Notes: generated by a model from the sequence alone, not told the origin. A DNA stretch of 41,194 bases from an uncultured bacterium (GCA_937911525.1 CALDQK010000390.1:1-41194); one strand, 5' to 3'; shown: positions 1 through 41,194, numbered from the stretch's first letter. Translations and numbers: made by a program.

Positions 1-1246
<1,246 letters not shown>

Positions 1247-1352
1247 GCTGCCTCGCCCCGCAGCTTAGCTGCCGCGGTTTGCATAGGGTATCCGTGAGCG
1301 AGCCCTCGAGGTGACGAATCCGCCCGAAGTCCAGCGTTTGCGAGGCCCGAGC

Positions 1353-1766
1353 CTACTCCTCCTGCAGCCGCTCCCGGGCCTCGCGCAGCCGGCGGCTGAT
1401 CTCATCTTCGGCGCTCAGGGCGGGAGCTGGAGTCGGGGACGCGGGGGCGGCCTTCTCCTGCTGGGCCCGAGCCGCCGCCTCGCGGCGCAGCTGGCGGAGC
1501 CGGCGCAGGTTGGGCTTGACCAGGATCACGACCTGGGCCCTGGGTCGGGCGAGCTGGCGGCTCTGCTTGCGCTCGAGGGCCGCGGCCATGCGCTGCCGCT
1601 TCGCCTCGATCGGATCGAGAGGCCGCTCGCTGCGGCGAGTCGGCGGGACGGGCGCAGGCTGGGCTTGTCGGCCCTGGGCCTCGAGCGCGGCCAACTTGGC
1701 GCGGCGCACGCGCTCGGTGTCTGCGATCCGCTGCCGCTGGGCTGCGAGCGGGTCTAGGTCGCTCAT
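1353..1766 (-). CDS. Hypothetical Arg/Ala-rich, probably helical protein
   Basis: ORF 1353..1826; the ATG at 1766 (MSDLDPLAAQRQR) is the more plausible start. Co-oriented with the downstream kinase; no recognisable domain. Confidence 0.6.
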   Translation of the reverse strand: MSDLDPLAAQRQRIADTERVRRAKLAALEAQGRQAQPAPVPPTRRSERPLDPIEAKRQRMAAALERKQSRQLARPRAQVVILVKPNLRRLRQLRREAAARAQQEKAAPASPTPAPALSAEDEISRRLREARERLQEE

Positions 1767-1840
1767 GCCTTCAGAATAGCGCCTCGAGAGCCAGCTAGAA
1801 CTCCTCCTGGGCGTCCGATTCCGCACCGGCGGGGGCTGAG

Positions 1841-4800
1841 GTGCCTCCGATTTGCTGGCCCTCCTTGCACGAGAGCCAGGCTGGCGCCGAAGATGGCCGC
1901 GTGAGTCTCCAAGGTGGCAGCTCCGAAGACCTCATGCTGAGCTCGTCCATGTCGGGCTCGGTGGTCGGCAAGCGTCTGGGCCCCTACGTCCTGCGCAAGC
2001 TGATCGCCGAAGGCGGCATGGGGACCGTCTACGACGCCTACCACGAGCGCCTCGAGCGCGAGGTGGCGCTCAAGACCCTCCGCAAGGACCAGGAGCAGTC
2101 CGAGGAGGACCTGCAGCGCTTCCTCAACGAGGCGCGCGCCGCCGCTCGGCTCAACCACCCCAACGTGGTCTCGGTGTTCGACGTGGGCGAGCACAAGAAC
2201 GTGCGCTACCTCGCCATGGAGCTGGTGCGCGGGCGGAGCCTCTTCGACCGGATCAAGAACGAGGGCGCGCTCGACCTGGCCGAGGCGGCCGAGATCGTGG
2301 CCAAGGCCTGCGACGGGCTGCAGCACGCGCACGACCTCGGGATCCTGCACCGCGACCTCAAGCCGGCCAACGTGCTCCTGCAGGCGCCCAGCGGCTTGCC
2401 GCGCCTGACCGACTTCGGCGTGGCCCGCGCGCCGGGCAACCAGCGCCTGACCAAGACCGGGATCGCCCTCGGCACGCCCAACTACATGTCGCCCGAGCAG
2501 GCCATGGGGCTCAACTCGGAGCTCGATGGGCGGAGCGACGTGTGGGCCATGGGAGCGGTGCTCTACGAGTGCCTGACGGGCTTCCCGCCCTTCAACTTGC
2601 CCAGCCAGCTGGAGACGATGCAGGCGGTGGTCTCCGACCCCGTCGTGCCCCCCAGCCAGCACCGAGGCGAGGTCGACGCGGACCTCGAGGCGATCGTGAT
2701 GCGCTGCCTCGCGAAGGAGCGCGAGGACCGCTACCCGGCGGCCAGTGAGCTGGCCGCCGACCTCCGCCGCTACGTCGCGGGCGAGCCCGTCCACGCGCGG
2801 CCGCGCGGGGCCTTCGAGCTGGCTCGCGACGGGCTGCGCGAGCACGTGCTCCTGGGGGCCGTCGCCGGCGCCGTCGCGGTCGCGGTCCTGATGCTGGCCT
2901 TCCTGGGCGGCGTGGTGCTCGGGATCCGGCGCGGGGGGGCTGAGGAAGGCGGCGGAGCGCTGGCGTGGCGGAGCGCGCGCCTGGCGGAGGTCGGGGCTGC
3001 CCTGGCCAAGCCCGGCCTCTTGGCCGACGAGCTCGGCGCGCTGCGGGCTCAGCTCGCCCCCGACGCGCTGCGGGAGAGGGCGCAGGCCGAGCTGGGACCC
3101 GTCGACGACCTGGAGGCGGCGCTGGCGCCGGAGGCCTGCCGCGCGGCGACCCGGGCGCTGCGAGCCCGGATCGCCTACTTGCTCGGGCGGGAGGGCGAGG
3201 CGAGTGACCTCGCCGCCCTGAGCGAGTGTGTGGAGGCGGCGCGCCTCGACCCGCGCAGCACCAGCGGCCGGGCGGCGCGACTCGCCGTGGCACGGGCGCT
3301 GGCAAGGCGCGGCGGCGAGGCCCTCGAGGTGGCGCGTGACGCCCTGGCCGCCCTGCGCGGCCAGGACGCGCAGGGCCGGGCGGCCGCGCTCCTCGAGGCT
3401 GAGCTGCTCCCGCCCGCCGAGTGGCGCGTCGCGGGGGCTCTGGCCAAGGGCGCGCTGGCGGGGGAGCTCGAGCCGGATGCCCGGGAGCGGGCGACCTTGC
3501 TGCGCGCCCTCGGTGAAGTGCTCGGCGCGGGCGCGCCGCTCCCCGCGGGCGAGGTGTCCTTCCTCCGCTCCAAGGAGGGCCCGCGGGTCGTCTCCCTGGA
3601 GAACGAGAAGCTGCTGCGCGTCTCGACCCTGGCGGGGGTGGAGGTCCAGCGCCTGCGGGTCGCCGCTCCGGTGGCCTTTTTCCGCACGGGAGACACCAAC
3701 GGCGACGGCACCGGCGAGCTCGTGATGGTCGTTCAGGGCAAGCAGAACCAGGTCGGGATCGCCGCGATCGGGCTGGGCGAGAACGCGGTCAAGACCCGCT
3801 TCGCGGTCAAGCTCCCCACGCCGACGGCCTTCGCGCTCGGCCAGCTCGACGGGACGGGCGGCGACGAGCTGGTGGCCCTCAGCGACGACGCGCAGCAGTG
3901 CGGGGTCGTGTGGAGCAACAAGGCGGTGAGGCTGATCGAGGAGAGCGAGCGCGGCCCCACGCTCGAGGGGCTCGCGATCGCGGACCTCGACGGAGACGGA
4001 AAGGAGGAGGTGCTCTGCGGGAGCGGTCGCGCAGGCGAGGGAGACCTGCGGGTGTTCGGCTTCGCCAAGGGCGCCATGACCGAGCAGGCGCGCCTCCCCC
4101 TGGGGAGGGTGCGTTGGCTGCGCGCGACGCGCCTCGTCGGTGGTCAGGGCGCGCTCGCCGCCTACGAGGGCGAAGCCGGGCTGGAGCTGGCCGTGATCGG
4201 CGCGGGCCAGAGCGGGCCCGCCGTGCTGGCGCGCTGGCCGCTCCCCCAGGAGGGCCTGGTCACCGACCTCCGCGCGGCCGTGCTCCACCTCGGCGACGCG
4301 GGCACCTGGCTGGCCCGGGCCTGGAGCTCGCAGCTGGGCTGGCACCTGCAGCTCGTGTCCCTCGGCGAGCTCCTCGCCGGCGGGCCGCGCGCGGTCCTCG
4401 ACCAGCGGCTCCCGAGTCCCCCGCCTGGGTATCCGCGCTTCTACAGCTGCCAGGTCGACGACGACCCCGAGAGCGAGCTGGTGATCGGGGATCGGCTGCT
4501 CGGCGTCGGCCCCAAGGACCTGCCCAGCCCGCCCGCGGCGGTCGAGCTGCCGGCGGCCCCAGATCTCCGCCTCGACGAGGAGGCGGCGCGTCAGCTCAGC
4601 GCGTTGGGCGCCTCGGGCGAGGGCTCTGAGCTGCCTTTCGCCGCGCGGGCCGACGTGTGGCTGCGGGCCGCTCGCCTGAGCGAGGACCAGGCCCGGAGGG
4701 CCTTTGCGCTCGGGGAGCTGGAGTCGGCCCGCCGAGCGAGCGAGCGCGCTCAGGGGGAGGCGCGCGCGCTGCTCGCCAGCGCGCGAGAGGCGATCTCCAA

Positions 4801-6589
4801 ACAGGGCGGCTCCTTCGAGGTGCTCGTCCTCGCGACCCTCGCCGCAGAGCTGGCCGAGGACGAGCCCGCGGCCCAGGAGCTGCTCAGTCAGGCTCGTCAG
4901 GCGGCGCGTACCCTGGCCGAGCGGGCGGCCCTGCGCTCCCTGGAGGAGGAGGTCGGCGGACTCGCCAGCCCGCAGCGAGCGGAGGTCGACCTGACCCAGC
5001 CCAGCGGGCACGCGCTCTTTGGCATGACTCAGGCCCTGGACGGGCGAATGGACAAGGAGGGCCTGACCCTCTACGCCAGCGGGCGGGGGACCCAGTGCGT
5101 GTTGACGCCCCTGGGGACCTCTTCGGCAAATGCCCTGCAGCCGCCGCTGGAGCTCGAGGCGCAGGTCACGCTGCAGGGGCACGCCCACGACTGCCGCGTG
5201 CTCGTGGGGGCCTTGCCGGCCTTCAGCGGCACGACCAGCGCCGGCGCCGCCAGCGGCGCGCTCAGCTTCTACGAGCGGGGGACGGGGATCGAGCTCTGGC
5301 TCTACGACCCCGAGGGCGAGCGCCGCGCCCTGGCCCGGATCCTGGTCGACGGGCGCCCCCTCGGGGGGCTGCACCCGCTCCCGAGCCTGCGCGGGAAGCT
5401 CCAGCTGAGTCTGGTCCTGCGGCCCCTCGGGCGCGAGTTGGTCGGAGAGCTGCGCGTGCGCGACGGCGAAGGTCGGGAGCTGCTGCGCGCGCGCGACCGC
5501 CGGGCGCTCGCCTTCCCCGCCGAGCTGAGCTACCTGGGGATCGTCTCGCCTGGCGGGGGGAGCTCCGTCGAGACGCGGGCCTGGGCTCGCGAGACGCGCC
5601 TGCGCCTCGAGCGGCTCGAGCTCGGGCTCGGGAGCGCGGTCACGCTCTCGACGGGTCCACCTGCCAACTACGTGCCCCAGTCCTGCTTCGCCCGCGGCGA
5701 CGACGCGGGGGCGATCACTGCCGCTCGTCCGGGGACGGGCACCGCGGGCATCGCCCACCTGCTCGTGAGGGCCCTGGCCCGGGGCCGGAGCGGCGATATC
5801 CCGGGCGGGTTGACCGACCTGCTCGCGGTGGGCCAGCGCTCCCCCATGCACCTGGGGCTCTTCCTGGATCAGAGCGCGACCTGGATCCAGCGCGACCCCC
5901 GCGACCGCGAGCTGGTGGCGCGCTTCCTCCTCCAGCTGCGCGGCGCGAGCACGAGCGCGCCCGCCCTCGCGACCCTCGCGCGGCAGCTCCTGGGAGAGGT
6001 CAGCGCCTACGTCTCGCCCGACGACACCCCCACGGCCTCGGGCAAGCTCCTGGCGGCCTATCTCTCCTTCCGTCGGATCGGCGTCGACGACACGGAGCGC
6101 TGGCAGCACTGGCAGCGCTACGGGTCGAGCTTTCAGCTGGACAACCTGCCCTGGACGCGGCTGCCCAACGTGCTGCCCTCTCTCCCAGGCGAGCTGAGCG
6201 ACGAGGCGGCGGCCAAGCTCTGGGACAAGGCGCCCGAGGGGACGCCGCTCGCCAAGCGCTGGGTCCAGTATCAGCGCGCCCACGCGGGGCGCCCCGGGCG
6301 GCCTGAGCCCCTGCTGCGCCTCGCGGAGCTCTGCGAGGAGCTCGAGCTCTACGGCATGGCCGAGGACTACTACATGCAGGCCTTGGACTCGGCGGGAGCG
6401 GGCGCGCTGCGCCAGGAGATCCTGGTCGCGATCGCGCGCTGCTACGTGGAGCTCTGGGTGCCTCAGCGGGCGATCGACGCCCTCGAGCAGGCGATCGAGA
6501 GCGGTCGAGGCGTCGCCGGGCTCGAGACCCAGTTCCCCAGCCTGGCCTCCCGGGAGCGCTTCCGAGCCCTGCTCGAGAAGAAAAGGTGA
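1841..6589 (+). CDS. Large membrane-anchored Ser/Thr kinase with FG-GAP/VCBS-like repeats and TPR-like helical regions
   Basis: N-terminal kinase (IAEGGMGTVY, VALKTL, HRDLKPANVL, DFGVAR, GTPNYMSPEQ), hydrophobic TM segment (VLLGAVAGAVAVAVLMLAFLGGVVLGI), Ca-binding-type repeats GDTNGDGTGELV, QLDGTGGDELV, DLDGDGKEEV, QVDDDPESELV, and a TPR-like C-terminus. True start is probably GTG 1901 or ATG 1935. Confidence 0.9.
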   Translation: MPPICWPSLHESQAGAEDGRVSLQGGSSEDLMLSSSMSGSVVGKRLGPYVLRKLIAEGGMGTVYDAYHERLEREVALKTLRKDQEQSEEDLQRFLNEARAAARLNHPNVVSVFDVGEHKNVRYLAMELVRGRSLFDRIKNEGALDLAEAAEIVAKACDGLQHAHDLGILHRDLKPANVLLQAPSGLPRLTDFGVARAPGNQRLTKTGIALGTPNYMSPEQAMGLNSELDGRSDVWAMGAVLYECLTGFPPFNLPSQLETMQAVVSDPVVPPSQHRGEVDADLEAIVMRCLAKEREDRYPAASELAADLRRYVAGEPVHARPRGAFELARDGLREHVLLGAVAGAVAVAVLMLAFLGGVVLGIRRGGAEEGGGALAWRSARLAEVGAALAKPGLLADELGALRAQLAPDALRERAQAELGPVDDLEAALAPEACRAATRALRARIAYLLGREGEASDLAALSECVEAARLDPRSTSGRAARLAVARALARRGGEALEVARDALAALRGQDAQGRAAALLEAELLPPAEWRVAGALAKGALAGELEPDARERATLLRALGEVLGAGAPLPAGEVSFLRSKEGPRVVSLENEKLLRVSTLAGVEVQRLRVAAPVAFFRTGDTNGDGTGELVMVVQGKQNQVGIAAIGLGENAVKTRFAVKLPTPTAFALGQLDGTGGDELVALSDDAQQCGVVWSNKAVRLIEESERGPTLEGLAIADLDGDGKEEVLCGSGRAGEGDLRVFGFAKGAMTEQARLPLGRVRWLRATRLVGGQGALAAYEGEAGLELAVIGAGQSGPAVLARWPLPQEGLVTDLRAAVLHLGDAGTWLARAWSSQLGWHLQLVSLGELLAGGPRAVLDQRLPSPPPGYPRFYSCQVDDDPESELVIGDRLLGVGPKDLPSPPAAVELPAAPDLRLDEEAARQLSALGASGEGSELPFAARADVWLRAARLSEDQARRAFALGELESARRASERAQGEARALLASAREAISKQGGSFEVLVLATLAAELAEDEPAAQELLSQARQAARTLAERAALRSLEEEVGGLASPQRAEVDLTQPSGHALFGMTQALDGRMDKEGLTLYASGRGTQCVLTPLGTSSANALQPPLELEAQVTLQGHAHDCRVLVGALPAFSGTTSAGAASGALSFYERGTGIELWLYDPEGERRALARILVDGRPLGGLHPLPSLRGKLQLSLVLRPLGRELVGELRVRDGEGRELLRARDRRALAFPAELSYLGIVSPGGGSSVETRAWARETRLRLERLELGLGSAVTLSTGPPANYVPQSCFARGDDAGAITAARPGTGTAGIAHLLVRALARGRSGDIPGGLTDLLAVGQRSPMHLGLFLDQSATWIQRDPRDRELVARFLLQLRGASTSAPALATLARQLLGEVSAYVSPDDTPTASGKLLAAYLSFRRIGVDDTERWQHWQRYGSSFQLDNLPWTRLPNVLPSLPGELSDEAAAKLWDKAPEGTPLAKRWVQYQRAHAGRPGRPEPLLRLAELCEELELYGMAEDYYMQALDSAGAGALRQEILVAIARCYVELWVPQRAIDALEQAIESGRGVAGLETQFPSLASRERFRALLEKKR

Positions 6590-6624
6590 CCCGCTGGTGA
6601 CGCAGGGGGGCTAGGATCCGCGCC

Positions 6625-7389
6625 ATGAAGCGACCCCGCCCCCTCTTCCTGCTGCTCCTGCCCCTCCTCCTCCCGCTCTCGGGCTGCTTCGGCGGCGACA
6701 CGATCGAGCCGATCTACGAGATCCCCGACAACGAGTACTGCGTCGTGTTTCCGGCTCGGGAGCCAGGCTCCAAGTCGCCCTGGACCTCGACGATCGGCCA
6801 CCAGGTCAGCGAGGCTGCCTCGCGCCGGCTGGAGGCGGCCGCGGAGTTCCACACCGTGCCCTACGGCGAGGTGATCGAGCTGATGTACGCCGAGCCGAGC
6901 AAGGAGGCCAAGAAGGGCAACGACGACGAAGTCGGGGTCGACGTGACCAAGATCACGCCCGAGAAGCTGGCCGAGCTGACCGGCGCCGATTGGGTGATCG
7001 TGATCGACATCGTGGCCTTCCAGGAGAAGGACCCCAACACGATCAACCTGACCAAGGCGACGGGAACCGCCGACGTCAAGCTGTTCAAGATCGTGAAGTC
7101 GACCAAGGAGCGCAAGAAGGCCAAGGAGCTCTCCGAGCGGGAGCGCAAGCGCGACGAGGCCCGCCGCAGGATCGGCCTTCCGCCCGTGGGCGCGGCGCCC
7201 GACGGCGGCAAGTGGGTGGCGCAGGAGACGGTCAACGCGCGCTATCCCAAGAACTTCTTTGGACAGTACGGCGAGACCTTCATGGATCCCGTCGAGGCTC
7301 GCCGCGGCCTGATCGAGGCCCTCGGCAAGAAGTCGGCCGAGCTCTTCTACGAGCACGAGCGGGAGGACACTCCCGGGTCGGGTAACTAG
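6625..7389 (+). CDS. Putative lipoprotein of unknown function
   Basis: Signal peptide MKRPRPLFLLLLPLLLPLSG-C with lipobox; strongly GC3-biased codons. Confidence 0.85.
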   Translation: MKRPRPLFLLLLPLLLPLSGCFGGDTIEPIYEIPDNEYCVVFPAREPGSKSPWTSTIGHQVSEAASRRLEAAAEFHTVPYGEVIELMYAEPSKEAKKGNDDEVGVDVTKITPEKLAELTGADWVIVIDIVAFQEKDPNTINLTKATGTADVKLFKIVKSTKERKKAKELSERERKRDEARRRIGLPPVGAAPDGGKWVAQETVNARYPKNFFGQYGETFMDPVEARRGLIEALGKKSAELFYEHEREDTPGSGN

Positions 7390-7420
7390 GGTTCGAGTCA
7401 GCCCGCTGCGGGCAGCACGA

Positions 7421-7447
7421 GGAGCCGTCGCGACCCGCGACGGCTCC
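7421..7447. other. Perfect 12-bp hairpin (terminator or transposon-end hairpin)
   Basis: GGAGCCGTCGCG-ACC-CGCGACGGCTCC, between the lipoprotein stop and the Y1 transposase remnant; a second imperfect hairpin GACGAAACGAACG-CC-CGTTCGTTCGTC lies at about 7524-7551. Confidence 0.55.
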
Positions 7448-7611
7448 TTGGCGTTGGTTGAGCGTCCCACCGCGACGAACCGCACCTGAGATCGGGTGGG
7501 CAGATGTTGCCCGTCGACCTCCTCGACGAAACGAACGCCCGTTCGTTCGTCGCCGTCGCCAAAGGGATTAGGTCCCCGCCCCTCGGCCCCCCCTTTGCCC
7601 GCCCCTCCGGC

Positions 7612-7989
7612 ATGAGCCTCGCCCGCCGCCTCTTGCCCAACCAGGCCCACGCGATCAGTCGTCGCTGCGCGGGCCGGTGTTTCTTCCTGGTCCCGAACGA
7701 GTGGACGAACCAGCTGGTCGGCTACTGCTTGGCCGTGGCCAACGAGCGCTACCACCGGGTCCAGATTCACGCCCTGGTGGCCATGTCGAACCACTTCGAG
7801 ATCGTCGCGACCGACGCCTACGACGCAGGCCAGCAGAGCCACCTGCCCAGGTTCTTCAACTACGCCAATTCCTTGATCGCCAAGGCCATGAACCACCGCC
7901 TCGGTCGCGGGGAGAACTTCTGGGCGCCCGGTTCCTACCGCAGCACCGAGATCCACGGCGAGGAGGCGCTCCGGGATCGGCTGGTCTAC
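7612..7989 (+). pseudogene. Truncated Y1/HUH (IS200-like, RAYT-type) transposase
   Basis: MSLARRLLPNQAHAISRRCAGRCFFLVP...IHALVAMSNHFEIV...IAKAMNHRLGRGENFWAPGSY...RLVY follows the RAYT/Y1_Tnp pattern. Similarity and GC3 bias stop at about the catalytic Tyr; the expected NPV motif is missing and the ORF reads into unrelated DNA to 8094. Confidence 0.75.
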
Positions 7990-8472
7990 AGACGATGTGC
8001 CCTCTCCGATAACAACGGCGACGTCGAAGAAATCGATCGCAATCGCATGCGGTGCAAAGGCTTGAGGACTCGACTCGGCTTTACGCCCTCGTAGTATCAG
8101 TTGCGGACAGCCGAACTCTACTCGAGAGGCCTCCAGTCCAAGCCATGTCTCCCTCGACCCAAGGGCAGCTGATTGGAGGGAAACAGCTTCGCCCCCACTA
8201 CACCCAGGCAAACTGGCCGCCAGGCTGTTCGCTATTTGGCCAGGTCTCGCCAGCTAGCCCGCTTGCCTCGTGGCAGTTGGCTAGTAGCGTCCGGCTGCGT
8301 CCCTCGGACCTCGTCGCCTGCGCAGGTCGAAGCCAGCGAACCCGCTGCGCCCCACCGGCCGGTGCCTGCTGTGGGTGCCAACTCATCCTGGTGCGGCACG
8401 CCGTCCCGCGTTAGGGGCAACCGCGCACGCGCGATTACTGAAGCGATATCGCCGCTGTCGACAGCTGCCGTG

Positions 8473-8790
8473 TCAATAGTTGCTGGTTCCAGCCAGTAGC
8501 TGGTTAGTGTCGTCGATCACGTTGTCGTAGTGAAGCAGCGATATCCTGGGATTGCTCGCTCTCCGCATGCGTCTGACGCGGTACGTGCGTTCATTGAAAT
8601 CGCTGCGCCGTCCGGCGATCACGACGTAGTGGAACCTAAATGGACCTGTCGAAATGGCGAAACTCACCTGGCAGAGATGCTTCAGGGCGCTTGCATTTCA
8701 CAAGTACCTGCTCAAAGCCCGGCATAGTGGGCTTGAAGCCACGAATCCCAGTTCTCGATCTGCCTGATCCCCTTCCGGAATGCGTCACCT
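8473..8790 (-). pseudogene. Frameshifted C-terminal remnant of a DUF4263 (Shedu SduA-like) nuclease
   Basis: Three frames join into LGDAFRKGIRQIENWDSWLQAHY / FEQVLVKCKRPEASLPGEFRHFDRS / RFHYVVIAGRRSDFNERTYR...ISLLHYDNVID. QxxxW, GRR and YD motifs recall DUF4263. The 5' part is replaced by an IS1380 end. Confidence 0.6.
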
Positions 8791-8793
8791 AGA

Positions 8794-9400
8794 CTAGCCC
8801 GCTTCGCTCACCATTAGTGCTCGAGCGGTAGCAGCGCCTTGCCAAGGCGCTCGCCGAGGCCAGGCGGGAGGCGGCCGAGTCGATCACGCTCGGTGATGCG
8901 CATATGGGACAGAAGTCTGCCGCGGCAGACAGTCCTCTGGCCCGACGCCCTCGGGCGCAGGGATCGTCCCGCTTGCGTCGCGTGCACTACATAACGACTA
9001 CAGGGCGCATAGAGAGTCGTTCATGGACTTCCGCGAACGCTCTTGCGAAGGGACATGTCGAGGAGAGCCTGACCCAGACTCTTCGGACGGTGACCTCGAT
9101 CCGCGCAGCGATCTTCAGGAGCTTGACGCGGATCGTGTCCGCTCTTGACTTGCTCAGGCTTGTTCCTGTCAGCCCCAGGTCGCGAAGGGCCTGGACAAGG
9201 ACGTAGGCGAGGCCTGAGAGGTAGAGCCGGATCTGGTTCGCGTGGATCGAAGCTGAGCTCGTCCGCGTCCCGAAGAGATAGAGCTGCTGCTCCTTGATCC
9301 GGTTCTCCATTTCGCCGCGAGGGCAGTAGCCGTGCTCGTAGAGGACGTGGTCCGCAACTTCTTCACGGCTCAGCGAGGTCACCACGAAGCGCGGGTTCCT
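8794..9400 (-). mobile_element. IS1380-family remnant (right end plus 3' part of transposase)
   Basis: Transposase C-terminus below, plus terminal sequence GGTGAGCGAAGCGGG-CTAG on the minus strand at 8794-8812, resembling IS1380-type right ends as I recall them. Confidence 0.75.
8987..9400 (-). pseudogene. IS1380-family DDE transposase, C-terminal fragment
   Basis: NPRFVVTSL...LYEHGYCPRGEMENRIKEQQLYLFGTRTSS...ANQIRLYLSGLAYVL...TIRVKLLKIAARI, the characteristic IS1380 C-terminus; N-terminal two thirds absent. Confidence 0.9.
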
Positions 9401-9551
9401 GCCGGTCCGCGTCGCGCCGCCGCTCGCGCCGCCCTCGTCAAGAGACTTCGAGCTCTCCCTCCCGGGCGGCCTCGAGCTGCGAATTCCCGCCGGCTTCGAC
9501 TCCGGCGACTTCGACCGCCTGCTTGGTGTCCTCGCGCGTCACTCGTGCTGA
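9393..9551 (+). pseudogene. tnpA: IS66 accessory protein TnpA, C-terminal fragment
   Basis: FLPVRVAPP...FELSLPGGLELRIPAGFDSGDFDRLLGVL; the stop overlaps the tnpB start as in IS66. Confidence 0.75.
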
Positions 9552-9913
9552 GCGTCGCGCCGGGCGTCCGGGTCTACCTGGCCGTCGGGATTACAGACAT
9601 GCGGAAGTCCTTCACGGGGCTCGCCGGCCTCGCTCAGCAAGCGATCGGTCAGGACCCGACCTCGGGTCACCTCTTCGCCTTCTGCAATCGGCGGCGAAAT
9701 CTGGTCAAGGTCCTGTTCTGGGACGGGAGCGGCTTCGTCCTCCTCGCCAAGCGCCTGGAGCGAGGCACCTTCGCCTGGCCCAAGCCCGAGAAGGACGCCG
9801 CTCACGTCATCCTGACCGGTGAGGAGCTGAGCTGGATCTTTGGTGGCTTGGATCTCAGCCAAGCTCAGCGCCGGACTTGGTGGCGGCGCGAGCCACGGCT
9901 GGCAGGAGGATAG
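9545..9913 (+). CDS. tnpB: IS66-family accessory protein TnpB (Orf2)
   Basis: From GTG 9545: VYLAVGITDMRKSFTGLAGL...DPTSGHLFAFCNRRRNLVKVLFWDGSGFVLLAKRLERGTFAWP, the canonical IS66 TnpB motifs. Confidence 0.95.
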   Translation: MLSVAPGVRVYLAVGITDMRKSFTGLAGLAQQAIGQDPTSGHLFAFCNRRRNLVKVLFWDGSGFVLLAKRLERGTFAWPKPEKDAAHVILTGEELSWIFGGLDLSQAQRRTWWRREPRLAGG

Positions 9914-10030
9914 CTCTCGCCCAGATCCCGAAATCGAAAGCTCGTGTGGCACGCTTCTGAGGAGCAGGCTGGCGGAAGGACGCCCGCCGTGTGATTTCGA
10001 TTTGGCATCCTTTCTGCAAGGCGTCTTCGC

Positions 10031-10180
10031 GTGACAGACTTCGAAGCCCAGATCGCAGAGCTCCGGCGCGCACTTGCTGACAAGGACGCCAAGCTCGCCG
10101 CAGCCGAAGCCAAGCTCTCGGCGCAGAAGGCCGTCGCGGCTCGCCTGGGCAAGGACGCGGAGGACAAGGCCGCCAACTAG
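10031..10180 (+). pseudogene. Probable N-terminal coiled-coil stub of IS66 transposase TnpC
   Basis: 49-aa coiled coil (MTDFEAQIAELRRALADKDAKLAAAEAKL...) directly after tnpB, where tnpC is expected; stops early at TAG. Confidence 0.5.
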
Positions 10181-10371
10181 GCGCCTTCCTGCTGCGCCGG
10201 CTCACCTTCGTGCTGGACGCCAACGCTCGAGCTCAGGCCGAGTAGATCCACGCGAGCTTGGCGGGCCCCTTCCAGGCCGCCTCCACGCTAACGAAGCTGA
10301 CCAGCGTAGTCGGCTTCCCCTCTTGGCTCGCCGCCTCGAGCTTGGCGGTCGTCGAGGACGCCCGGAACCAC

Positions 10372-10404
10372 GAAAGAGGGCCGTCAGGAGCGTTCCTGAC
10401 GGCC
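10372..10404 (-). terminator. Intrinsic terminator downstream of the tRNA-Gly fragment
   Basis: 11-bp stem GGCCGTCAGGA-N4-TCCTGACGGCC (10379-10404) followed on the minus strand by CTCTTTC, 11 nt after the tRNA 3' end. Confidence 0.7.
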
Positions 10405-10415
10405 TTCGCGTTACA

Positions 10416-10457
10416 AGCGGGCGAAGGGGATCGAACCCTCAACCCTCAGCTTGGGAA
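10416..10457 (-). other. 3' half of tRNA-Gly(CCC); att-site duplication of an integrative element
   Basis: Minus strand TTCCCAA-GCTGA-GGGTT-GAGGG-TTCGATC-CCCTT-CGCCCGC-T = anticodon loop, 3' anticodon stem, T-arm and acceptor 3' strand. The upstream sequence cannot form the 5' anticodon stem, D-arm or acceptor 5' strand. Confidence 0.85.
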
Positions 10458-10563
10458 TACTGCCGAGCGAGTGTGCCCAGCCGTGCCCCAGTGAGGATAA
10501 ACGTGAAGTGGGCAAAGCGTTGCGCGCCTTCGAAGCGCGCCCCCATGGGCCCCATGGGCCCGT

Positions 10564-11793
10564 TCATGCCGATGGAATGGCATGAAAAATGGCCTGTACG
10601 ACCCTGGTCCAGTCAGTGGTCTGGGTCGATGTAGCAGCTGAAGCCGGAAGCTTGCCAGAGGGCGTCGAGTGACGGGCGCAGCATGCGCAGGACGTCCGCC
10701 CGGTCTCGCGGGAACTCCTCGAACACGGCCTCGGGCAAGACCACGGTGTCGCGCTCAAGCAAGTGGCTATCTCCATCGTGTAGCGCGGGGACATGTAGAC
10801 GTGGCTCCCGCGTGCGCCAGTGAGGGCAAGGAACACAGCGACAGGCGGGCACGACCCGAGCCCCTCGAGCGCTTGCATGTACTCCCAGACGGCAGTGAGG
10901 ACGTCGCGGGGAAACGCCACACCAGGGATGACGGGCGTCTCCTCGTCCCGTCCCCAGCACCCGGGGACTGTTTCCCTGAGCGTGTCAACAGCCTCGATCA
11001 TGCCGTGGCGGAAAACCTGCACGTAGCCACGAGCGCCGCCCTCACGGGCGTCGTCGACCGTCGCGAATCCATCCAGGTTGTACCGGTCGTTCCAGCCGTT
11101 GGCGCCTATCGGCCTCAGCCTCACCCGGCTCTCCTCCACTTGCCCGAGGTCGACTCGAGCCCCAGGGTTCATGGCCGAGAAGGGGATGAGGTGCAGTGCT
11201 ACGCGGCGCGTAGAGACGAGGGGGAAGGGCGTATCGTCACCGACGATCCGTCCGAGGCGCTCATCGCGAAACCGTCGGATCCGGTCCGCTACCAGCTGCG
11301 AACCGAGAAAGGCGGCGCGGATTTGATGCACGTCGAGGGGAGCCTTCTGCGCGCCGGACCGCGCGTAGAAGCGGGAGTCAGAACCGCAGGCGGTGACCAT
11401 ATGCGGCGCGTTCCAACTTCGAGGAATCCGCATGACGATCGCCGGGCCCAGACGGAACCCAGCCACTGGTCGGAACTCGACACCGTCGACTCGCGGATCG
11501 ACCCCGCTTCGGAGCATGTTCTGGAGGCGCAGAATCTCCTGGTCAACGTTCTGAACATCAAGGCCGCAGACGTCGACTGCAACACCCTTGTCCTCGGCTA
11601 CGCCGAAGACGATGTTGCCCCCAGCGCTGTTCGCGAAGGAGGCCGCGTCCGCGCTGAACTCTTTGCGGTCCGAGTCCTTCCCGGAGGGCAGGGCGACCTT
11701 GAAGTCCAGGGTCCTACACTCCGCAACAGCCTCAGAGACGAGCAACTCAAGCGTCTCCTTTGAAACCTCGTGAAGTCGATACCTGTCGAGCAT
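10564..11793 (-). CDS. Schlafen/AlbA_2 domain protein, apparently frameshifted near the C-terminus
   Basis: ATG 11793 with AGGAGG RBS. ECRTLDFK...EFSADAASFANSAGGNIVFGVAE...APHMV...FYARSG matches AlbA_2. A protein-like tail (LERDTVVLPE...LRPSLDALWQASG) continues in another frame ending at 10613. Confidence 0.85.
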   Translation of the reverse strand: MLDRYRLHEVSKETLELLVSEAVAECRTLDFKVALPSGKDSDRKEFSADAASFANSAGGNIVFGVAEDKGVAVDVCGLDVQNVDQEILRLQNMLRSGVDPRVDGVEFRPVAGFRLGPAIVMRIPRSWNAPHMVTACGSDSRFYARSGAQKAPLDVHQIRAAFLGSQLVADRIRRFRDERLGRIVGDDTPFPLVSTRRVALHLIPFSAMNPGARVDLGQVEESRVRLRPIGANGWNDRYNLDGFATVDDAREGGARGYVQVFRHGMIEAVDTLRETVPGCWGRDEETPVIPGVAFPRDVLTAVWEYMQALEGLGSCPPVAVFLALTGARGSHVYMSPRYTMEIATCLSATPWSCPRPCSRSSRETGRTSCACCARHSTPSGKLPASAATSTQTTDWTRVVQAIFHAIPSA

Positions 11794-11810
11794 GCTGCCT
11801 CCTGGGCTAG

Positions 11811-12680
11811 TCAGGTCGTAAAGAGCGACGCGACCTTTCCCTTCAACCACTCCCAATCCAGACTCCAGGGTCGCGAGGTGGAGTAGGTATCGCACAGGAT
11901 GGAGTCGAGTTCCGAGAGTACGTCCGCACAACTCGTGAACCGCGCTTCTGGCCGTGGATCCGTCAACCGCCGAAAGAAGGCGTCTACTGGCGGCGGGATC
12001 CTCGGGTCACGATGAGCGAGCGGCGCGCGATCAGGCCGGCCAGTGAGCATCTCACCGAGCACGACGCCAACCGAGAAGAAGTCTGCGGCGGCACTGCCGT
12101 CACCTGTTGCCCACTGCTCGGGGGCGCAGTACGTCTCGGTACCGAGGCCGCCCATGGTGAGGACCATGGAGTGCCGGTTCACAAATTCTCCCAGACCGAA
12201 GTCTGTGAGCACGAGACGACCGGCATCGTCAATCAACAGGTTCTCCGGCTTCAGGTCACGGTGGTGGACGCCTGCGTCGTGGGCGATCTGCAGTCCCTCG
12301 AGGATCGTCGCCGTCGCGAGGAGCGCGCGGACCTGGTCGAAGACCAGGCGACGGCTTGCAAGGGCAGCGATGTGCCCGCGGAGGGAACCGCGCTTGAGGT
12401 AGGGCATGACGTAGTAGGGCGGGACGTGCGCCAGGTCCTCGTCCAACACTCGGATGATGCGATCGGAGTGAAGGGCTTTGGTCCCCTCGACCTCTCGGCG
12501 GAAGCGCGCCTGGTGGGTTCCCCAACCCGGCGCCTTCAGGAGCTTGATGGCGACATGCTGATTGGCCACCGAGTCCTCGGCGAGAAGCACGACACCGAAG
12601 CCCCCCTCCCCCAGCTTGCGAATCGGCCTGTAACGCGACGGAACGTCAGACTGGGAACGATCACGCTTCGAACGCCGCAT
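11811..12680 (-). CDS. Small soluble Hanks-type Ser/Thr kinase
   Basis: LGEGGFGVV, VAIKLL, HRDLKPENLL, DFGLG and GTETYCAPEQ are all intact. Start ATG 12680 with GAGG RBS (alternative 12737). Stop lies 17 nt before the AlbA_2 start. Confidence 0.92.
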   Translation of the reverse strand: MRRSKRDRSQSDVPSRYRPIRKLGEGGFGVVLLAEDSVANQHVAIKLLKAPGWGTHQARFRREVEGTKALHSDRIIRVLDEDLAHVPPYYVMPYLKRGSLRGHIAALASRRLVFDQVRALLATATILEGLQIAHDAGVHHRDLKPENLLIDDAGRLVLTDFGLGEFVNRHSMVLTMGGLGTETYCAPEQWATGDGSAAADFFSVGVVLGEMLTGRPDRAPLAHRDPRIPPPVDAFFRRLTDPRPEARFTSCADVLSELDSILCDTYSTSRPWSLDWEWLKGKVASLFTT

Positions 12681-13198
12681 GTGTGCCTCACTCGTTCTGG
12701 GGAGGGAAGCGCGGTTCACACGCGCTGATCCAGCCATAGCCGCTCCCTAACAGCAGGAATTCAGACTCGGGGGGAGCCTGATGGTGTCAAGCGCGCGCAG
12801 GTTGGCAGCCACTGGTCCTGCCCTAGGCTTTACGGCGCAAGGCTCTGCGGTGCTGGGCGTACGTACCAACCTAGCGGACGTGTTTGGGTCGACGCGCTAT
12901 CGGCTCAGCACTTCCGTCAAGGAATCCGACGGTAGCAGCGGATACCGACAAACCGCGCGGCCTCTTCAATCAATGGGGCTGCCAAACTGACTGCCCCAGG
13001 AGGCCGGTCCCGCGCGGGGGTGGATGCCCATTTGGGGCTGCTGATACGCCGCTCTTGCTCGGCTGGTGAAGACTCTGAGCCTCGTCACCCCCCAGGACAG
13101 AGGACGCCGAGACCTGAGCTTTCTGCCAGCGGCCTCTCTACCCTCGACTTCCCCAGCAGAGAAGCTAATGCTCTCCAGCAAGGCAAGTTAGTTTCCCC

Positions 13199-13249
13199 TT
13201 GCGCAGTCTAGACTGGTGGTCTAGACTGCCAGTCTAGACTGGTGGTCTG
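13199..13249 (+). promoter_or_regulatory. Sigma70-type promoter overlapped by three tandem TetR-like operators
   Basis: TTGCGC (13199-13204), 17-nt spacer, TAGACT (13222-13227). TCTAGA cores at 13207, 13220 and 13233 (13-bp period) form overlapping palindromes TAGACTGGTGGTCTA, TAGACTGCCAGTCTA and TAGACTGGTGGTCTG. Confidence 0.75.
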
Positions 13250-13280
13250 TCAGGTTTGGCGGATCCGTGGAGAGAGCCCA

Positions 13281-14714
13281 GTGGCACCCATACTCGGAGT
13301 CCGTTCCACCCTCCTCTTGTCCGTCACGCTGCTACTGAGCAGTTGTGCTTGGGACGGCGTCGGCGCAAGCGACGCGCTCCACACGGAGCTCGCGCGCGAC
13401 CTTGGAGGCCCCGAACGCGACGACGTCGGGGCGCTCTCGCTTGGTCGGCGGCTGTTGGCTCAACGAACCGCGCCGGTCTCCAGCGACTCGCTCACCCTCA
13501 CCCATTGCTTTCGTCTAGCGCTCACCAACTCAGACTCCCTGCGCGCACGTGGCGAGGATCTATTTTCGAGCGAACTGCAGGAGCGCGAAGCGATCGCGTC
13601 GCTTCTTCCTAGCGTCTCTCTGTACGCCAACCACACCAAGGACTCCAACGCGATCCGATTCTCTGGGTTCGGCAGCTTCCAACCGAGTGAGCGGACCGGC
13701 TACGGATTCACTGTGACCGAGACCCTGGACCCGACGGTCTTCCCCAGGCTCGATGTGATCTCCGAAGTCCGTCGCATCCAGGCGCTCTCCCTGCGGGACG
13801 AGCGAGATAGGCTCCTCTTCGCCGTCGCATCCGACTTCTTCGCAGTGCTCGCGCTGGAGGCTGACGTTCGTGTCCTGCACGAGAGCTTGGTGAGTGCTCG
13901 CGAGTCAAGCCGAGTGCTCCGCGCGCGGAACACCAATGGCACTGCGCGGGAAGACGAAGCACTGCTCGCTGAGGCTAGCGCAGCGGAGGCCGAGTCGCGG
14001 CTCATTCGCGCGAGGGCAGAACGTGACCGTGCACGCGCCCAGCTCTCCACCAAGATCGGTCAGCCGCTTCCAGCCCGTCTCGACGACACCTACGAGGTGA
14101 GACCCGGACCACGAGACATTCCGCGGCTGATAGACCTCGCCTTACGGCAACGCTATGACCTCGAGGCGGCTCGTAGAGGTGTCGCAGAAGCCACCGCGCG
14201 AAAGCACTCGGCGATCGCCAGCTATCTTCCTCGCGCAGAGCTGATGTTCAACCACCTGACTGAGACCGAGGATGGCTTCAACAGCCAGTTGGACTGGACC
14301 TTGGGGCTCAACCTGAGCTGGACGCTGTTCGACTCCGGCGGCCGTGAGGCGAGGCTCGCCCGGGCGTATTCCGCGATTCGCCAGCGGGAGCACGAGCTGC
14401 GCGAACTGGAGAAGGGCATCCGTCTCGAAGTCGAAGACGCTGTGCTGGCATTCCAAGCCCTGGAGCAGGCGCTGCCCTCGCTGCGTTCGCAAGACCGCGC
14501 GGCAGGCGCCGCTCAGGAGGTGGTCAAGGCGCGCTTGGCGCTGGGCTCCGCCACGCAGTTGGAGGCGCTCGCGGCCAGCGCATCGCGAGAGAACGCGGCG
14601 CGGGATCTGACGCGAACGCTCCTGGCCCGAAAGCTCGCGGCGCTCCGCATTCGCCTGGCGGTCGGCGATCTCCGGCGTTCGGCCCCCGTCGCGGCGTTGG
14701 TGACCCATGAGTGA
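13281..14714 (+). CDS. TolC-family outer membrane efflux protein (lipoprotein signal)
   Basis: Lipobox LLLSS-C; two OEP repeats (LTLTHCFRLALTNS...LLPSVSL; ASYLPRAEL...LNLSWTLFDSG). Start taken as GTG 13281 (ORF opens at 13242). Confidence 0.9.
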   Translation: MAPILGVRSTLLLSVTLLLSSCAWDGVGASDALHTELARDLGGPERDDVGALSLGRRLLAQRTAPVSSDSLTLTHCFRLALTNSDSLRARGEDLFSSELQEREAIASLLPSVSLYANHTKDSNAIRFSGFGSFQPSERTGYGFTVTETLDPTVFPRLDVISEVRRIQALSLRDERDRLLFAVASDFFAVLALEADVRVLHESLVSARESSRVLRARNTNGTAREDEALLAEASAAEAESRLIRARAERDRARAQLSTKIGQPLPARLDDTYEVRPGPRDIPRLIDLALRQRYDLEAARRGVAEATARKHSAIASYLPRAELMFNHLTETEDGFNSQLDWTLGLNLSWTLFDSGGREARLARAYSAIRQREHELRELEKGIRLEVEDAVLAFQALEQALPSLRSQDRAAGAAQEVVKARLALGSATQLEALAASASRENAARDLTRTLLARKLAALRIRLAVGDLRRSAPVAALVTHE

Positions 14715-14909
14715 CCCGAGCGCGACCAGCCCCGCGTTAGGCGTGTACGTGAGCCGGGAGTGGCTCGGAGCCGATACCCGGGTCGTGGTCGAGGAGTCCG
14801 TTGGCAGTCAGCAGACGCTGCGGCAACTCCAGGCAAGCTATCGGCGGGTGACGCCATGAGCGAGGCGCTTCGCTACGCTAGACGCCGTCCCCGAGAGGCG
14901 GTCCTCAGC

Positions 14910-15575
14910 ATGCCCCGTGAGAGCTTTCAGCAACTTCCGCCCGAGCGCCGCGAGCGTCTCCTCGATGCAGCAGCAGAGGAGCTCACCGCTCACGGCCTTC
15001 TCGACGCGTCCATGAACAGGATCCTCAAGCGAGCTGGGTTCAGTAAGGGGGTCGCGTACCACTACTTCAATGACCGTGAGGACCTCCTCGTCACGGTCCT
15101 ACGCGACCGGTTCTTGGGTGCTGTATCGGATCTGGAGATCGACCTCGAGGCCCTGTCCGCGGAGTCGTTCTGGGAAGACCTCAGTCGGCTCGTGGGGGCC
15201 GCCACTGAGCCCGCGAGGTGGGACTCCTCAGCCATAGAGGTCGCGAGGGCAGTGTGGCACCTCCCCCTGGAACACCGGACCCGAGGGGCGATGGGTGAGT
15301 TCTGGGAGGAGATGACCGGGTTGCTGCGCGGGATCATTCGTCGCGGGCAAGACCTAATGGTCGTCCGCTCGGACTTGCCGGAAGAGCTCCTCGTCTCCGC
15401 AGCGATGGCCGTCGGAGAGGTCGGGGACCGTTGGTTCGTGGAGCACTGGGATGCCGACCGACCTGCGGAGATGGAGCGATTGGGCCTTCAACTCGTCGAC
15501 ATGGTCCGCCGAGTCCTTGAACCAGGTGACGCGCTCCACAAGAACACTGCCTCTGCCGGAGAACGGCAGTCGTGA
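14910..15575 (+). CDS. TetR/AcrR-family transcriptional regulator
   Basis: [59 protein letters not shown] is a TetR HTH. Start ATG 14910 after GAGAGG. Confidence 0.92.
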
Positions 15576-16321
15576 CCTCTGGGGTCGTGCCATCGCAGAG
15601 TGCCACGCCAGACGGCCGAAGGGCGGTGTTCCACATGGAGCAGCTCTCCAAGACCTACGACATGGGAGCCGTTCAGGTACTGGCGCTGCGGGGCGTGGAC
15701 CTCGACCTGTATGCCGGTGAACTCACCGTGCTCCTCGGCGCCTCTGGCAGCGGGAAATCGACGCTCCTCAACATCTTGGGGGGGCTAGACGTCGCCTCCG
15801 CCGGGCGAGTCTGGTTCTGCGACCAGGAGCTGACGAGCGCAGATGACGAGGTGCTCACCCGCTACCGCCGCGAAAACGTGGGGTTCGTGTTCCAGTTCTA
15901 CAACCTGATCCCAAGCCTCACGGCCCGCGAGAACGTCGCCGTCGTGACCGAGATCGCGAAGGACCCCATGTCACCCGAAGATGCGCTAGCTCTCGTCGGG
16001 CTGGCAGAGCGCCTCGATCACTTCCCGGCTCAACTCTCCGGTGGGGAGCAGCAGCGGGTTGCGATCGCCCGCGCGATCGCGAAGCAGCCGACCGTGCTGC
16101 TCTGCGACGAGCCCACAGGTGCGCTGGACTCGAAGACAGGGGTGCTCGTGTTGCAGGCGCTGGAACGCATCAACACCGAGTTGGGCACGACGACAGCGGT
16201 CATTACCCACAACGCTGGCATCGCGGCCATGGCAGATCGGGTGGTCCACATCAGCGATGGCGCAGTGGCGGAGGTCGAGATCAACACAGCCAAGACGTCT
16301 GCTCGGGAGTTGAGTTGGTAG
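15572..16321 (+). CDS. ABC transporter ATP-binding protein (LolD/MacB type)
   Basis: Walker [18 protein letters not shown], signature [14 protein letters not shown], Walker [13 protein letters not shown]-loop ITHN. Confidence 0.97.
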
Positions 16322-18681
16322 TGCGGAGCCTGGACCGCAAAGTGCTGAGGGACCTCTGGCAGATTCGAGGGCAGGCCCTGGCGATCGTCCTAGTCATCGT
16401 CGGCGGCGTCTCGACCTTCGTCATGTCCCTGTCGGCGGTTGACTCTCTGGAGAGCGCCAGGGCGCGGTTCTACCGCGACAATCGCTTCGCCGACGTGTTC
16501 TCAGACGTGAAGCGCGCCCCTGAGGGCGTCAGCGCACAGCTCGAGGGGATTCCGGGAGTCGAGCAGGTCGAGACGCGGGTGGTGGCGCCCGTCAGGCTCC
16601 GGGTGGAGGGGTTCGGCGACCCGATCACCGGCCAGTTGGTCTCCGTCTCGGGTCAGCCGGACGCGCTGAATCGGGTCTTCGTCAAGGCCGGGCGCATGCC
16701 CGCTCCCCACCGCGGGGACGAGGTCCTGCTCAGCGATGGCTTCGCAGGAGCCCACGGCCTGGGCCTCGGGGACACGCTCAGCGTTGTCGTCAACGGGCAC
16801 AGGAGGGACCTGCGGATCGTCGGGGTCGCGCTCGCGCCGGACTTCGTGTTCCAGTTGGGCCCAGGCACCCTCCTCCCTGACTTCAAGCGCTACGCGATCC
16901 TGTGGATGGAGCGGGAGCCCCTCGGCACAGCCTTCGACATGGATGGCGCGTTCAACCAGGTGTCCATCTCGCTCGCCCCGCGCGCCTCGCCGGAAGACGT
17001 GCTAGAGCGTGTGGACGCGGCCTTGGCGCCGTACGGGGGCAAGGGGGCCTACGGCCGAAAGGACCAGCTCTCACACCGATACCTCAACGAAGAGTTCAAG
17101 ACGCTCGCGCTGATGGCGCGGGTGCTGCCGCTGATCTTTCTCGGCGTGGCAGCCTTCCTCCTCAACGTGGTCGTCGCTCGCCTCATCAACACCCAGCGCG
17201 AGCAGATCGCGGTCCTCAAGGCCTTCGGGTATCGAAACGGCGAGGTAGGGTTCCACTACTGCAAGCTCGTAGTCGCGGTGGTCTTGATCGGGACGACCTG
17301 CGGGACGGCGCTCGGCGCAGTGCTCGGAGCAGGGACGACCAGCGTCTTCTTGGAGTTCTACCGGTTCCCGAGCGCCCCCTACGAGGTACGGGCATGGATC
17401 GTGGCCAGCGCGGCGCTAGTTACGCTCATGGCCGGGATCTCCGGCACACTCTTCTCCGTGTCGCGCGCCGTGCGACTCCCTCCCGCGGAGGCCATGCGAC
17501 CGGAGCCTCCCGCAACCTACCGGGTCTCCCTCGTCGAGCAGCTGGGTCTGTCGCGGTTCTTCTCCCAGCCTGCGAGAATGGTCGTGCGCAGCCTCGAGCG
17601 ACGCCCGGTCAACACCCTCCTCTCCGTAATCGGGGTCTCCTTCGCGGGGGGACTCGTCGTCCTTAGCGCCTCATTCTCTGACGCCGCGGACTACACGCTG
17701 AACGTCCAGTACAACCTCGTCCAACGGGAAGACCTGACCGTCGTCTTCACCGAGCCGACCTCACGTCGCGCCCTGTTCGAGATTGAGTCCATTGCCGGCG
17801 TGGAGCGCGGCGAACCCTACCGCGAGGTGCCTGTAGTCATGCGGCACGGACACCTGAGCCGGAGAACTGGGATTCGGGCCTCCGAACCCAAGAGCGTGCT
17901 TCGGCAGCTCATCGACGGTGACGACCGCGTCCTTCAGCCCCCACCTGCCGGCCTGTTGCTCAGCGCCGCGCTCGCCGACCTTCTGAAGGTCCGGCCCGGA
18001 GAGACGGTGACGGTCCAAGCCCTCGAAGGGACTCGCCGCGTCACCGAGATCCCGGTCGCAGGGCTCGTACACGACTATCTCGGCACCTCTGGCTACATGT
18101 CTCTGGACGCCCTGAACCGGCTGCTTGGGGAGGGGCACGCCGTCTCGGGCGCCGACCTGGCGATCGACCCGGGCCGTCAAGAGGAGATCCAACGTGCGCT
18201 CCTCAGACGACCTCGCGTCGCGGGAGTCACCAGCAGCGGAGGCTCCCTCGCGTCCACGCGGGAGGCCATGGACCGTCAGATGCTGACGTTCGCCTTCCTG
18301 AGCACGCTCTTGGCGGCCACGATCTCGTTCGCTGTCGTCTACAACGCTGCGCGAATCGCCCTCTCGGAGCGTTCGCGGGAGCTCGCCAGCCTCAGGGTCC
18401 TGGGATTCACCCGCTGGGAGGTGTCGACGATCCTCTTGGGCGAACTCGCGGTCATCACCGCGCTGGCGATTCCCTTGGGGTGGGGCCTTGGCGTGGTGTT
18501 GTGCTACGGGACGGTCCAAACGTGGCAGAACGAGATCATCCGCATCCCATTCGTGATCGAGCCCCAGACCTTCGCATTCAGCGCCGTGATCGTCGTCGCA
18601 TCGGCCGGGCTCTCGGCGCTGATCGTGCGCCGTCGCTTGGACAGGCTCGACCTCGTCTCCGCGCTCAAGACTCGGGAGTAG
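16315..18681 (+). CDS. ABC transporter permease, duplicated FtsX/MacB-type domains
   Basis: Two repeats of TM + periplasmic domain + FtsX motifs ([13 protein letters not shown]; [15 protein letters not shown]), ending LVSALKTRE. Confidence 0.95.
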
Positions 18682-18684
18682 GCT

Positions 18685-19875
18685 GTGAAGTGGATCCGTG
18701 GAATCATCCTAGTGACATTGGGCATGCTGTCGCTCATCGCGATCGCGTACGCCTTCATGCCCCGTGGGCCACTGGTGGACGTCGCCCAGGTGGAACAGGG
18801 TCCGCTCCGAGTCACCTTCCGAGAGGAAGGGAGGGCGCGTGTGCAGGACCGCTTCCTGGTGTCCGCCCCCGTCGCAGGAGTGGTCCGGCGGTCGAAGCTG
18901 GAAGTCGGTGACACCGTTCGACCAGGCGACGTGGTCGCCAGGCTCGCACCCCCTCCTCCGCGGCTGCTCGACCGCCGGGCGGAGGCGGAGGCCGAAGCCA
19001 AGGTCGCCGGCGCGACCGCACGCTTGGCTGAGTCCAGGCAACGCGCGGAGGCAGCGACCAGTGAGGCCTCGCTCGCCAGGACAGAGCTCGAACGAGCCCG
19101 GAGGCTCCTCGAGCAGCGGGCGACGACTGACGCCGACCTCGACGAAGTCCGAACGCTGTCAGGTGTGAAGGACGCGCTCCATTTAGCAGCCCAGTCCTCA
19201 GTAGCCGTAGCCCAGCACGAGCTACAGGCCGCTCAGGTCTACGGGCAGCGCTACGGGCTAGAGGGCAGTACAGCGGAGGAAGGCGCCGAGATCTGCACTC
19301 CAGCTGCAGGCAAAATCCTCCACGTGTTCCACGAGAGCGAAGGCGTCGTTGCCGGTGGATCCCCCTTGGTGGAGATAGGTGACCCAGGGGCGCTAGAGGT
19401 CGAGGTCGAGGTGCTCTCATCAGACGCAGCCCAAATCCACTCGGGGACGCGAGTGGTCCTTGACCGCTGGGGTGGGGACCCGCTCGAGGGCCGCGTCCGG
19501 GTCGTAGAGCCGGTCGCGTTCAAGAAGGTCTCGGCCTTGGGAGTCGAGGAACAACGTGTGTTGGTCATCGTCCAGATCACCACGGACCCGAAGAAGTGGA
19601 GGAGCCTTGGGGACAGATACCGCATCGAGGCGACGTTCGTGCTTTGGGAGCGAGAACAAGTGCTCAAGATCCCCAACAGCGCAATGTTCCGTGGTGATGG
19701 TCACTGGCGAGTCTATGTGCTGAACGGTGAGTCCGTCGAGCTACGCGAAGTCGAGATCGGTCAAAGGGGTGAGTTCGCGTCCGAAGTCCTGAGCGGGATG
19801 CGTGAGGGAGAGGTCGTCGTCGTCCACCCTGACGACCAGGTCGTCGTTGGTGGGCGCGTGCGGGTTCGGAAATGA
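18685..19875 (+). CDS. Efflux periplasmic adaptor subunit (HlyD/MacA family)
   Basis: N-terminal anchor, lipoyl halves (VSAPVAGVV...EVGDTVRPGDVVA; TPAAGKIL), alpha-hairpin, and C-terminal LKIPNSA...GMREGEVVV. Confidence 0.93.
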   Translation: MKWIRGIILVTLGMLSLIAIAYAFMPRGPLVDVAQVEQGPLRVTFREEGRARVQDRFLVSAPVAGVVRRSKLEVGDTVRPGDVVARLAPPPPRLLDRRAEAEAEAKVAGATARLAESRQRAEAATSEASLARTELERARRLLEQRATTDADLDEVRTLSGVKDALHLAAQSSVAVAQHELQAAQVYGQRYGLEGSTAEEGAEICTPAAGKILHVFHESEGVVAGGSPLVEIGDPGALEVEVEVLSSDAAQIHSGTRVVLDRWGGDPLEGRVRVVEPVAFKKVSALGVEEQRVLVIVQITTDPKKWRSLGDRYRIEATFVLWEREQVLKIPNSAMFRGDGHWRVYVLNGESVELREVEIGQRGEFASEVLSGMREGEVVVVHPDDQVVVGGRVRVRK

Positions 19876-20425
19876 CGTCACCTCGCAATCTGGCTCTTGG
19901 TGGAGTCCTCAGGGAGTTCTAGCACGGGAACCAAGACCGCCCACCGCGCAGTGACCAAGCGCAAGCAGGAAGAAGCTGGCCAACGCTATGCGACTCGACA
20001 GGAAGGAGCCCATTCGTTGAGGGCTTCACCACCCGGGCCTTGAATCCTTCGACTGGCCCGGCCAGGCGGCTGGGCTGGTCGGAATGAGCGCCCTGACCTT
20101 CGAGCTGATCGAGGCGGGAGATGTGGGGCTGCCAGCTCGGCCGTTTGGGTCCGCTCGTGGTCGCAGGCCTCGCCGCCGTCGTCTTCTTCGCGCTGGAACC
20201 CGCGCTCAACACCTGATGGTCCCGCTCGAGCTGCTTGCTCGCGCGCTGCGCGGACCTCCGTGGCGATCGGCTTCACGTTCATAGTCGGCTTCTATGGCAT
20301 GGTTCGTCATGAGCCTCCCCCCAGGGGCAACGAGGCTTGTCCGTGCCCTTCTTGCCCTACACCGGGCTCAACGTGTTCCTGCCGGTCGTCGCACCCCGGC
20401 TCGGAGTAGCTTGAGCTGCGAAGTC

Positions 20426-21412
20426 TCACTTCAAGCTGTCTTCCAATGCCCACAAGAAGCGCTCGTCCATGACAATCGCCTCTTGTTCGAGCCACATGTC
20501 GCGCTGCGAGAGGTCACGAACCCAGGGGGGAGTGTCCGGGGGCCACTCCATGACTGGCCACTGTCGCATCAATCCCTTCTCATCCGAGTAATCCTCCCAG
20601 AACTCGGGCACGAACCACCTGACCTCCGGCCTCCACCGTCGCAGATGAGAGACGATCGCAATCCCATTTGGATCCAGGTCTCCGAAGTGGATGAGCGGGA
20701 CGTCAGCCATGCCCTCTAGAAGGTCCTTTGTTGTTCGGGTGTTCCAGCCCGGCACGTGAACCACCAGGACATCCTCTGGGGCTGGGCAGTCCAGGTACGC
20801 TCCCAGGTTCTCGATGGTTAGCACAGCGCGCGGGATGTCACCTGCTAGCTGCGTCCCATCGCGAAGGGCGCGATCACTCACAACAAGTTCGCCGAGCAAC
20901 TGGGTAAGGCCACGAGCAGCAGTCACCAGACCATCGCGTTTGACGGCCAAACCTCGACTGGCTCGCATTCGTACCAACCCGTCATAGGTCACGTCAACGT
21001 CCTCTAGGACCAGCTGCTCGAACGGACCCAGGCGAGCCTTGGAGTGCTCAGCCACTGCAGCCGCAGCGGTTCTTCTGTTCAATCGACTCGGGAGTTCGAG
21101 CATGCTCGCAGCCTCGATTCGGTCGTGACGCTCTAGCTCTCGAAGTCCATTCGGCGTATAGGGAAGCTCCAATTCGCGCAGTCGCTCCGCAAAGTCGGAC
21201 CACTCAGGCCATGCAGCGCTCAGCGTCGCTTCGACCGAGTCCCGAGCGACGTTGTCGAGCTCCAATACGCCGCTCCGGCGGCTGCGACGGGCCCAACCAA
21301 GGTCGAGCAAGGTGGACCACGCGCTCTCTTGATTCCTTCGCCGGCGAACCTCGCCCGTAAGCAGAAGCTCTACCAGTGCCAGAGCATGGGGCCTGGTCCC
21401 CCAGAATGTCAT
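20426..21412 (-). CDS. jetD: Wadjet JetD/MksG-like Toprim nuclease (DUF2220-type C-terminus)
   Basis: Toprim motifs VLTIENLGAY, HFGDLDPNGIAI and terminal WLEQEAI. Start overlaps the SMC gene stop (ATGA at 21409-21412). Confidence 0.8.
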   Translation of the reverse strand: MTFWGTRPHALALVELLLTGEVRRRRNQESAWSTLLDLGWARRSRRSGVLELDNVARDSVEATLSAAWPEWSDFAERLRELELPYTPNGLRELERHDRIEAASMLELPSRLNRRTAAAAVAEHSKARLGPFEQLVLEDVDVTYDGLVRMRASRGLAVKRDGLVTAARGLTQLLGELVVSDRALRDGTQLAGDIPRAVLTIENLGAYLDCPAPEDVLVVHVPGWNTRTTKDLLEGMADVPLIHFGDLDPNGIAIVSHLRRWRPEVRWFVPEFWEDYSDEKGLMRQWPVMEWPPDTPPWVRDLSQRDMWLEQEAIVMDERFLWALEDSLK

Positions 21413-24240
21413 GGGTCGTGCCGCCTGGCTCGGCGCCCCGAGACATTCACGACCTCACGTCCCTCAGAATCCGTCGTCCGCTGCAAGGTATAGGTGGTGT
21501 TCCCGCTCGACGTGGCCACCTCTGGGGCTGCGGCCAGCAGCTGGAGATCGAGTGCTGCACACAGGTCGAATAGGACCCCCAGATTGTCGAGCGAGAGGCG
21601 ATTGGCTTCGTCTAGGAACAAGAATCGGAGCGTTCCGGTCTCTCGGCGGGCACGGATCAGAGCAGCATCACGCTCCCACGCGGTCAAGACCACCATCATG
21701 ATGGCTGCACCAACGCCAATCCCCTCGCCAGTAGACATCTGGGCTCCGTCTCGCACTTCCTCCCAATCGTCGGAGTTGCTTCTCCGCGCTTCGACCCTGA
21801 GCTTGAGGTACTCCCGGTAGTCCAGTATCCGCCGCCCGCCGTCTCGACGTCCTCCGTGCCGCCGGAACAGCTCGTCCAATGCCTCCTCGATGGACATGTC
21901 GGGACCGAACAAAGCGCCCTGTTGGTCCGGGTCTGACAAGGCTGAGAGGATCGAGCTCATGCTCTTCTCCCGTTCGCTCTTGACTCGGATCGCCTCGATG
22001 CTGCCGAAGCCAACCCCGCGCAGATCGCGGTTTAGCTTGGTGAGTAGGTTGTTCACCTTGCGGAGTCGTCCCTCGATCGCCCGCGCAACGTCTCGAGAGT
22101 CTCCGCGAAGCCGGTGTTCGTAGCGTTGGAGCTTGTCCACCAGGCGATCCAGGTAGCGGCGCAGCCTGCGCAACGCTTCAACTGGGTCTTCGACTTCACT
22201 GACGTGCTTGGGTACTCGCTCAGCAAGCCAAGCTCGGGTGTCGAGCCACGCGCGCACGTACTGATCACTCCCAGTCTCCGTGCTCGACTCGGCGATGAGA
22301 CGCAGGGCCGCTGCTAAGCTCTCTCCGCCAGTAGCGCGCTGAAGTCGGTCAAGCATCAGCGCCCACCAATGCTTCCGGAGTTGGAATACATCGACACTGG
22401 CGTTCCCTGCGACCTCCTTCAACGCCTCATCCCCAAGAGCGGCCTCGAGCAGCCCCAGTTCGGCGCACCTAGCCTCCAACGCCTCCCAGCGGGCAACGGC
22501 CGGCCCGGCCTGCGCTTCTTGCTCAGTGCGCTCCTTGATCGCCGCCCCTACTCTCGTTTCGGCTGCCGCGACTTGGGGCTCGATGCTCGCGAGCAGGTTG
22601 CCGGCAGCCTTCGTAGCCTCTACTGCTGCGTCGTGCCCTGCGATCGCCGCGCGTGCGGCCGCCTTAGTCAATCGAAGTGCCTCGTCCGAAGCATCATCGA
22701 CTCCGCAGGCTTCGATCTCCGCGTCCATGGCTCGTAGACGCGCGCGACTCCCTTCAACCCTCCCCTCTGCGTCTCGGAGATCCTTCTCCCGATCGTTCTC
22801 GTCTTCCTTCCGTCGGTTGCGCCTTTCCCGAGCCTTCTCCAAGAGTTTCTCTGCTGCCTCGACCTCTGCGTTGAGTGAGGCCAAGAGTTCCTCCTCTGCC
22901 CGAATCCTCTCCTCGGCGTCAGCGAATCCCAGAGCTTCGAGGTCACCCTTTACCGACTCTAGGTCAGCTTGGGGAGCGAGCCATGCGTCCCGAGTCCGTT
23001 GAGCATTCGCAACACGCTCCTCAAGTTCTCTGCGATCCGCAGCGTTGAGTGGAGGCGTGCGGAGATCGTCCAATCCACTGGCGACGATCTCCTGGTCAGA
23101 CAGCAGGCGGTCAACCCGGCGACTCGCAGCAGCTGCAGCCGCGACCTCCTGCTTGAGTTGCGCAGCGCGTTCAGCATGTTCAGGAGGCGGCAAGAGGGTC
23201 GCGTCAGGCCAGACCTCCTCTAGCGCCTGCTTTCGTGTCCTCAGTTGCCCCCACCTGTCGGTGAGCAATCGCAACCTGGCTCGTGAGTCTTCCCTCTCAG
23301 CCTGGGTCTCGACGAGCTCGGCTTCAGCGCTGGCGAGTTGCTCTGCGGGAGGCGGCCCAACAAGCAGGTCACTGTTCGGGAGCAGAGAGCGAACGCTCTG
23401 AGCATCTGCCCCTAGCGTTCTGTGACGCTCACGCTTCTCAGTGAGTCTCTCGTCGAGACTCTTCTGCTGGGCCTCCAACCGGAGGATCACCTGCTCACGC
23501 GCTTGACGTCCAATGACGGGGGCGTCAGGGAGACGGGAGAGCCTGAGCCCGAGCCCTTCTTCTACAGCTACTGAACCTCTAAGAACCTGTCCAGCAGGCA
23601 AGTCCTCCGGAGAAATCCCCACCTCCCTGCCATTCAGGAGCAGAACGGAAGGAGGAGTGTCCGAATGTTGCGCGAGTTCCTGGGCAGCTGAGTCAGCATT
23701 CTCGACGAGGATTGCGTTAACAAGCGGCCCTAGCCGCGCCTCCACTTCGGCTGCTTCCTCTACCCCTACAGTCTCGAATCGTTCAACGAGGAGGCGCCCG
23801 TCTACTCGCTCACATGCCTCAGGGAGCCCCTGGGGGAAGCTCCCCCCCATGCTCCTCAGCTCCTGGAGCCGAGCCTCCAGGGTTACCGCCTCCTGTTCCG
23901 AATCGTCGATGCTCCGTTGGGAAAGGACCCGCTCCGACTCCAAGAACGCCAGCAAGGCGGACAAGTCCGCGGGGTTGTAAACTGACTTCTCCCACCTTCC
24001 AGCGAGTGACGTGACGGCTGCACTGAACCTCCGGTGCTCATCAACGCGCTCCTGTAGAAACTCCACCTTGTCTTGGATTGCCTGGATCGCGGCTGCGAGT
24101 CTCTGAAGGTTGGTCTTCTCTGCTGAAACTTCGTCCTGAGCATCAGACTCTGCTGCTGACGTGTCTCGCCTGGCGCGCTCAACGTCCTGGGGGTCATTCA
24201 GAGGCATGTCTGGGGTTGCCAGCCCTGCCCCAACGGTCGG
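21409..24240 (-). pseudogene. mukB: MukB-like SMC ATPase, 5'-truncated (hinge, coiled coil and C-terminal head only)
   Basis: Hinge GRLLVERFETV..EEAAEVEARLGPLVNAILV, PVIGRQARE; C-head LDYREYL, signature MSTGEGIGVG, Walker B RFLFLDEANRL, LFDLCAALDLQLLAAAPE, all closely paralleling E. coli MukB. No Walker A head; similarity stops at about 24240. Confidence 0.88.
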
Positions 24241-27200
24241 GCTGCTTACGCCCTCCTGAGGCGGGCCTGGGGAAAGGACGGGCTCAAGGACCTCGACGCC
24301 TTGGGCGAGACCCTGACGGCGCGGGGCCGCGGGCGCCTCTTGGAGCTGGCCTACGAGCGCTACCGCGCCAAGGACGCGAGCGCTCACGCCAAGGCCTGCA
24401 AGACCGAGGGGATCGAGGCCGAGGGCCTGAGCCAGGATCCGGAGGCGCTGGGCGGCGAGCTGTGGACCGAGCGCTACGAGGTCTTGGCGCGGGGGGCAGG
24501 AGGCCTCCAGATCAAGAGCCTGATGAACGTGAAGGCTCGCGGGAAGGGCGGGAGCGGGGACCTGCGGCTGGCGATCGGGCGAGTCAACTTCGAGGTGCCC
24601 TTCGCCTTCGCTCGAGACGAGTCGGGCTGGCGGGTCGACTTCCCCCAGCCTCTCTACCCTGCCCTGCGAGCGATCGAGGGATTGGATCAGGCTCTAGCGC
24701 TGCTCAAGGAGGGTGACGCGGCCAAGGCCTTCGAGCTCTTGCGAGACGCGCCTGCCAGCAACGCCAAGGCCCGCCGAGCCCGCCTGGACGCGCTCCAAGC
24801 CCTCGCCCAGGCCGCGGTCGACAAGGCCGCCAAGTCGTCTCTCGAGGACCCTCTAGCTGCCGCCAAGGAGCTGGAGGCCTTCCAAGCCAAGTATGGCGAC
24901 GCGATCGCGGGGACGGGGCTCGACGAGTCGATCCGCAAGGTCCTGGTCTCGCTCAAGGGTCCTGAGGCGACGACCGAGGAGCCGCCAGAGCGTGTCGCCG
25001 CGGCCGAGAAGAAGGCGGCCGCTGGGCGCGAGCGAGTCAAGGCTCTCCAGGAGCGGATTCGCTCGGAGAAGGGCGCGCTGACCAAGGCCCTGAGCGCCGA
25101 GCTCGAGCGCGCGCGCTCCGAGTCACGCAAGGCCCCCTTGGACATCAAGCTGACGCAGGGCTTCTCTCTGGCGGGCGCGGTGTTGGAGGATCGAAACGAG
25201 CAGGGGTTCAAGGTCAAGGCTGCGGAGGGTGCAGCGGCGCGGTCTTGGAGCAGCGTCCCCGAGGCGGTGGCCCTCAAGCTGCGCCAGCTGGGTGTCCGCG
25301 AGGACGACGCTCAGGACCAGCTCCGCTTCGGCTACTGGGCGCTCAAGCAGCGAATGTTCAAGGAGGCGGATCGAGCCTTCGAGCGGGCGATCAAGCTGGA
25401 CGGCGCGCTCTCGAGCAAGGTCCCGAACGTGTCGGAGCTCGAAGAGGCCTCGCGCGTCTTCCAGGGGAAATATAGTCAAAAGGGGACGAGCGTCACGATC
25501 GAGTATCCCTTCCGCAAGCAGGACGAAGGGAAGGACTGGGCCTTCACGCCCTTTCGCGGGACCTCCGCCAAGGTCGTGGGCGGCGCGCTCGAGGCGACGG
25601 GCCGCGGGATCTTCCTCGTCGGGACCCAAGAGATCGGGTTCGACGGGCGCTGCGATCTCCAAGCCACCATCGAGAAGGTCACGGGCGACCACGGCGGCTG
25701 CTTCGGGATCGGGTTCGACTGCGACGGGAACGACGCAGTCTGGTATCTGGTCACGGTCTACCCCAAGTATCGCGCGCTGCGACTCCTCCGCTATCGGAAC
25801 GGGAACCTAGAGACGCTCAAGGAGAAGCGGAAGGCTGTTCGCCCGACCGGGAGCACGGACATCCGGGTCGTGATTCGCGGGAACTCGCTCAAGGTCAGCT
25901 CACGGGGCCAAACGCGGATCGCGGTCAACATTCCCACCCCGACTTGGAACGGGACCCGGGTCTTCGTCGGCGGCGCGGGTCCCATGAAGTCGGCAGCGAT
26001 TCGCCTGCGCAAGGTCAAGCTCCAAGGGCACGTTCGCTTCGCCTGGCTGCGGAAGTCCTTCGCGCGCCTGGACGCGCTCTTGTTCAAGGCGCTCAGCCGG
26101 GCCGGCGAGCTCCCGGTGTTCGGGGCCAGCGCGGCGGACCGTCCCATCGACACTTCGCTCTCCGCCGAGGACGAGTTCGGGCTCTCCAAGGTCTCGCCCC
26201 AAGCCCTCCAGGCCTACCGGAAGGCGGTCTCTCAGATCGGCAGCGAGGACTACCGGGTCCTCTACACGGTGGCTGACAACATAGGCAACGCGATTCGCCT
26301 CAGCCCTGACTTCGCCGCTGCTTACTACGTCCGCGCGCGACTTTTTCACAAGATCGGCAGCGCCTTCCTGGCCGAGCGCGACCTGGAGATCGCGTGCCGC
26401 CTGGCCCCGCGCTTCCACGAGGCCCAGGCGCTTCGGGCCCGGGTCCTGCTCGACATTGGCCGTCCCAAGGAGGCCCTGGTTCAAGCGGAGGCCGCGATCA
26501 AGAGCGCTCCGGGGGCTGCCGAGGGTTACATCGCGCGCGGTCTGGTCCGCTTCTCTCAAGACGAGTTGGAGGTCGCCCTCGAGGACCTCGAGTTGGCTCG
26601 GGCCCTGGCTCCTTGGGAGGAGGAGTTGGTGGGGCTGACTCGCAACGTCCAGAACGTGATCAACGGCCCTCCTTGGGCGCGGCGCTTCGAGGCCAAGACC
26701 GAGAACTACTTCGTCCAGACGAACGTCTCAGCGACCGCTGCCCAGGAGTATGCGGAGCTCTTGGAGGCGGGCCGGGCGCACTACGCCAAGACCTTCCCGC
26801 TTCCGGCGGACGGTCGTCGCTCCAAGGTCCTGATCTTCGACACTCAGGAGGGTTACCACGGCTATTCGGAGCTCAGCATCAACGATCGCGTGGAGTCCAC
26901 CCTCGGGTGCTATCTGCCTCGCTACCGCCAGCTGCTCCTCTTCGAGGAGAAGGGGAGCAAGACGAGGGACAAGACGATCCAGGTCTTGCTCCACGAGGGC
27001 TTTCACCAGTTCATGCACCAGCTCGTGCCCGACAACGCGATTCCTTTCTGGTTGAACGAGGGCCTCGCCGAGTTCATGAGCGCCGTAGAGGTCAAGGGAG
27101 GACGTGTTGGTCGCACAGGCCTCGTCCTAGAGGGACGGCTTGACAACCTTCGCTACTTCGTCAAGGCCAACGGCAACCGCCCGATGTCCTTCCCCAAGAT

Positions 27201-27444
27201 CATGCAAGAGACTCCGCAGGAGTTTTACTCAGGCACCGTGTGGGCCAAGTATGCCCAGGCCTGGAGCATGGTCCACTTCTTCAACCTCGGCGCGACGCCA
27301 GATACCAAGAGCCGCTACCAGCGCTATCTCAAGGCCTTGAGGGAGGGGACTCCAAGCAAGGACGCCTACGCTCAGTCTTGGAGCGGAGTGGACTGGAACG
27401 CGATCCAAAAGCGCTGGTGGGCCCACGTCGAGGCCATGAAGTAG
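24241..27444 (+). CDS. Large TPR + beta-sandwich + HExxH metallopeptidase-like (DUF1570-type) protein, probably 5'-truncated
   Basis: Open frame from about 24241 with no ATG/RBS (ORF track uses TTG 24301). TPR run (PDFAAAYYVRA...AEGYIARGLVRF) and C-terminal LLHEGFHQFMH...PFWLNEGLAEF...YAQAWSMVHFF. Confidence 0.8.
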   Translation, partial: AAYALLRRAWGKDGLKDLDALGETLTARGRGRLLELAYERYRAKDASAHAKACKTEGIEAEGLSQDPEALGGELWTERYEVLARGAGGLQIKSLMNVKARGKGGSGDLRLAIGRVNFEVPFAFARDESGWRVDFPQPLYPALRAIEGLDQALALLKEGDAAKAFELLRDAPASNAKARRARLDALQALAQAAVDKAAKSSLEDPLAAAKELEAFQAKYGDAIAGTGLDESIRKVLVSLKGPEATTEEPPERVAAAEKKAAAGRERVKALQERIRSEKGALTKALSAELERARSESRKAPLDIKLTQGFSLAGAVLEDRNEQGFKVKAAEGAAARSWSSVPEAVALKLRQLGVREDDAQDQLRFGYWALKQRMFKEADRAFERAIKLDGALSSKVPNVSELEEASRVFQGKYSQKGTSVTIEYPFRKQDEGKDWAFTPFRGTSAKVVGGALEATGRGIFLVGTQEIGFDGRCDLQATIEKVTGDHGGCFGIGFDCDGNDAVWYLVTVYPKYRALRLLRYRNGNLETLKEKRKAVRPTGSTDIRVVIRGNSLKVSSRGQTRIAVNIPTPTWNGTRVFVGGAGPMKSAAIRLRKVKLQGHVRFAWLRKSFARLDALLFKALSRAGELPVFGASAADRPIDTSLSAEDEFGLSKVSPQALQAYRKAVSQIGSEDYRVLYTVADNIGNAIRLSPDFAAAYYVRARLFHKIGSAFLAERDLEIACRLAPRFHEAQALRARVLLDIGRPKEALVQAEAAIKSAPGAAEGYIARGLVRFSQDELEVALEDLELARALAPWEEELVGLTRNVQNVINGPPWARRFEAKTENYFVQTNVSATAAQEYAELLEAGRAHYAKTFPLPADGRRSKVLIFDTQEGYHGYSELSINDRVESTLGCYLPRYRQLLLFEEKGSKTRDKTIQVLLHEGFHQFMHQLVPDNAIPFWLNEGLAEFMSAVEVKGGRVGRTGLVLEGRLDNLRYFVKANGNRPMSFPKIMQETPQEFYSGTVWAKYAQAWSMVHFFNLGATPDTKSRYQRYLKALREGTPSKDAYAQSWSGVDWNAIQKRWWAHVEAMK

Positions 27445-27473
27445 GTCCCAGTTCCGTCCCAGCGTTTCACGCC

Positions 27474-27494
27474 CATGGGCAAATCTTGCCCATG
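27474..27494. other. Hairpin downstream of the TPR/peptidase gene
   Basis: CATGGGCAA-ATC-TTGCCCATG, 9-bp perfect stem; no clear U-tract. Confidence 0.45.
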
Positions 27495-27527
27495 CGACTT
27501 CATCGGCGAAACGCATTCCCCTTCTAA

Positions 27528-27974
27528 CTCGAAGGGTTCCAGAAGTCGTCCAGGCGAGAATCCCTGAATCTGAGTCGTCTGTAGGGATGATTCGGAGGAT
27601 CGAGAGAAGGGGCGTTGAGCCGAACAGCGAGGCACAATCACACGAGCCGTCCTCCCCAGACACGCGTCCGGGCCCGTAGGGTTCCAGAAGTCGACCGAGT
27701 CGGAATCGCCGATTCCAAGCCGCTCGTGAGGAGCGTTCGCGGAGTCGAGGAGGTGCGTTTGAGCCGAACGGCCGAGGCAGCCACACACGAAGGGTCCTTT
27801 CTGGACGCCACCAGAGTTCCAAGGCGCGCTTCAATCAGGCTCGAAGGGTTCCAGAATTCATCCAAGGGAGAATCGAGGATCCTGAGCCGTCTGTGCCGAG
27901 GATCGCGAAACCGAGGGGCGGAGCGTTGAGCCGAGTTTGGGCGAGGATCGACACGACGCGTCCTCCCTGGACAC
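27528..27974. repeat. Three tandem ~136-bp imperfect direct repeats with conserved blocks
   Basis: Units 27528-27663, 27673-27808 and 27840-27974 (136/136/135 bp) share AGGGTTCCAGAA, GAATC, TTGAGCCGA and ACACGA-N3-GTCCT at near-identical offsets. Confidence 0.85.
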
Positions 27975-28013
27975 TTCCAGGTCTGCTCGCGGGCGCAACC
28001 GGGCTTTCCCTAA

Positions 28014-29075
28014 CTAAGCAGCCTCCCGGTGGTAGTGGCGCAGGAGCCCGCCGAGGCGGGATCGACAGAGAAGTCTGCCCTCCTGCTGGCCGACGGTCGG
28101 CCCAGGGTCGATCAGGGCGCTATCGAGGCCCTGGTGGTTCCTCTCTCGGTGGTAGTGCTCGACGTATTGAGCAACCGCGTGGCGGAGGTGCCCTTCGCCC
28201 AGGATCACCATGCGACCGAGGCACTCGTGCTTGATCGAGCGCACGAAGCGCTCGGCGTAGGCGTTGAGGTTCGGGCTTCGGCGAGGCAAGGTCACGACCT
28301 GGACTCCGCTGTGCCTAAGAAGTTCCTTGAAGGCTGCGGTGAAGAGCGGATCCCGGTCGAGGATCAGGTGGGTCTTGCCCTGGAGGAAGCCGTCGAAGTC
28401 GTTGAGCAGGTTGCGAGCGACCTGAAGGACCCACTGGCCGTCGGGGTCGGGCTGGATCCCTGCTATATGAACTCTCCGCGTTCTGAGCTCCATGACAAAG
28501 AACACGGAGTAGCGGACGATTCCCCGCAGGGTCAAGACCTCGACCTGGAAGAAGTCACCAGCGGCCAAGCCTTCCCAGTGAGCAGCCAGGAATTCTCGCC
28601 ATGAGGTGGAGCGGTTTCGCTCCGGGGCTGGGACGACGCCCTTGTCGTCCAGCACTCGCTTCACGGTGCTGCGGCTCGTGGAGTATCCGAGGTTGTGGAG
28701 GACGTCGCGGAGGCGGGTGTAGCCGAAGCCAGGGTTCTCGTGAGCGAGGCGGAGGAGGAGGGGCGCCAGCTGCTGGCGCCTCCGGGGGCGACCCAGGGGC
28801 TTGGAAGAGTGTTTCTCCGCAGCGAGGTTGCGATACCAGCGCAGGATCGTGTCCGGGGTCACCAACGAGGCGTAGCGAGCCAGGAGCGCCCTCCCAAGCG
28901 CCTTGCCAGCCTGAGCGAGCCGGTGACGCTGACGAGGCGTGTAGCGCAGCCTGCGGCCTCCGAGCTGCTCTCGGAGGGTCTCGTTCTCGGCCTGGAGGTA
29001 GGCGATCACCGTCTGCTGCTCCCGAGAGACCCAACCGACGGCCAAGAGGAGGAAGAATCGGACGACGTGAGGCAT
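28014..29075 (-). CDS. Integrase core (rve, DDE) transposase, IS3/IS481-related
   Basis: N-terminal HTH region ([11 protein letters not shown]...[18 protein letters not shown]) and catalytic D (GDFFQVE), D (LDRDPLF), E ([12 protein letters not shown]); ends [14 protein letters not shown]. Confidence 0.92.
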
Positions 29076-29296
29076 GTCCTCGGGGTAGCAGGCGGAGACG
29101 CCTCGTGCCTAACCAAGAGGATTCAACCGCACCAACGAGCAAGAGCACACGGCGGACCACGGCCCTCCGCGGCGCTATGGGCATTGCACCGCGTTTAGAT
29201 GGTCGGGTGTTGGGAGGGCAGGAGTTAGGAGGGCAAGAATTCGGCGAGCTGATCGCGAATCATGTCTTCTCGCTGCCGCGAAGCGGCTTAGTTCAA

Positions 29297-29422
29297 GGCG
29301 AGCTGTCGGCTGCGCCGACAGCTACGCAGGGGTCGCGCGCGTGGATCCGCAGGATCCGCGCAAGCGGCGTTTTGGTTTCGACAGTTTGGCGAGCTGTCGG
29401 CTGCGCCGACAGCTACGCAGGG
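29297..29422 (-). repeat. Two identical 35-bp GTAG-type REP-like palindromes
   Basis: GGCGAGCTGTCGGCTGCGCCGACAGCTACGCAGGG at 29297-29331 and 29388-29422 with a 56-nt spacer. On the minus strand each reads GTAG + CTGTCGGC-GCA-GCCGACAG hairpin. Confidence 0.75.
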
Positions 29423-29775
29423 CCTTCCCGCCCGAGGCCCGGTTTTCTTGGCGATCTCGGCGCTTTGGCGCCACAAGTCTAGACTCGACGGCGAATCGGG
29501 CCTCAAAGCCATACTGCCTGGGGCCCTGAGCATACCGCCCCCGTCCCGGTGGTAAGGACTTACGGCAGGGACCGTACCGCCTTGGCGCCACGCCATACTG
29601 GGGTCGAATTGGGCGTCCTGGGTACCCAGAACTGGGCGCTCAGAACGGAATCCGAGAAGGGTTCCCTCGAATCGCTTCACCCTCTTCGTGTAGTCGCCGA
29701 GGGCGCGGCTGTCAATGTTCGCTCGCTTGGGTGAGCGCGATGGCCCGCTCGCGCTGCGGGTGCCATGATCCCTCC

Positions 29776-31653
29776 ATGAGCTTCCAGCGGATCCGTTCAA
29801 TAGAGATCGACGAGGGGTTCCTTGGCGGCTTCCAGCAGGAGCTGTCGGGCCACCTGAACTGCGTGATCGGCTCGCGCGGCTCGGGCAAGACCACCCTGCT
29901 CGAGTTCCTCCGCTACGCGCTGCAGGTGCCGGTCGAGGACTCGCGCAGCCTCGAGGGCCTGGTGAAGAAGAACCTCAAAGCGGGCAGGATCCGCGTCGAG
30001 GTCGAGACCCCCCTGGGGGTCTTTGTCGTTGAGCGCCAGGCCAAGTCCGCCCCCAAGGTCTTCGACGCCCAAGGCGCCCTGATCCACTCGCCCCCCGAGG
30101 GGCTGCTCAAGACCGGCGCATACGTCTACAGCCAGTCCGAGATCGAGGCCATGGCGAGCAAGCCCATGGATCGCCTGGCCCTGATCGACCGCTTCGCCCA
30201 CGACGACCTCGAGACCGTCAAGGCGACCTTGGAGCGCCTCGACAGCCAGCTCCAAGTCTCAGCAGCGCAGCTCCAGAGCCTGCATGGAGAGGTGGGGGAC
30301 GTGGAGGCGCTCCAGCACGACCTGGAGTCCGCCCGGATCAAGCGAAAGTCCTTCGAAGGAGGCCAGGTCGACACCAATGCGCAGCTTCAAGCCGCCACCG
30401 CTGCCGCTTCCGCCCGAGCTGAGGAGGAGCGCGTCGTCAAGAGCCTGGCGAAGGGGGCCAAGGCCACGGAGCTAGCCCTAGACGAGTCGCGAAGCCGAGC
30501 CCTTGAGGGTCTTCAGCCCCGCCCTGTGGGCGCGGCGTCTCCGAATCAGGACGTCTTGAAGCGGATCCAGGCTGCGCAAGAGCGTCTTCGACAAGCAATC
30601 GAGCGCCATATGGACGCCGCCCAGACAGAGGTGCGGGAGTTCCTCGAGGAGTGCCGCTCGGTTCGGCATGCGCTCTACGAGCGGCATCATGAGCAAGGCG
30701 CGGCCTTTTCGGAGTTGCTGAGGCAGCAGGAGGTCGCCAAGGCAGCCGCAGCGGCGATTCTGGAGGCCGACGCTGCCGTCGCGTCGCTTGAGGAGAAGGT
30801 TCGGGATCAGGAGGCACGCCTCGCTCAGCTCTCGCGACAGCGCCACGCGCGCCAAAGCCAGATCGCCCGACTCTCAGAGGCACGGGATCGCCGTCGCGCA
30901 ACACGCCGCAGGGTCGTTGAGTTCCTCAACGAGAACCTCGTGGGCGCTGGAATTCGTATCGAATTCCAAGGTCAGGGCGACACTCAAGCCTTTGAGCAGG
31001 CGCTCTCCAACTTCTATCGAGGGACAGGGGAGACGGGCCAGAAGCGCGTGATTGCGGGCGTCGTCGAGCACCTAAGCCCTAGCGAGTTCGCGCGCCTCGT
31101 CGCGGAGAATGCAGCGGAAGAGCTCGCGACACTGACCCACGTGGAGCGGGCGCATGCCGAGTGGCTGATTCGTCACCTTCGTGGCAAGCCGGAGCACTAC
31201 CAGATCGAGGTGCTCGACCTCCCTGACGTCCCCTCGATCCTGTTCAAGGACGGAGAGGAGTGGAAGTCTTCCCACGAACTCAGCACCGGGCAGAAGTTCT
31301 CGGCGATCCTCCCGATTCTCCTCCTGCAGAGTGACAAGCCTCTGATCTGTGACGAGCCTGAGAGCCACCTGGATCAAGACACCCTCATGGAGAAGATCGT
31401 TGACCCAATCAAGAAGCTCGCAGGCAAACGACAACTGATCTTCGCGACGCACAACGCGAACATTGTCGTCTTGGGAGACGCGGGGCAGACCCACGTCGTC
31501 GTCCTGGAGTCCACAGGGACCGCGGCCCGCGTGGTTCGCGCGGGGACCGTTGACGACGCCAAGGTCGAGATCGGAGCCCTACTGGAGGGCGGACCCGAGG
31601 CCTTCCGCGAGCGCGCACGCCGCTACGGAGGGAAGTATGAGTCCCGATCTTGA
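29776..31653 (+). CDS. SMC/Rad50-like ABC-family ATPase with long coiled coil (TrlF/Ppl-ATPase-like, no PHP domain)
   Basis: Walker A GSRGSGKT, Q-loop YSQSEIE, coiled coil, signature LSTGQK, Walker B LICDEPESHLD, H-loop ATHNANIVV, C-terminal LEGGPEAFRER. Confidence 0.9.
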   Translation: MSFQRIRSIEIDEGFLGGFQQELSGHLNCVIGSRGSGKTTLLEFLRYALQVPVEDSRSLEGLVKKNLKAGRIRVEVETPLGVFVVERQAKSAPKVFDAQGALIHSPPEGLLKTGAYVYSQSEIEAMASKPMDRLALIDRFAHDDLETVKATLERLDSQLQVSAAQLQSLHGEVGDVEALQHDLESARIKRKSFEGGQVDTNAQLQAATAAASARAEEERVVKSLAKGAKATELALDESRSRALEGLQPRPVGAASPNQDVLKRIQAAQERLRQAIERHMDAAQTEVREFLEECRSVRHALYERHHEQGAAFSELLRQQEVAKAAAAAILEADAAVASLEEKVRDQEARLAQLSRQRHARQSQIARLSEARDRRRATRRRVVEFLNENLVGAGIRIEFQGQGDTQAFEQALSNFYRGTGETGQKRVIAGVVEHLSPSEFARLVAENAAEELATLTHVERAHAEWLIRHLRGKPEHYQIEVLDLPDVPSILFKDGEEWKSSHELSTGQKFSAILPILLLQSDKPLICDEPESHLDQDTLMEKIVDPIKKLAGKRQLIFATHNANIVVLGDAGQTHVVVLESTGTAARVVRAGTVDDAKVEIGALLEGGPEAFRERARRYGGKYESRS

Positions 31654-32716
31654 GGCGCTCGCGAAGCGACTGGATCGGGGCAGTTGGACCGAGCGCGAGG
31701 AAGCGCTGCGCAAGGTTCGGCGCCTCGCCGAGAGCCTGCCGCCAACAGCCTTGGAGGAGCTGCTCGAACCGCGCTTGAGCGTCCTGGCTGCCGACTCCAA
31801 GTGGGAGGTCCGCCGAGGTTTGGCGCGCGTGCTGGGGCACTACCGCAGCGCGAGTGCGCGAAACGTGATCGAGCGGCTGTGGGGCGACGACAACGCTCAG
31901 GTCTCCAAGACGGCCCAAGAAACGCGGAAGCGCTGGACGGCCGACGATCGCGAACTCGAGCGAAGGAGGGCGCTGGAAGAGACGCTCCCTGAGCGTCTTC
32001 GCGAGCTGCGCGACCGAGACCCCGAAACGGCCCAGGCCGCAGAAGAGCTGGCGTTCCGGCAGTCAGCGCTTTCGATCGGCGCTCTGGCTCACGACCTCGC
32101 GACCACCACCTTCAACCTCGTCAACCTCAGACGTCGCGCCGAAAGCCTGCTCGCCGACACCGACCCCGGCGAGCGAGAGCCGTTCCTCTCTGGCCTGGAT
32201 CGGCAGATCGACCTCCTGAACGCGCTCGTGCAGGACTCGCGCTCCTACGCGGTGAGCGCCAACACCCCCTCGACTCAGACACCGCTCCGCCAGGCCGTAG
32301 AGAACGCGGTCGCGCGAAACCAGGCTCGACTGGAGGGAGTCACCGTGCGACTCAAGATCGGCGACGAGCTCGCCGCCTTCGTGCCTCGCGAGCCCTTCGA
32401 GCGAGCACTCGGGAATTTGCTCCGAAACGCGGGTGAGGCCTTCGAAGAGGGGCCGGGGAGCGTGATCGTTCGGGCATTCGAGGAGGACGAGTGGGTTGTG
32501 CTCGAAGTAGAGGACGACGGCATGGGTATGGAAGACCCGATTCGTTGCCTCCAGCCCTACGCCTCGACCAAGAAACGAGGAGGCGAGATTCACAGCGGCC
32601 TCGGGTTGCCAATCGTGCGCAGGATTGTGGAGACCGCTGGGGGAAGCCTGAGCATTCACTCAACGCTGGGAGCGGGCACGCGGGTTAGGCTGCAGCTCCC
32701 AAGGTGGAGCGCGTGA
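31637..32716 (+). CDS. Soluble sensor histidine kinase with N-terminal HEAT repeats
   Basis: ATG 31637 overlaps the ATPase end. HEAT-like DSKWEVRRGLARVLG and DDNAQVSKTA; H-box LAHDL, N-box GNLLRNA, G1 EDDGMGM, F-box PYASTK, G2 GLGLPIV. No TM segment. Confidence 0.9.
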   Translation: MSPDLEALAKRLDRGSWTEREEALRKVRRLAESLPPTALEELLEPRLSVLAADSKWEVRRGLARVLGHYRSASARNVIERLWGDDNAQVSKTAQETRKRWTADDRELERRRALEETLPERLRELRDRDPETAQAAEELAFRQSALSIGALAHDLATTTFNLVNLRRRAESLLADTDPGEREPFLSGLDRQIDLLNALVQDSRSYAVSANTPSTQTPLRQAVENAVARNQARLEGVTVRLKIGDELAAFVPREPFERALGNLLRNAGEAFEEGPGSVIVRAFEEDEWVVLEVEDDGMGMEDPIRCLQPYASTKKRGGEIHSGLGLPIVRRIVETAGGSLSIHSTLGAGTRVRLQLPRWSA

Positions 32717-33564
32717 TCCTCGTTGTCGAAGACCAAGAATCCATGCGTGGGATCCTCGCCGACCTCTTCCGTGGCGAGGGCTACGAGGTCGAGGTCGCCT
32801 CGGCGCGCAAGAGTGCAGAGAGCCTCCTGGCGCAGGGGGGCTTTCGACTCGCGATTCTGGACTACGAGATCCCCCTCGAGGATCGCCCGACCTCCTTCGC
32901 CTCCACTGCACAGGGCAAGGCCGTCATGGAGGCGGCAGAACGAGCGAAGGTTCCCTTCGTCGTTCTCACCGGCGTCGCCTACGACTGGCAGCAGGCCTTC
33001 GCCGCCCGCGCGGCTCTCGACTACTTGGACAAGTCCGACGCTCGCACCTTCGATCGGCTCCTCGAGATCGCGGCTCAGGTCTTCGCCAACCGCAGCGGAG
33101 GGCTCCCGCTTGAAGTGGAGCGCTACCAGGACGGCAACGTCATGCGGCTCCACAAGGATCGGCTCGTGCGGGTCTGGGTGACAGGCCAGCAGAGGCGCTA
33201 TGAGGTGGTCGTCACAGAGGGAATCGAGCGCTCGCTCTACCACTTCGCGGAGGCGCAGGGCGAGGACATGCCCTGCACGTTCCCACACGTCCCCAATCCA
33301 GATTCGCGCCGCAGCGCAGCGCGTGACCTCCGGGCATGGCTTCGAGAACACTTCGAGCCTTCGACTCCGACCGATCCCAAGGCGCCAGTGATCTCGAACA
33401 ACAGGGGTGGCTACTACTGCGAGGTCACCGTTCTCAACGAGCCCGACCCCTTCGAGTACGAAGAGCGACGGCGAGGCATGCGCGAGGCGGGAACCGAGAT
33501 CAGTCCCGAGGCCAAAAGCGACGACGGGGAGTCAGACGGCTACCAGCGTCGCCGCCCACGTTAG
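32704..33564 (+). CDS. Response regulator: receiver domain plus uncharacterised C-terminal (possibly winged-helix) output domain
   Basis: ILVVEDQ, phosphoacceptor AILD, VVLTG, DYLDK. C-terminal AARDLRAWLR...ISNNRGGYY is reminiscent of an OmpR-type wing. Start GTG 32704 or 32713. Confidence 0.85.
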   Translation: MERVILVVEDQESMRGILADLFRGEGYEVEVASARKSAESLLAQGGFRLAILDYEIPLEDRPTSFASTAQGKAVMEAAERAKVPFVVLTGVAYDWQQAFAARAALDYLDKSDARTFDRLLEIAAQVFANRSGGLPLEVERYQDGNVMRLHKDRLVRVWVTGQQRRYEVVVTEGIERSLYHFAEAQGEDMPCTFPHVPNPDSRRSAARDLRAWLREHFEPSTPTDPKAPVISNNRGGYYCEVTVLNEPDPFEYEERRRGMREAGTEISPEAKSDDGESDGYQRRRPR

Positions 33565-33900
33565 CGTCGCCACCTCCGCCCGACTCCTCCCCCGCTCGGT
33601 CGGGGCGTGTGGCACACGCTCGCCCACGAATCTTGACGTAACTCCCCTGTTTTCGTTCCGCGGCCGAATCCGTGGGCGAGAAGGGCACTTCGTGTGCCCA
33701 CGCTCGCACACGCTTTGACGCCGGTCAGACGGCGGCTAAGGACTTAGAGAGACTCCGAGGAAATCTCGGAGCGAGATCCAGCCGAAACGGGCCGAATCCG
33801 TGGGCGGGCCCCGCCCACGCCCCCCACGCGCCCACACTTTCTCCGACTGGCAAAGACTTACAGCGACACGACCAGGGAGCGTGTGCCGATCGTGGGCCAC
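33553..33900. promoter_or_regulatory. Intergenic control region with multiple CGCCCACG/CGTGGGCG motifs and IHF-like sites
   Basis: Exact motif at 33553, 33621 and 33812 (forward) and 33671 and 33799 (reverse); near matches at 33695, 33829 and 33891. 17-bp direct repeat GGCCGAATCCGTGGGCG at 33662 and 33790. TAAGGACTTA near 33737 and CAAAGACTTA at 33851 resemble the CAANNNNTTR IHF core. Confidence 0.55.
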
Positions 33901-33980
33901 ACGATCTTGCAAACACTGTGTTCCCAGAGCGTTAGGGAGTTTTCGAGCAAAACCACGGCAGTCCTTAGAGGAGGTGCGAA

Positions 33981-34157
33981 ATGCACATTACCCAAGGGCA
34001 CGAAACGCTCGAAGAACTGCTGACCCGAATCCACGACCCCGCTGCGGACACCTGCAGCACGCCGCCGCCGTGGGTGACCCAAGACCCGGAGTGGTCTGTC
34101 GCCCTCAGGCGCCTCTCTCCCTTGCTCGAGACGCAGAGCCAGGGGGTGGGGCAATGA
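33981..34157 (+). CDS. Small hypothetical protein (58 aa; not in the ORF track)
   Basis: Strong RBS GAGGAGGT before ATG 33981; MHITQGHETLEELLTRIHDP...; stop overlaps the next start (ATGA). Confidence 0.65.
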   Translation: MHITQGHETLEELLTRIHDPAADTCSTPPPWVTQDPEWSVALRRLSPLLETQSQGVGQ

Positions 34158-34381
34158 CCCGCGCTGGCAAGCGCCTCAGCCAGATTGAGGCACTCAGAGA
34201 GGAGATCTGTCGGCTTCGCCTGCAGCTCGAGTCCGACACCTATCAGTTCGAGGCCCTCGCGGCCTGGGCCTTGGAGGCGGGCGCCGACCCCGACGACGTC
34301 GTCGGGGACCTGCACGAAGCCGCCGAGCGTGCGGTGTGGTCCATGTCGCTCGAGTTCGGGTTCGAGCGAGGTGCGGCATGA
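34154..34381 (+). CDS. Small hypothetical protein (75 aa)
   Basis: MTRAGKRLSQIEALREEICRLRLQLE..., with ATGA overlaps at both ends. Confidence 0.7.
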   Translation: MTRAGKRLSQIEALREEICRLRLQLESDTYQFEALAAWALEAGADPDDVVGDLHEAAERAVWSMSLEFGFERGAA

Positions 34382-34968
34382 GGCGCACCGTGTTCTCGAT
34401 CCCTCCCGAGCAGCGGGAGCGGATTCGTCAGGGGATCTTGGAGCTGGAGCGCGAGGGCGAACGCGCCTCGGTCCGCTTGATTCGTGAACGCGTTGGTGGC
34501 TCCACCGACGTGATCGCGTTCTTGGTGCGGGCCGTTGCGGCAGGCTTCATTTCGCCCGAAGAGCCGTGGGACGGGCGGGTGGCTCCCCTCGACCTGAGGG
34601 AGGCGATCCGGGCAGCTACCACCCACGACGACCACGTTCGGATCCACCAAGAGGTGGCCGCCCGAGTGGCGTGCGGGGACATGAAGCCCCAGATCGCAAA
34701 GTCGATCCAGGACAGCATGACGGCGGCGCGGCTCAGCGCGAAGGCGGCCCTGGAAGCGAGCCCGCCGGTTCACGGCGAGGACTCGGTTCAACTCGTCGAC
34801 CGGGCGACCTTCTTGATCTCTCGCGTCGTGAACCGGATCGCCTCGCCCTCGATCCTCGAAGAGGTCCAGGCCTTCGTCTACGACGCCGGACGCCGCGACC
34901 TCGACGAGTTCCCGAACCCCACGATCGACGAGGTCAGCCACCTCCGAGGGGAGGGGCTGCCCTCGTGA
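34378..34968 (+). CDS. Putative DNA-binding protein (KfrA-N-like HTH); positional candidate for terminase small subunit
   Basis: N-terminal ILELEREGERASVRLIRERVGGSTDVIAFLVR resembles the KfrA_N HTH. Coupled by ATGA/GTGA overlaps upstream of HNH-terL. Confidence 0.6.
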   Translation: MRRTVFSIPPEQRERIRQGILELEREGERASVRLIRERVGGSTDVIAFLVRAVAAGFISPEEPWDGRVAPLDLREAIRAATTHDDHVRIHQEVAARVACGDMKPQIAKSIQDSMTAARLSAKAALEASPPVHGEDSVQLVDRATFLISRVVNRIASPSILEEVQAFVYDAGRRDLDEFPNPTIDEVSHLRGEGLPS

Positions 34969-35390
34969 ACTCCCCCACCACGTGGGGGCGGGGAGTGCGA
35001 GCGCGGCTCGCACTCCCCGAGGTTCCCCCAATGATCCGCTCGCTCCTCACGGAGCGTGACGGGACCGAGAGCTGCGCAGCCTGCTTGCGGATAGGCCTCA
35101 CGCCGCCTGCCAGCGAGCCGCTCGAGGTCGACCACAAGCAGCCGATCTCGCTGGGTGGCGACAACCACTGGACCAACCTCCAGATCCTCTGCCGCTACCA
35201 CAACCGCAGCCGAGGCAACCGGCCCGTCGACCCGCGTCGGCTTCCGACTTGGTTGGCGCAGTTGGCCCGAGAGCGACGACTCAAGGCACACGTCGCCTGG
35301 TGTGAAGCCTGTGGTCACGTCTGGAGCCCAGTCAGCAAGTGGCTCGCCTCTCAGGTTGAGGTGCTGCTAGCGAACGAGTCGGCGTCATGA
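34965..35390 (+). CDS. HNH endonuclease (phage packaging-associated type)
   Basis: CAAC...LEVDHKQPISLGGDNHWTNLQILCRYHNRSRG. GTG 34965 overlaps the previous stop; its own stop overlaps the terL ATG. Confidence 0.9.
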   Translation: MNSPTTWGRGVRARLALPEVPPMIRSLLTERDGTESCAACLRIGLTPPASEPLEVDHKQPISLGGDNHWTNLQILCRYHNRSRGNRPVDPRRLPTWLAQLARERRLKAHVAWCEACGHVWSPVSKWLASQVEVLLANESAS

Positions 35391-36787
35391 GCGGCTCGCT
35401 CGACGATCTCGAAGACCTCGGCTACCTCCAGGGTGAGCCGCGGCACCGCCAAGGAACCTGCGCGCAGCGCTCGCTGGGGTTTGAGCCCTGGTGGGGCCAG
35501 CGCCTCGTGCGACGCTCCGACGCTCCGTGCCGAGTCCTCGTCGCGGCGCGACAGGTGGGCAAGAGCTACCTCGCTGCACACCTGGTGATCGAGGTGGCGC
35601 TGGGACAGCCGGGGTCCTACTCGGTCCTCCTGACGCCGACCTACCTCCACGCTCGCCCCGCGATCGACACCCTGCGGCGGATCTGCCTCCACCTCCCCGA
35701 CTGCGAGTGGCGAGAGCAGCAGAAGCGACTGGTGTTCGGGAACGGCTCGATCCTCCAGGTCTTCTCGGCAGACCGGCCCCATGCGGTTCGCGGTCCCGCC
35801 CTCTCCGGCATTCTCTGGGTCGACGAGGCGGCCTTCCTGCGGCCAGCCGCCTGGGAAGCAGCCCTGGGTGCGCTGAGCTCCTCGCAGAACCCGCGCAAGC
35901 TCCTGACCACCTCACCGCTGGGCAAGAACTGGGTCTTCAAGGAGTTCGTCACCGGCAACGCAGGCAACGAGCCCTTCCGCTTTCGCTCGGCGGACAGTCC
36001 CTACGTCAACCAGGAGGAGGTCGCTCGCAACCGCGCCAAAATGACGCCAGAGCGAGCCGCGCAGGAGTTCGACGCCGAGTTCGTCGATTCGCTCTTGCTC
36101 GTGTTCCCTGACCTCTCGCGGCTCTTCGTGAAGACCGTGGGGACGCACCCAGAGACCCCCAAGCGAGCGCTTGGGGTCGACCTCGGCAAGGACCAGGACT
36201 GGACCGTCGTCGTCTTGATCAATGAGTTCGGCGAGGCCGAGGTCCTGGGGCGCTGGCGCCACGTCAATTGGCCCGAGACCGAATCGCGGATCCTCGACCT
36301 GATCGAGACTCACCAGGTCTCGATCACCTGCGTCGATAAGGCCTACGTCGGCGGCTACCTGATCGACCGCCTCAAGGCCTTGGGCAAGAGCGTGCTCGAG
36401 CTGGCCACCAGCTCGCGCCAGCTCAAGGCACGTGTCATTGAGACCCTTCGTGCCGACGTCCAGCACCAACGTGTCCACGTCCTCGAGAACGAGCACTCGG
36501 ATCAGCTCCACTATGAGCTGAGCCGCTTCCAGGCCACGCAGCACGCTGTCCACGGACGACTAGAGACGCGCTACGAGTCTCCTGAGGTCCGCGGCGAGCA
36601 CGACGACTGCGTGATCGCGCTGGCGCTGGCGAACTGGGTCCGCCACCACGGCTTGGTCGGGCCCAAGCCCGTCCGGGCCGATATCCGTCGCTACGTCGCG
36701 TCCGCCAAGCGGATCTTCGGCAACGACCACTGGCCGAAGACGCCAGGTCCCGACGGCGGCTACTACGGGCCGGGGTTCCTCCTATGA
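35387..36787 (+). CDS. terL: Phage terminase large subunit (Terminase_6-like)
   Basis: Walker A AARQVGKS, Walker B LWVDEAAF, coupling motif TTSP, nuclease LGVDLG...D and HDDCVIALALA. Confidence 0.92.
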   Translation: MSGSLDDLEDLGYLQGEPRHRQGTCAQRSLGFEPWWGQRLVRRSDAPCRVLVAARQVGKSYLAAHLVIEVALGQPGSYSVLLTPTYLHARPAIDTLRRICLHLPDCEWREQQKRLVFGNGSILQVFSADRPHAVRGPALSGILWVDEAAFLRPAAWEAALGALSSSQNPRKLLTTSPLGKNWVFKEFVTGNAGNEPFRFRSADSPYVNQEEVARNRAKMTPERAAQEFDAEFVDSLLLVFPDLSRLFVKTVGTHPETPKRALGVDLGKDQDWTVVVLINEFGEAEVLGRWRHVNWPETESRILDLIETHQVSITCVDKAYVGGYLIDRLKALGKSVLELATSSRQLKARVIETLRADVQHQRVHVLENEHSDQLHYELSRFQATQHAVHGRLETRYESPEVRGEHDDCVIALALANWVRHHGLVGPKPVRADIRRYVASAKRIFGNDHWPKTPGPDGGYYGPGFLL

Positions 36788-38133
36788 GCGACCCCGCGAG
36801 AGACGCGCGGCCCTTCGGCCGCGCCCCAAGCAGCGGCGGCGACTCGCTCAACGTCCGAGCCTCGGCGGCCTTCGAGCACTTCGTCGGGCAGCAGCTCCGC
36901 CACCCCAATCCCGCCCGCGTTCCCCTGTCCTACCTCCGCGCCATGGACGACCACGCCATGGTCTACCTCGCGGAGCGCACGGTGACCGGCGTCGTTCGGC
37001 GCCCCGACCTCTACTACGTCGCCCACACCGATCCGCGGATCGTGAAGGAGACCGAGGAGTGGCTCTGGCCACTGCTCCCGAGCCTCCTGGGCTCGATCGC
37101 GCGGGCCTACGCCTTCGGCGCGATCCCCGTGGTCTGCAATTGGACCTGCGAGGACCTCGCCCACGACGAGCTGCGCTGGCCGGATCACGTTCACTACAGC
37201 TCGGCCCACGAACTGTGGCCCGAGGACGTTGACGTCGAGACCCGAAACGACGCGTTGATCGCGCTGCGCCACGAGGGCAAGCGCTACCTCGCCGAGCGGG
37301 CCCACGTCTTCGTCTGGGACTTCGCCTTTGGCTCCTGGCGAGGCCGTGCCGCCCGGCGTCGGGCCTGGTGCGACTACTGCCGGAGCCTTTCCACGGAGCT
37401 GCTCCAGCTCCGCTACCTCGAGCGGAGCGTGGACTCGCCTCGCGTCGGCTACGCGCCTGCTGGCTTCGTTGCGACGGGCGGGACCGAGGTCGACGCGATC
37501 GACCACATGAACCAGCTCTTGGGCACCCTCCAAGGCTCGGGAGCAGTCACCTTCCCGTCTGAGCGCGACGAGAAGGGGAACCTCGTCTACGACGTTCGCC
37601 TCCTCGACGGGCCCGACCGCCAGACCGTCTGGGAGCGCTCGCTGAGCCGCTACGACGCGGGGATCCTCCGCGCCTACCTCGTCCCACCACGACTTGCGGG
37701 CCTGGAGGAGATCGCCGCCACGGGGGCCCGAACCCTCGACGGCATGCTCAAGGAGTTCATACAGGACCTGGCGCAGTTCGCAGGCGATCAGCTCACCCAG
37801 CTCGTCGCCAAGGTCCACCGCCACAACCATCCCGAAACCCGCGTCCCGCCGCCCGAGGTCAAGGCCTACGAGGTCCCCGCGTCGGTTCGCAAGCTCTACC
37901 TGGAAGTCCTGCGGCTCGTATCCGCAGCCAAGCGAGAGGAGTCCCCAGCCGACTGGGTCGACGTTCCCTCCCTCCTCGATCAACTCGGTGTCCCCCTCCG
38001 TCGAGAGCCGCTCCGCGGCTCCAGCTCCGCCCCGACAGGGCGACCTCCCGACCTGACAGGCGGGAGGCAAGCGCGCCGCGAAGCGGCGCGGAGTGAGGAC
38101 CCGAGCCCCGATCTAGAAGGAGGTGAGTCGTGA
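36784..38133 (+). CDS. Probable phage portal protein (Mu gp29/DUF935-like)
   Basis: 449 aa immediately after terL; AYAFGAIPV...W, YLERSVDSPRVGYAP and RYDAGILRAYL recall DUF935-type portals. Mostly a positional call. Confidence 0.75.
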   Translation: MSDPARDARPFGRAPSSGGDSLNVRASAAFEHFVGQQLRHPNPARVPLSYLRAMDDHAMVYLAERTVTGVVRRPDLYYVAHTDPRIVKETEEWLWPLLPSLLGSIARAYAFGAIPVVCNWTCEDLAHDELRWPDHVHYSSAHELWPEDVDVETRNDALIALRHEGKRYLAERAHVFVWDFAFGSWRGRAARRRAWCDYCRSLSTELLQLRYLERSVDSPRVGYAPAGFVATGGTEVDAIDHMNQLLGTLQGSGAVTFPSERDEKGNLVYDVRLLDGPDRQTVWERSLSRYDAGILRAYLVPPRLAGLEEIAATGARTLDGMLKEFIQDLAQFAGDQLTQLVAKVHRHNHPETRVPPPEVKAYEVPASVRKLYLEVLRLVSAAKREESPADWVDVPSLLDQLGVPLRREPLRGSSSAPTGRPPDLTGGRQARREAARSEDPSPDLEGGES

Positions 38134-39323
38134 GTCGACTTATCAGTGTGTTGGTGTTGGTGGTGTGTTTTGGCGGGTTCGCCTGGGGGGCGGACTTGCC
38201 GCCGGTGGACCGAAAGCCCCCTGGGGCGGAAGGGAGTGGGGTCACTGAGGCGGTGACCAAGGAAGAGGAGGGCTTGGACGACTTCTCGTTCGACGCCTTC
38301 CGGGATCTGGTGCTCGGGCGGACGACGGTCCGCGGAGCGCTCAGCGCGGGGTATTCCTACAACCTCGCGGATCCGGAGCAGCACCGAGGCGGGAACGCGC
38401 TTCGGCTGAGCGACCCGGATCACAACAGCTTCGCCCTGACCCACGCGGTCTTGGGGTTGGAGCGTCGGGTCGATCCGAACAGCGACGTGGACGTGGGCTA
38501 TGGCCTCGATCTCACGGTCGGTCGGGTCGTGGACGAGGCCTACGACGACGGCCTCCTCCAGTCGCGAGGGATCGCGGTCGGGCAAGCCTACGTGGACCTC
38601 AAGACGCCGCTCTTCGGCGGAATGAAGTTCCGAGCAGGTAAGGAATACGGATGGTTCGGGCTCGACTCGGTCGACCTGAGCCGCAACTTCCACCAGTCGC
38701 TCAGCTACGCAGCGCTCTCGGCGCCGCGAACCCTCGTGGGGGTCTCGGCCGAGATCGAGCTCCTGGACGGGGTGACCTACGCCCAATACCTGGTCAACGG
38801 GTCTGACCTCGCGATCGACGACAACGACGCCAAGTCGCTGGCGGGCCGCCTGCGCCTGGCCTCGGATCGAGGGTCGCTCACGCTGAGCTACATGCTTGGC
38901 GCCGATCGTTTCGACAGCGAAGGCGAGCTGAGTTGGATCGCGGAAGCCGTCGCGACCTACCAGCTGACGGACACCCTGTCTGTCGGCGGCTTGGTCCGCG
39001 TCGGCCAGGAGGAGGTCAACGGGTCGGTCCGTGAGTTCGGCCTCCTCGAGGCCCAGGCTCGGGTCTCGCTCTTCGACGGCCTGCTCCACCTCGGGGCACG
39101 GGCCAGCGTCCTCCACGACGAGGACGGAATGATCACGGGACGCGACCAGTCGCTCTTCGAGATCACGGCGACGGCTGAGCTGCGCTTGGCTGAGCAGTTT
39201 GGCGTCGGCGCGGAGTTCCGTCACGACGAGTCGTCCGAGGACGACGCTTTCGGCGGGAGTCGAGGTGCTGCCACGCGCAGCAGCCAAGACACCCTCTCGT
39301 TCTTCGTTCGCGTCCGCTTCTAA
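38130..39323 (+). CDS. Outer-membrane beta-barrel protein (putative porin, BBP2/DUF1597-like)
   Basis: Signal peptide (MSRLISVLVLVVCFGGFAWG), GYSYN...NALRLSD..HNSF, QAYV...RAGK, AEFRHD, alternating beta-strand pattern and terminal FFVRVRF with C-terminal Phe (BAM signal). Confidence 0.85.
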   Translation: MSRLISVLVLVVCFGGFAWGADLPPVDRKPPGAEGSGVTEAVTKEEEGLDDFSFDAFRDLVLGRTTVRGALSAGYSYNLADPEQHRGGNALRLSDPDHNSFALTHAVLGLERRVDPNSDVDVGYGLDLTVGRVVDEAYDDGLLQSRGIAVGQAYVDLKTPLFGGMKFRAGKEYGWFGLDSVDLSRNFHQSLSYAALSAPRTLVGVSAEIELLDGVTYAQYLVNGSDLAIDDNDAKSLAGRLRLASDRGSLTLSYMLGADRFDSEGELSWIAEAVATYQLTDTLSVGGLVRVGQEEVNGSVREFGLLEAQARVSLFDGLLHLGARASVLHDEDGMITGRDQSLFEITATAELRLAEQFGVGAEFRHDESSEDDAFGGSRGAATRSSQDTLSFFVRVRF

Positions 39324-39338
39324 CCCTCTCTTCCGCAA

Positions 39339-39364
39339 GGGGCGGGGCCGTCAGGCCCCGCCCC
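39339..39364. other. Intercistronic 11-bp GC hairpin
   Basis: GGGGCGGGGCC-GTCA-GGCCCCGCCCC between the porin stop and the GGAGG RBS of the protease gene; no U-tract. Confidence 0.6.
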
Positions 39365-39377
39365 GCCTGGAGGCCCT

Positions 39378-40574
39378 ATGCCTACTCAGCTCTCCGCCCT
39401 TCACCTCCCGCTGGTCTCGAGCCGGCTGATCGTTGATCGCACCACCCCGGGTCGGATCCTGGGCGTCTCGATCCTGACCACGGGCCCCGCCAAGGGGCAT
39501 GGGTTCGACGTCGACGAAAACCTCGTCGAGCGCGTCGTCCACCTCGGCCAAGGAATCAGGGGCCGCTGGACCCACGGGGCTCCAGGAGCCAGCGCGCTCG
39601 GTCGCCACCTCGGCGAGTGGTCGAACCTCCGCACCCAACGCTTCTCGGTCTGCAGGTCCTGCCAGCTTGAAGCAGAGACCCCGCACTGCGGCCAGTGCGG
39701 CGCCAAGACGGAGGCCGCCCTGAGGGCGCTGGGCGACTTCGCGTTCAGCGCCAGCGCCTGGAAGCTCAAGCCCGACGGGCTCGACGTGCCTGCCCCCGAA
39801 TACCTCATGACTCGGGCCGAGGAGGACCCGCGCAGCCTGGGGATCTCGATCGTGGCGCCTCTGCGCCTGGAGGCTGAGCCGGGCAACAGCGACACCCCTC
39901 GGACGCTGGCCCGAATCGTGGGCGACGAGCTGCTGCGCGCTGACTGGGTCGCGGACCCCGCCGCCAATCCCACCGGGCTCTCCCAGGACGCAGGCGAGGA
40001 GCCCTTCCTTCCCCACCTGGACCGGCTCGTGGCCACCCGAGGCGAGGAGGGAGCCCGGCTCCACATGCTCGGGGTCCTGGCGCGCTACTTCGGCGACGAG
40101 GCCGAGGAACCCGCTGCCGCGCCGCCTCCCGTGCTCAGCCCGTCGGCGGAGGACGTTGCAGCTCTCCGGAACGAGCTGGCCAGCCTTCGCGCCGAGGTCG
40201 AAGGAGTCCGGCGCGAGACCCGGAGCCTGTCCGTTGGGCTGGCTGCCGAGCGGATCCGCTTCCTCAAGCGCCAGGCTGCGGCCCTCGACGCCCCCGTCAC
40301 GGCAGACGAGATCGCCTCGCTGGAAGCGCTCGCAGACCAGGGCAACTACGCCGCCGTTCGGACACGCGCCGAAGCCTGCCTGGCCAGGTGCGAGGCCAAG
40401 CAGCAGGCCCCCCACGAGGCGGTCGCGGTCGTGCCGCTCCGCGTCCAGCCAACCGCCGAAGACTCACTCGCCGTGCAGGCCCGCGTCTTCGACGCCTCGC
40501 GGCGCGTGCTGCCGCCCCTCCCTTCCCTCTCCCCCACCCCGACTGCCCAAGGAGGCCGCCATGAGAGTTCCTGA
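39378..40574 (+). CDS. Probable prohead maturation protease/scaffold with inserted Cys4 zinc ribbon
   Basis: GVSILTTGPAKGHG...RGRWTHG...AEEDPRSLGISIV...ADWVADPAANPTGL resembles phage prohead proteases (His, Ser, DxVxxPA). C-terminal coiled-coil scaffold-like part; CRSC-x8-CGQC insert. Confidence 0.75.
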   Translation: MPTQLSALHLPLVSSRLIVDRTTPGRILGVSILTTGPAKGHGFDVDENLVERVVHLGQGIRGRWTHGAPGASALGRHLGEWSNLRTQRFSVCRSCQLEAETPHCGQCGAKTEAALRALGDFAFSASAWKLKPDGLDVPAPEYLMTRAEEDPRSLGISIVAPLRLEAEPGNSDTPRTLARIVGDELLRADWVADPAANPTGLSQDAGEEPFLPHLDRLVATRGEEGARLHMLGVLARYFGDEAEEPAAAPPPVLSPSAEDVAALRNELASLRAEVEGVRRETRSLSVGLAAERIRFLKRQAAALDAPVTADEIASLEALADQGNYAAVRTRAEACLARCEAKQQAPHEAVAVVPLRVQPTAEDSLAVQARVFDASRRVLPPLPSLSPTPTAQGGRHESS

Positions 40575-41194
40575 GATCACGACGCGGGAGCACCGTCCCC
40601 GTCGCTACCTGGTCAATGACCAGGTCTACGTCCGGCACAAGGACGTGGTCCTCGAGGCGGACACCGAGTCGCCGATGGTTCCCGTGGACAAGATCCGCGC
40701 GGGCACGGTTCTGGTCGCAGCTCAGCGCTCCTCGACCTTCGTGGTCGCGACGGACGACCGCGCCGAACGGTGTCGCCCTGCGCGGCTGGTGTCGCTGGCT
40801 CCCGCCGACGCCCAGTGGGCCAACTCGGTCCTGACGGCCTCGCTGGGCCGGGACACGGGCTTCGCGGTCGTGCTCGACGCCAACGCGGTCGACACCGCTG
40901 CGGTCGTGGATCAGCTCAACCAGAACCTGGCCTTCTCGGTCCACTTCCTCGCGGACGAGGACCCCAACGGCCTGGTGCGAATCCGAACCCGCTCCAGCGG
41001 CGCGGACGCCTTCCTGCACGTCGCCAGCAGCTACGTCCAGGCCTTCGGCCCCAAGGGCACGGCTGCGATCGGTCGCGACCCCGTGGTCTGTGTCGCCGAC
41101 GACCTCGGCGAGCTGAAAGACGTCGAAGGACGAGCGGCCCAGTCCCTCGTTCCCACGATCGCGGCGGGTCACTTCCGCGAGTCCGAACTGATCG
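40561..41194 (+). CDS. Putative head decoration-type structural protein (partial; not in the ORF track)
   Basis: GGAGG RBS, ATG 40561, open to the window end: MRVPEITTREHRPRRYLVND...KIRAGTVLV...VCVADD...AAGHFRESELI. Position after the protease and the IxAGTVL...G.F motifs fit lambda gpD-like decoration proteins. Confidence 0.6.
   Translation, partial: MRVPEITTREHRPRRYLVNDQVYVRHKDVVLEADTESPMVPVDKIRAGTVLVAAQRSSTFVVATDDRAERCRPARLVSLAPADAQWANSVLTASLGRDTGFAVVLDANAVDTAAVVDQLNQNLAFSVHFLADEDPNGLVRIRTRSSGADAFLHVASSYVQAFGPKGTAAIGRDPVVCVADDLGELKDVEGRAAQSLVPTIAAGHFRESELI

Follow-up and report, generated by a model that had tools for sequence, protein, structure and literature searches.

A mobile ATPase-kinase-regulator triad beside phage packaging genes in a Planctomycetota lineage

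Introduction

Why should a set of cytoplasmic signalling genes stand directly in front of the head genes of a phage? The question is raised by a 41,194-nucleotide stretch of DNA from an uncultured bacterium (GCA_937911525.1 CALDQK010000390.1), here called the window, which is the entire contig C390. In its region 29776-41194, genes for an ATPase, a histidine kinase (HK) and a response regulator (RR), together termed the triad, are followed by a gap and then by a co-oriented packaging/head operon, all on the + strand. The original prediction saw here a signal-inducible satellite, GTA-like or domesticated capsid system. The best reading of the region is now the packaging/head end of a temperate prophage that belongs to a multi-copy family of phages in one Planctomycetota lineage. 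For this family, the triad is best taken as optional cargo and not as a core regulator.

Layout of the locus

The predicted arrangement of three overlapping genes upstream of co-oriented packaging genes is present: the ATPase and HK genes overlap by 17 nt and the HK and RR genes by 13 nt (Table 1). After a gap of ~417 bp (33565-33980), the first operon genes, from 33981 onwards, are a pair of small ORFs and the TerS-like and HNH genes, which precede those for TerL and the portal candidate. Family profile searches between the triad and TerL recovered no repressor (CI/Cro), replication or recombination gene, as the original prediction had stated, and neither an att site nor an integrase was found in the window. 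Contigs of three other public runs span the RR gene, the gap and the operon start without differences, and the junction is therefore not an assembly artefact. A transposase and non-phage genes lie to the left of the triad.

Table 1. Features of the region, with positions counted from the first nucleotide of the window
Feature	Position	Strand	Basis
ABC/Rad50-type ATPase, TrlF/Ppl-like without N-terminal PHP, 625 aa	29776..31653	+	Pfam, NCBIfam, PADLOC
Cytoplasmic histidine kinase with N-terminal HEAT-repeat domain, 359 aa	31637..32716	+	HEAT_2 E 1.9e-8; HATPase_c E 3.9e-18
RR with receiver and putative divergent OmpR/PhoB-like winged-helix domain, 286 aa	32704..33564	+	Response_reg, then ~160 residues
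Operator-like array of CGTGKG hexamers, 14 over the two strands	33555..33898	.	Site counts
Small ORF, 58 aa, first operon gene, GGAGG upstream	33981..34157	+	Sequence, codon-position GC
Small ORF, 75 aa, start and stop overlap neighbours	34154..34381	+	Sequence, codon-position GC
Probable small terminase subunit (TerS-like), 196 aa	34378..34968	+	Paralogue similarity
HNH endonuclease, 119 aa	35031..35390	+	PF01844 E 3e-7; phrog_589 E 3.1e-8
Large terminase subunit (TerL), 466 aa	35387..36787	+	phrog_2 E 6.1e-35; Terminase_6N E 3.8e-7
Portal protein candidate, 449 aa	36784..38133	+	Atlas feature search, synteny
BBP2/OmpL-type outer-membrane beta-barrel with signal peptide, 397 aa	38130..39323	+	PF07642 E 4.9e-29
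Head-assembly protein, family without match, 398 aa	39378..40574	+	Position, paralogue conservation
Head gene, family without match, ~231 aa in paralogues	40561..41194	+	Truncated by contig end

The signalling genes

The ATPase, which matches AAA_21 (E 7.3e-13) and AAA_23 (E 1.4e-6) in Pfam, was rightly assigned to the TrlF/Ppl type. It aligns to the NCBIfam TrlF family NF045780 (E 3.1e-74), to Ppl_antiphage (E 3.7e-29) and to the C-terminus of the PADLOC Ppl model (E 1.5e-18), although its scores remain below the curated cut-offs (251.2 bits against 350 for NF045780 and 101.3 bits against 1000 for NF042955). Because the TrlF alignment covers only profile positions 289-944 of 944, the N-terminal PHP part is missing; the Ppl match begins at position 756 of 882, no PHP domain is matched in Pfam, and the protein begins at the ATPase head. 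Across 66 homologues, no variation is seen at G32, R34, G35, G37, K38, Q120, S503, G505, Q506, D526, E529 and H559, the residues of the Walker A, Q-loop, signature, Walker B and H-loop motifs. The protein thus resembles Ppl (Gao_ppl) and TrlF in its Rad50-like ABC ATPase, which bears a long helical insertion, in the common C-terminal signature/Walker B/H-loop region and in its occurrence on prophages and in defence islands. It differs from both in the absence of PHP (approximately the first 288 profile positions), and from the single-gene Ppl in being accompanied by a HEAT histidine kinase and a putative DNA-binding regulator.

The kinase is cytoplasmic, with HEAT repeats and no transmembrane sensor, as predicted: its highest 19-residue hydropathy is 1.07, so that no membrane helix is expected. 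All 66 sequences of alignment A7 share H152, N264, G295, G321 and G323, and the phospho-acceptor H152 together with the N, G1 and G2 boxes is at least 80% conserved in 79 homologues.

The RR had been described as a receiver with an unknown output domain. The receiver is confirmed, with D10, D53 and K110 nearly invariant in 68 sequences and PDB profile matches to CheY and OmpR-family receivers (E 1e-20 or better), while the output is now read as a divergent winged-helix domain. The Pfam Trans_reg_C model matched none of 10 RR family members, even at E 5. In hhalign comparisons with eight Trans_reg_C domains of the same genome, growing or trimmed alignments gave E 0.025, 4.8e-4 and 1.3e-4 (probability 2-54%), the output domain alone reaching E 1.3e-4 and probability 54% over 83 columns, with a constant register and the whole template covered in every run. 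Atlas structure rows for this domain include Trans_reg_C clusters (TM 0.47-0.57), which serve as leads only, and in most family members a further winged helix, of ArsR-like type, is added (PDB profile E 1.7e-4). The RR output domains of the window and of another genome, G001, have strongly diverged, and a search of 400 other genomes of the phylum with that of the window alone gave no match. Together, the alignments support the RR as a probable DNA-binding transcription factor with one or two winged-helix domains in the family.

The kinase H-box, N, G1 and G2, the receiver Asp and Lys, and the whole-template Trans_reg_C alignment recall OmpR/PhoB two-component systems, whose usual sites are helically phased direct repeats; such repeats also adjoin the triad's regulator gene. 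The triad departs from these systems in its soluble kinase, where a HEAT-repeat input replaces the membrane sensor, in an RR output that misses the Pfam model entirely, in the ABC ATPase gene translationally coupled upstream and in being mobile and borne on mobile genetic elements. Detocs, as generally described, also pairs a cytoplasmic histidine kinase bearing a repeat-type sensor with a cognate receiver protein in defence contexts, but its regulator bears a PNP-type effector and it includes a buffer receiver, whereas the triad has no buffer protein, a predicted DNA-binding output and an additional ABC ATPase.

The packaging/head operon

The 58-aa and 75-aa ORFs yielded neither a family nor a paralogue. 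The TerS-like protein has no direct match in Pfam, PHROGs or NCBIfam; it is 51% identical to its paralogue in C938, its residues ~70-190 are 30-35% identical to proteins of C96, C722 and G008, and the C96 counterpart matches the phrog_57 terminase small subunit (E 4.8e-15). The isolated phages nearest to the window's TerL are Thermus P23-45/P74-26/G20c and Meiothermus MMP17 (25-28% identity). The portal candidate, which has no HMM or PDB sequence match (Pfam, PHROGs, NCBIfam, PDB), gave Atlas features matching Portal_Mu (PF06074) clusters at 0.97-0.98 in 30 of 30 matches, and it invariably comes next after TerL in the paralogues (synteny in eight copies).

A protease had been placed in this head set, which the proteins do not bear out. 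The product of 38130-39323 was considered as a prohead protease and rejected, being a BBP2 outer-membrane barrel with a signal peptide (PF07642 profile 2-338 of 339 aligned; N-terminal hydropathy 2.05). Its gene occupies the identical position in C88, C96 and C1282, and it is a moron inside the head operon. The next product (39378-40574) has no family or protease match in Pfam, PHROGs, NCBIfam or PDB sequences, and a PDB profile yields coiled-coil matches only (residues ~260-390); its gene is conserved ahead of the capsid gene in the paralogues, a position from which a protease or scaffold role may be inferred. The homologue of the window's last gene is succeeded in C96, C1282, C927 and C477 by the capsid gene (Phage_cap_E), which in C96 matches Phage_cap_E with E 6.6e-22 and phrog_29 with E 5.8e-29. 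Since the window is a whole contig that ends at 41194, inside the gene that in the paralogues precedes the major capsid gene, the 'minimal' character ascribed to the operon is an artefact. The operon also contains the two small ORFs and the TerS-like and HNH genes ahead of TerL.

The order of TerS, TerL, portal, assembly proteins and Phage_cap_E capsid, read in the paralogues, resembles that of lambda- and P23-45-like heads, and TerL and the portal features are nearest to the P23-45 group and to Portal_Mu/P23-45 portal clusters, respectively. Unlike those heads, this family has an HNH gene between TerS and TerL and a conserved secreted BBP2 barrel between portal and assembly genes, with a cargo hotspot before BBP2.

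A multi-copy prophage family

In the same genome, TerL is found on nine contigs and the capsid gene on nine contigs, at 39-76% identity. The paralogues are full prophages, in which genes for a capsid, a connector, replication and an integrase accompany variable cargo: C96 encodes TerS, a ParB nuclease, Mom, HNH, TerL, portal, BBP2, a Phage_cap_E capsid and downstream genes, whereas in C828 helicases, an exonuclease, RuvC, a primase and a serine integrase adjoin the triad. Cargo hotspots of these prophages hold Pycsar-like genes (C96) and RND efflux genes (C1232). An ordinary prophage, which the original prediction had named as contrary evidence, is thus seen in the paralogues, with the window's own copy readable to 41194.

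Within the bacterial family, seven of 10 other genomes have the phage family; outside it, none of 10 does. A GTA of the RcGTA-like kind would be a head-tail cluster that is single-copy, vertically inherited and without replication or integration genes, a pattern that the family, judged from its paralogues only, does not show; its presence on nine TerL-bearing contigs of one genome and its patchy spread are the pattern of a temperate phage rather than of a vertically kept GTA. Among 15 related TerL loci on stretches of at least 8 kb, the triad is present at three, which indicates that the late operon normally runs without it.

The triad as a mobile unit

The triad is a widespread, uncharacterised and self-contained mobile signalling module. 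That it forms a conserved unit is upheld by genome loci, 75 of 80 of which have HK and RR after the ATPase, in Planctomycetota, Verrucomicrobiota, Myxococcota, Alphaproteobacteria, Acidobacteriota and others; the same order was found at seven of nine loci of relatives, and the full triad at 33 of 45 loci on IMG/VR viral contigs. Beyond HK and RR, each neighbour family is shared by 12 of the 80 triad loci at most, and the conserved unit contains no third receiver gene.

The usual neighbours of triad loci are integrases, replication genes of phage type or defence genes. Of nine triads in the bacterial family of the window, eight adjoin genes of the present phage family (four of four in the window's own genome and four of five in the searched relatives); in G008 and C828 the triad has phage genes to either side, and the two closest elements, C390 and C938, carry it in different places and orientations. 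Elsewhere, the triad stands at junctions with serine recombinase, excisionase-like HTH_17, AAA_24, DUF669, helicase and primase modules, and at 10 genome loci phased repeats separate it from the excisionase-like and replication genes of an integrative element, which lie directly 3' of it in the same direction. Its other flanks include BrxL, HsdM/type I and MmeI-like methylases, Mrr, GmrSD, TIR, HipA, HigB, AAA_13, AAA_15/21, WYL and a Cas protein, and the location of many triads among defence genes would fit a defence role.

The expected co-occurrence with a terL/portal/protease set largely failed outside this lineage, an outcome that the original prediction had named as speaking against it. 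BLAST with the proteins of the window's phage family linked the triad to head genes at one of 80 genome loci and none of 80 metagenome loci, and no terminase, portal or capsid Pfam family was found among 133 flanking or recurrent triad-neighbour proteins.

Repeat arrays between regulator and operon

The gap, predicted to be motif-rich and ~400 bp long, contains the densest CGTGKG cluster in the genome. Its 14 hexamers include three same-strand pairs spaced 10-11 bp apart, and the best 250-bp interval, with 10 sites, is the maximum of 197,566 such intervals (mean 0.30, 99.9th percentile 3). For CGTGKGC, the window has 33 matches against 19.6 +/- 4.1 expected; 11 of the 33 lie in 33554-33897, the only cluster of at least six in the 10-Mb genome. 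The closest triad (G001:C21; ATPase 44% identical) has nine CGTGKG sites over ~200 bp in the 241-bp gap directly after its RR gene; different genes then follow, and no TerS gene is nearby. In their recognition-helix segments, the window and G001 RRs resemble each other, whereas the C938 RR differs, and so does the C938 array (GGGAAGG, 12 copies in 232 bp).

Further arrays were found in both triad and phage contexts. At 19 alphaproteobacterial-type loci, four to six direct repeats with an 11-bp period, whose motifs vary between groups, lie between the RR gene and the next operon. Phased arrays occupy 17 of 75 gaps downstream of RR genes versus 28 of 541 other gaps, an enrichment coming mostly from these related elements and weak in an independent metagenome sample (4/36 versus 12/196). 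GGTCAGG arrays upstream of the packaging operon, shared by C722 and G008, follow the ParB/TerS backbone in their occurrence and are missing near RR149-type triads. As packaging-upstream arrays also occur without a triad on the contig, the window's array could be a packaging or late-control site; its uniqueness in the genome, its place at the RR/operon junction and the same array after the G001 RR nevertheless make it plausible, from sequence comparison, that the RR controls the neighbouring packaging/head operon through it.

A proposed mechanism and its alternatives

We give roughly even weight for and against the view that the triad is an accessory mobile sense-and-transcribe module controlling the operon that it adjoins, here the late operon. 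By analogy with Ppl, the Rad50/Ppl-like ATPase without a PHP nuclease would be the sensor, perhaps of abnormal DNA such as free ends, and the soluble kinase would read its state through the HEAT domain. The conserved catalytic residues suggest that the kinase autophosphorylates at H152 and that the phosphate passes to D53 of the RR, whose winged helix, to judge from the position of the array and its co-occurrence with RR type, may bind the CGTGKG sites and control the late operon of small ORFs, TerS, HNH, TerL, portal and head genes.

Less likely, but possible, is that the triad is an anti-phage/anti-plasmid defence module, a PHP-less Ppl relative with a two-component output, expressed in lysogeny as prophage cargo; its adjacency to the operon would then be incidental, and the array would belong to phage packaging (cos/pac, TerS-binding) or to a late-promoter region. 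The Ppl/TrlF matches, the abundance of defence genes beside triads in other phyla, the Pycsar-like and RND efflux cargo, the optional presence of the triad in the phage family and the packaging-upstream arrays without a triad on the contig are all consistent with this, and Ppl itself is reported to act at DNA ends (PMC13648713). A preprint on the validated defence system Ambrosia describes a two-component pair embedded in an RM-like system, in which a histidine-kinase-type ATPase and a REC-wHTH regulator are proposed to activate neighbouring genes upon infection (bioRxiv 10.1101/2025.09.30.679545). Ambrosia shares a kinase and, as predicted for the triad's RR, a REC-wHTH regulator with the triad. 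In that description, however, it lacks an ABC ATPase and comprises methylase and HNH effectors together with an XRE regulator, while the triad has no fixed effector genes. Against a defence module stand the lack of a recognisable effector, with PHP missing and a predicted RR output of one or two winged helices, and PADLOC models that match neither HK nor RR. The hexamer array recurs after the closest RR homologue without a nearby TerS gene, and the 10 loci with phased repeats ahead of excisionase-like and replication genes likewise favour the control of an adjoining operon.

That the triad is a host chromosomal two-component system, alongside which a prophage merely integrated, is improbable. 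The transposase and non-phage genes to its left and the lack of a detected att site or integrase in the window would suit such an origin, but they are outweighed by the association of nearly all triads of the genome and its relatives with one phage family, by the phage genes on both sides in G008 and C828, by the differing placement in C390 and C938, and by the presence of the triad's family on 45 IMG/VR viral contigs. More improbable still is the satellite, GTA-like or domesticated capsid system of the original prediction, with the triad as dedicated controller of a minimal head set, even though only an operator-like array separates the adjacent, co-oriented triad and head operon, the window shows no repressor gene, and this copy is readable only to 41194. 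The paralogues, as ordinary complete temperate prophages with structural, replication and integrase modules and variable cargo, make these readings unlikely; the GTA-like element in particular was rejected on the paralogues, where genes for replication, recombination and a serine integrase adjoin those of the triad and the structural genes. The phage family's multiple copies within one genome and its absence from the 10 genomes outside the bacterial family, the presence of TerS, HNH, TerL and portal genes together, unlike typical satellites, and the lack of linkage to head genes outside the lineage point the same way. For this prophage family, the triad would be a mobile signalling module carried by some of its members, one that may switch on the neighbouring packaging/head genes.

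The ATPase–kinase–regulator triad

The coordinates of the features discussed here are collected in the table. The ATPase of the triad matches the TrlF family only from profile position 289, and its match to the Ppl model is confined to the C-terminal quarter, which together identify it as a PHP-less relative. All of its ABC motifs are invariant across 66 homologues. No membrane helix was found in the histidine kinase. The output domain of the response regulator has no Pfam model matches, and, when searched alone, no relatives in 400 other genomes of the phylum. It spans, in constant register, the whole of a Trans_reg_C template built from eight OmpR-type regulators of the same genome; the E value is 0.025 at first, and a larger alignment, or one restricted to the output domain, improves it to 4.8e-4 and then 1.3e-4. 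Most members of the regulator family carry a second, ArsR-like winged helix, which is absent from the window's protein. This winged helix and the Trans_reg_C alignment indicate, at the level of sequence, that the output is DNA binding rather than enzymatic. Structure neighbours in the Atlas include Trans_reg_C clusters and are treated as leads only. On contig C21 of genome G001, a relative of the same bacterial family, the triad is followed 2 kb downstream by another regulator-like gene. In its receiver, Gly/Ser replaces the acidic-pocket and acceptor Asp residues, which suggests a pseudo-receiver joined to the output domain found in the triad regulator.

Coordinates of features in the window and in related loci
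Location	Feature	Coordinates	Strand	Remarks
Window	Ser/Thr kinase with FG-GAP repeats (1582 aa), Schlafen AlbA_2 protein	1841-6589 and 10564-11931, respectively		lower-GC part
Window	Efflux operon: TetR, MacB-like ABC, FtsX, HlyD, OEP	13242-19875		lower-GC part
Window	IS66 TnpB gene	9332-9913	+	
Window	Wadjet remnant	20426-24387	-	JetD-like C-terminal domain, JetC-like protein
Window	TPR/DUF1570 gene	begins 24301	+	
Window	rve-type transposase	28014-29075	-	directly left of triad
Window	~35-nt direct repeat	29297-29331, about 29388-29423		contains hairpin
Window	ATPase	29776-31653	+	NCBIfam TrlF family E 3.1e-74, under cut-off
Window	Histidine kinase	31637-32716	+	HEAT_2 and HATPase_c domains; H-box His152 and N/G1/G2 boxes conserved
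Window	Response regulator	32704-33564	+	receiver with conserved Asp and Lys residues
Window	CGTGKG array	33555-33898		14 sites; three same-strand pairs 10-11 bp apart
Window	Start of packaging/head operon	33981	+	ATG preceded by GGAGG
Window	BBP2/OmpL-type barrel	38130-39323		secreted; follows portal candidate
Window	Gene after barrel	39378-40574		coiled-coil matches only in PDB sequence-profile searches
C96 (L001)	Outer-membrane protein genes	2805-3647, 12010-13221		
C96 (L001)	Cargo slot	10086-11431		Pycsar-like PycTM effector and cyclase
C1232	Cargo slot	463-9294		RND-type efflux set
C1282	Cargo slot	18337-22447		six unknown genes
C938 (L005)	GGGAAGG/CCTTCCC array	3354-3585		12 copies in 232 bp, ~10-bp spacing
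C828 (L008)	Primase-integrase open frame	8556-13901		1781 aa
G001:C21 (L046)	Second regulator-like gene	6680-7516		

The packaging and head operon belongs to a multi-copy prophage family

Downstream of the gap, starts and stops overlap from the operon's first codon through two small ORFs and a TerS-like gene; after 62 bp there follows an HNH gene, and overlaps resume through TerL, a portal candidate and the barrel gene. The sequence identification of TerL is secure (phrog_2, E 6.1e-35), its nearest isolated relatives being those of the Thermus P23-45 group, at 25–28% identity. The portal candidate has no match in profile searches, including PDB sequence profiles, and is called from synteny and from an Atlas feature search, in which all 30 of 30 hits fell to Portal_Mu clusters at 0.98. 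No family was found for the two genes after the barrel. The original prediction of a triad, a gap and a co-oriented head operon was mostly right; a protease reading of the gene at 38130–39323 is rejected, as it encodes the BBP2/OmpL-type barrel.

The window's copy can be read only to the contig end at 41194. The genome carries copies of the family at 39–77% identity (tblastn with the region's proteins): TerL on nine contigs, the portal on eight, BBP2 on eight and the capsid gene on nine. The full layout is seen on contigs C96 and C1282, where TerS (phrog_57), LpxR, a ParB nuclease, Mom, HNH, TerL, the portal, a cargo slot and BBP2 are followed by two assembly genes, a Phage_cap_E capsid gene and about ten more conserved genes. 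In the window, nothing occupies this cargo hotspot, situated between portal and BBP2. Outer-membrane protein genes recur in these prophages: the barrel keeps its place after the portal and ahead of the assembly genes, and an LpxR-type lipid A deacylase (PF09982, E 5.7e-62) occurs as well. Such genes lie in the window and on C96, and likewise at the C149, C828, G002 and G009 loci; in some elements the LpxR–BBP2 pair lies directly upstream of the triad instead. Beyond this genome, the TerL family was found in seven of ten genomes from the same bacterial family, and a search of ten more distant genomes found none.

The triad had been read as the inducer of a satellite, GTA-like or domesticated capsid system. 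That interpretation finds no support, since the paralogues are temperate phages with capsid, replication and integrase genes; members of the family carry morons and are not GTAs. The integrase evidence comes from a primase-integrase ORF on C828, with which a candidate recombinase gene of C477 clusters, together with helicases, exonucleases and RuvC. The C828 frame has primase matches at residues about 90–430 and a serine integrase match at about 1140–1686 (phrog_95, E 2.4e-73), and is either a fusion or two genes merged by the gene caller. The latter was a home-made codon-position-GC scorer, which mis-set starts and, at loci of low GC content (L050 and L054, for example), missed genes.

Contig setting and the left flank

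The window is the entire contig C390 of a fragmented source genome (1342 contigs, 10.18 Mb, 71.4% GC), and from ~6.5 to 41 kb its GC content, at 62–70%, lies mostly under the genome mean. The lower-GC part includes IS genes, Wadjet remnants and an efflux operon; Rfam families and, with ARAGORN, tRNAs were sought in the window and none was found. At the Wadjet remnant, JetA and JetB are lacking, and the MukB hinge of the JetC-like protein lies at residues 160–318, so that the protein seems to lack its N-terminal head. With the rve-type transposase directly left of the triad and the IS66 TnpB gene further left, the prophage's left border may have undergone rearrangement. The ~35-nt direct repeat upstream of the ATPase is unique in the genome; 91 bp between its copies are absent from contigs of two other runs, which points to a length polymorphism.

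A binning or assembly chimera at the junction of triad and operon is ruled out by contigs of other runs that span it: contigs from three other public runs, all of one study, match 31732–34291, 33015–34380 and 32610–33926 with no differences. A further contig joins the transposase region to the ATPase. Contig depth is flat over the host flank, triad and head genes, and is uninformative.

Position of the triad within the bacterial family

Four triads are present in the genome, on the window's contig and on C938, C149 and C828. The closest paralogue of the window's element is C938 (TerL 76%, portal 71–77%), which probably continues in C88; its triad is divergent from the TerS operon, whereas that of the window is co-oriented. 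On C149 and C828, LpxR and BBP2 precede the triad, which on C828 is followed by replication genes and an integrase. Among the relatives, the triad follows a capsid gene in G001 and BBP2 in G002 and G009; in G008 a packaging operon is divergent from BBP2, triad, RuvC and primase, and in G007 the triad lies on an 8-kb contig without phage genes. Phage-family genes thus adjoin eight of the nine triads. Conversely, only three of the 15 TerL-bearing stretches of at least 8 kb (the 3.9-kb L196 being excluded) hold a triad, namely those of the window, C938 and G008:C83, and none was found in C96, C1282, C722, C1232, L189–L195 or L197.

Repeat arrays between the regulator and the next operon

The best 250-bp scan window of the gap contains 10 CGTGKG sites, against six in the next best contig among 197,566 genome windows. 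This array, unique in the genome, is common to the window and its closest regulator homologue: G001:C21, the closest triad (ATPase 44% identical), has nine sites in ~200 bp directly after the regulator and at most three per scan window in the rest of its 20-kb stretch. That array is followed not by TerS but by a 206-aa ORF and an exonuclease. When aligned, the recognition-helix segment of the window's regulator resembles that of G001, and that of C938 differs. Among the metagenome matches listed, the closest triad is at most 36% identical to the window's, so that the CGTGKG link rests on two loci. The C938 array, placed between its triad and the divergent TerS operon, is extremely regular and forms long inverted repeats. 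In the alphaproteobacterial type (19 loci), the 113–287 bp between the regulator and HTH_17 carry four to six direct repeats with an 11-bp period, whose motif varies between groups, as does the recognition-helix segment.

In an exact-hexamer test, at least three phased copies were present in 17 of 75 gaps after the regulator, compared with 4 of 103 gaps preceding the ATPase and 28 of 541 gaps elsewhere, the positives coming mostly from related elements; in an independent metagenome set, phased arrays occurred in only 4 of 36 gaps after the regulator versus 12 of 196 others. C722, with no triad on its 12.6-kb contig, shares with G008 (TerS 66%, ParB 82% identical) a GGTCAGG array upstream of the ParB–TerS operon. 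The RR149-type triads (C149, C828, G002 and G009) have no such motif nearby, a pattern that assigns this second kind of array to the phage backbone. The window gap could hold both kinds. Scans of the gap for sigma-70 promoters and terminators returned no sites, and Tandem Repeats Finder reported only two 20-nt rows. Moderate support remains for an action of the regulator on the gap, given an array that is unique in the genome and recurs at the locus of the closest homologue; the regulator may bind the CGTGKG sites and control the late operon.

The triad beyond this lineage

A relative is encoded by at least 433 of the 595 pattern-matched stretches listed from species-representative genomes and by at least 536 of the 598 from metagenomes. 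In IMG/VR, 49 of 84 such stretches are relatives, representing 45 loci, with the full triad in 33 and recurrent mobile-element families in 29. The best 80 of the genome relatives derive from Planctomycetota, Verrucomicrobiota, Myxococcota, Alphaproteobacteria, Acidobacteriota, Gemmatimonadales and others; 75 hold the full triad, and no other neighbour family occurs in more than 12. The triad is a conserved mobile unit. The expected linkage of its homologues to head genes did not hold: BLAST with the phage family's proteins detected head genes only in L128, which is G008 itself, among the best 80 genome loci, and in none of the best 80 metagenome loci.

Terminase, portal and capsid Pfam families are likewise absent from 133 flanking or recurrent neighbour proteins, a set that excludes three very long flank proteins. 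Mobile-element families in this set are serine recombinases with DUF2924, tyrosine integrases, IS transposases, AAA_24, DUF669, helicases and primases; defence families are BrxL, HsdM, MmeI-like, Mrr, GmrSD, TIR, HipA, HigB, AAA_13, AAA_15/21, WYL and Cas_GSU0053. Two architectures recur. In one, a serine recombinase and DUF2924 are divergent from ATPase, kinase, regulator, HTH_17, AAA_24, helicase and primase; the other pairs the triad with a divergent replication module (AAA_24, DUF669, helicase, AAA_25). These neighbours place the triad at control junctions of unrelated integrative elements, and also in defence islands. Its presence in the cultured strains Anatilimnocola sp. NA78 and Chthoniobacter flavus Ellin428 makes bench testing possible.

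Proposed function and significance

The more general result is a common, uncharacterised ATPase–kinase–regulator module of mobile elements. No description of it was found in the literature searched; supplementary tables of the Ppl and Ambrosia papers might list related clusters. Ppl is reported to have a Rad50-like ATPase and to be likely to attack DNA ends (PMC13648713); the same source cites a 2026 Mol Cell paper on the sensing of 3′-OH overhangs by Ppl. By analogy the triad ATPase may sense DNA ends, with the HEAT domain of the kinase perhaps reading the ATPase. A precedent for a two-component pair controlling defence genes is Ambrosia (bioRxiv 10.1101/2025.09.30.679545).

A speculative reading is that the triad is an undescribed, widespread induction switch of mobile elements. 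The PHP-less Ppl/Rad50-like ATPase would detect DNA ends or damage and activate the HEAT-domain kinase, and the phosphorylated winged-helix regulator would bind phased repeats and switch on the element's next operon. For the alphaproteobacterial integrative elements this target would be excision and replication genes, and for the planctomycete prophage the packaging/head late operon.

For Planctomycetota, the analysis reveals a multi-copy prophage family with BBP2 and LpxR outer-membrane genes and cargo hotspots inside its structural operon. If the regulator drives the neighbouring operon, mobile elements would be borrowing a defence-type DNA sensor of the Ppl/OLD/Gabija class to time replication or packaging, by a different logic from the repressor/SOS scheme of model phages. 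Should the triad indeed be an induction switch, it would provide a repressor-independent, phosphorelay-controlled exit from lysogeny, derived from a domesticated defence sensor.

Follow-up and report, generated by a model that had tools for sequence, protein, structure and literature searches.

In the genome record of phage Mu, a terminator and a late promoter lie between genes G and I and mark an operon boundary. In Mu-like phages of Pseudomonas, an anti-CRISPR region is located between G and the protease/scaffold gene (PMC3993853, Fig. 1), and in the D3112/JBD30/DMS3 group this junction is described as carrying variable, horizontally acquired non-structural genes, as the genomic plasticity regions G/H (passages in PMC4378225). 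Accessory genes at the portal/protease junction were therefore already known, because the Pseudomonas Mu-like phages hold anti-CRISPR genes there.

Outer-membrane proteins encoded in the late-gene regions of temperate phages are likewise known. Lambda has the morons Lom and Bor, of which Lom is an 8-stranded barrel. The prophage DLP12 carries NmpC, a channel of the OmpC/F type, which is encoded on the opposite strand as a separate unit flanked by the gene for the Q antiterminator and the genes for lysis. Lc of phage PA-2 is another lambdoid prophage-borne porin, and the lambdoid Lc and NmpC porins replace the phage-receptor porin. Morons are defined as independent transcription units (PMC3594210). 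The BBP2 family (TC 1.B.66), to which the porin described here belongs, is recorded in Planctomycetes with structure and function unknown in PMC4827864. Our literature search found no phage-borne BBP2 member, no paper that links Planctomycetes to porins in prophages or to transposable phages, and nothing relevant on LpxR and prophages. To our knowledge, hardly any work has been done on phages that infect Planctomycetota, and the word phage occurs once in a 2025 review of the phylum.

The window, that is, the whole stretch of DNA analysed, comprises 41,194 nucleotides from an uncultured bacterium (GCA_937911525.1, CALDQK010000390.1:1-41194). It belongs to a metagenome-assembled genome of 1342 contigs with 6.4% contamination; genes outside the window were called by an in-house script based on GC3. 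All window features described here lie on the plus strand. The porin gene occupies positions 38130..39323 and encodes 397 amino acids from a GTG start codon. This GTG (38130-38132) overlaps the TGA (38131-38133) of the portal ORF (36784-38133) in the motif GTGA, as the sequence-only reading had noticed, and given this 4-nt overlap there is indeed no room in the window for a promoter of its own. A Shine-Dalgarno motif read from the sequence, GAAGGAGG at 38117..38124, lies within the last portal codons, and the identical motif precedes the porin start at three related loci (L037, L039 and L042). The GC content of the gene, about 0.67-0.70, is the same as that of the neighbouring genes.

The same reading had proposed a beta-barrel protein with a signal peptide between the portal and the prohead protease, and profile and structure searches bore out the barrel and its neighbours. 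The N-terminus, MSRLISVLVLVVCFGGFAWG/ADLPP, is hydrophobic with an AWG/A site and, judged by eye, resembles a Sec signal peptide, while the C-terminus reads ...FFVRVRF, with a terminal Phe in 22 of 22 aligned homologues. Pfam BBP2 (PF07642) matches with an E-value of 4.9e-29 and 102.1 bits (gathering cut-off 26.2) over residues 65-396, covering profile positions 2-338 of 339; the copy on contig C96 scores 112.7 bits. The match spans the full profile, and the size of about 400 amino acids is typical of the family. Further Pfam matches were NtrZ, over a short stretch, and Porin_O_P, below threshold. The AlphaFold2 model has 16 strands (pLDDT 75.4, pTM 0.75), unlike the 10 or 18 strands listed in the BBP2 tables of PMC4827864, and its best Foldseek matches in the PDB are the 16-stranded general porins BpsOmp38, Omp32, PorB and OmpF, with E-values of about 5e-13 and TM scores of 0.6-0.7. 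Like NmpC, the product would thus be a 16-stranded channel of general-porin type in a prophage late region. Unlike NmpC, it belongs to the BBP2 family, and its gene runs in the direction of the head genes and overlaps the portal gene; the OmpC/OmpF-type family is absent from its Pfam matches, so that the two have the fold alone in common. The product is best explained as a predicted Sec-exported, BAM-inserted, 16-stranded diffusion-type BBP2 porin and not as a part of the capsid.

The identity of the gene upstream (36784..38133) as a Mu-type portal was confirmed indirectly, through its sequence relatives. The window's portal itself has no match in Pfam, PHROGs, NCBIfam or the PDB sequences, and an hhalign comparison of its profile with gp29 of E. 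coli Mu was negative. However, of the 308 proteins that the profile of the window's portal retrieved, 60 were scanned, and Portal_Mu (PF06074) scores above its cut-off in 56 of these, and the ESM Atlas feature score against Portal_Mu clusters is 0.98. The gene downstream (39378..40574) encodes a prohead serine protease, confirmed by its predicted fold, which is fused to a coiled-coil scaffold region. Its protease domain covers about 200 N-terminal amino acids with a CxxC...CxxC zinc-ribbon insert, which is missing from one related protease (L055); the C-terminal half is of low complexity and coiled-coil-like (alignment A2). In VIA-align, the model of the N-terminal domain (pLDDT 76) matched T4 gp21 best (Z 10.4, 146 residues aligned), followed by herpesvirus assemblins with Z 5.0 and 4.5, and His41 and Ser157 are present in 16 of 16 sequences. 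Foldseek returned nothing from the PDB at E<=0.001 for this model, T4 gp21 appearing at rank 13; its MCM matches were rejected, as they stem from the zinc ribbon. No Pfam match was found for the protease either, and hhalign against gpI of E. coli Mu was negative, which leaves no sequence-level link to Mu-like_Pro. PDB sequence profiles gave nothing meaningful for portal or protease.

Upstream of the portal lie the large terminase subunit (35387..36787; phrog_2 E 6e-35, Terminase_6N E 3.8e-7) and an HNH endonuclease (34566..35390; Pfam HNH E 3e-7, phrog_589 E 3e-8). The coordinates of the latter use the start of the longest ORF; translation probably starts further downstream, since homology sets in near residue 130, with tblastn alignments beginning at query residues 126-140. 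A conserved ORF, orf210 (34336..34968), precedes them, has a weak KfrA_N match (E 0.014) and might be a DNA-binding protein of the small-terminase kind; its homologues precede HNH-terL in C938/L042, L025, L028, L030 and L031. Abutting the packaging genes at 29731..33564 are genes for an ABC-type ATPase, a protein with HEAT and HATPase_c domains and a receiver-domain protein (Pfam), for which PADLOC gave partial Ppl/AriA-like matches. Homologues of this module adjoin BBP2 genes in C149, C828, L058, L059 and L063 and terL in C938/L042. Downstream of the protease-scaffold gene, a conserved ORF, p231 (40561..41193; homologues of 229-233 aa), is cut by the contig end. At other loci, C96 among them, its homologues are followed by a lambda-E-type major capsid gene (Phage_cap_E / phrog_29), and this position between protease-scaffold and capsid genes matches that of a decoration or auxiliary head protein. 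A tRNA scan of the window found none.

With a portal of the Mu-type family, a protease with a C-terminal scaffold region and a boundary before the protease gene, the locus resembles the Mu head module, which runs from portal H through F and G to protease I / scaffold Z and capsid T. It differs in the lambda-E-type capsid, in the HNH endonuclease beside terL, in the lack of detectable sequence similarity to gp29 and gpI, and in the F/G homologues, which were not found: no minor head protein of the Phage_Mu_F (SPP1 gp7) or G family was matched in any scanned element protein, and the gene order of the window, portal, porin, protease, leaves no F or G in between. The porin therefore sits where Mu has genes F and G, and a structural or assembly protein standing in for these minor head proteins would fit that position and the missing matches. 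Its N-terminus resembling a signal peptide, its last residue Phe, its full-length match to BBP2 and its fold of 16 strands point to the outer membrane, whereas capsids assemble in the cytoplasm, and the junction is without a porin in 10 of 25 relatives. Such a structural role is extremely improbable.

The porin gene is carried by related Mu-like, probably transposable prophages, which among the genomes searched are confined to one family of Planctomycetota. The module was detected in 5 of 10 genomes of one Planctomycetota family and in 0 of 30 genomes outside it, with several diverged copies per genome (terL identity 39-76%) and nine terL matches in the window's own genome. In one relative (G009:C4), a transposase with rve and Mu-transpos_C_2 matches lies 0.7 kb from the left arm of the module, and Mom, ArdA and ParB_N also lie beside the module in the relative that carries a Mu-type transposase. 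The window's genome contains at least four Mu-type transposase copies, on four short contigs; on the window's contig, a Mu-type transposase and Mom were not found. Searching IMG/VR by portal patterns and 50,697 GenBank phage records by tblastn with porin and portal retrieved no relative. PHROGs gave no match for the porin, portal, protease and p231 nor for 16 of 20 proteins from the portal-to-tail regions of relatives, and NCBIfam gave none for 17 scanned proteins.

The lack of relatives in these collections and of PHROG matches for most structural proteins could also be read as favouring a domesticated system of GTA-like particles, with the porin acting in release or uptake. A domestication of the cluster, which the sequence-only reading had considered, does not agree with the several diverged copies per genome or with the Mu-type transposase, Mom and ArdA adjoining the module in a relative. 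In addition, the cargo differs from copy to copy, the presence of the module within and outside the family is patchy, and a single conserved chromosomal locus with host-like rates was not seen. A GTA-like system is for this reason very improbable.

The junction itself occurs in two configurations. At loci of the window type, the porin gene is coupled to the portal gene by the GTGA overlap or by a spacer of about 10 nt, and a conserved GC hairpin lies between the porin stop and the protease start (39339..39364 in the window). Its 11-bp stem (GGGGCGGGGCC / GGCCCCGCCCC) closes on a tetraloop, and a U-tract is absent; the hairpin folds as RNA with -38 kcal/mol (z -3.3) and is kept in 7 of 7 window-type loci, including one with a compensated extra T:A pair (L042) and one with a G:U change (L037). 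At loci of the cargo type, the portal gene is followed by 2-6 kb of cargo, and the porin gene lies close to the protease gene, separated from its start by 2 nt at seven of eight loci and by 20 nt at the remaining one; because of this 2-nt spacer, the cargo-type porin has no terminator of its own. A conserved leader of about 60 nt precedes the porin in 6 of 6 usable cargo-type rows, a count that leaves out row C1282 of alignment A5, whose coordinates were wrong. The cargo between portal and BBP2 includes Pycsar, CapP-like, HEC-05/GmrSD, HEC-09, PDC-M19A, LpxR, a DGR reverse transcriptase and a set of RND and CDF efflux genes. The portal/protease boundary is an accessory-gene hotspot of these elements. 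Together with the operon boundary in Mu and the anti-CRISPR region in Pseudomonas phages, this leaves the earlier premise that accessory genes sit outside the portal-protease junction unsupported. As at the Pseudomonas locus, the junction lies immediately upstream of the protease-scaffold gene in a Mu-like head module. In contrast to that locus, the cargo here amounts to 0-9 kb and comprises bacterial defence systems, LpxR and efflux pumps in place of small anti-defence genes, and one cargo gene, the porin, is fixed at the protease-proximal edge, translationally coupled and co-diverging with the phage.

These coupling signals bear on whether the porin is a lysogenic-conversion moron, expressed in the repressed prophage from a promoter hidden in the portal 3' end or in the cargo-type leader and serving nutrient- or metal-related uptake or substituting for a phage-receptor porin. 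The phage-borne outer-membrane proteins described so far act in conversion, the gene for NmpC adjoins the lysis genes in the late region of DLP12, and the hairpin 3' of the window-type porin is terminator-like. The elements also carry much envelope cargo of potential benefit to the host, namely RND, MacAB, TolC-like and CDF transporters, P-type ATPases and MerR/MerT, and of the seven BBP2 matches in the window's genome, four belong to head modules, while another two occur in LpxR-BBP2 islands surrounded by genes for metal resistance. As with Lom and Bor, an outer-membrane protein is encoded in the late-gene region of a temperate phage. Unlike these morons, the porin has no room for a promoter in the window and its cargo-type copies have no terminator: overlapping the portal by 4 nt or lying 2 nt from the protease, it does not form a transcription unit of its own that would be insulated from the head genes, and a promoter for the cargo-type porin would also drive the protease, scaffold and capsid genes. 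A sigma-70 consensus scan of 33.4-41.2 kb gave 0 sites, a weak argument as the consensus misses promoter types of this phylum, and a terminator scan gave 1 unrelated site, the GC hairpin not being picked up without a T-run. A promoter inside the portal 3' end that allows lysogenic expression is possible, and the conversion moron, including the proposed benefits, is a tentative alternative that we consider doubtful.

Among 29 informative related loci, an HMM recount placed BBP2 directly upstream of the protease gene in 18; with identical pairs collapsed, the count is 15 of 25, and tblastn gave the same picture. In the genomes of relatives, seven protease genes have their N-terminus visible, and BBP2 adjoins five of them. 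The loci that keep it span clades that are about 60% different in terL, so that both close and distant portal/terL relatives retain the porin. It is absent from the junction in 10 of the 25 collapsed loci, and contigs L040 and L041 share a 1-nt deletion in it, so that the element can persist without the porin. In the BBP2 tree, the window-type and cargo-type clades have supports of 100/99 and 100/100, and the matching portal clades have 99 and 99. On the protease tree of 23 rows, two changes suffice to explain porin presence, with the porin found in 9 of 9 cargo-type and 6 of 6 window-type rows. Presence follows the clades, in contrast to the sporadic occurrence by which morons are recognised. 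The deep BBP2 nodes have supports of 15/44 and 50/47, and therefore one ancient acquisition and two are indistinguishable. The dN/dS of BBP2 is 0.17-0.37 in 10 of 10 pairs, with a dS of similar order in BBP2 (0.17-0.98) and portal (0.34-1.26); as judged from these substitution rates, the porin gene is under purifying selection.

The conservation also bears on the reading that a porin gene of the host chromosome was inserted here recently and by chance, without meaning for the phage. Relatives do hold BBP2 genes without recognisable phage neighbours (L060-L065), and the GC content of the porin equals that of its surroundings. Four BBP2 copies (C149, C828, L058 and L063) lie outside head modules; the idea that all left-arm BBP2 copies sit in prophages was dropped, since C828 has no terL or portal on 35 kb. 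The closest BBP2 outside the elements, however, is at most about 45% identical, and the coupling signals are conserved. Because the position is conserved, the BBP2 and portal clades match and dN/dS is 0.17-0.37, a chance insertion can be excluded for practical purposes and is left with only a minimal probability. The porin, which had been expected to be missing from close relatives in such a case, is instead retained in them and co-diverges with the portal.

Another outer-membrane protein, a lipid A deacylase of the LpxR family, is borne by these elements and often accompanies the porin. It heads the rightward packaging operon in C96, C165 and G009:C4 and lies directly 3' of the portal gene in L031 and L032. 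This arrangement and the coupling of the porin to late genes would fit a role in egress, in which late porin and LpxR together would weaken or open the outer membrane at lysis and replace spanins by beta-barrel proteins. The late lys operon of Mu starts with endolysin and spanins, while no endolysin, holin or spanin family was matched among the element proteins scanned, and such a role would explain the late-operon wiring and the inheritance with the head genes. On the other hand, porins are not known to act in lysis in any other phage, the nearest structural matches are ordinary diffusion porins, and many relatives lack the porin or carry it with a frameshift. LpxR was not found in window-type elements within the 41 kb or 17 kb available, and unrecognised lysis genes mean little in phages so divergent. 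Taken as the whole explanation, egress appears unlikely.

The porin is probably a non-virion outer-membrane channel that is co-expressed late and has been retained for a long time as a passenger of Mu-like prophages. It would be fixed where the packaging/portal transcription unit gives way to that of protease, scaffold and capsid, and translationally coupled to a late gene, which is the portal gene at window-type loci and the protease gene at cargo-type loci. Without promoter space and with this coupling to late genes, the porin should therefore be made alongside the head proteins in the productive cycle. Co-expression with capsid assembly, already suggested from the window, is a natural inference because the related copies are tightly coupled to head genes. 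Once exported, the porin may alter the outer membrane of the producing cell, and we infer late co-transcription and export, with remodelling of the outer membrane as the purpose. On a rough estimate, its role could quite conceivably be surface conversion, exclusion or the shielding of progeny from re-adsorption. More tentatively, and with much the same reserve for each, it might aid the breach of the outer membrane at lysis or provide solute uptake that serves host or phage.

These results define a multi-copy, probably transposable prophage family without relatives in IMG/VR or GenBank phages. Its portal/protease junction is a defence-island hotspot, which extends the anti-CRISPR junction of Pseudomonas phages to another phylum with the opposite kind of cargo, and within it one outer-membrane porin has become a near-core, late-wired phage gene. 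If the porin serves egress or progeny protection, this would be a novel envelope function of phages; if it is conversion cargo, prophages would hold a large share of the BBP2 porins of this genome (at least four of seven). In either case, TC 1.B.66, a porin family of unknown function, gains a testable biological context.

The order portal, porin and prohead protease proposed by the sequence-only reading was correct, as profile searches and structural models indicate. The upstream ORF (36784-38133) had no direct match in Pfam, PHROG, NCBIfam or the PDB sequences. A profile built from five homologues matched 308 proteins among 1.84 billion, and Portal_Mu scored above the Pfam cut-off in 56 of the 60 of these that were scanned; the ESM Atlas concurs on a portal with a score of 0.98. 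In the product of the downstream gene (39378-40574), the N-terminal domain is conserved, and His41 and Ser157 are invariant; the model of this domain (pLDDT 76) matched the T4 gp21 prohead protease with a Z score of 10.4, followed by herpesvirus assemblins at 5.0 and 4.5. The C-terminal half of the product is coiled-coil-like. A zinc-ribbon insert (CxxC...CxxC, residues about 92-107) is missing in the most distant protease homologue (L055), and it produced spurious Foldseek matches to MCM N-terminal domains. Farther upstream of the portal lie terL (phrog_2, E 6e-35) and an HNH endonuclease gene; downstream of the protease, the gene for a conserved protein (about 231 AA) is cut by the contig end and is followed in full copies by a lambda-E-type capsid gene.

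The porin gene between them (38130-39323, forward strand) encodes 397 AA. Its GTG start shares GTGA with the TGA stop of the portal gene, and a GAAGGAGG ribosome-binding site lies 6 nt 5' of the start. The product covers the full Pfam BBP2 profile (PF07642, E 4.9e-29), and its AlphaFold2 model, based on 22 sequences, is a 16-stranded barrel (pLDDT 75.4, pTM 0.75) with residues 1-52 disordered. In the PDB, the model came closest to general porins with 16 strands (E about 5e-13, TM 0.6-0.7), and together these three results identify the protein as a porin. By eye, the N-terminus resembles a signal peptide, and the C-terminal Phe is invariant in all 22 homologues.

The possibility of a recent chance insertion, which the sequence-only reading had named as its own refutation, is contradicted by the conservation and descent of the gene. 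An HMM-based recount of all loci, with duplicates of the window's own contigs excluded, yielded 29 informative ones, defined by a visible protease start and sufficient upstream DNA; in 18 of them, BBP2 was located immediately 5' of the protease gene. Collapsing identical or near-identical pairs (L048/L049, L046/L047, L028/L072, L040/L041) gave 15 of 25; the rearranged L025 was left out, and L038, L052, L054, L057 and C927 were uninformative. Two junction arrangements, described below as window type and cargo type, form separate clades in the BBP2 tree (support 100/99 and 100/100) and again in the portal tree (99 and 99). In the BBP2 tree, two further clades consist of copies located outside head modules and several others are solo and chromosomal; its deep nodes are without resolution. 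In a 23-row protease tree, only two changes explain the presence of the porin; this quick method underlies two of the three trees. Ten BBP2 pairs gave dN/dS values of 0.17-0.37, five portal pairs 0.09-0.32 and four protease pairs 0.19-0.52, and within the same pairs the dS values of porin and portal agreed in order of magnitude.

In the window type (the window's contig C390 and the related loci L036, L037, L039, L040, L041 and L042), the start codon of the porin gene either shares bases with the portal stop or comes about 10 nt after it, and the GAAGGAGG ribosome-binding site recurs. A GC hairpin lies 3' of the porin stop in all seven loci, including variants with a compensated extra base pair (L042) and a G:U change (L037). 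In the cargo type (contigs C96 and C1282 of the same genome, L028, L031, L032, L043, L048 and others), the portal is followed first by a cargo of 2-6 kb, made up of unrelated genes that frequently lie on the opposite strand, and then by a conserved leader (about 60 nt), the porin and the protease. Here, the porin stop lies 2 nt before the protease ATG (7/8 loci). The leader (11945-12009 in L017, the C96 copy, with equivalents in L028, L031, L032, L043 and L048) reads GCGTTCAGC ... CGTCCCA ... GGGGC-ATG, delimits the cargo hotspot on its right side and may contain the late promoter or a regulatory hairpin. The porin sits exactly on the boundary described below for phage Mu, joined to the upstream unit in the window type and to the downstream unit in the cargo type.

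The cargo of the sister element on C96 includes a Pycsar system between portal and porin (10086-11431 in L017; PycTM effector, E 1.4e-29, and cyclase). Other copies carry a CapP-like protein with PDC-M45B (C1282), HEC-05/GmrSD (L031), HEC-09 (L032), PDC-M19A (L028), a DGR-like pair of a bAvd-like protein and a reverse transcriptase downstream of the portal (L030, 13037-14754) and, in a copy without the porin, an RND and CDF efflux set (C1232). A second cargo site is an insertion inside the tail region of a relative (L078, on G009:C4, 3271-5636), where a Multiubiquitin and E2 protein and a JAB and ThiF/E1 protein form a ubiquitin-like conjugation pair. The annotated genome of phage Mu has a terminator and a C-dependent late promoter between G and I, which makes the corresponding junction a permissive site. 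Pseudomonas Mu-like phages, according to PMC3993853 (Fig. 1), carry an anti-CRISPR region between G and the protease/scaffold gene, and plasticity regions in such phages are described in PMC4378225.

LpxR-family proteins (PF09982, E 1e-59 to 1e-80) have five matches in the window's genome. Across the loci they occur in three places: within the left arm, ahead of ParB_N-Mom-HNH-terL (C96, C165, G009:C4), immediately behind the portal (L031, L032) and immediately ahead of BBP2 (C149, C828, L058). BBP2 itself has only seven matches in this genome, four in head modules, two in LpxR-BBP2 islands and one apparently split over two contig ends; the 35-kb contig C828 carries such an island but is free of phage genes. 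A module of an ABC-type ATPase, a HEAT and HATPase_c protein and a receiver-domain protein (29731-33564 in the window; also C149, C828, L058, L059, L063 and C938/L042) adjoins BBP2 copies outside head modules, in places without the receiver, and abuts packaging genes in the window, C938/L042 and L059. Its ATPase has partial Ppl/AriA-like PADLOC matches, and the module could represent an uncharacterised, porin-linked system of defence or signalling.

The window is one entire 41-kb contig from a fragmented 10.2-Mb MAG (1342 contigs, 90% completeness, 6.4% contamination). Gene calls beyond the window came from a purpose-written GC3-based script, and start codons of homologues were picked by similarity. 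The head module recurs in this genome as diverged copies (nine terL matches, 42-76% identity), with pieces on C96, C1282, C938/C88/C477, C1232, C192, C809 and others. Related loci are titled Planctomycetota, except for one short contig labelled Melainabacteria. Within the taxonomic family of the source, a protease-profile search detected the elements in 5 of 10 genomes, and it detected them in none of 30 more distant Planctomycetota genomes; IMG/VR and GenBank phages contained no relative. On a relative's 187-kb contig, an rve and Mu-transpos_C_2 transposase, ArdA, ParB_N and a Mom-family protein (E 1e-41) adjoin the module, and at least four transposase-ArdA units occur on short contigs of the window's genome. 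The family is therefore read as Mu-like and probably transposable prophages, on transposase evidence from the relative and from other contigs of the genome than the window's copy.

Positions 1 to about 29 kb of the window hold host-like or island genes. GC content is 0.70-0.76 over about 1-7000 and 0.61-0.68 from about 7 kb, so most of the contig may be island or element rather than core chromosome. JetD_C and MukB-hinge/SbcC-like genes (20426-24387, reverse strand) resemble a partial Wadjet system, with a Schlafen/AlbA_2 gene (10564-11931) and transposase fragments (8987-9385, 28014-29075) nearby. An efflux operon (13242-19875) encodes a TolC-like OEP, a TetR regulator, a MacB-like ABC ATPase and permease and an HlyD-family adaptor; efflux sets are cargo in sister elements too (C1232, C722).

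That phages carry genes for outer-membrane proteins, and that Mu-like phages have an accessory junction, is already known. New are the presence of a BBP2-family porin in the head operon as a gene that is clade-wide, coupled in translation and co-diverging, the use of the junction for bacterial defence systems and the phage family itself; a literature search, with bioRxiv supplements outside its coverage, found no printed account of these.

Given its Sec-signal-like N-terminus, its C-terminal Phe and its porin fold, the product would be predicted to reside in the outer membrane and not in capsids. Most simply, it would be made late together with the head genes, because it is coupled to portal or protease and has no promoter space. 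Three observations suggest that the porin is not essential: it is missing from the junction in 10 of the 25 collapsed loci, the window type is without LpxR in the DNA available, and L040 (about 1180) and L041 (about 459) share a 1-nt deletion in a GGG run that splits the porin gene into two frames. This deletion reflects either a pseudogene lineage or an error shared by two metagenome contigs. As for its purpose, an aid to egress together with LpxR is rather unlikely, and solute uptake is similarly doubtful; surface conversion, exclusion or progeny protection is a plausible, if tentative, purpose of the porin in this family.
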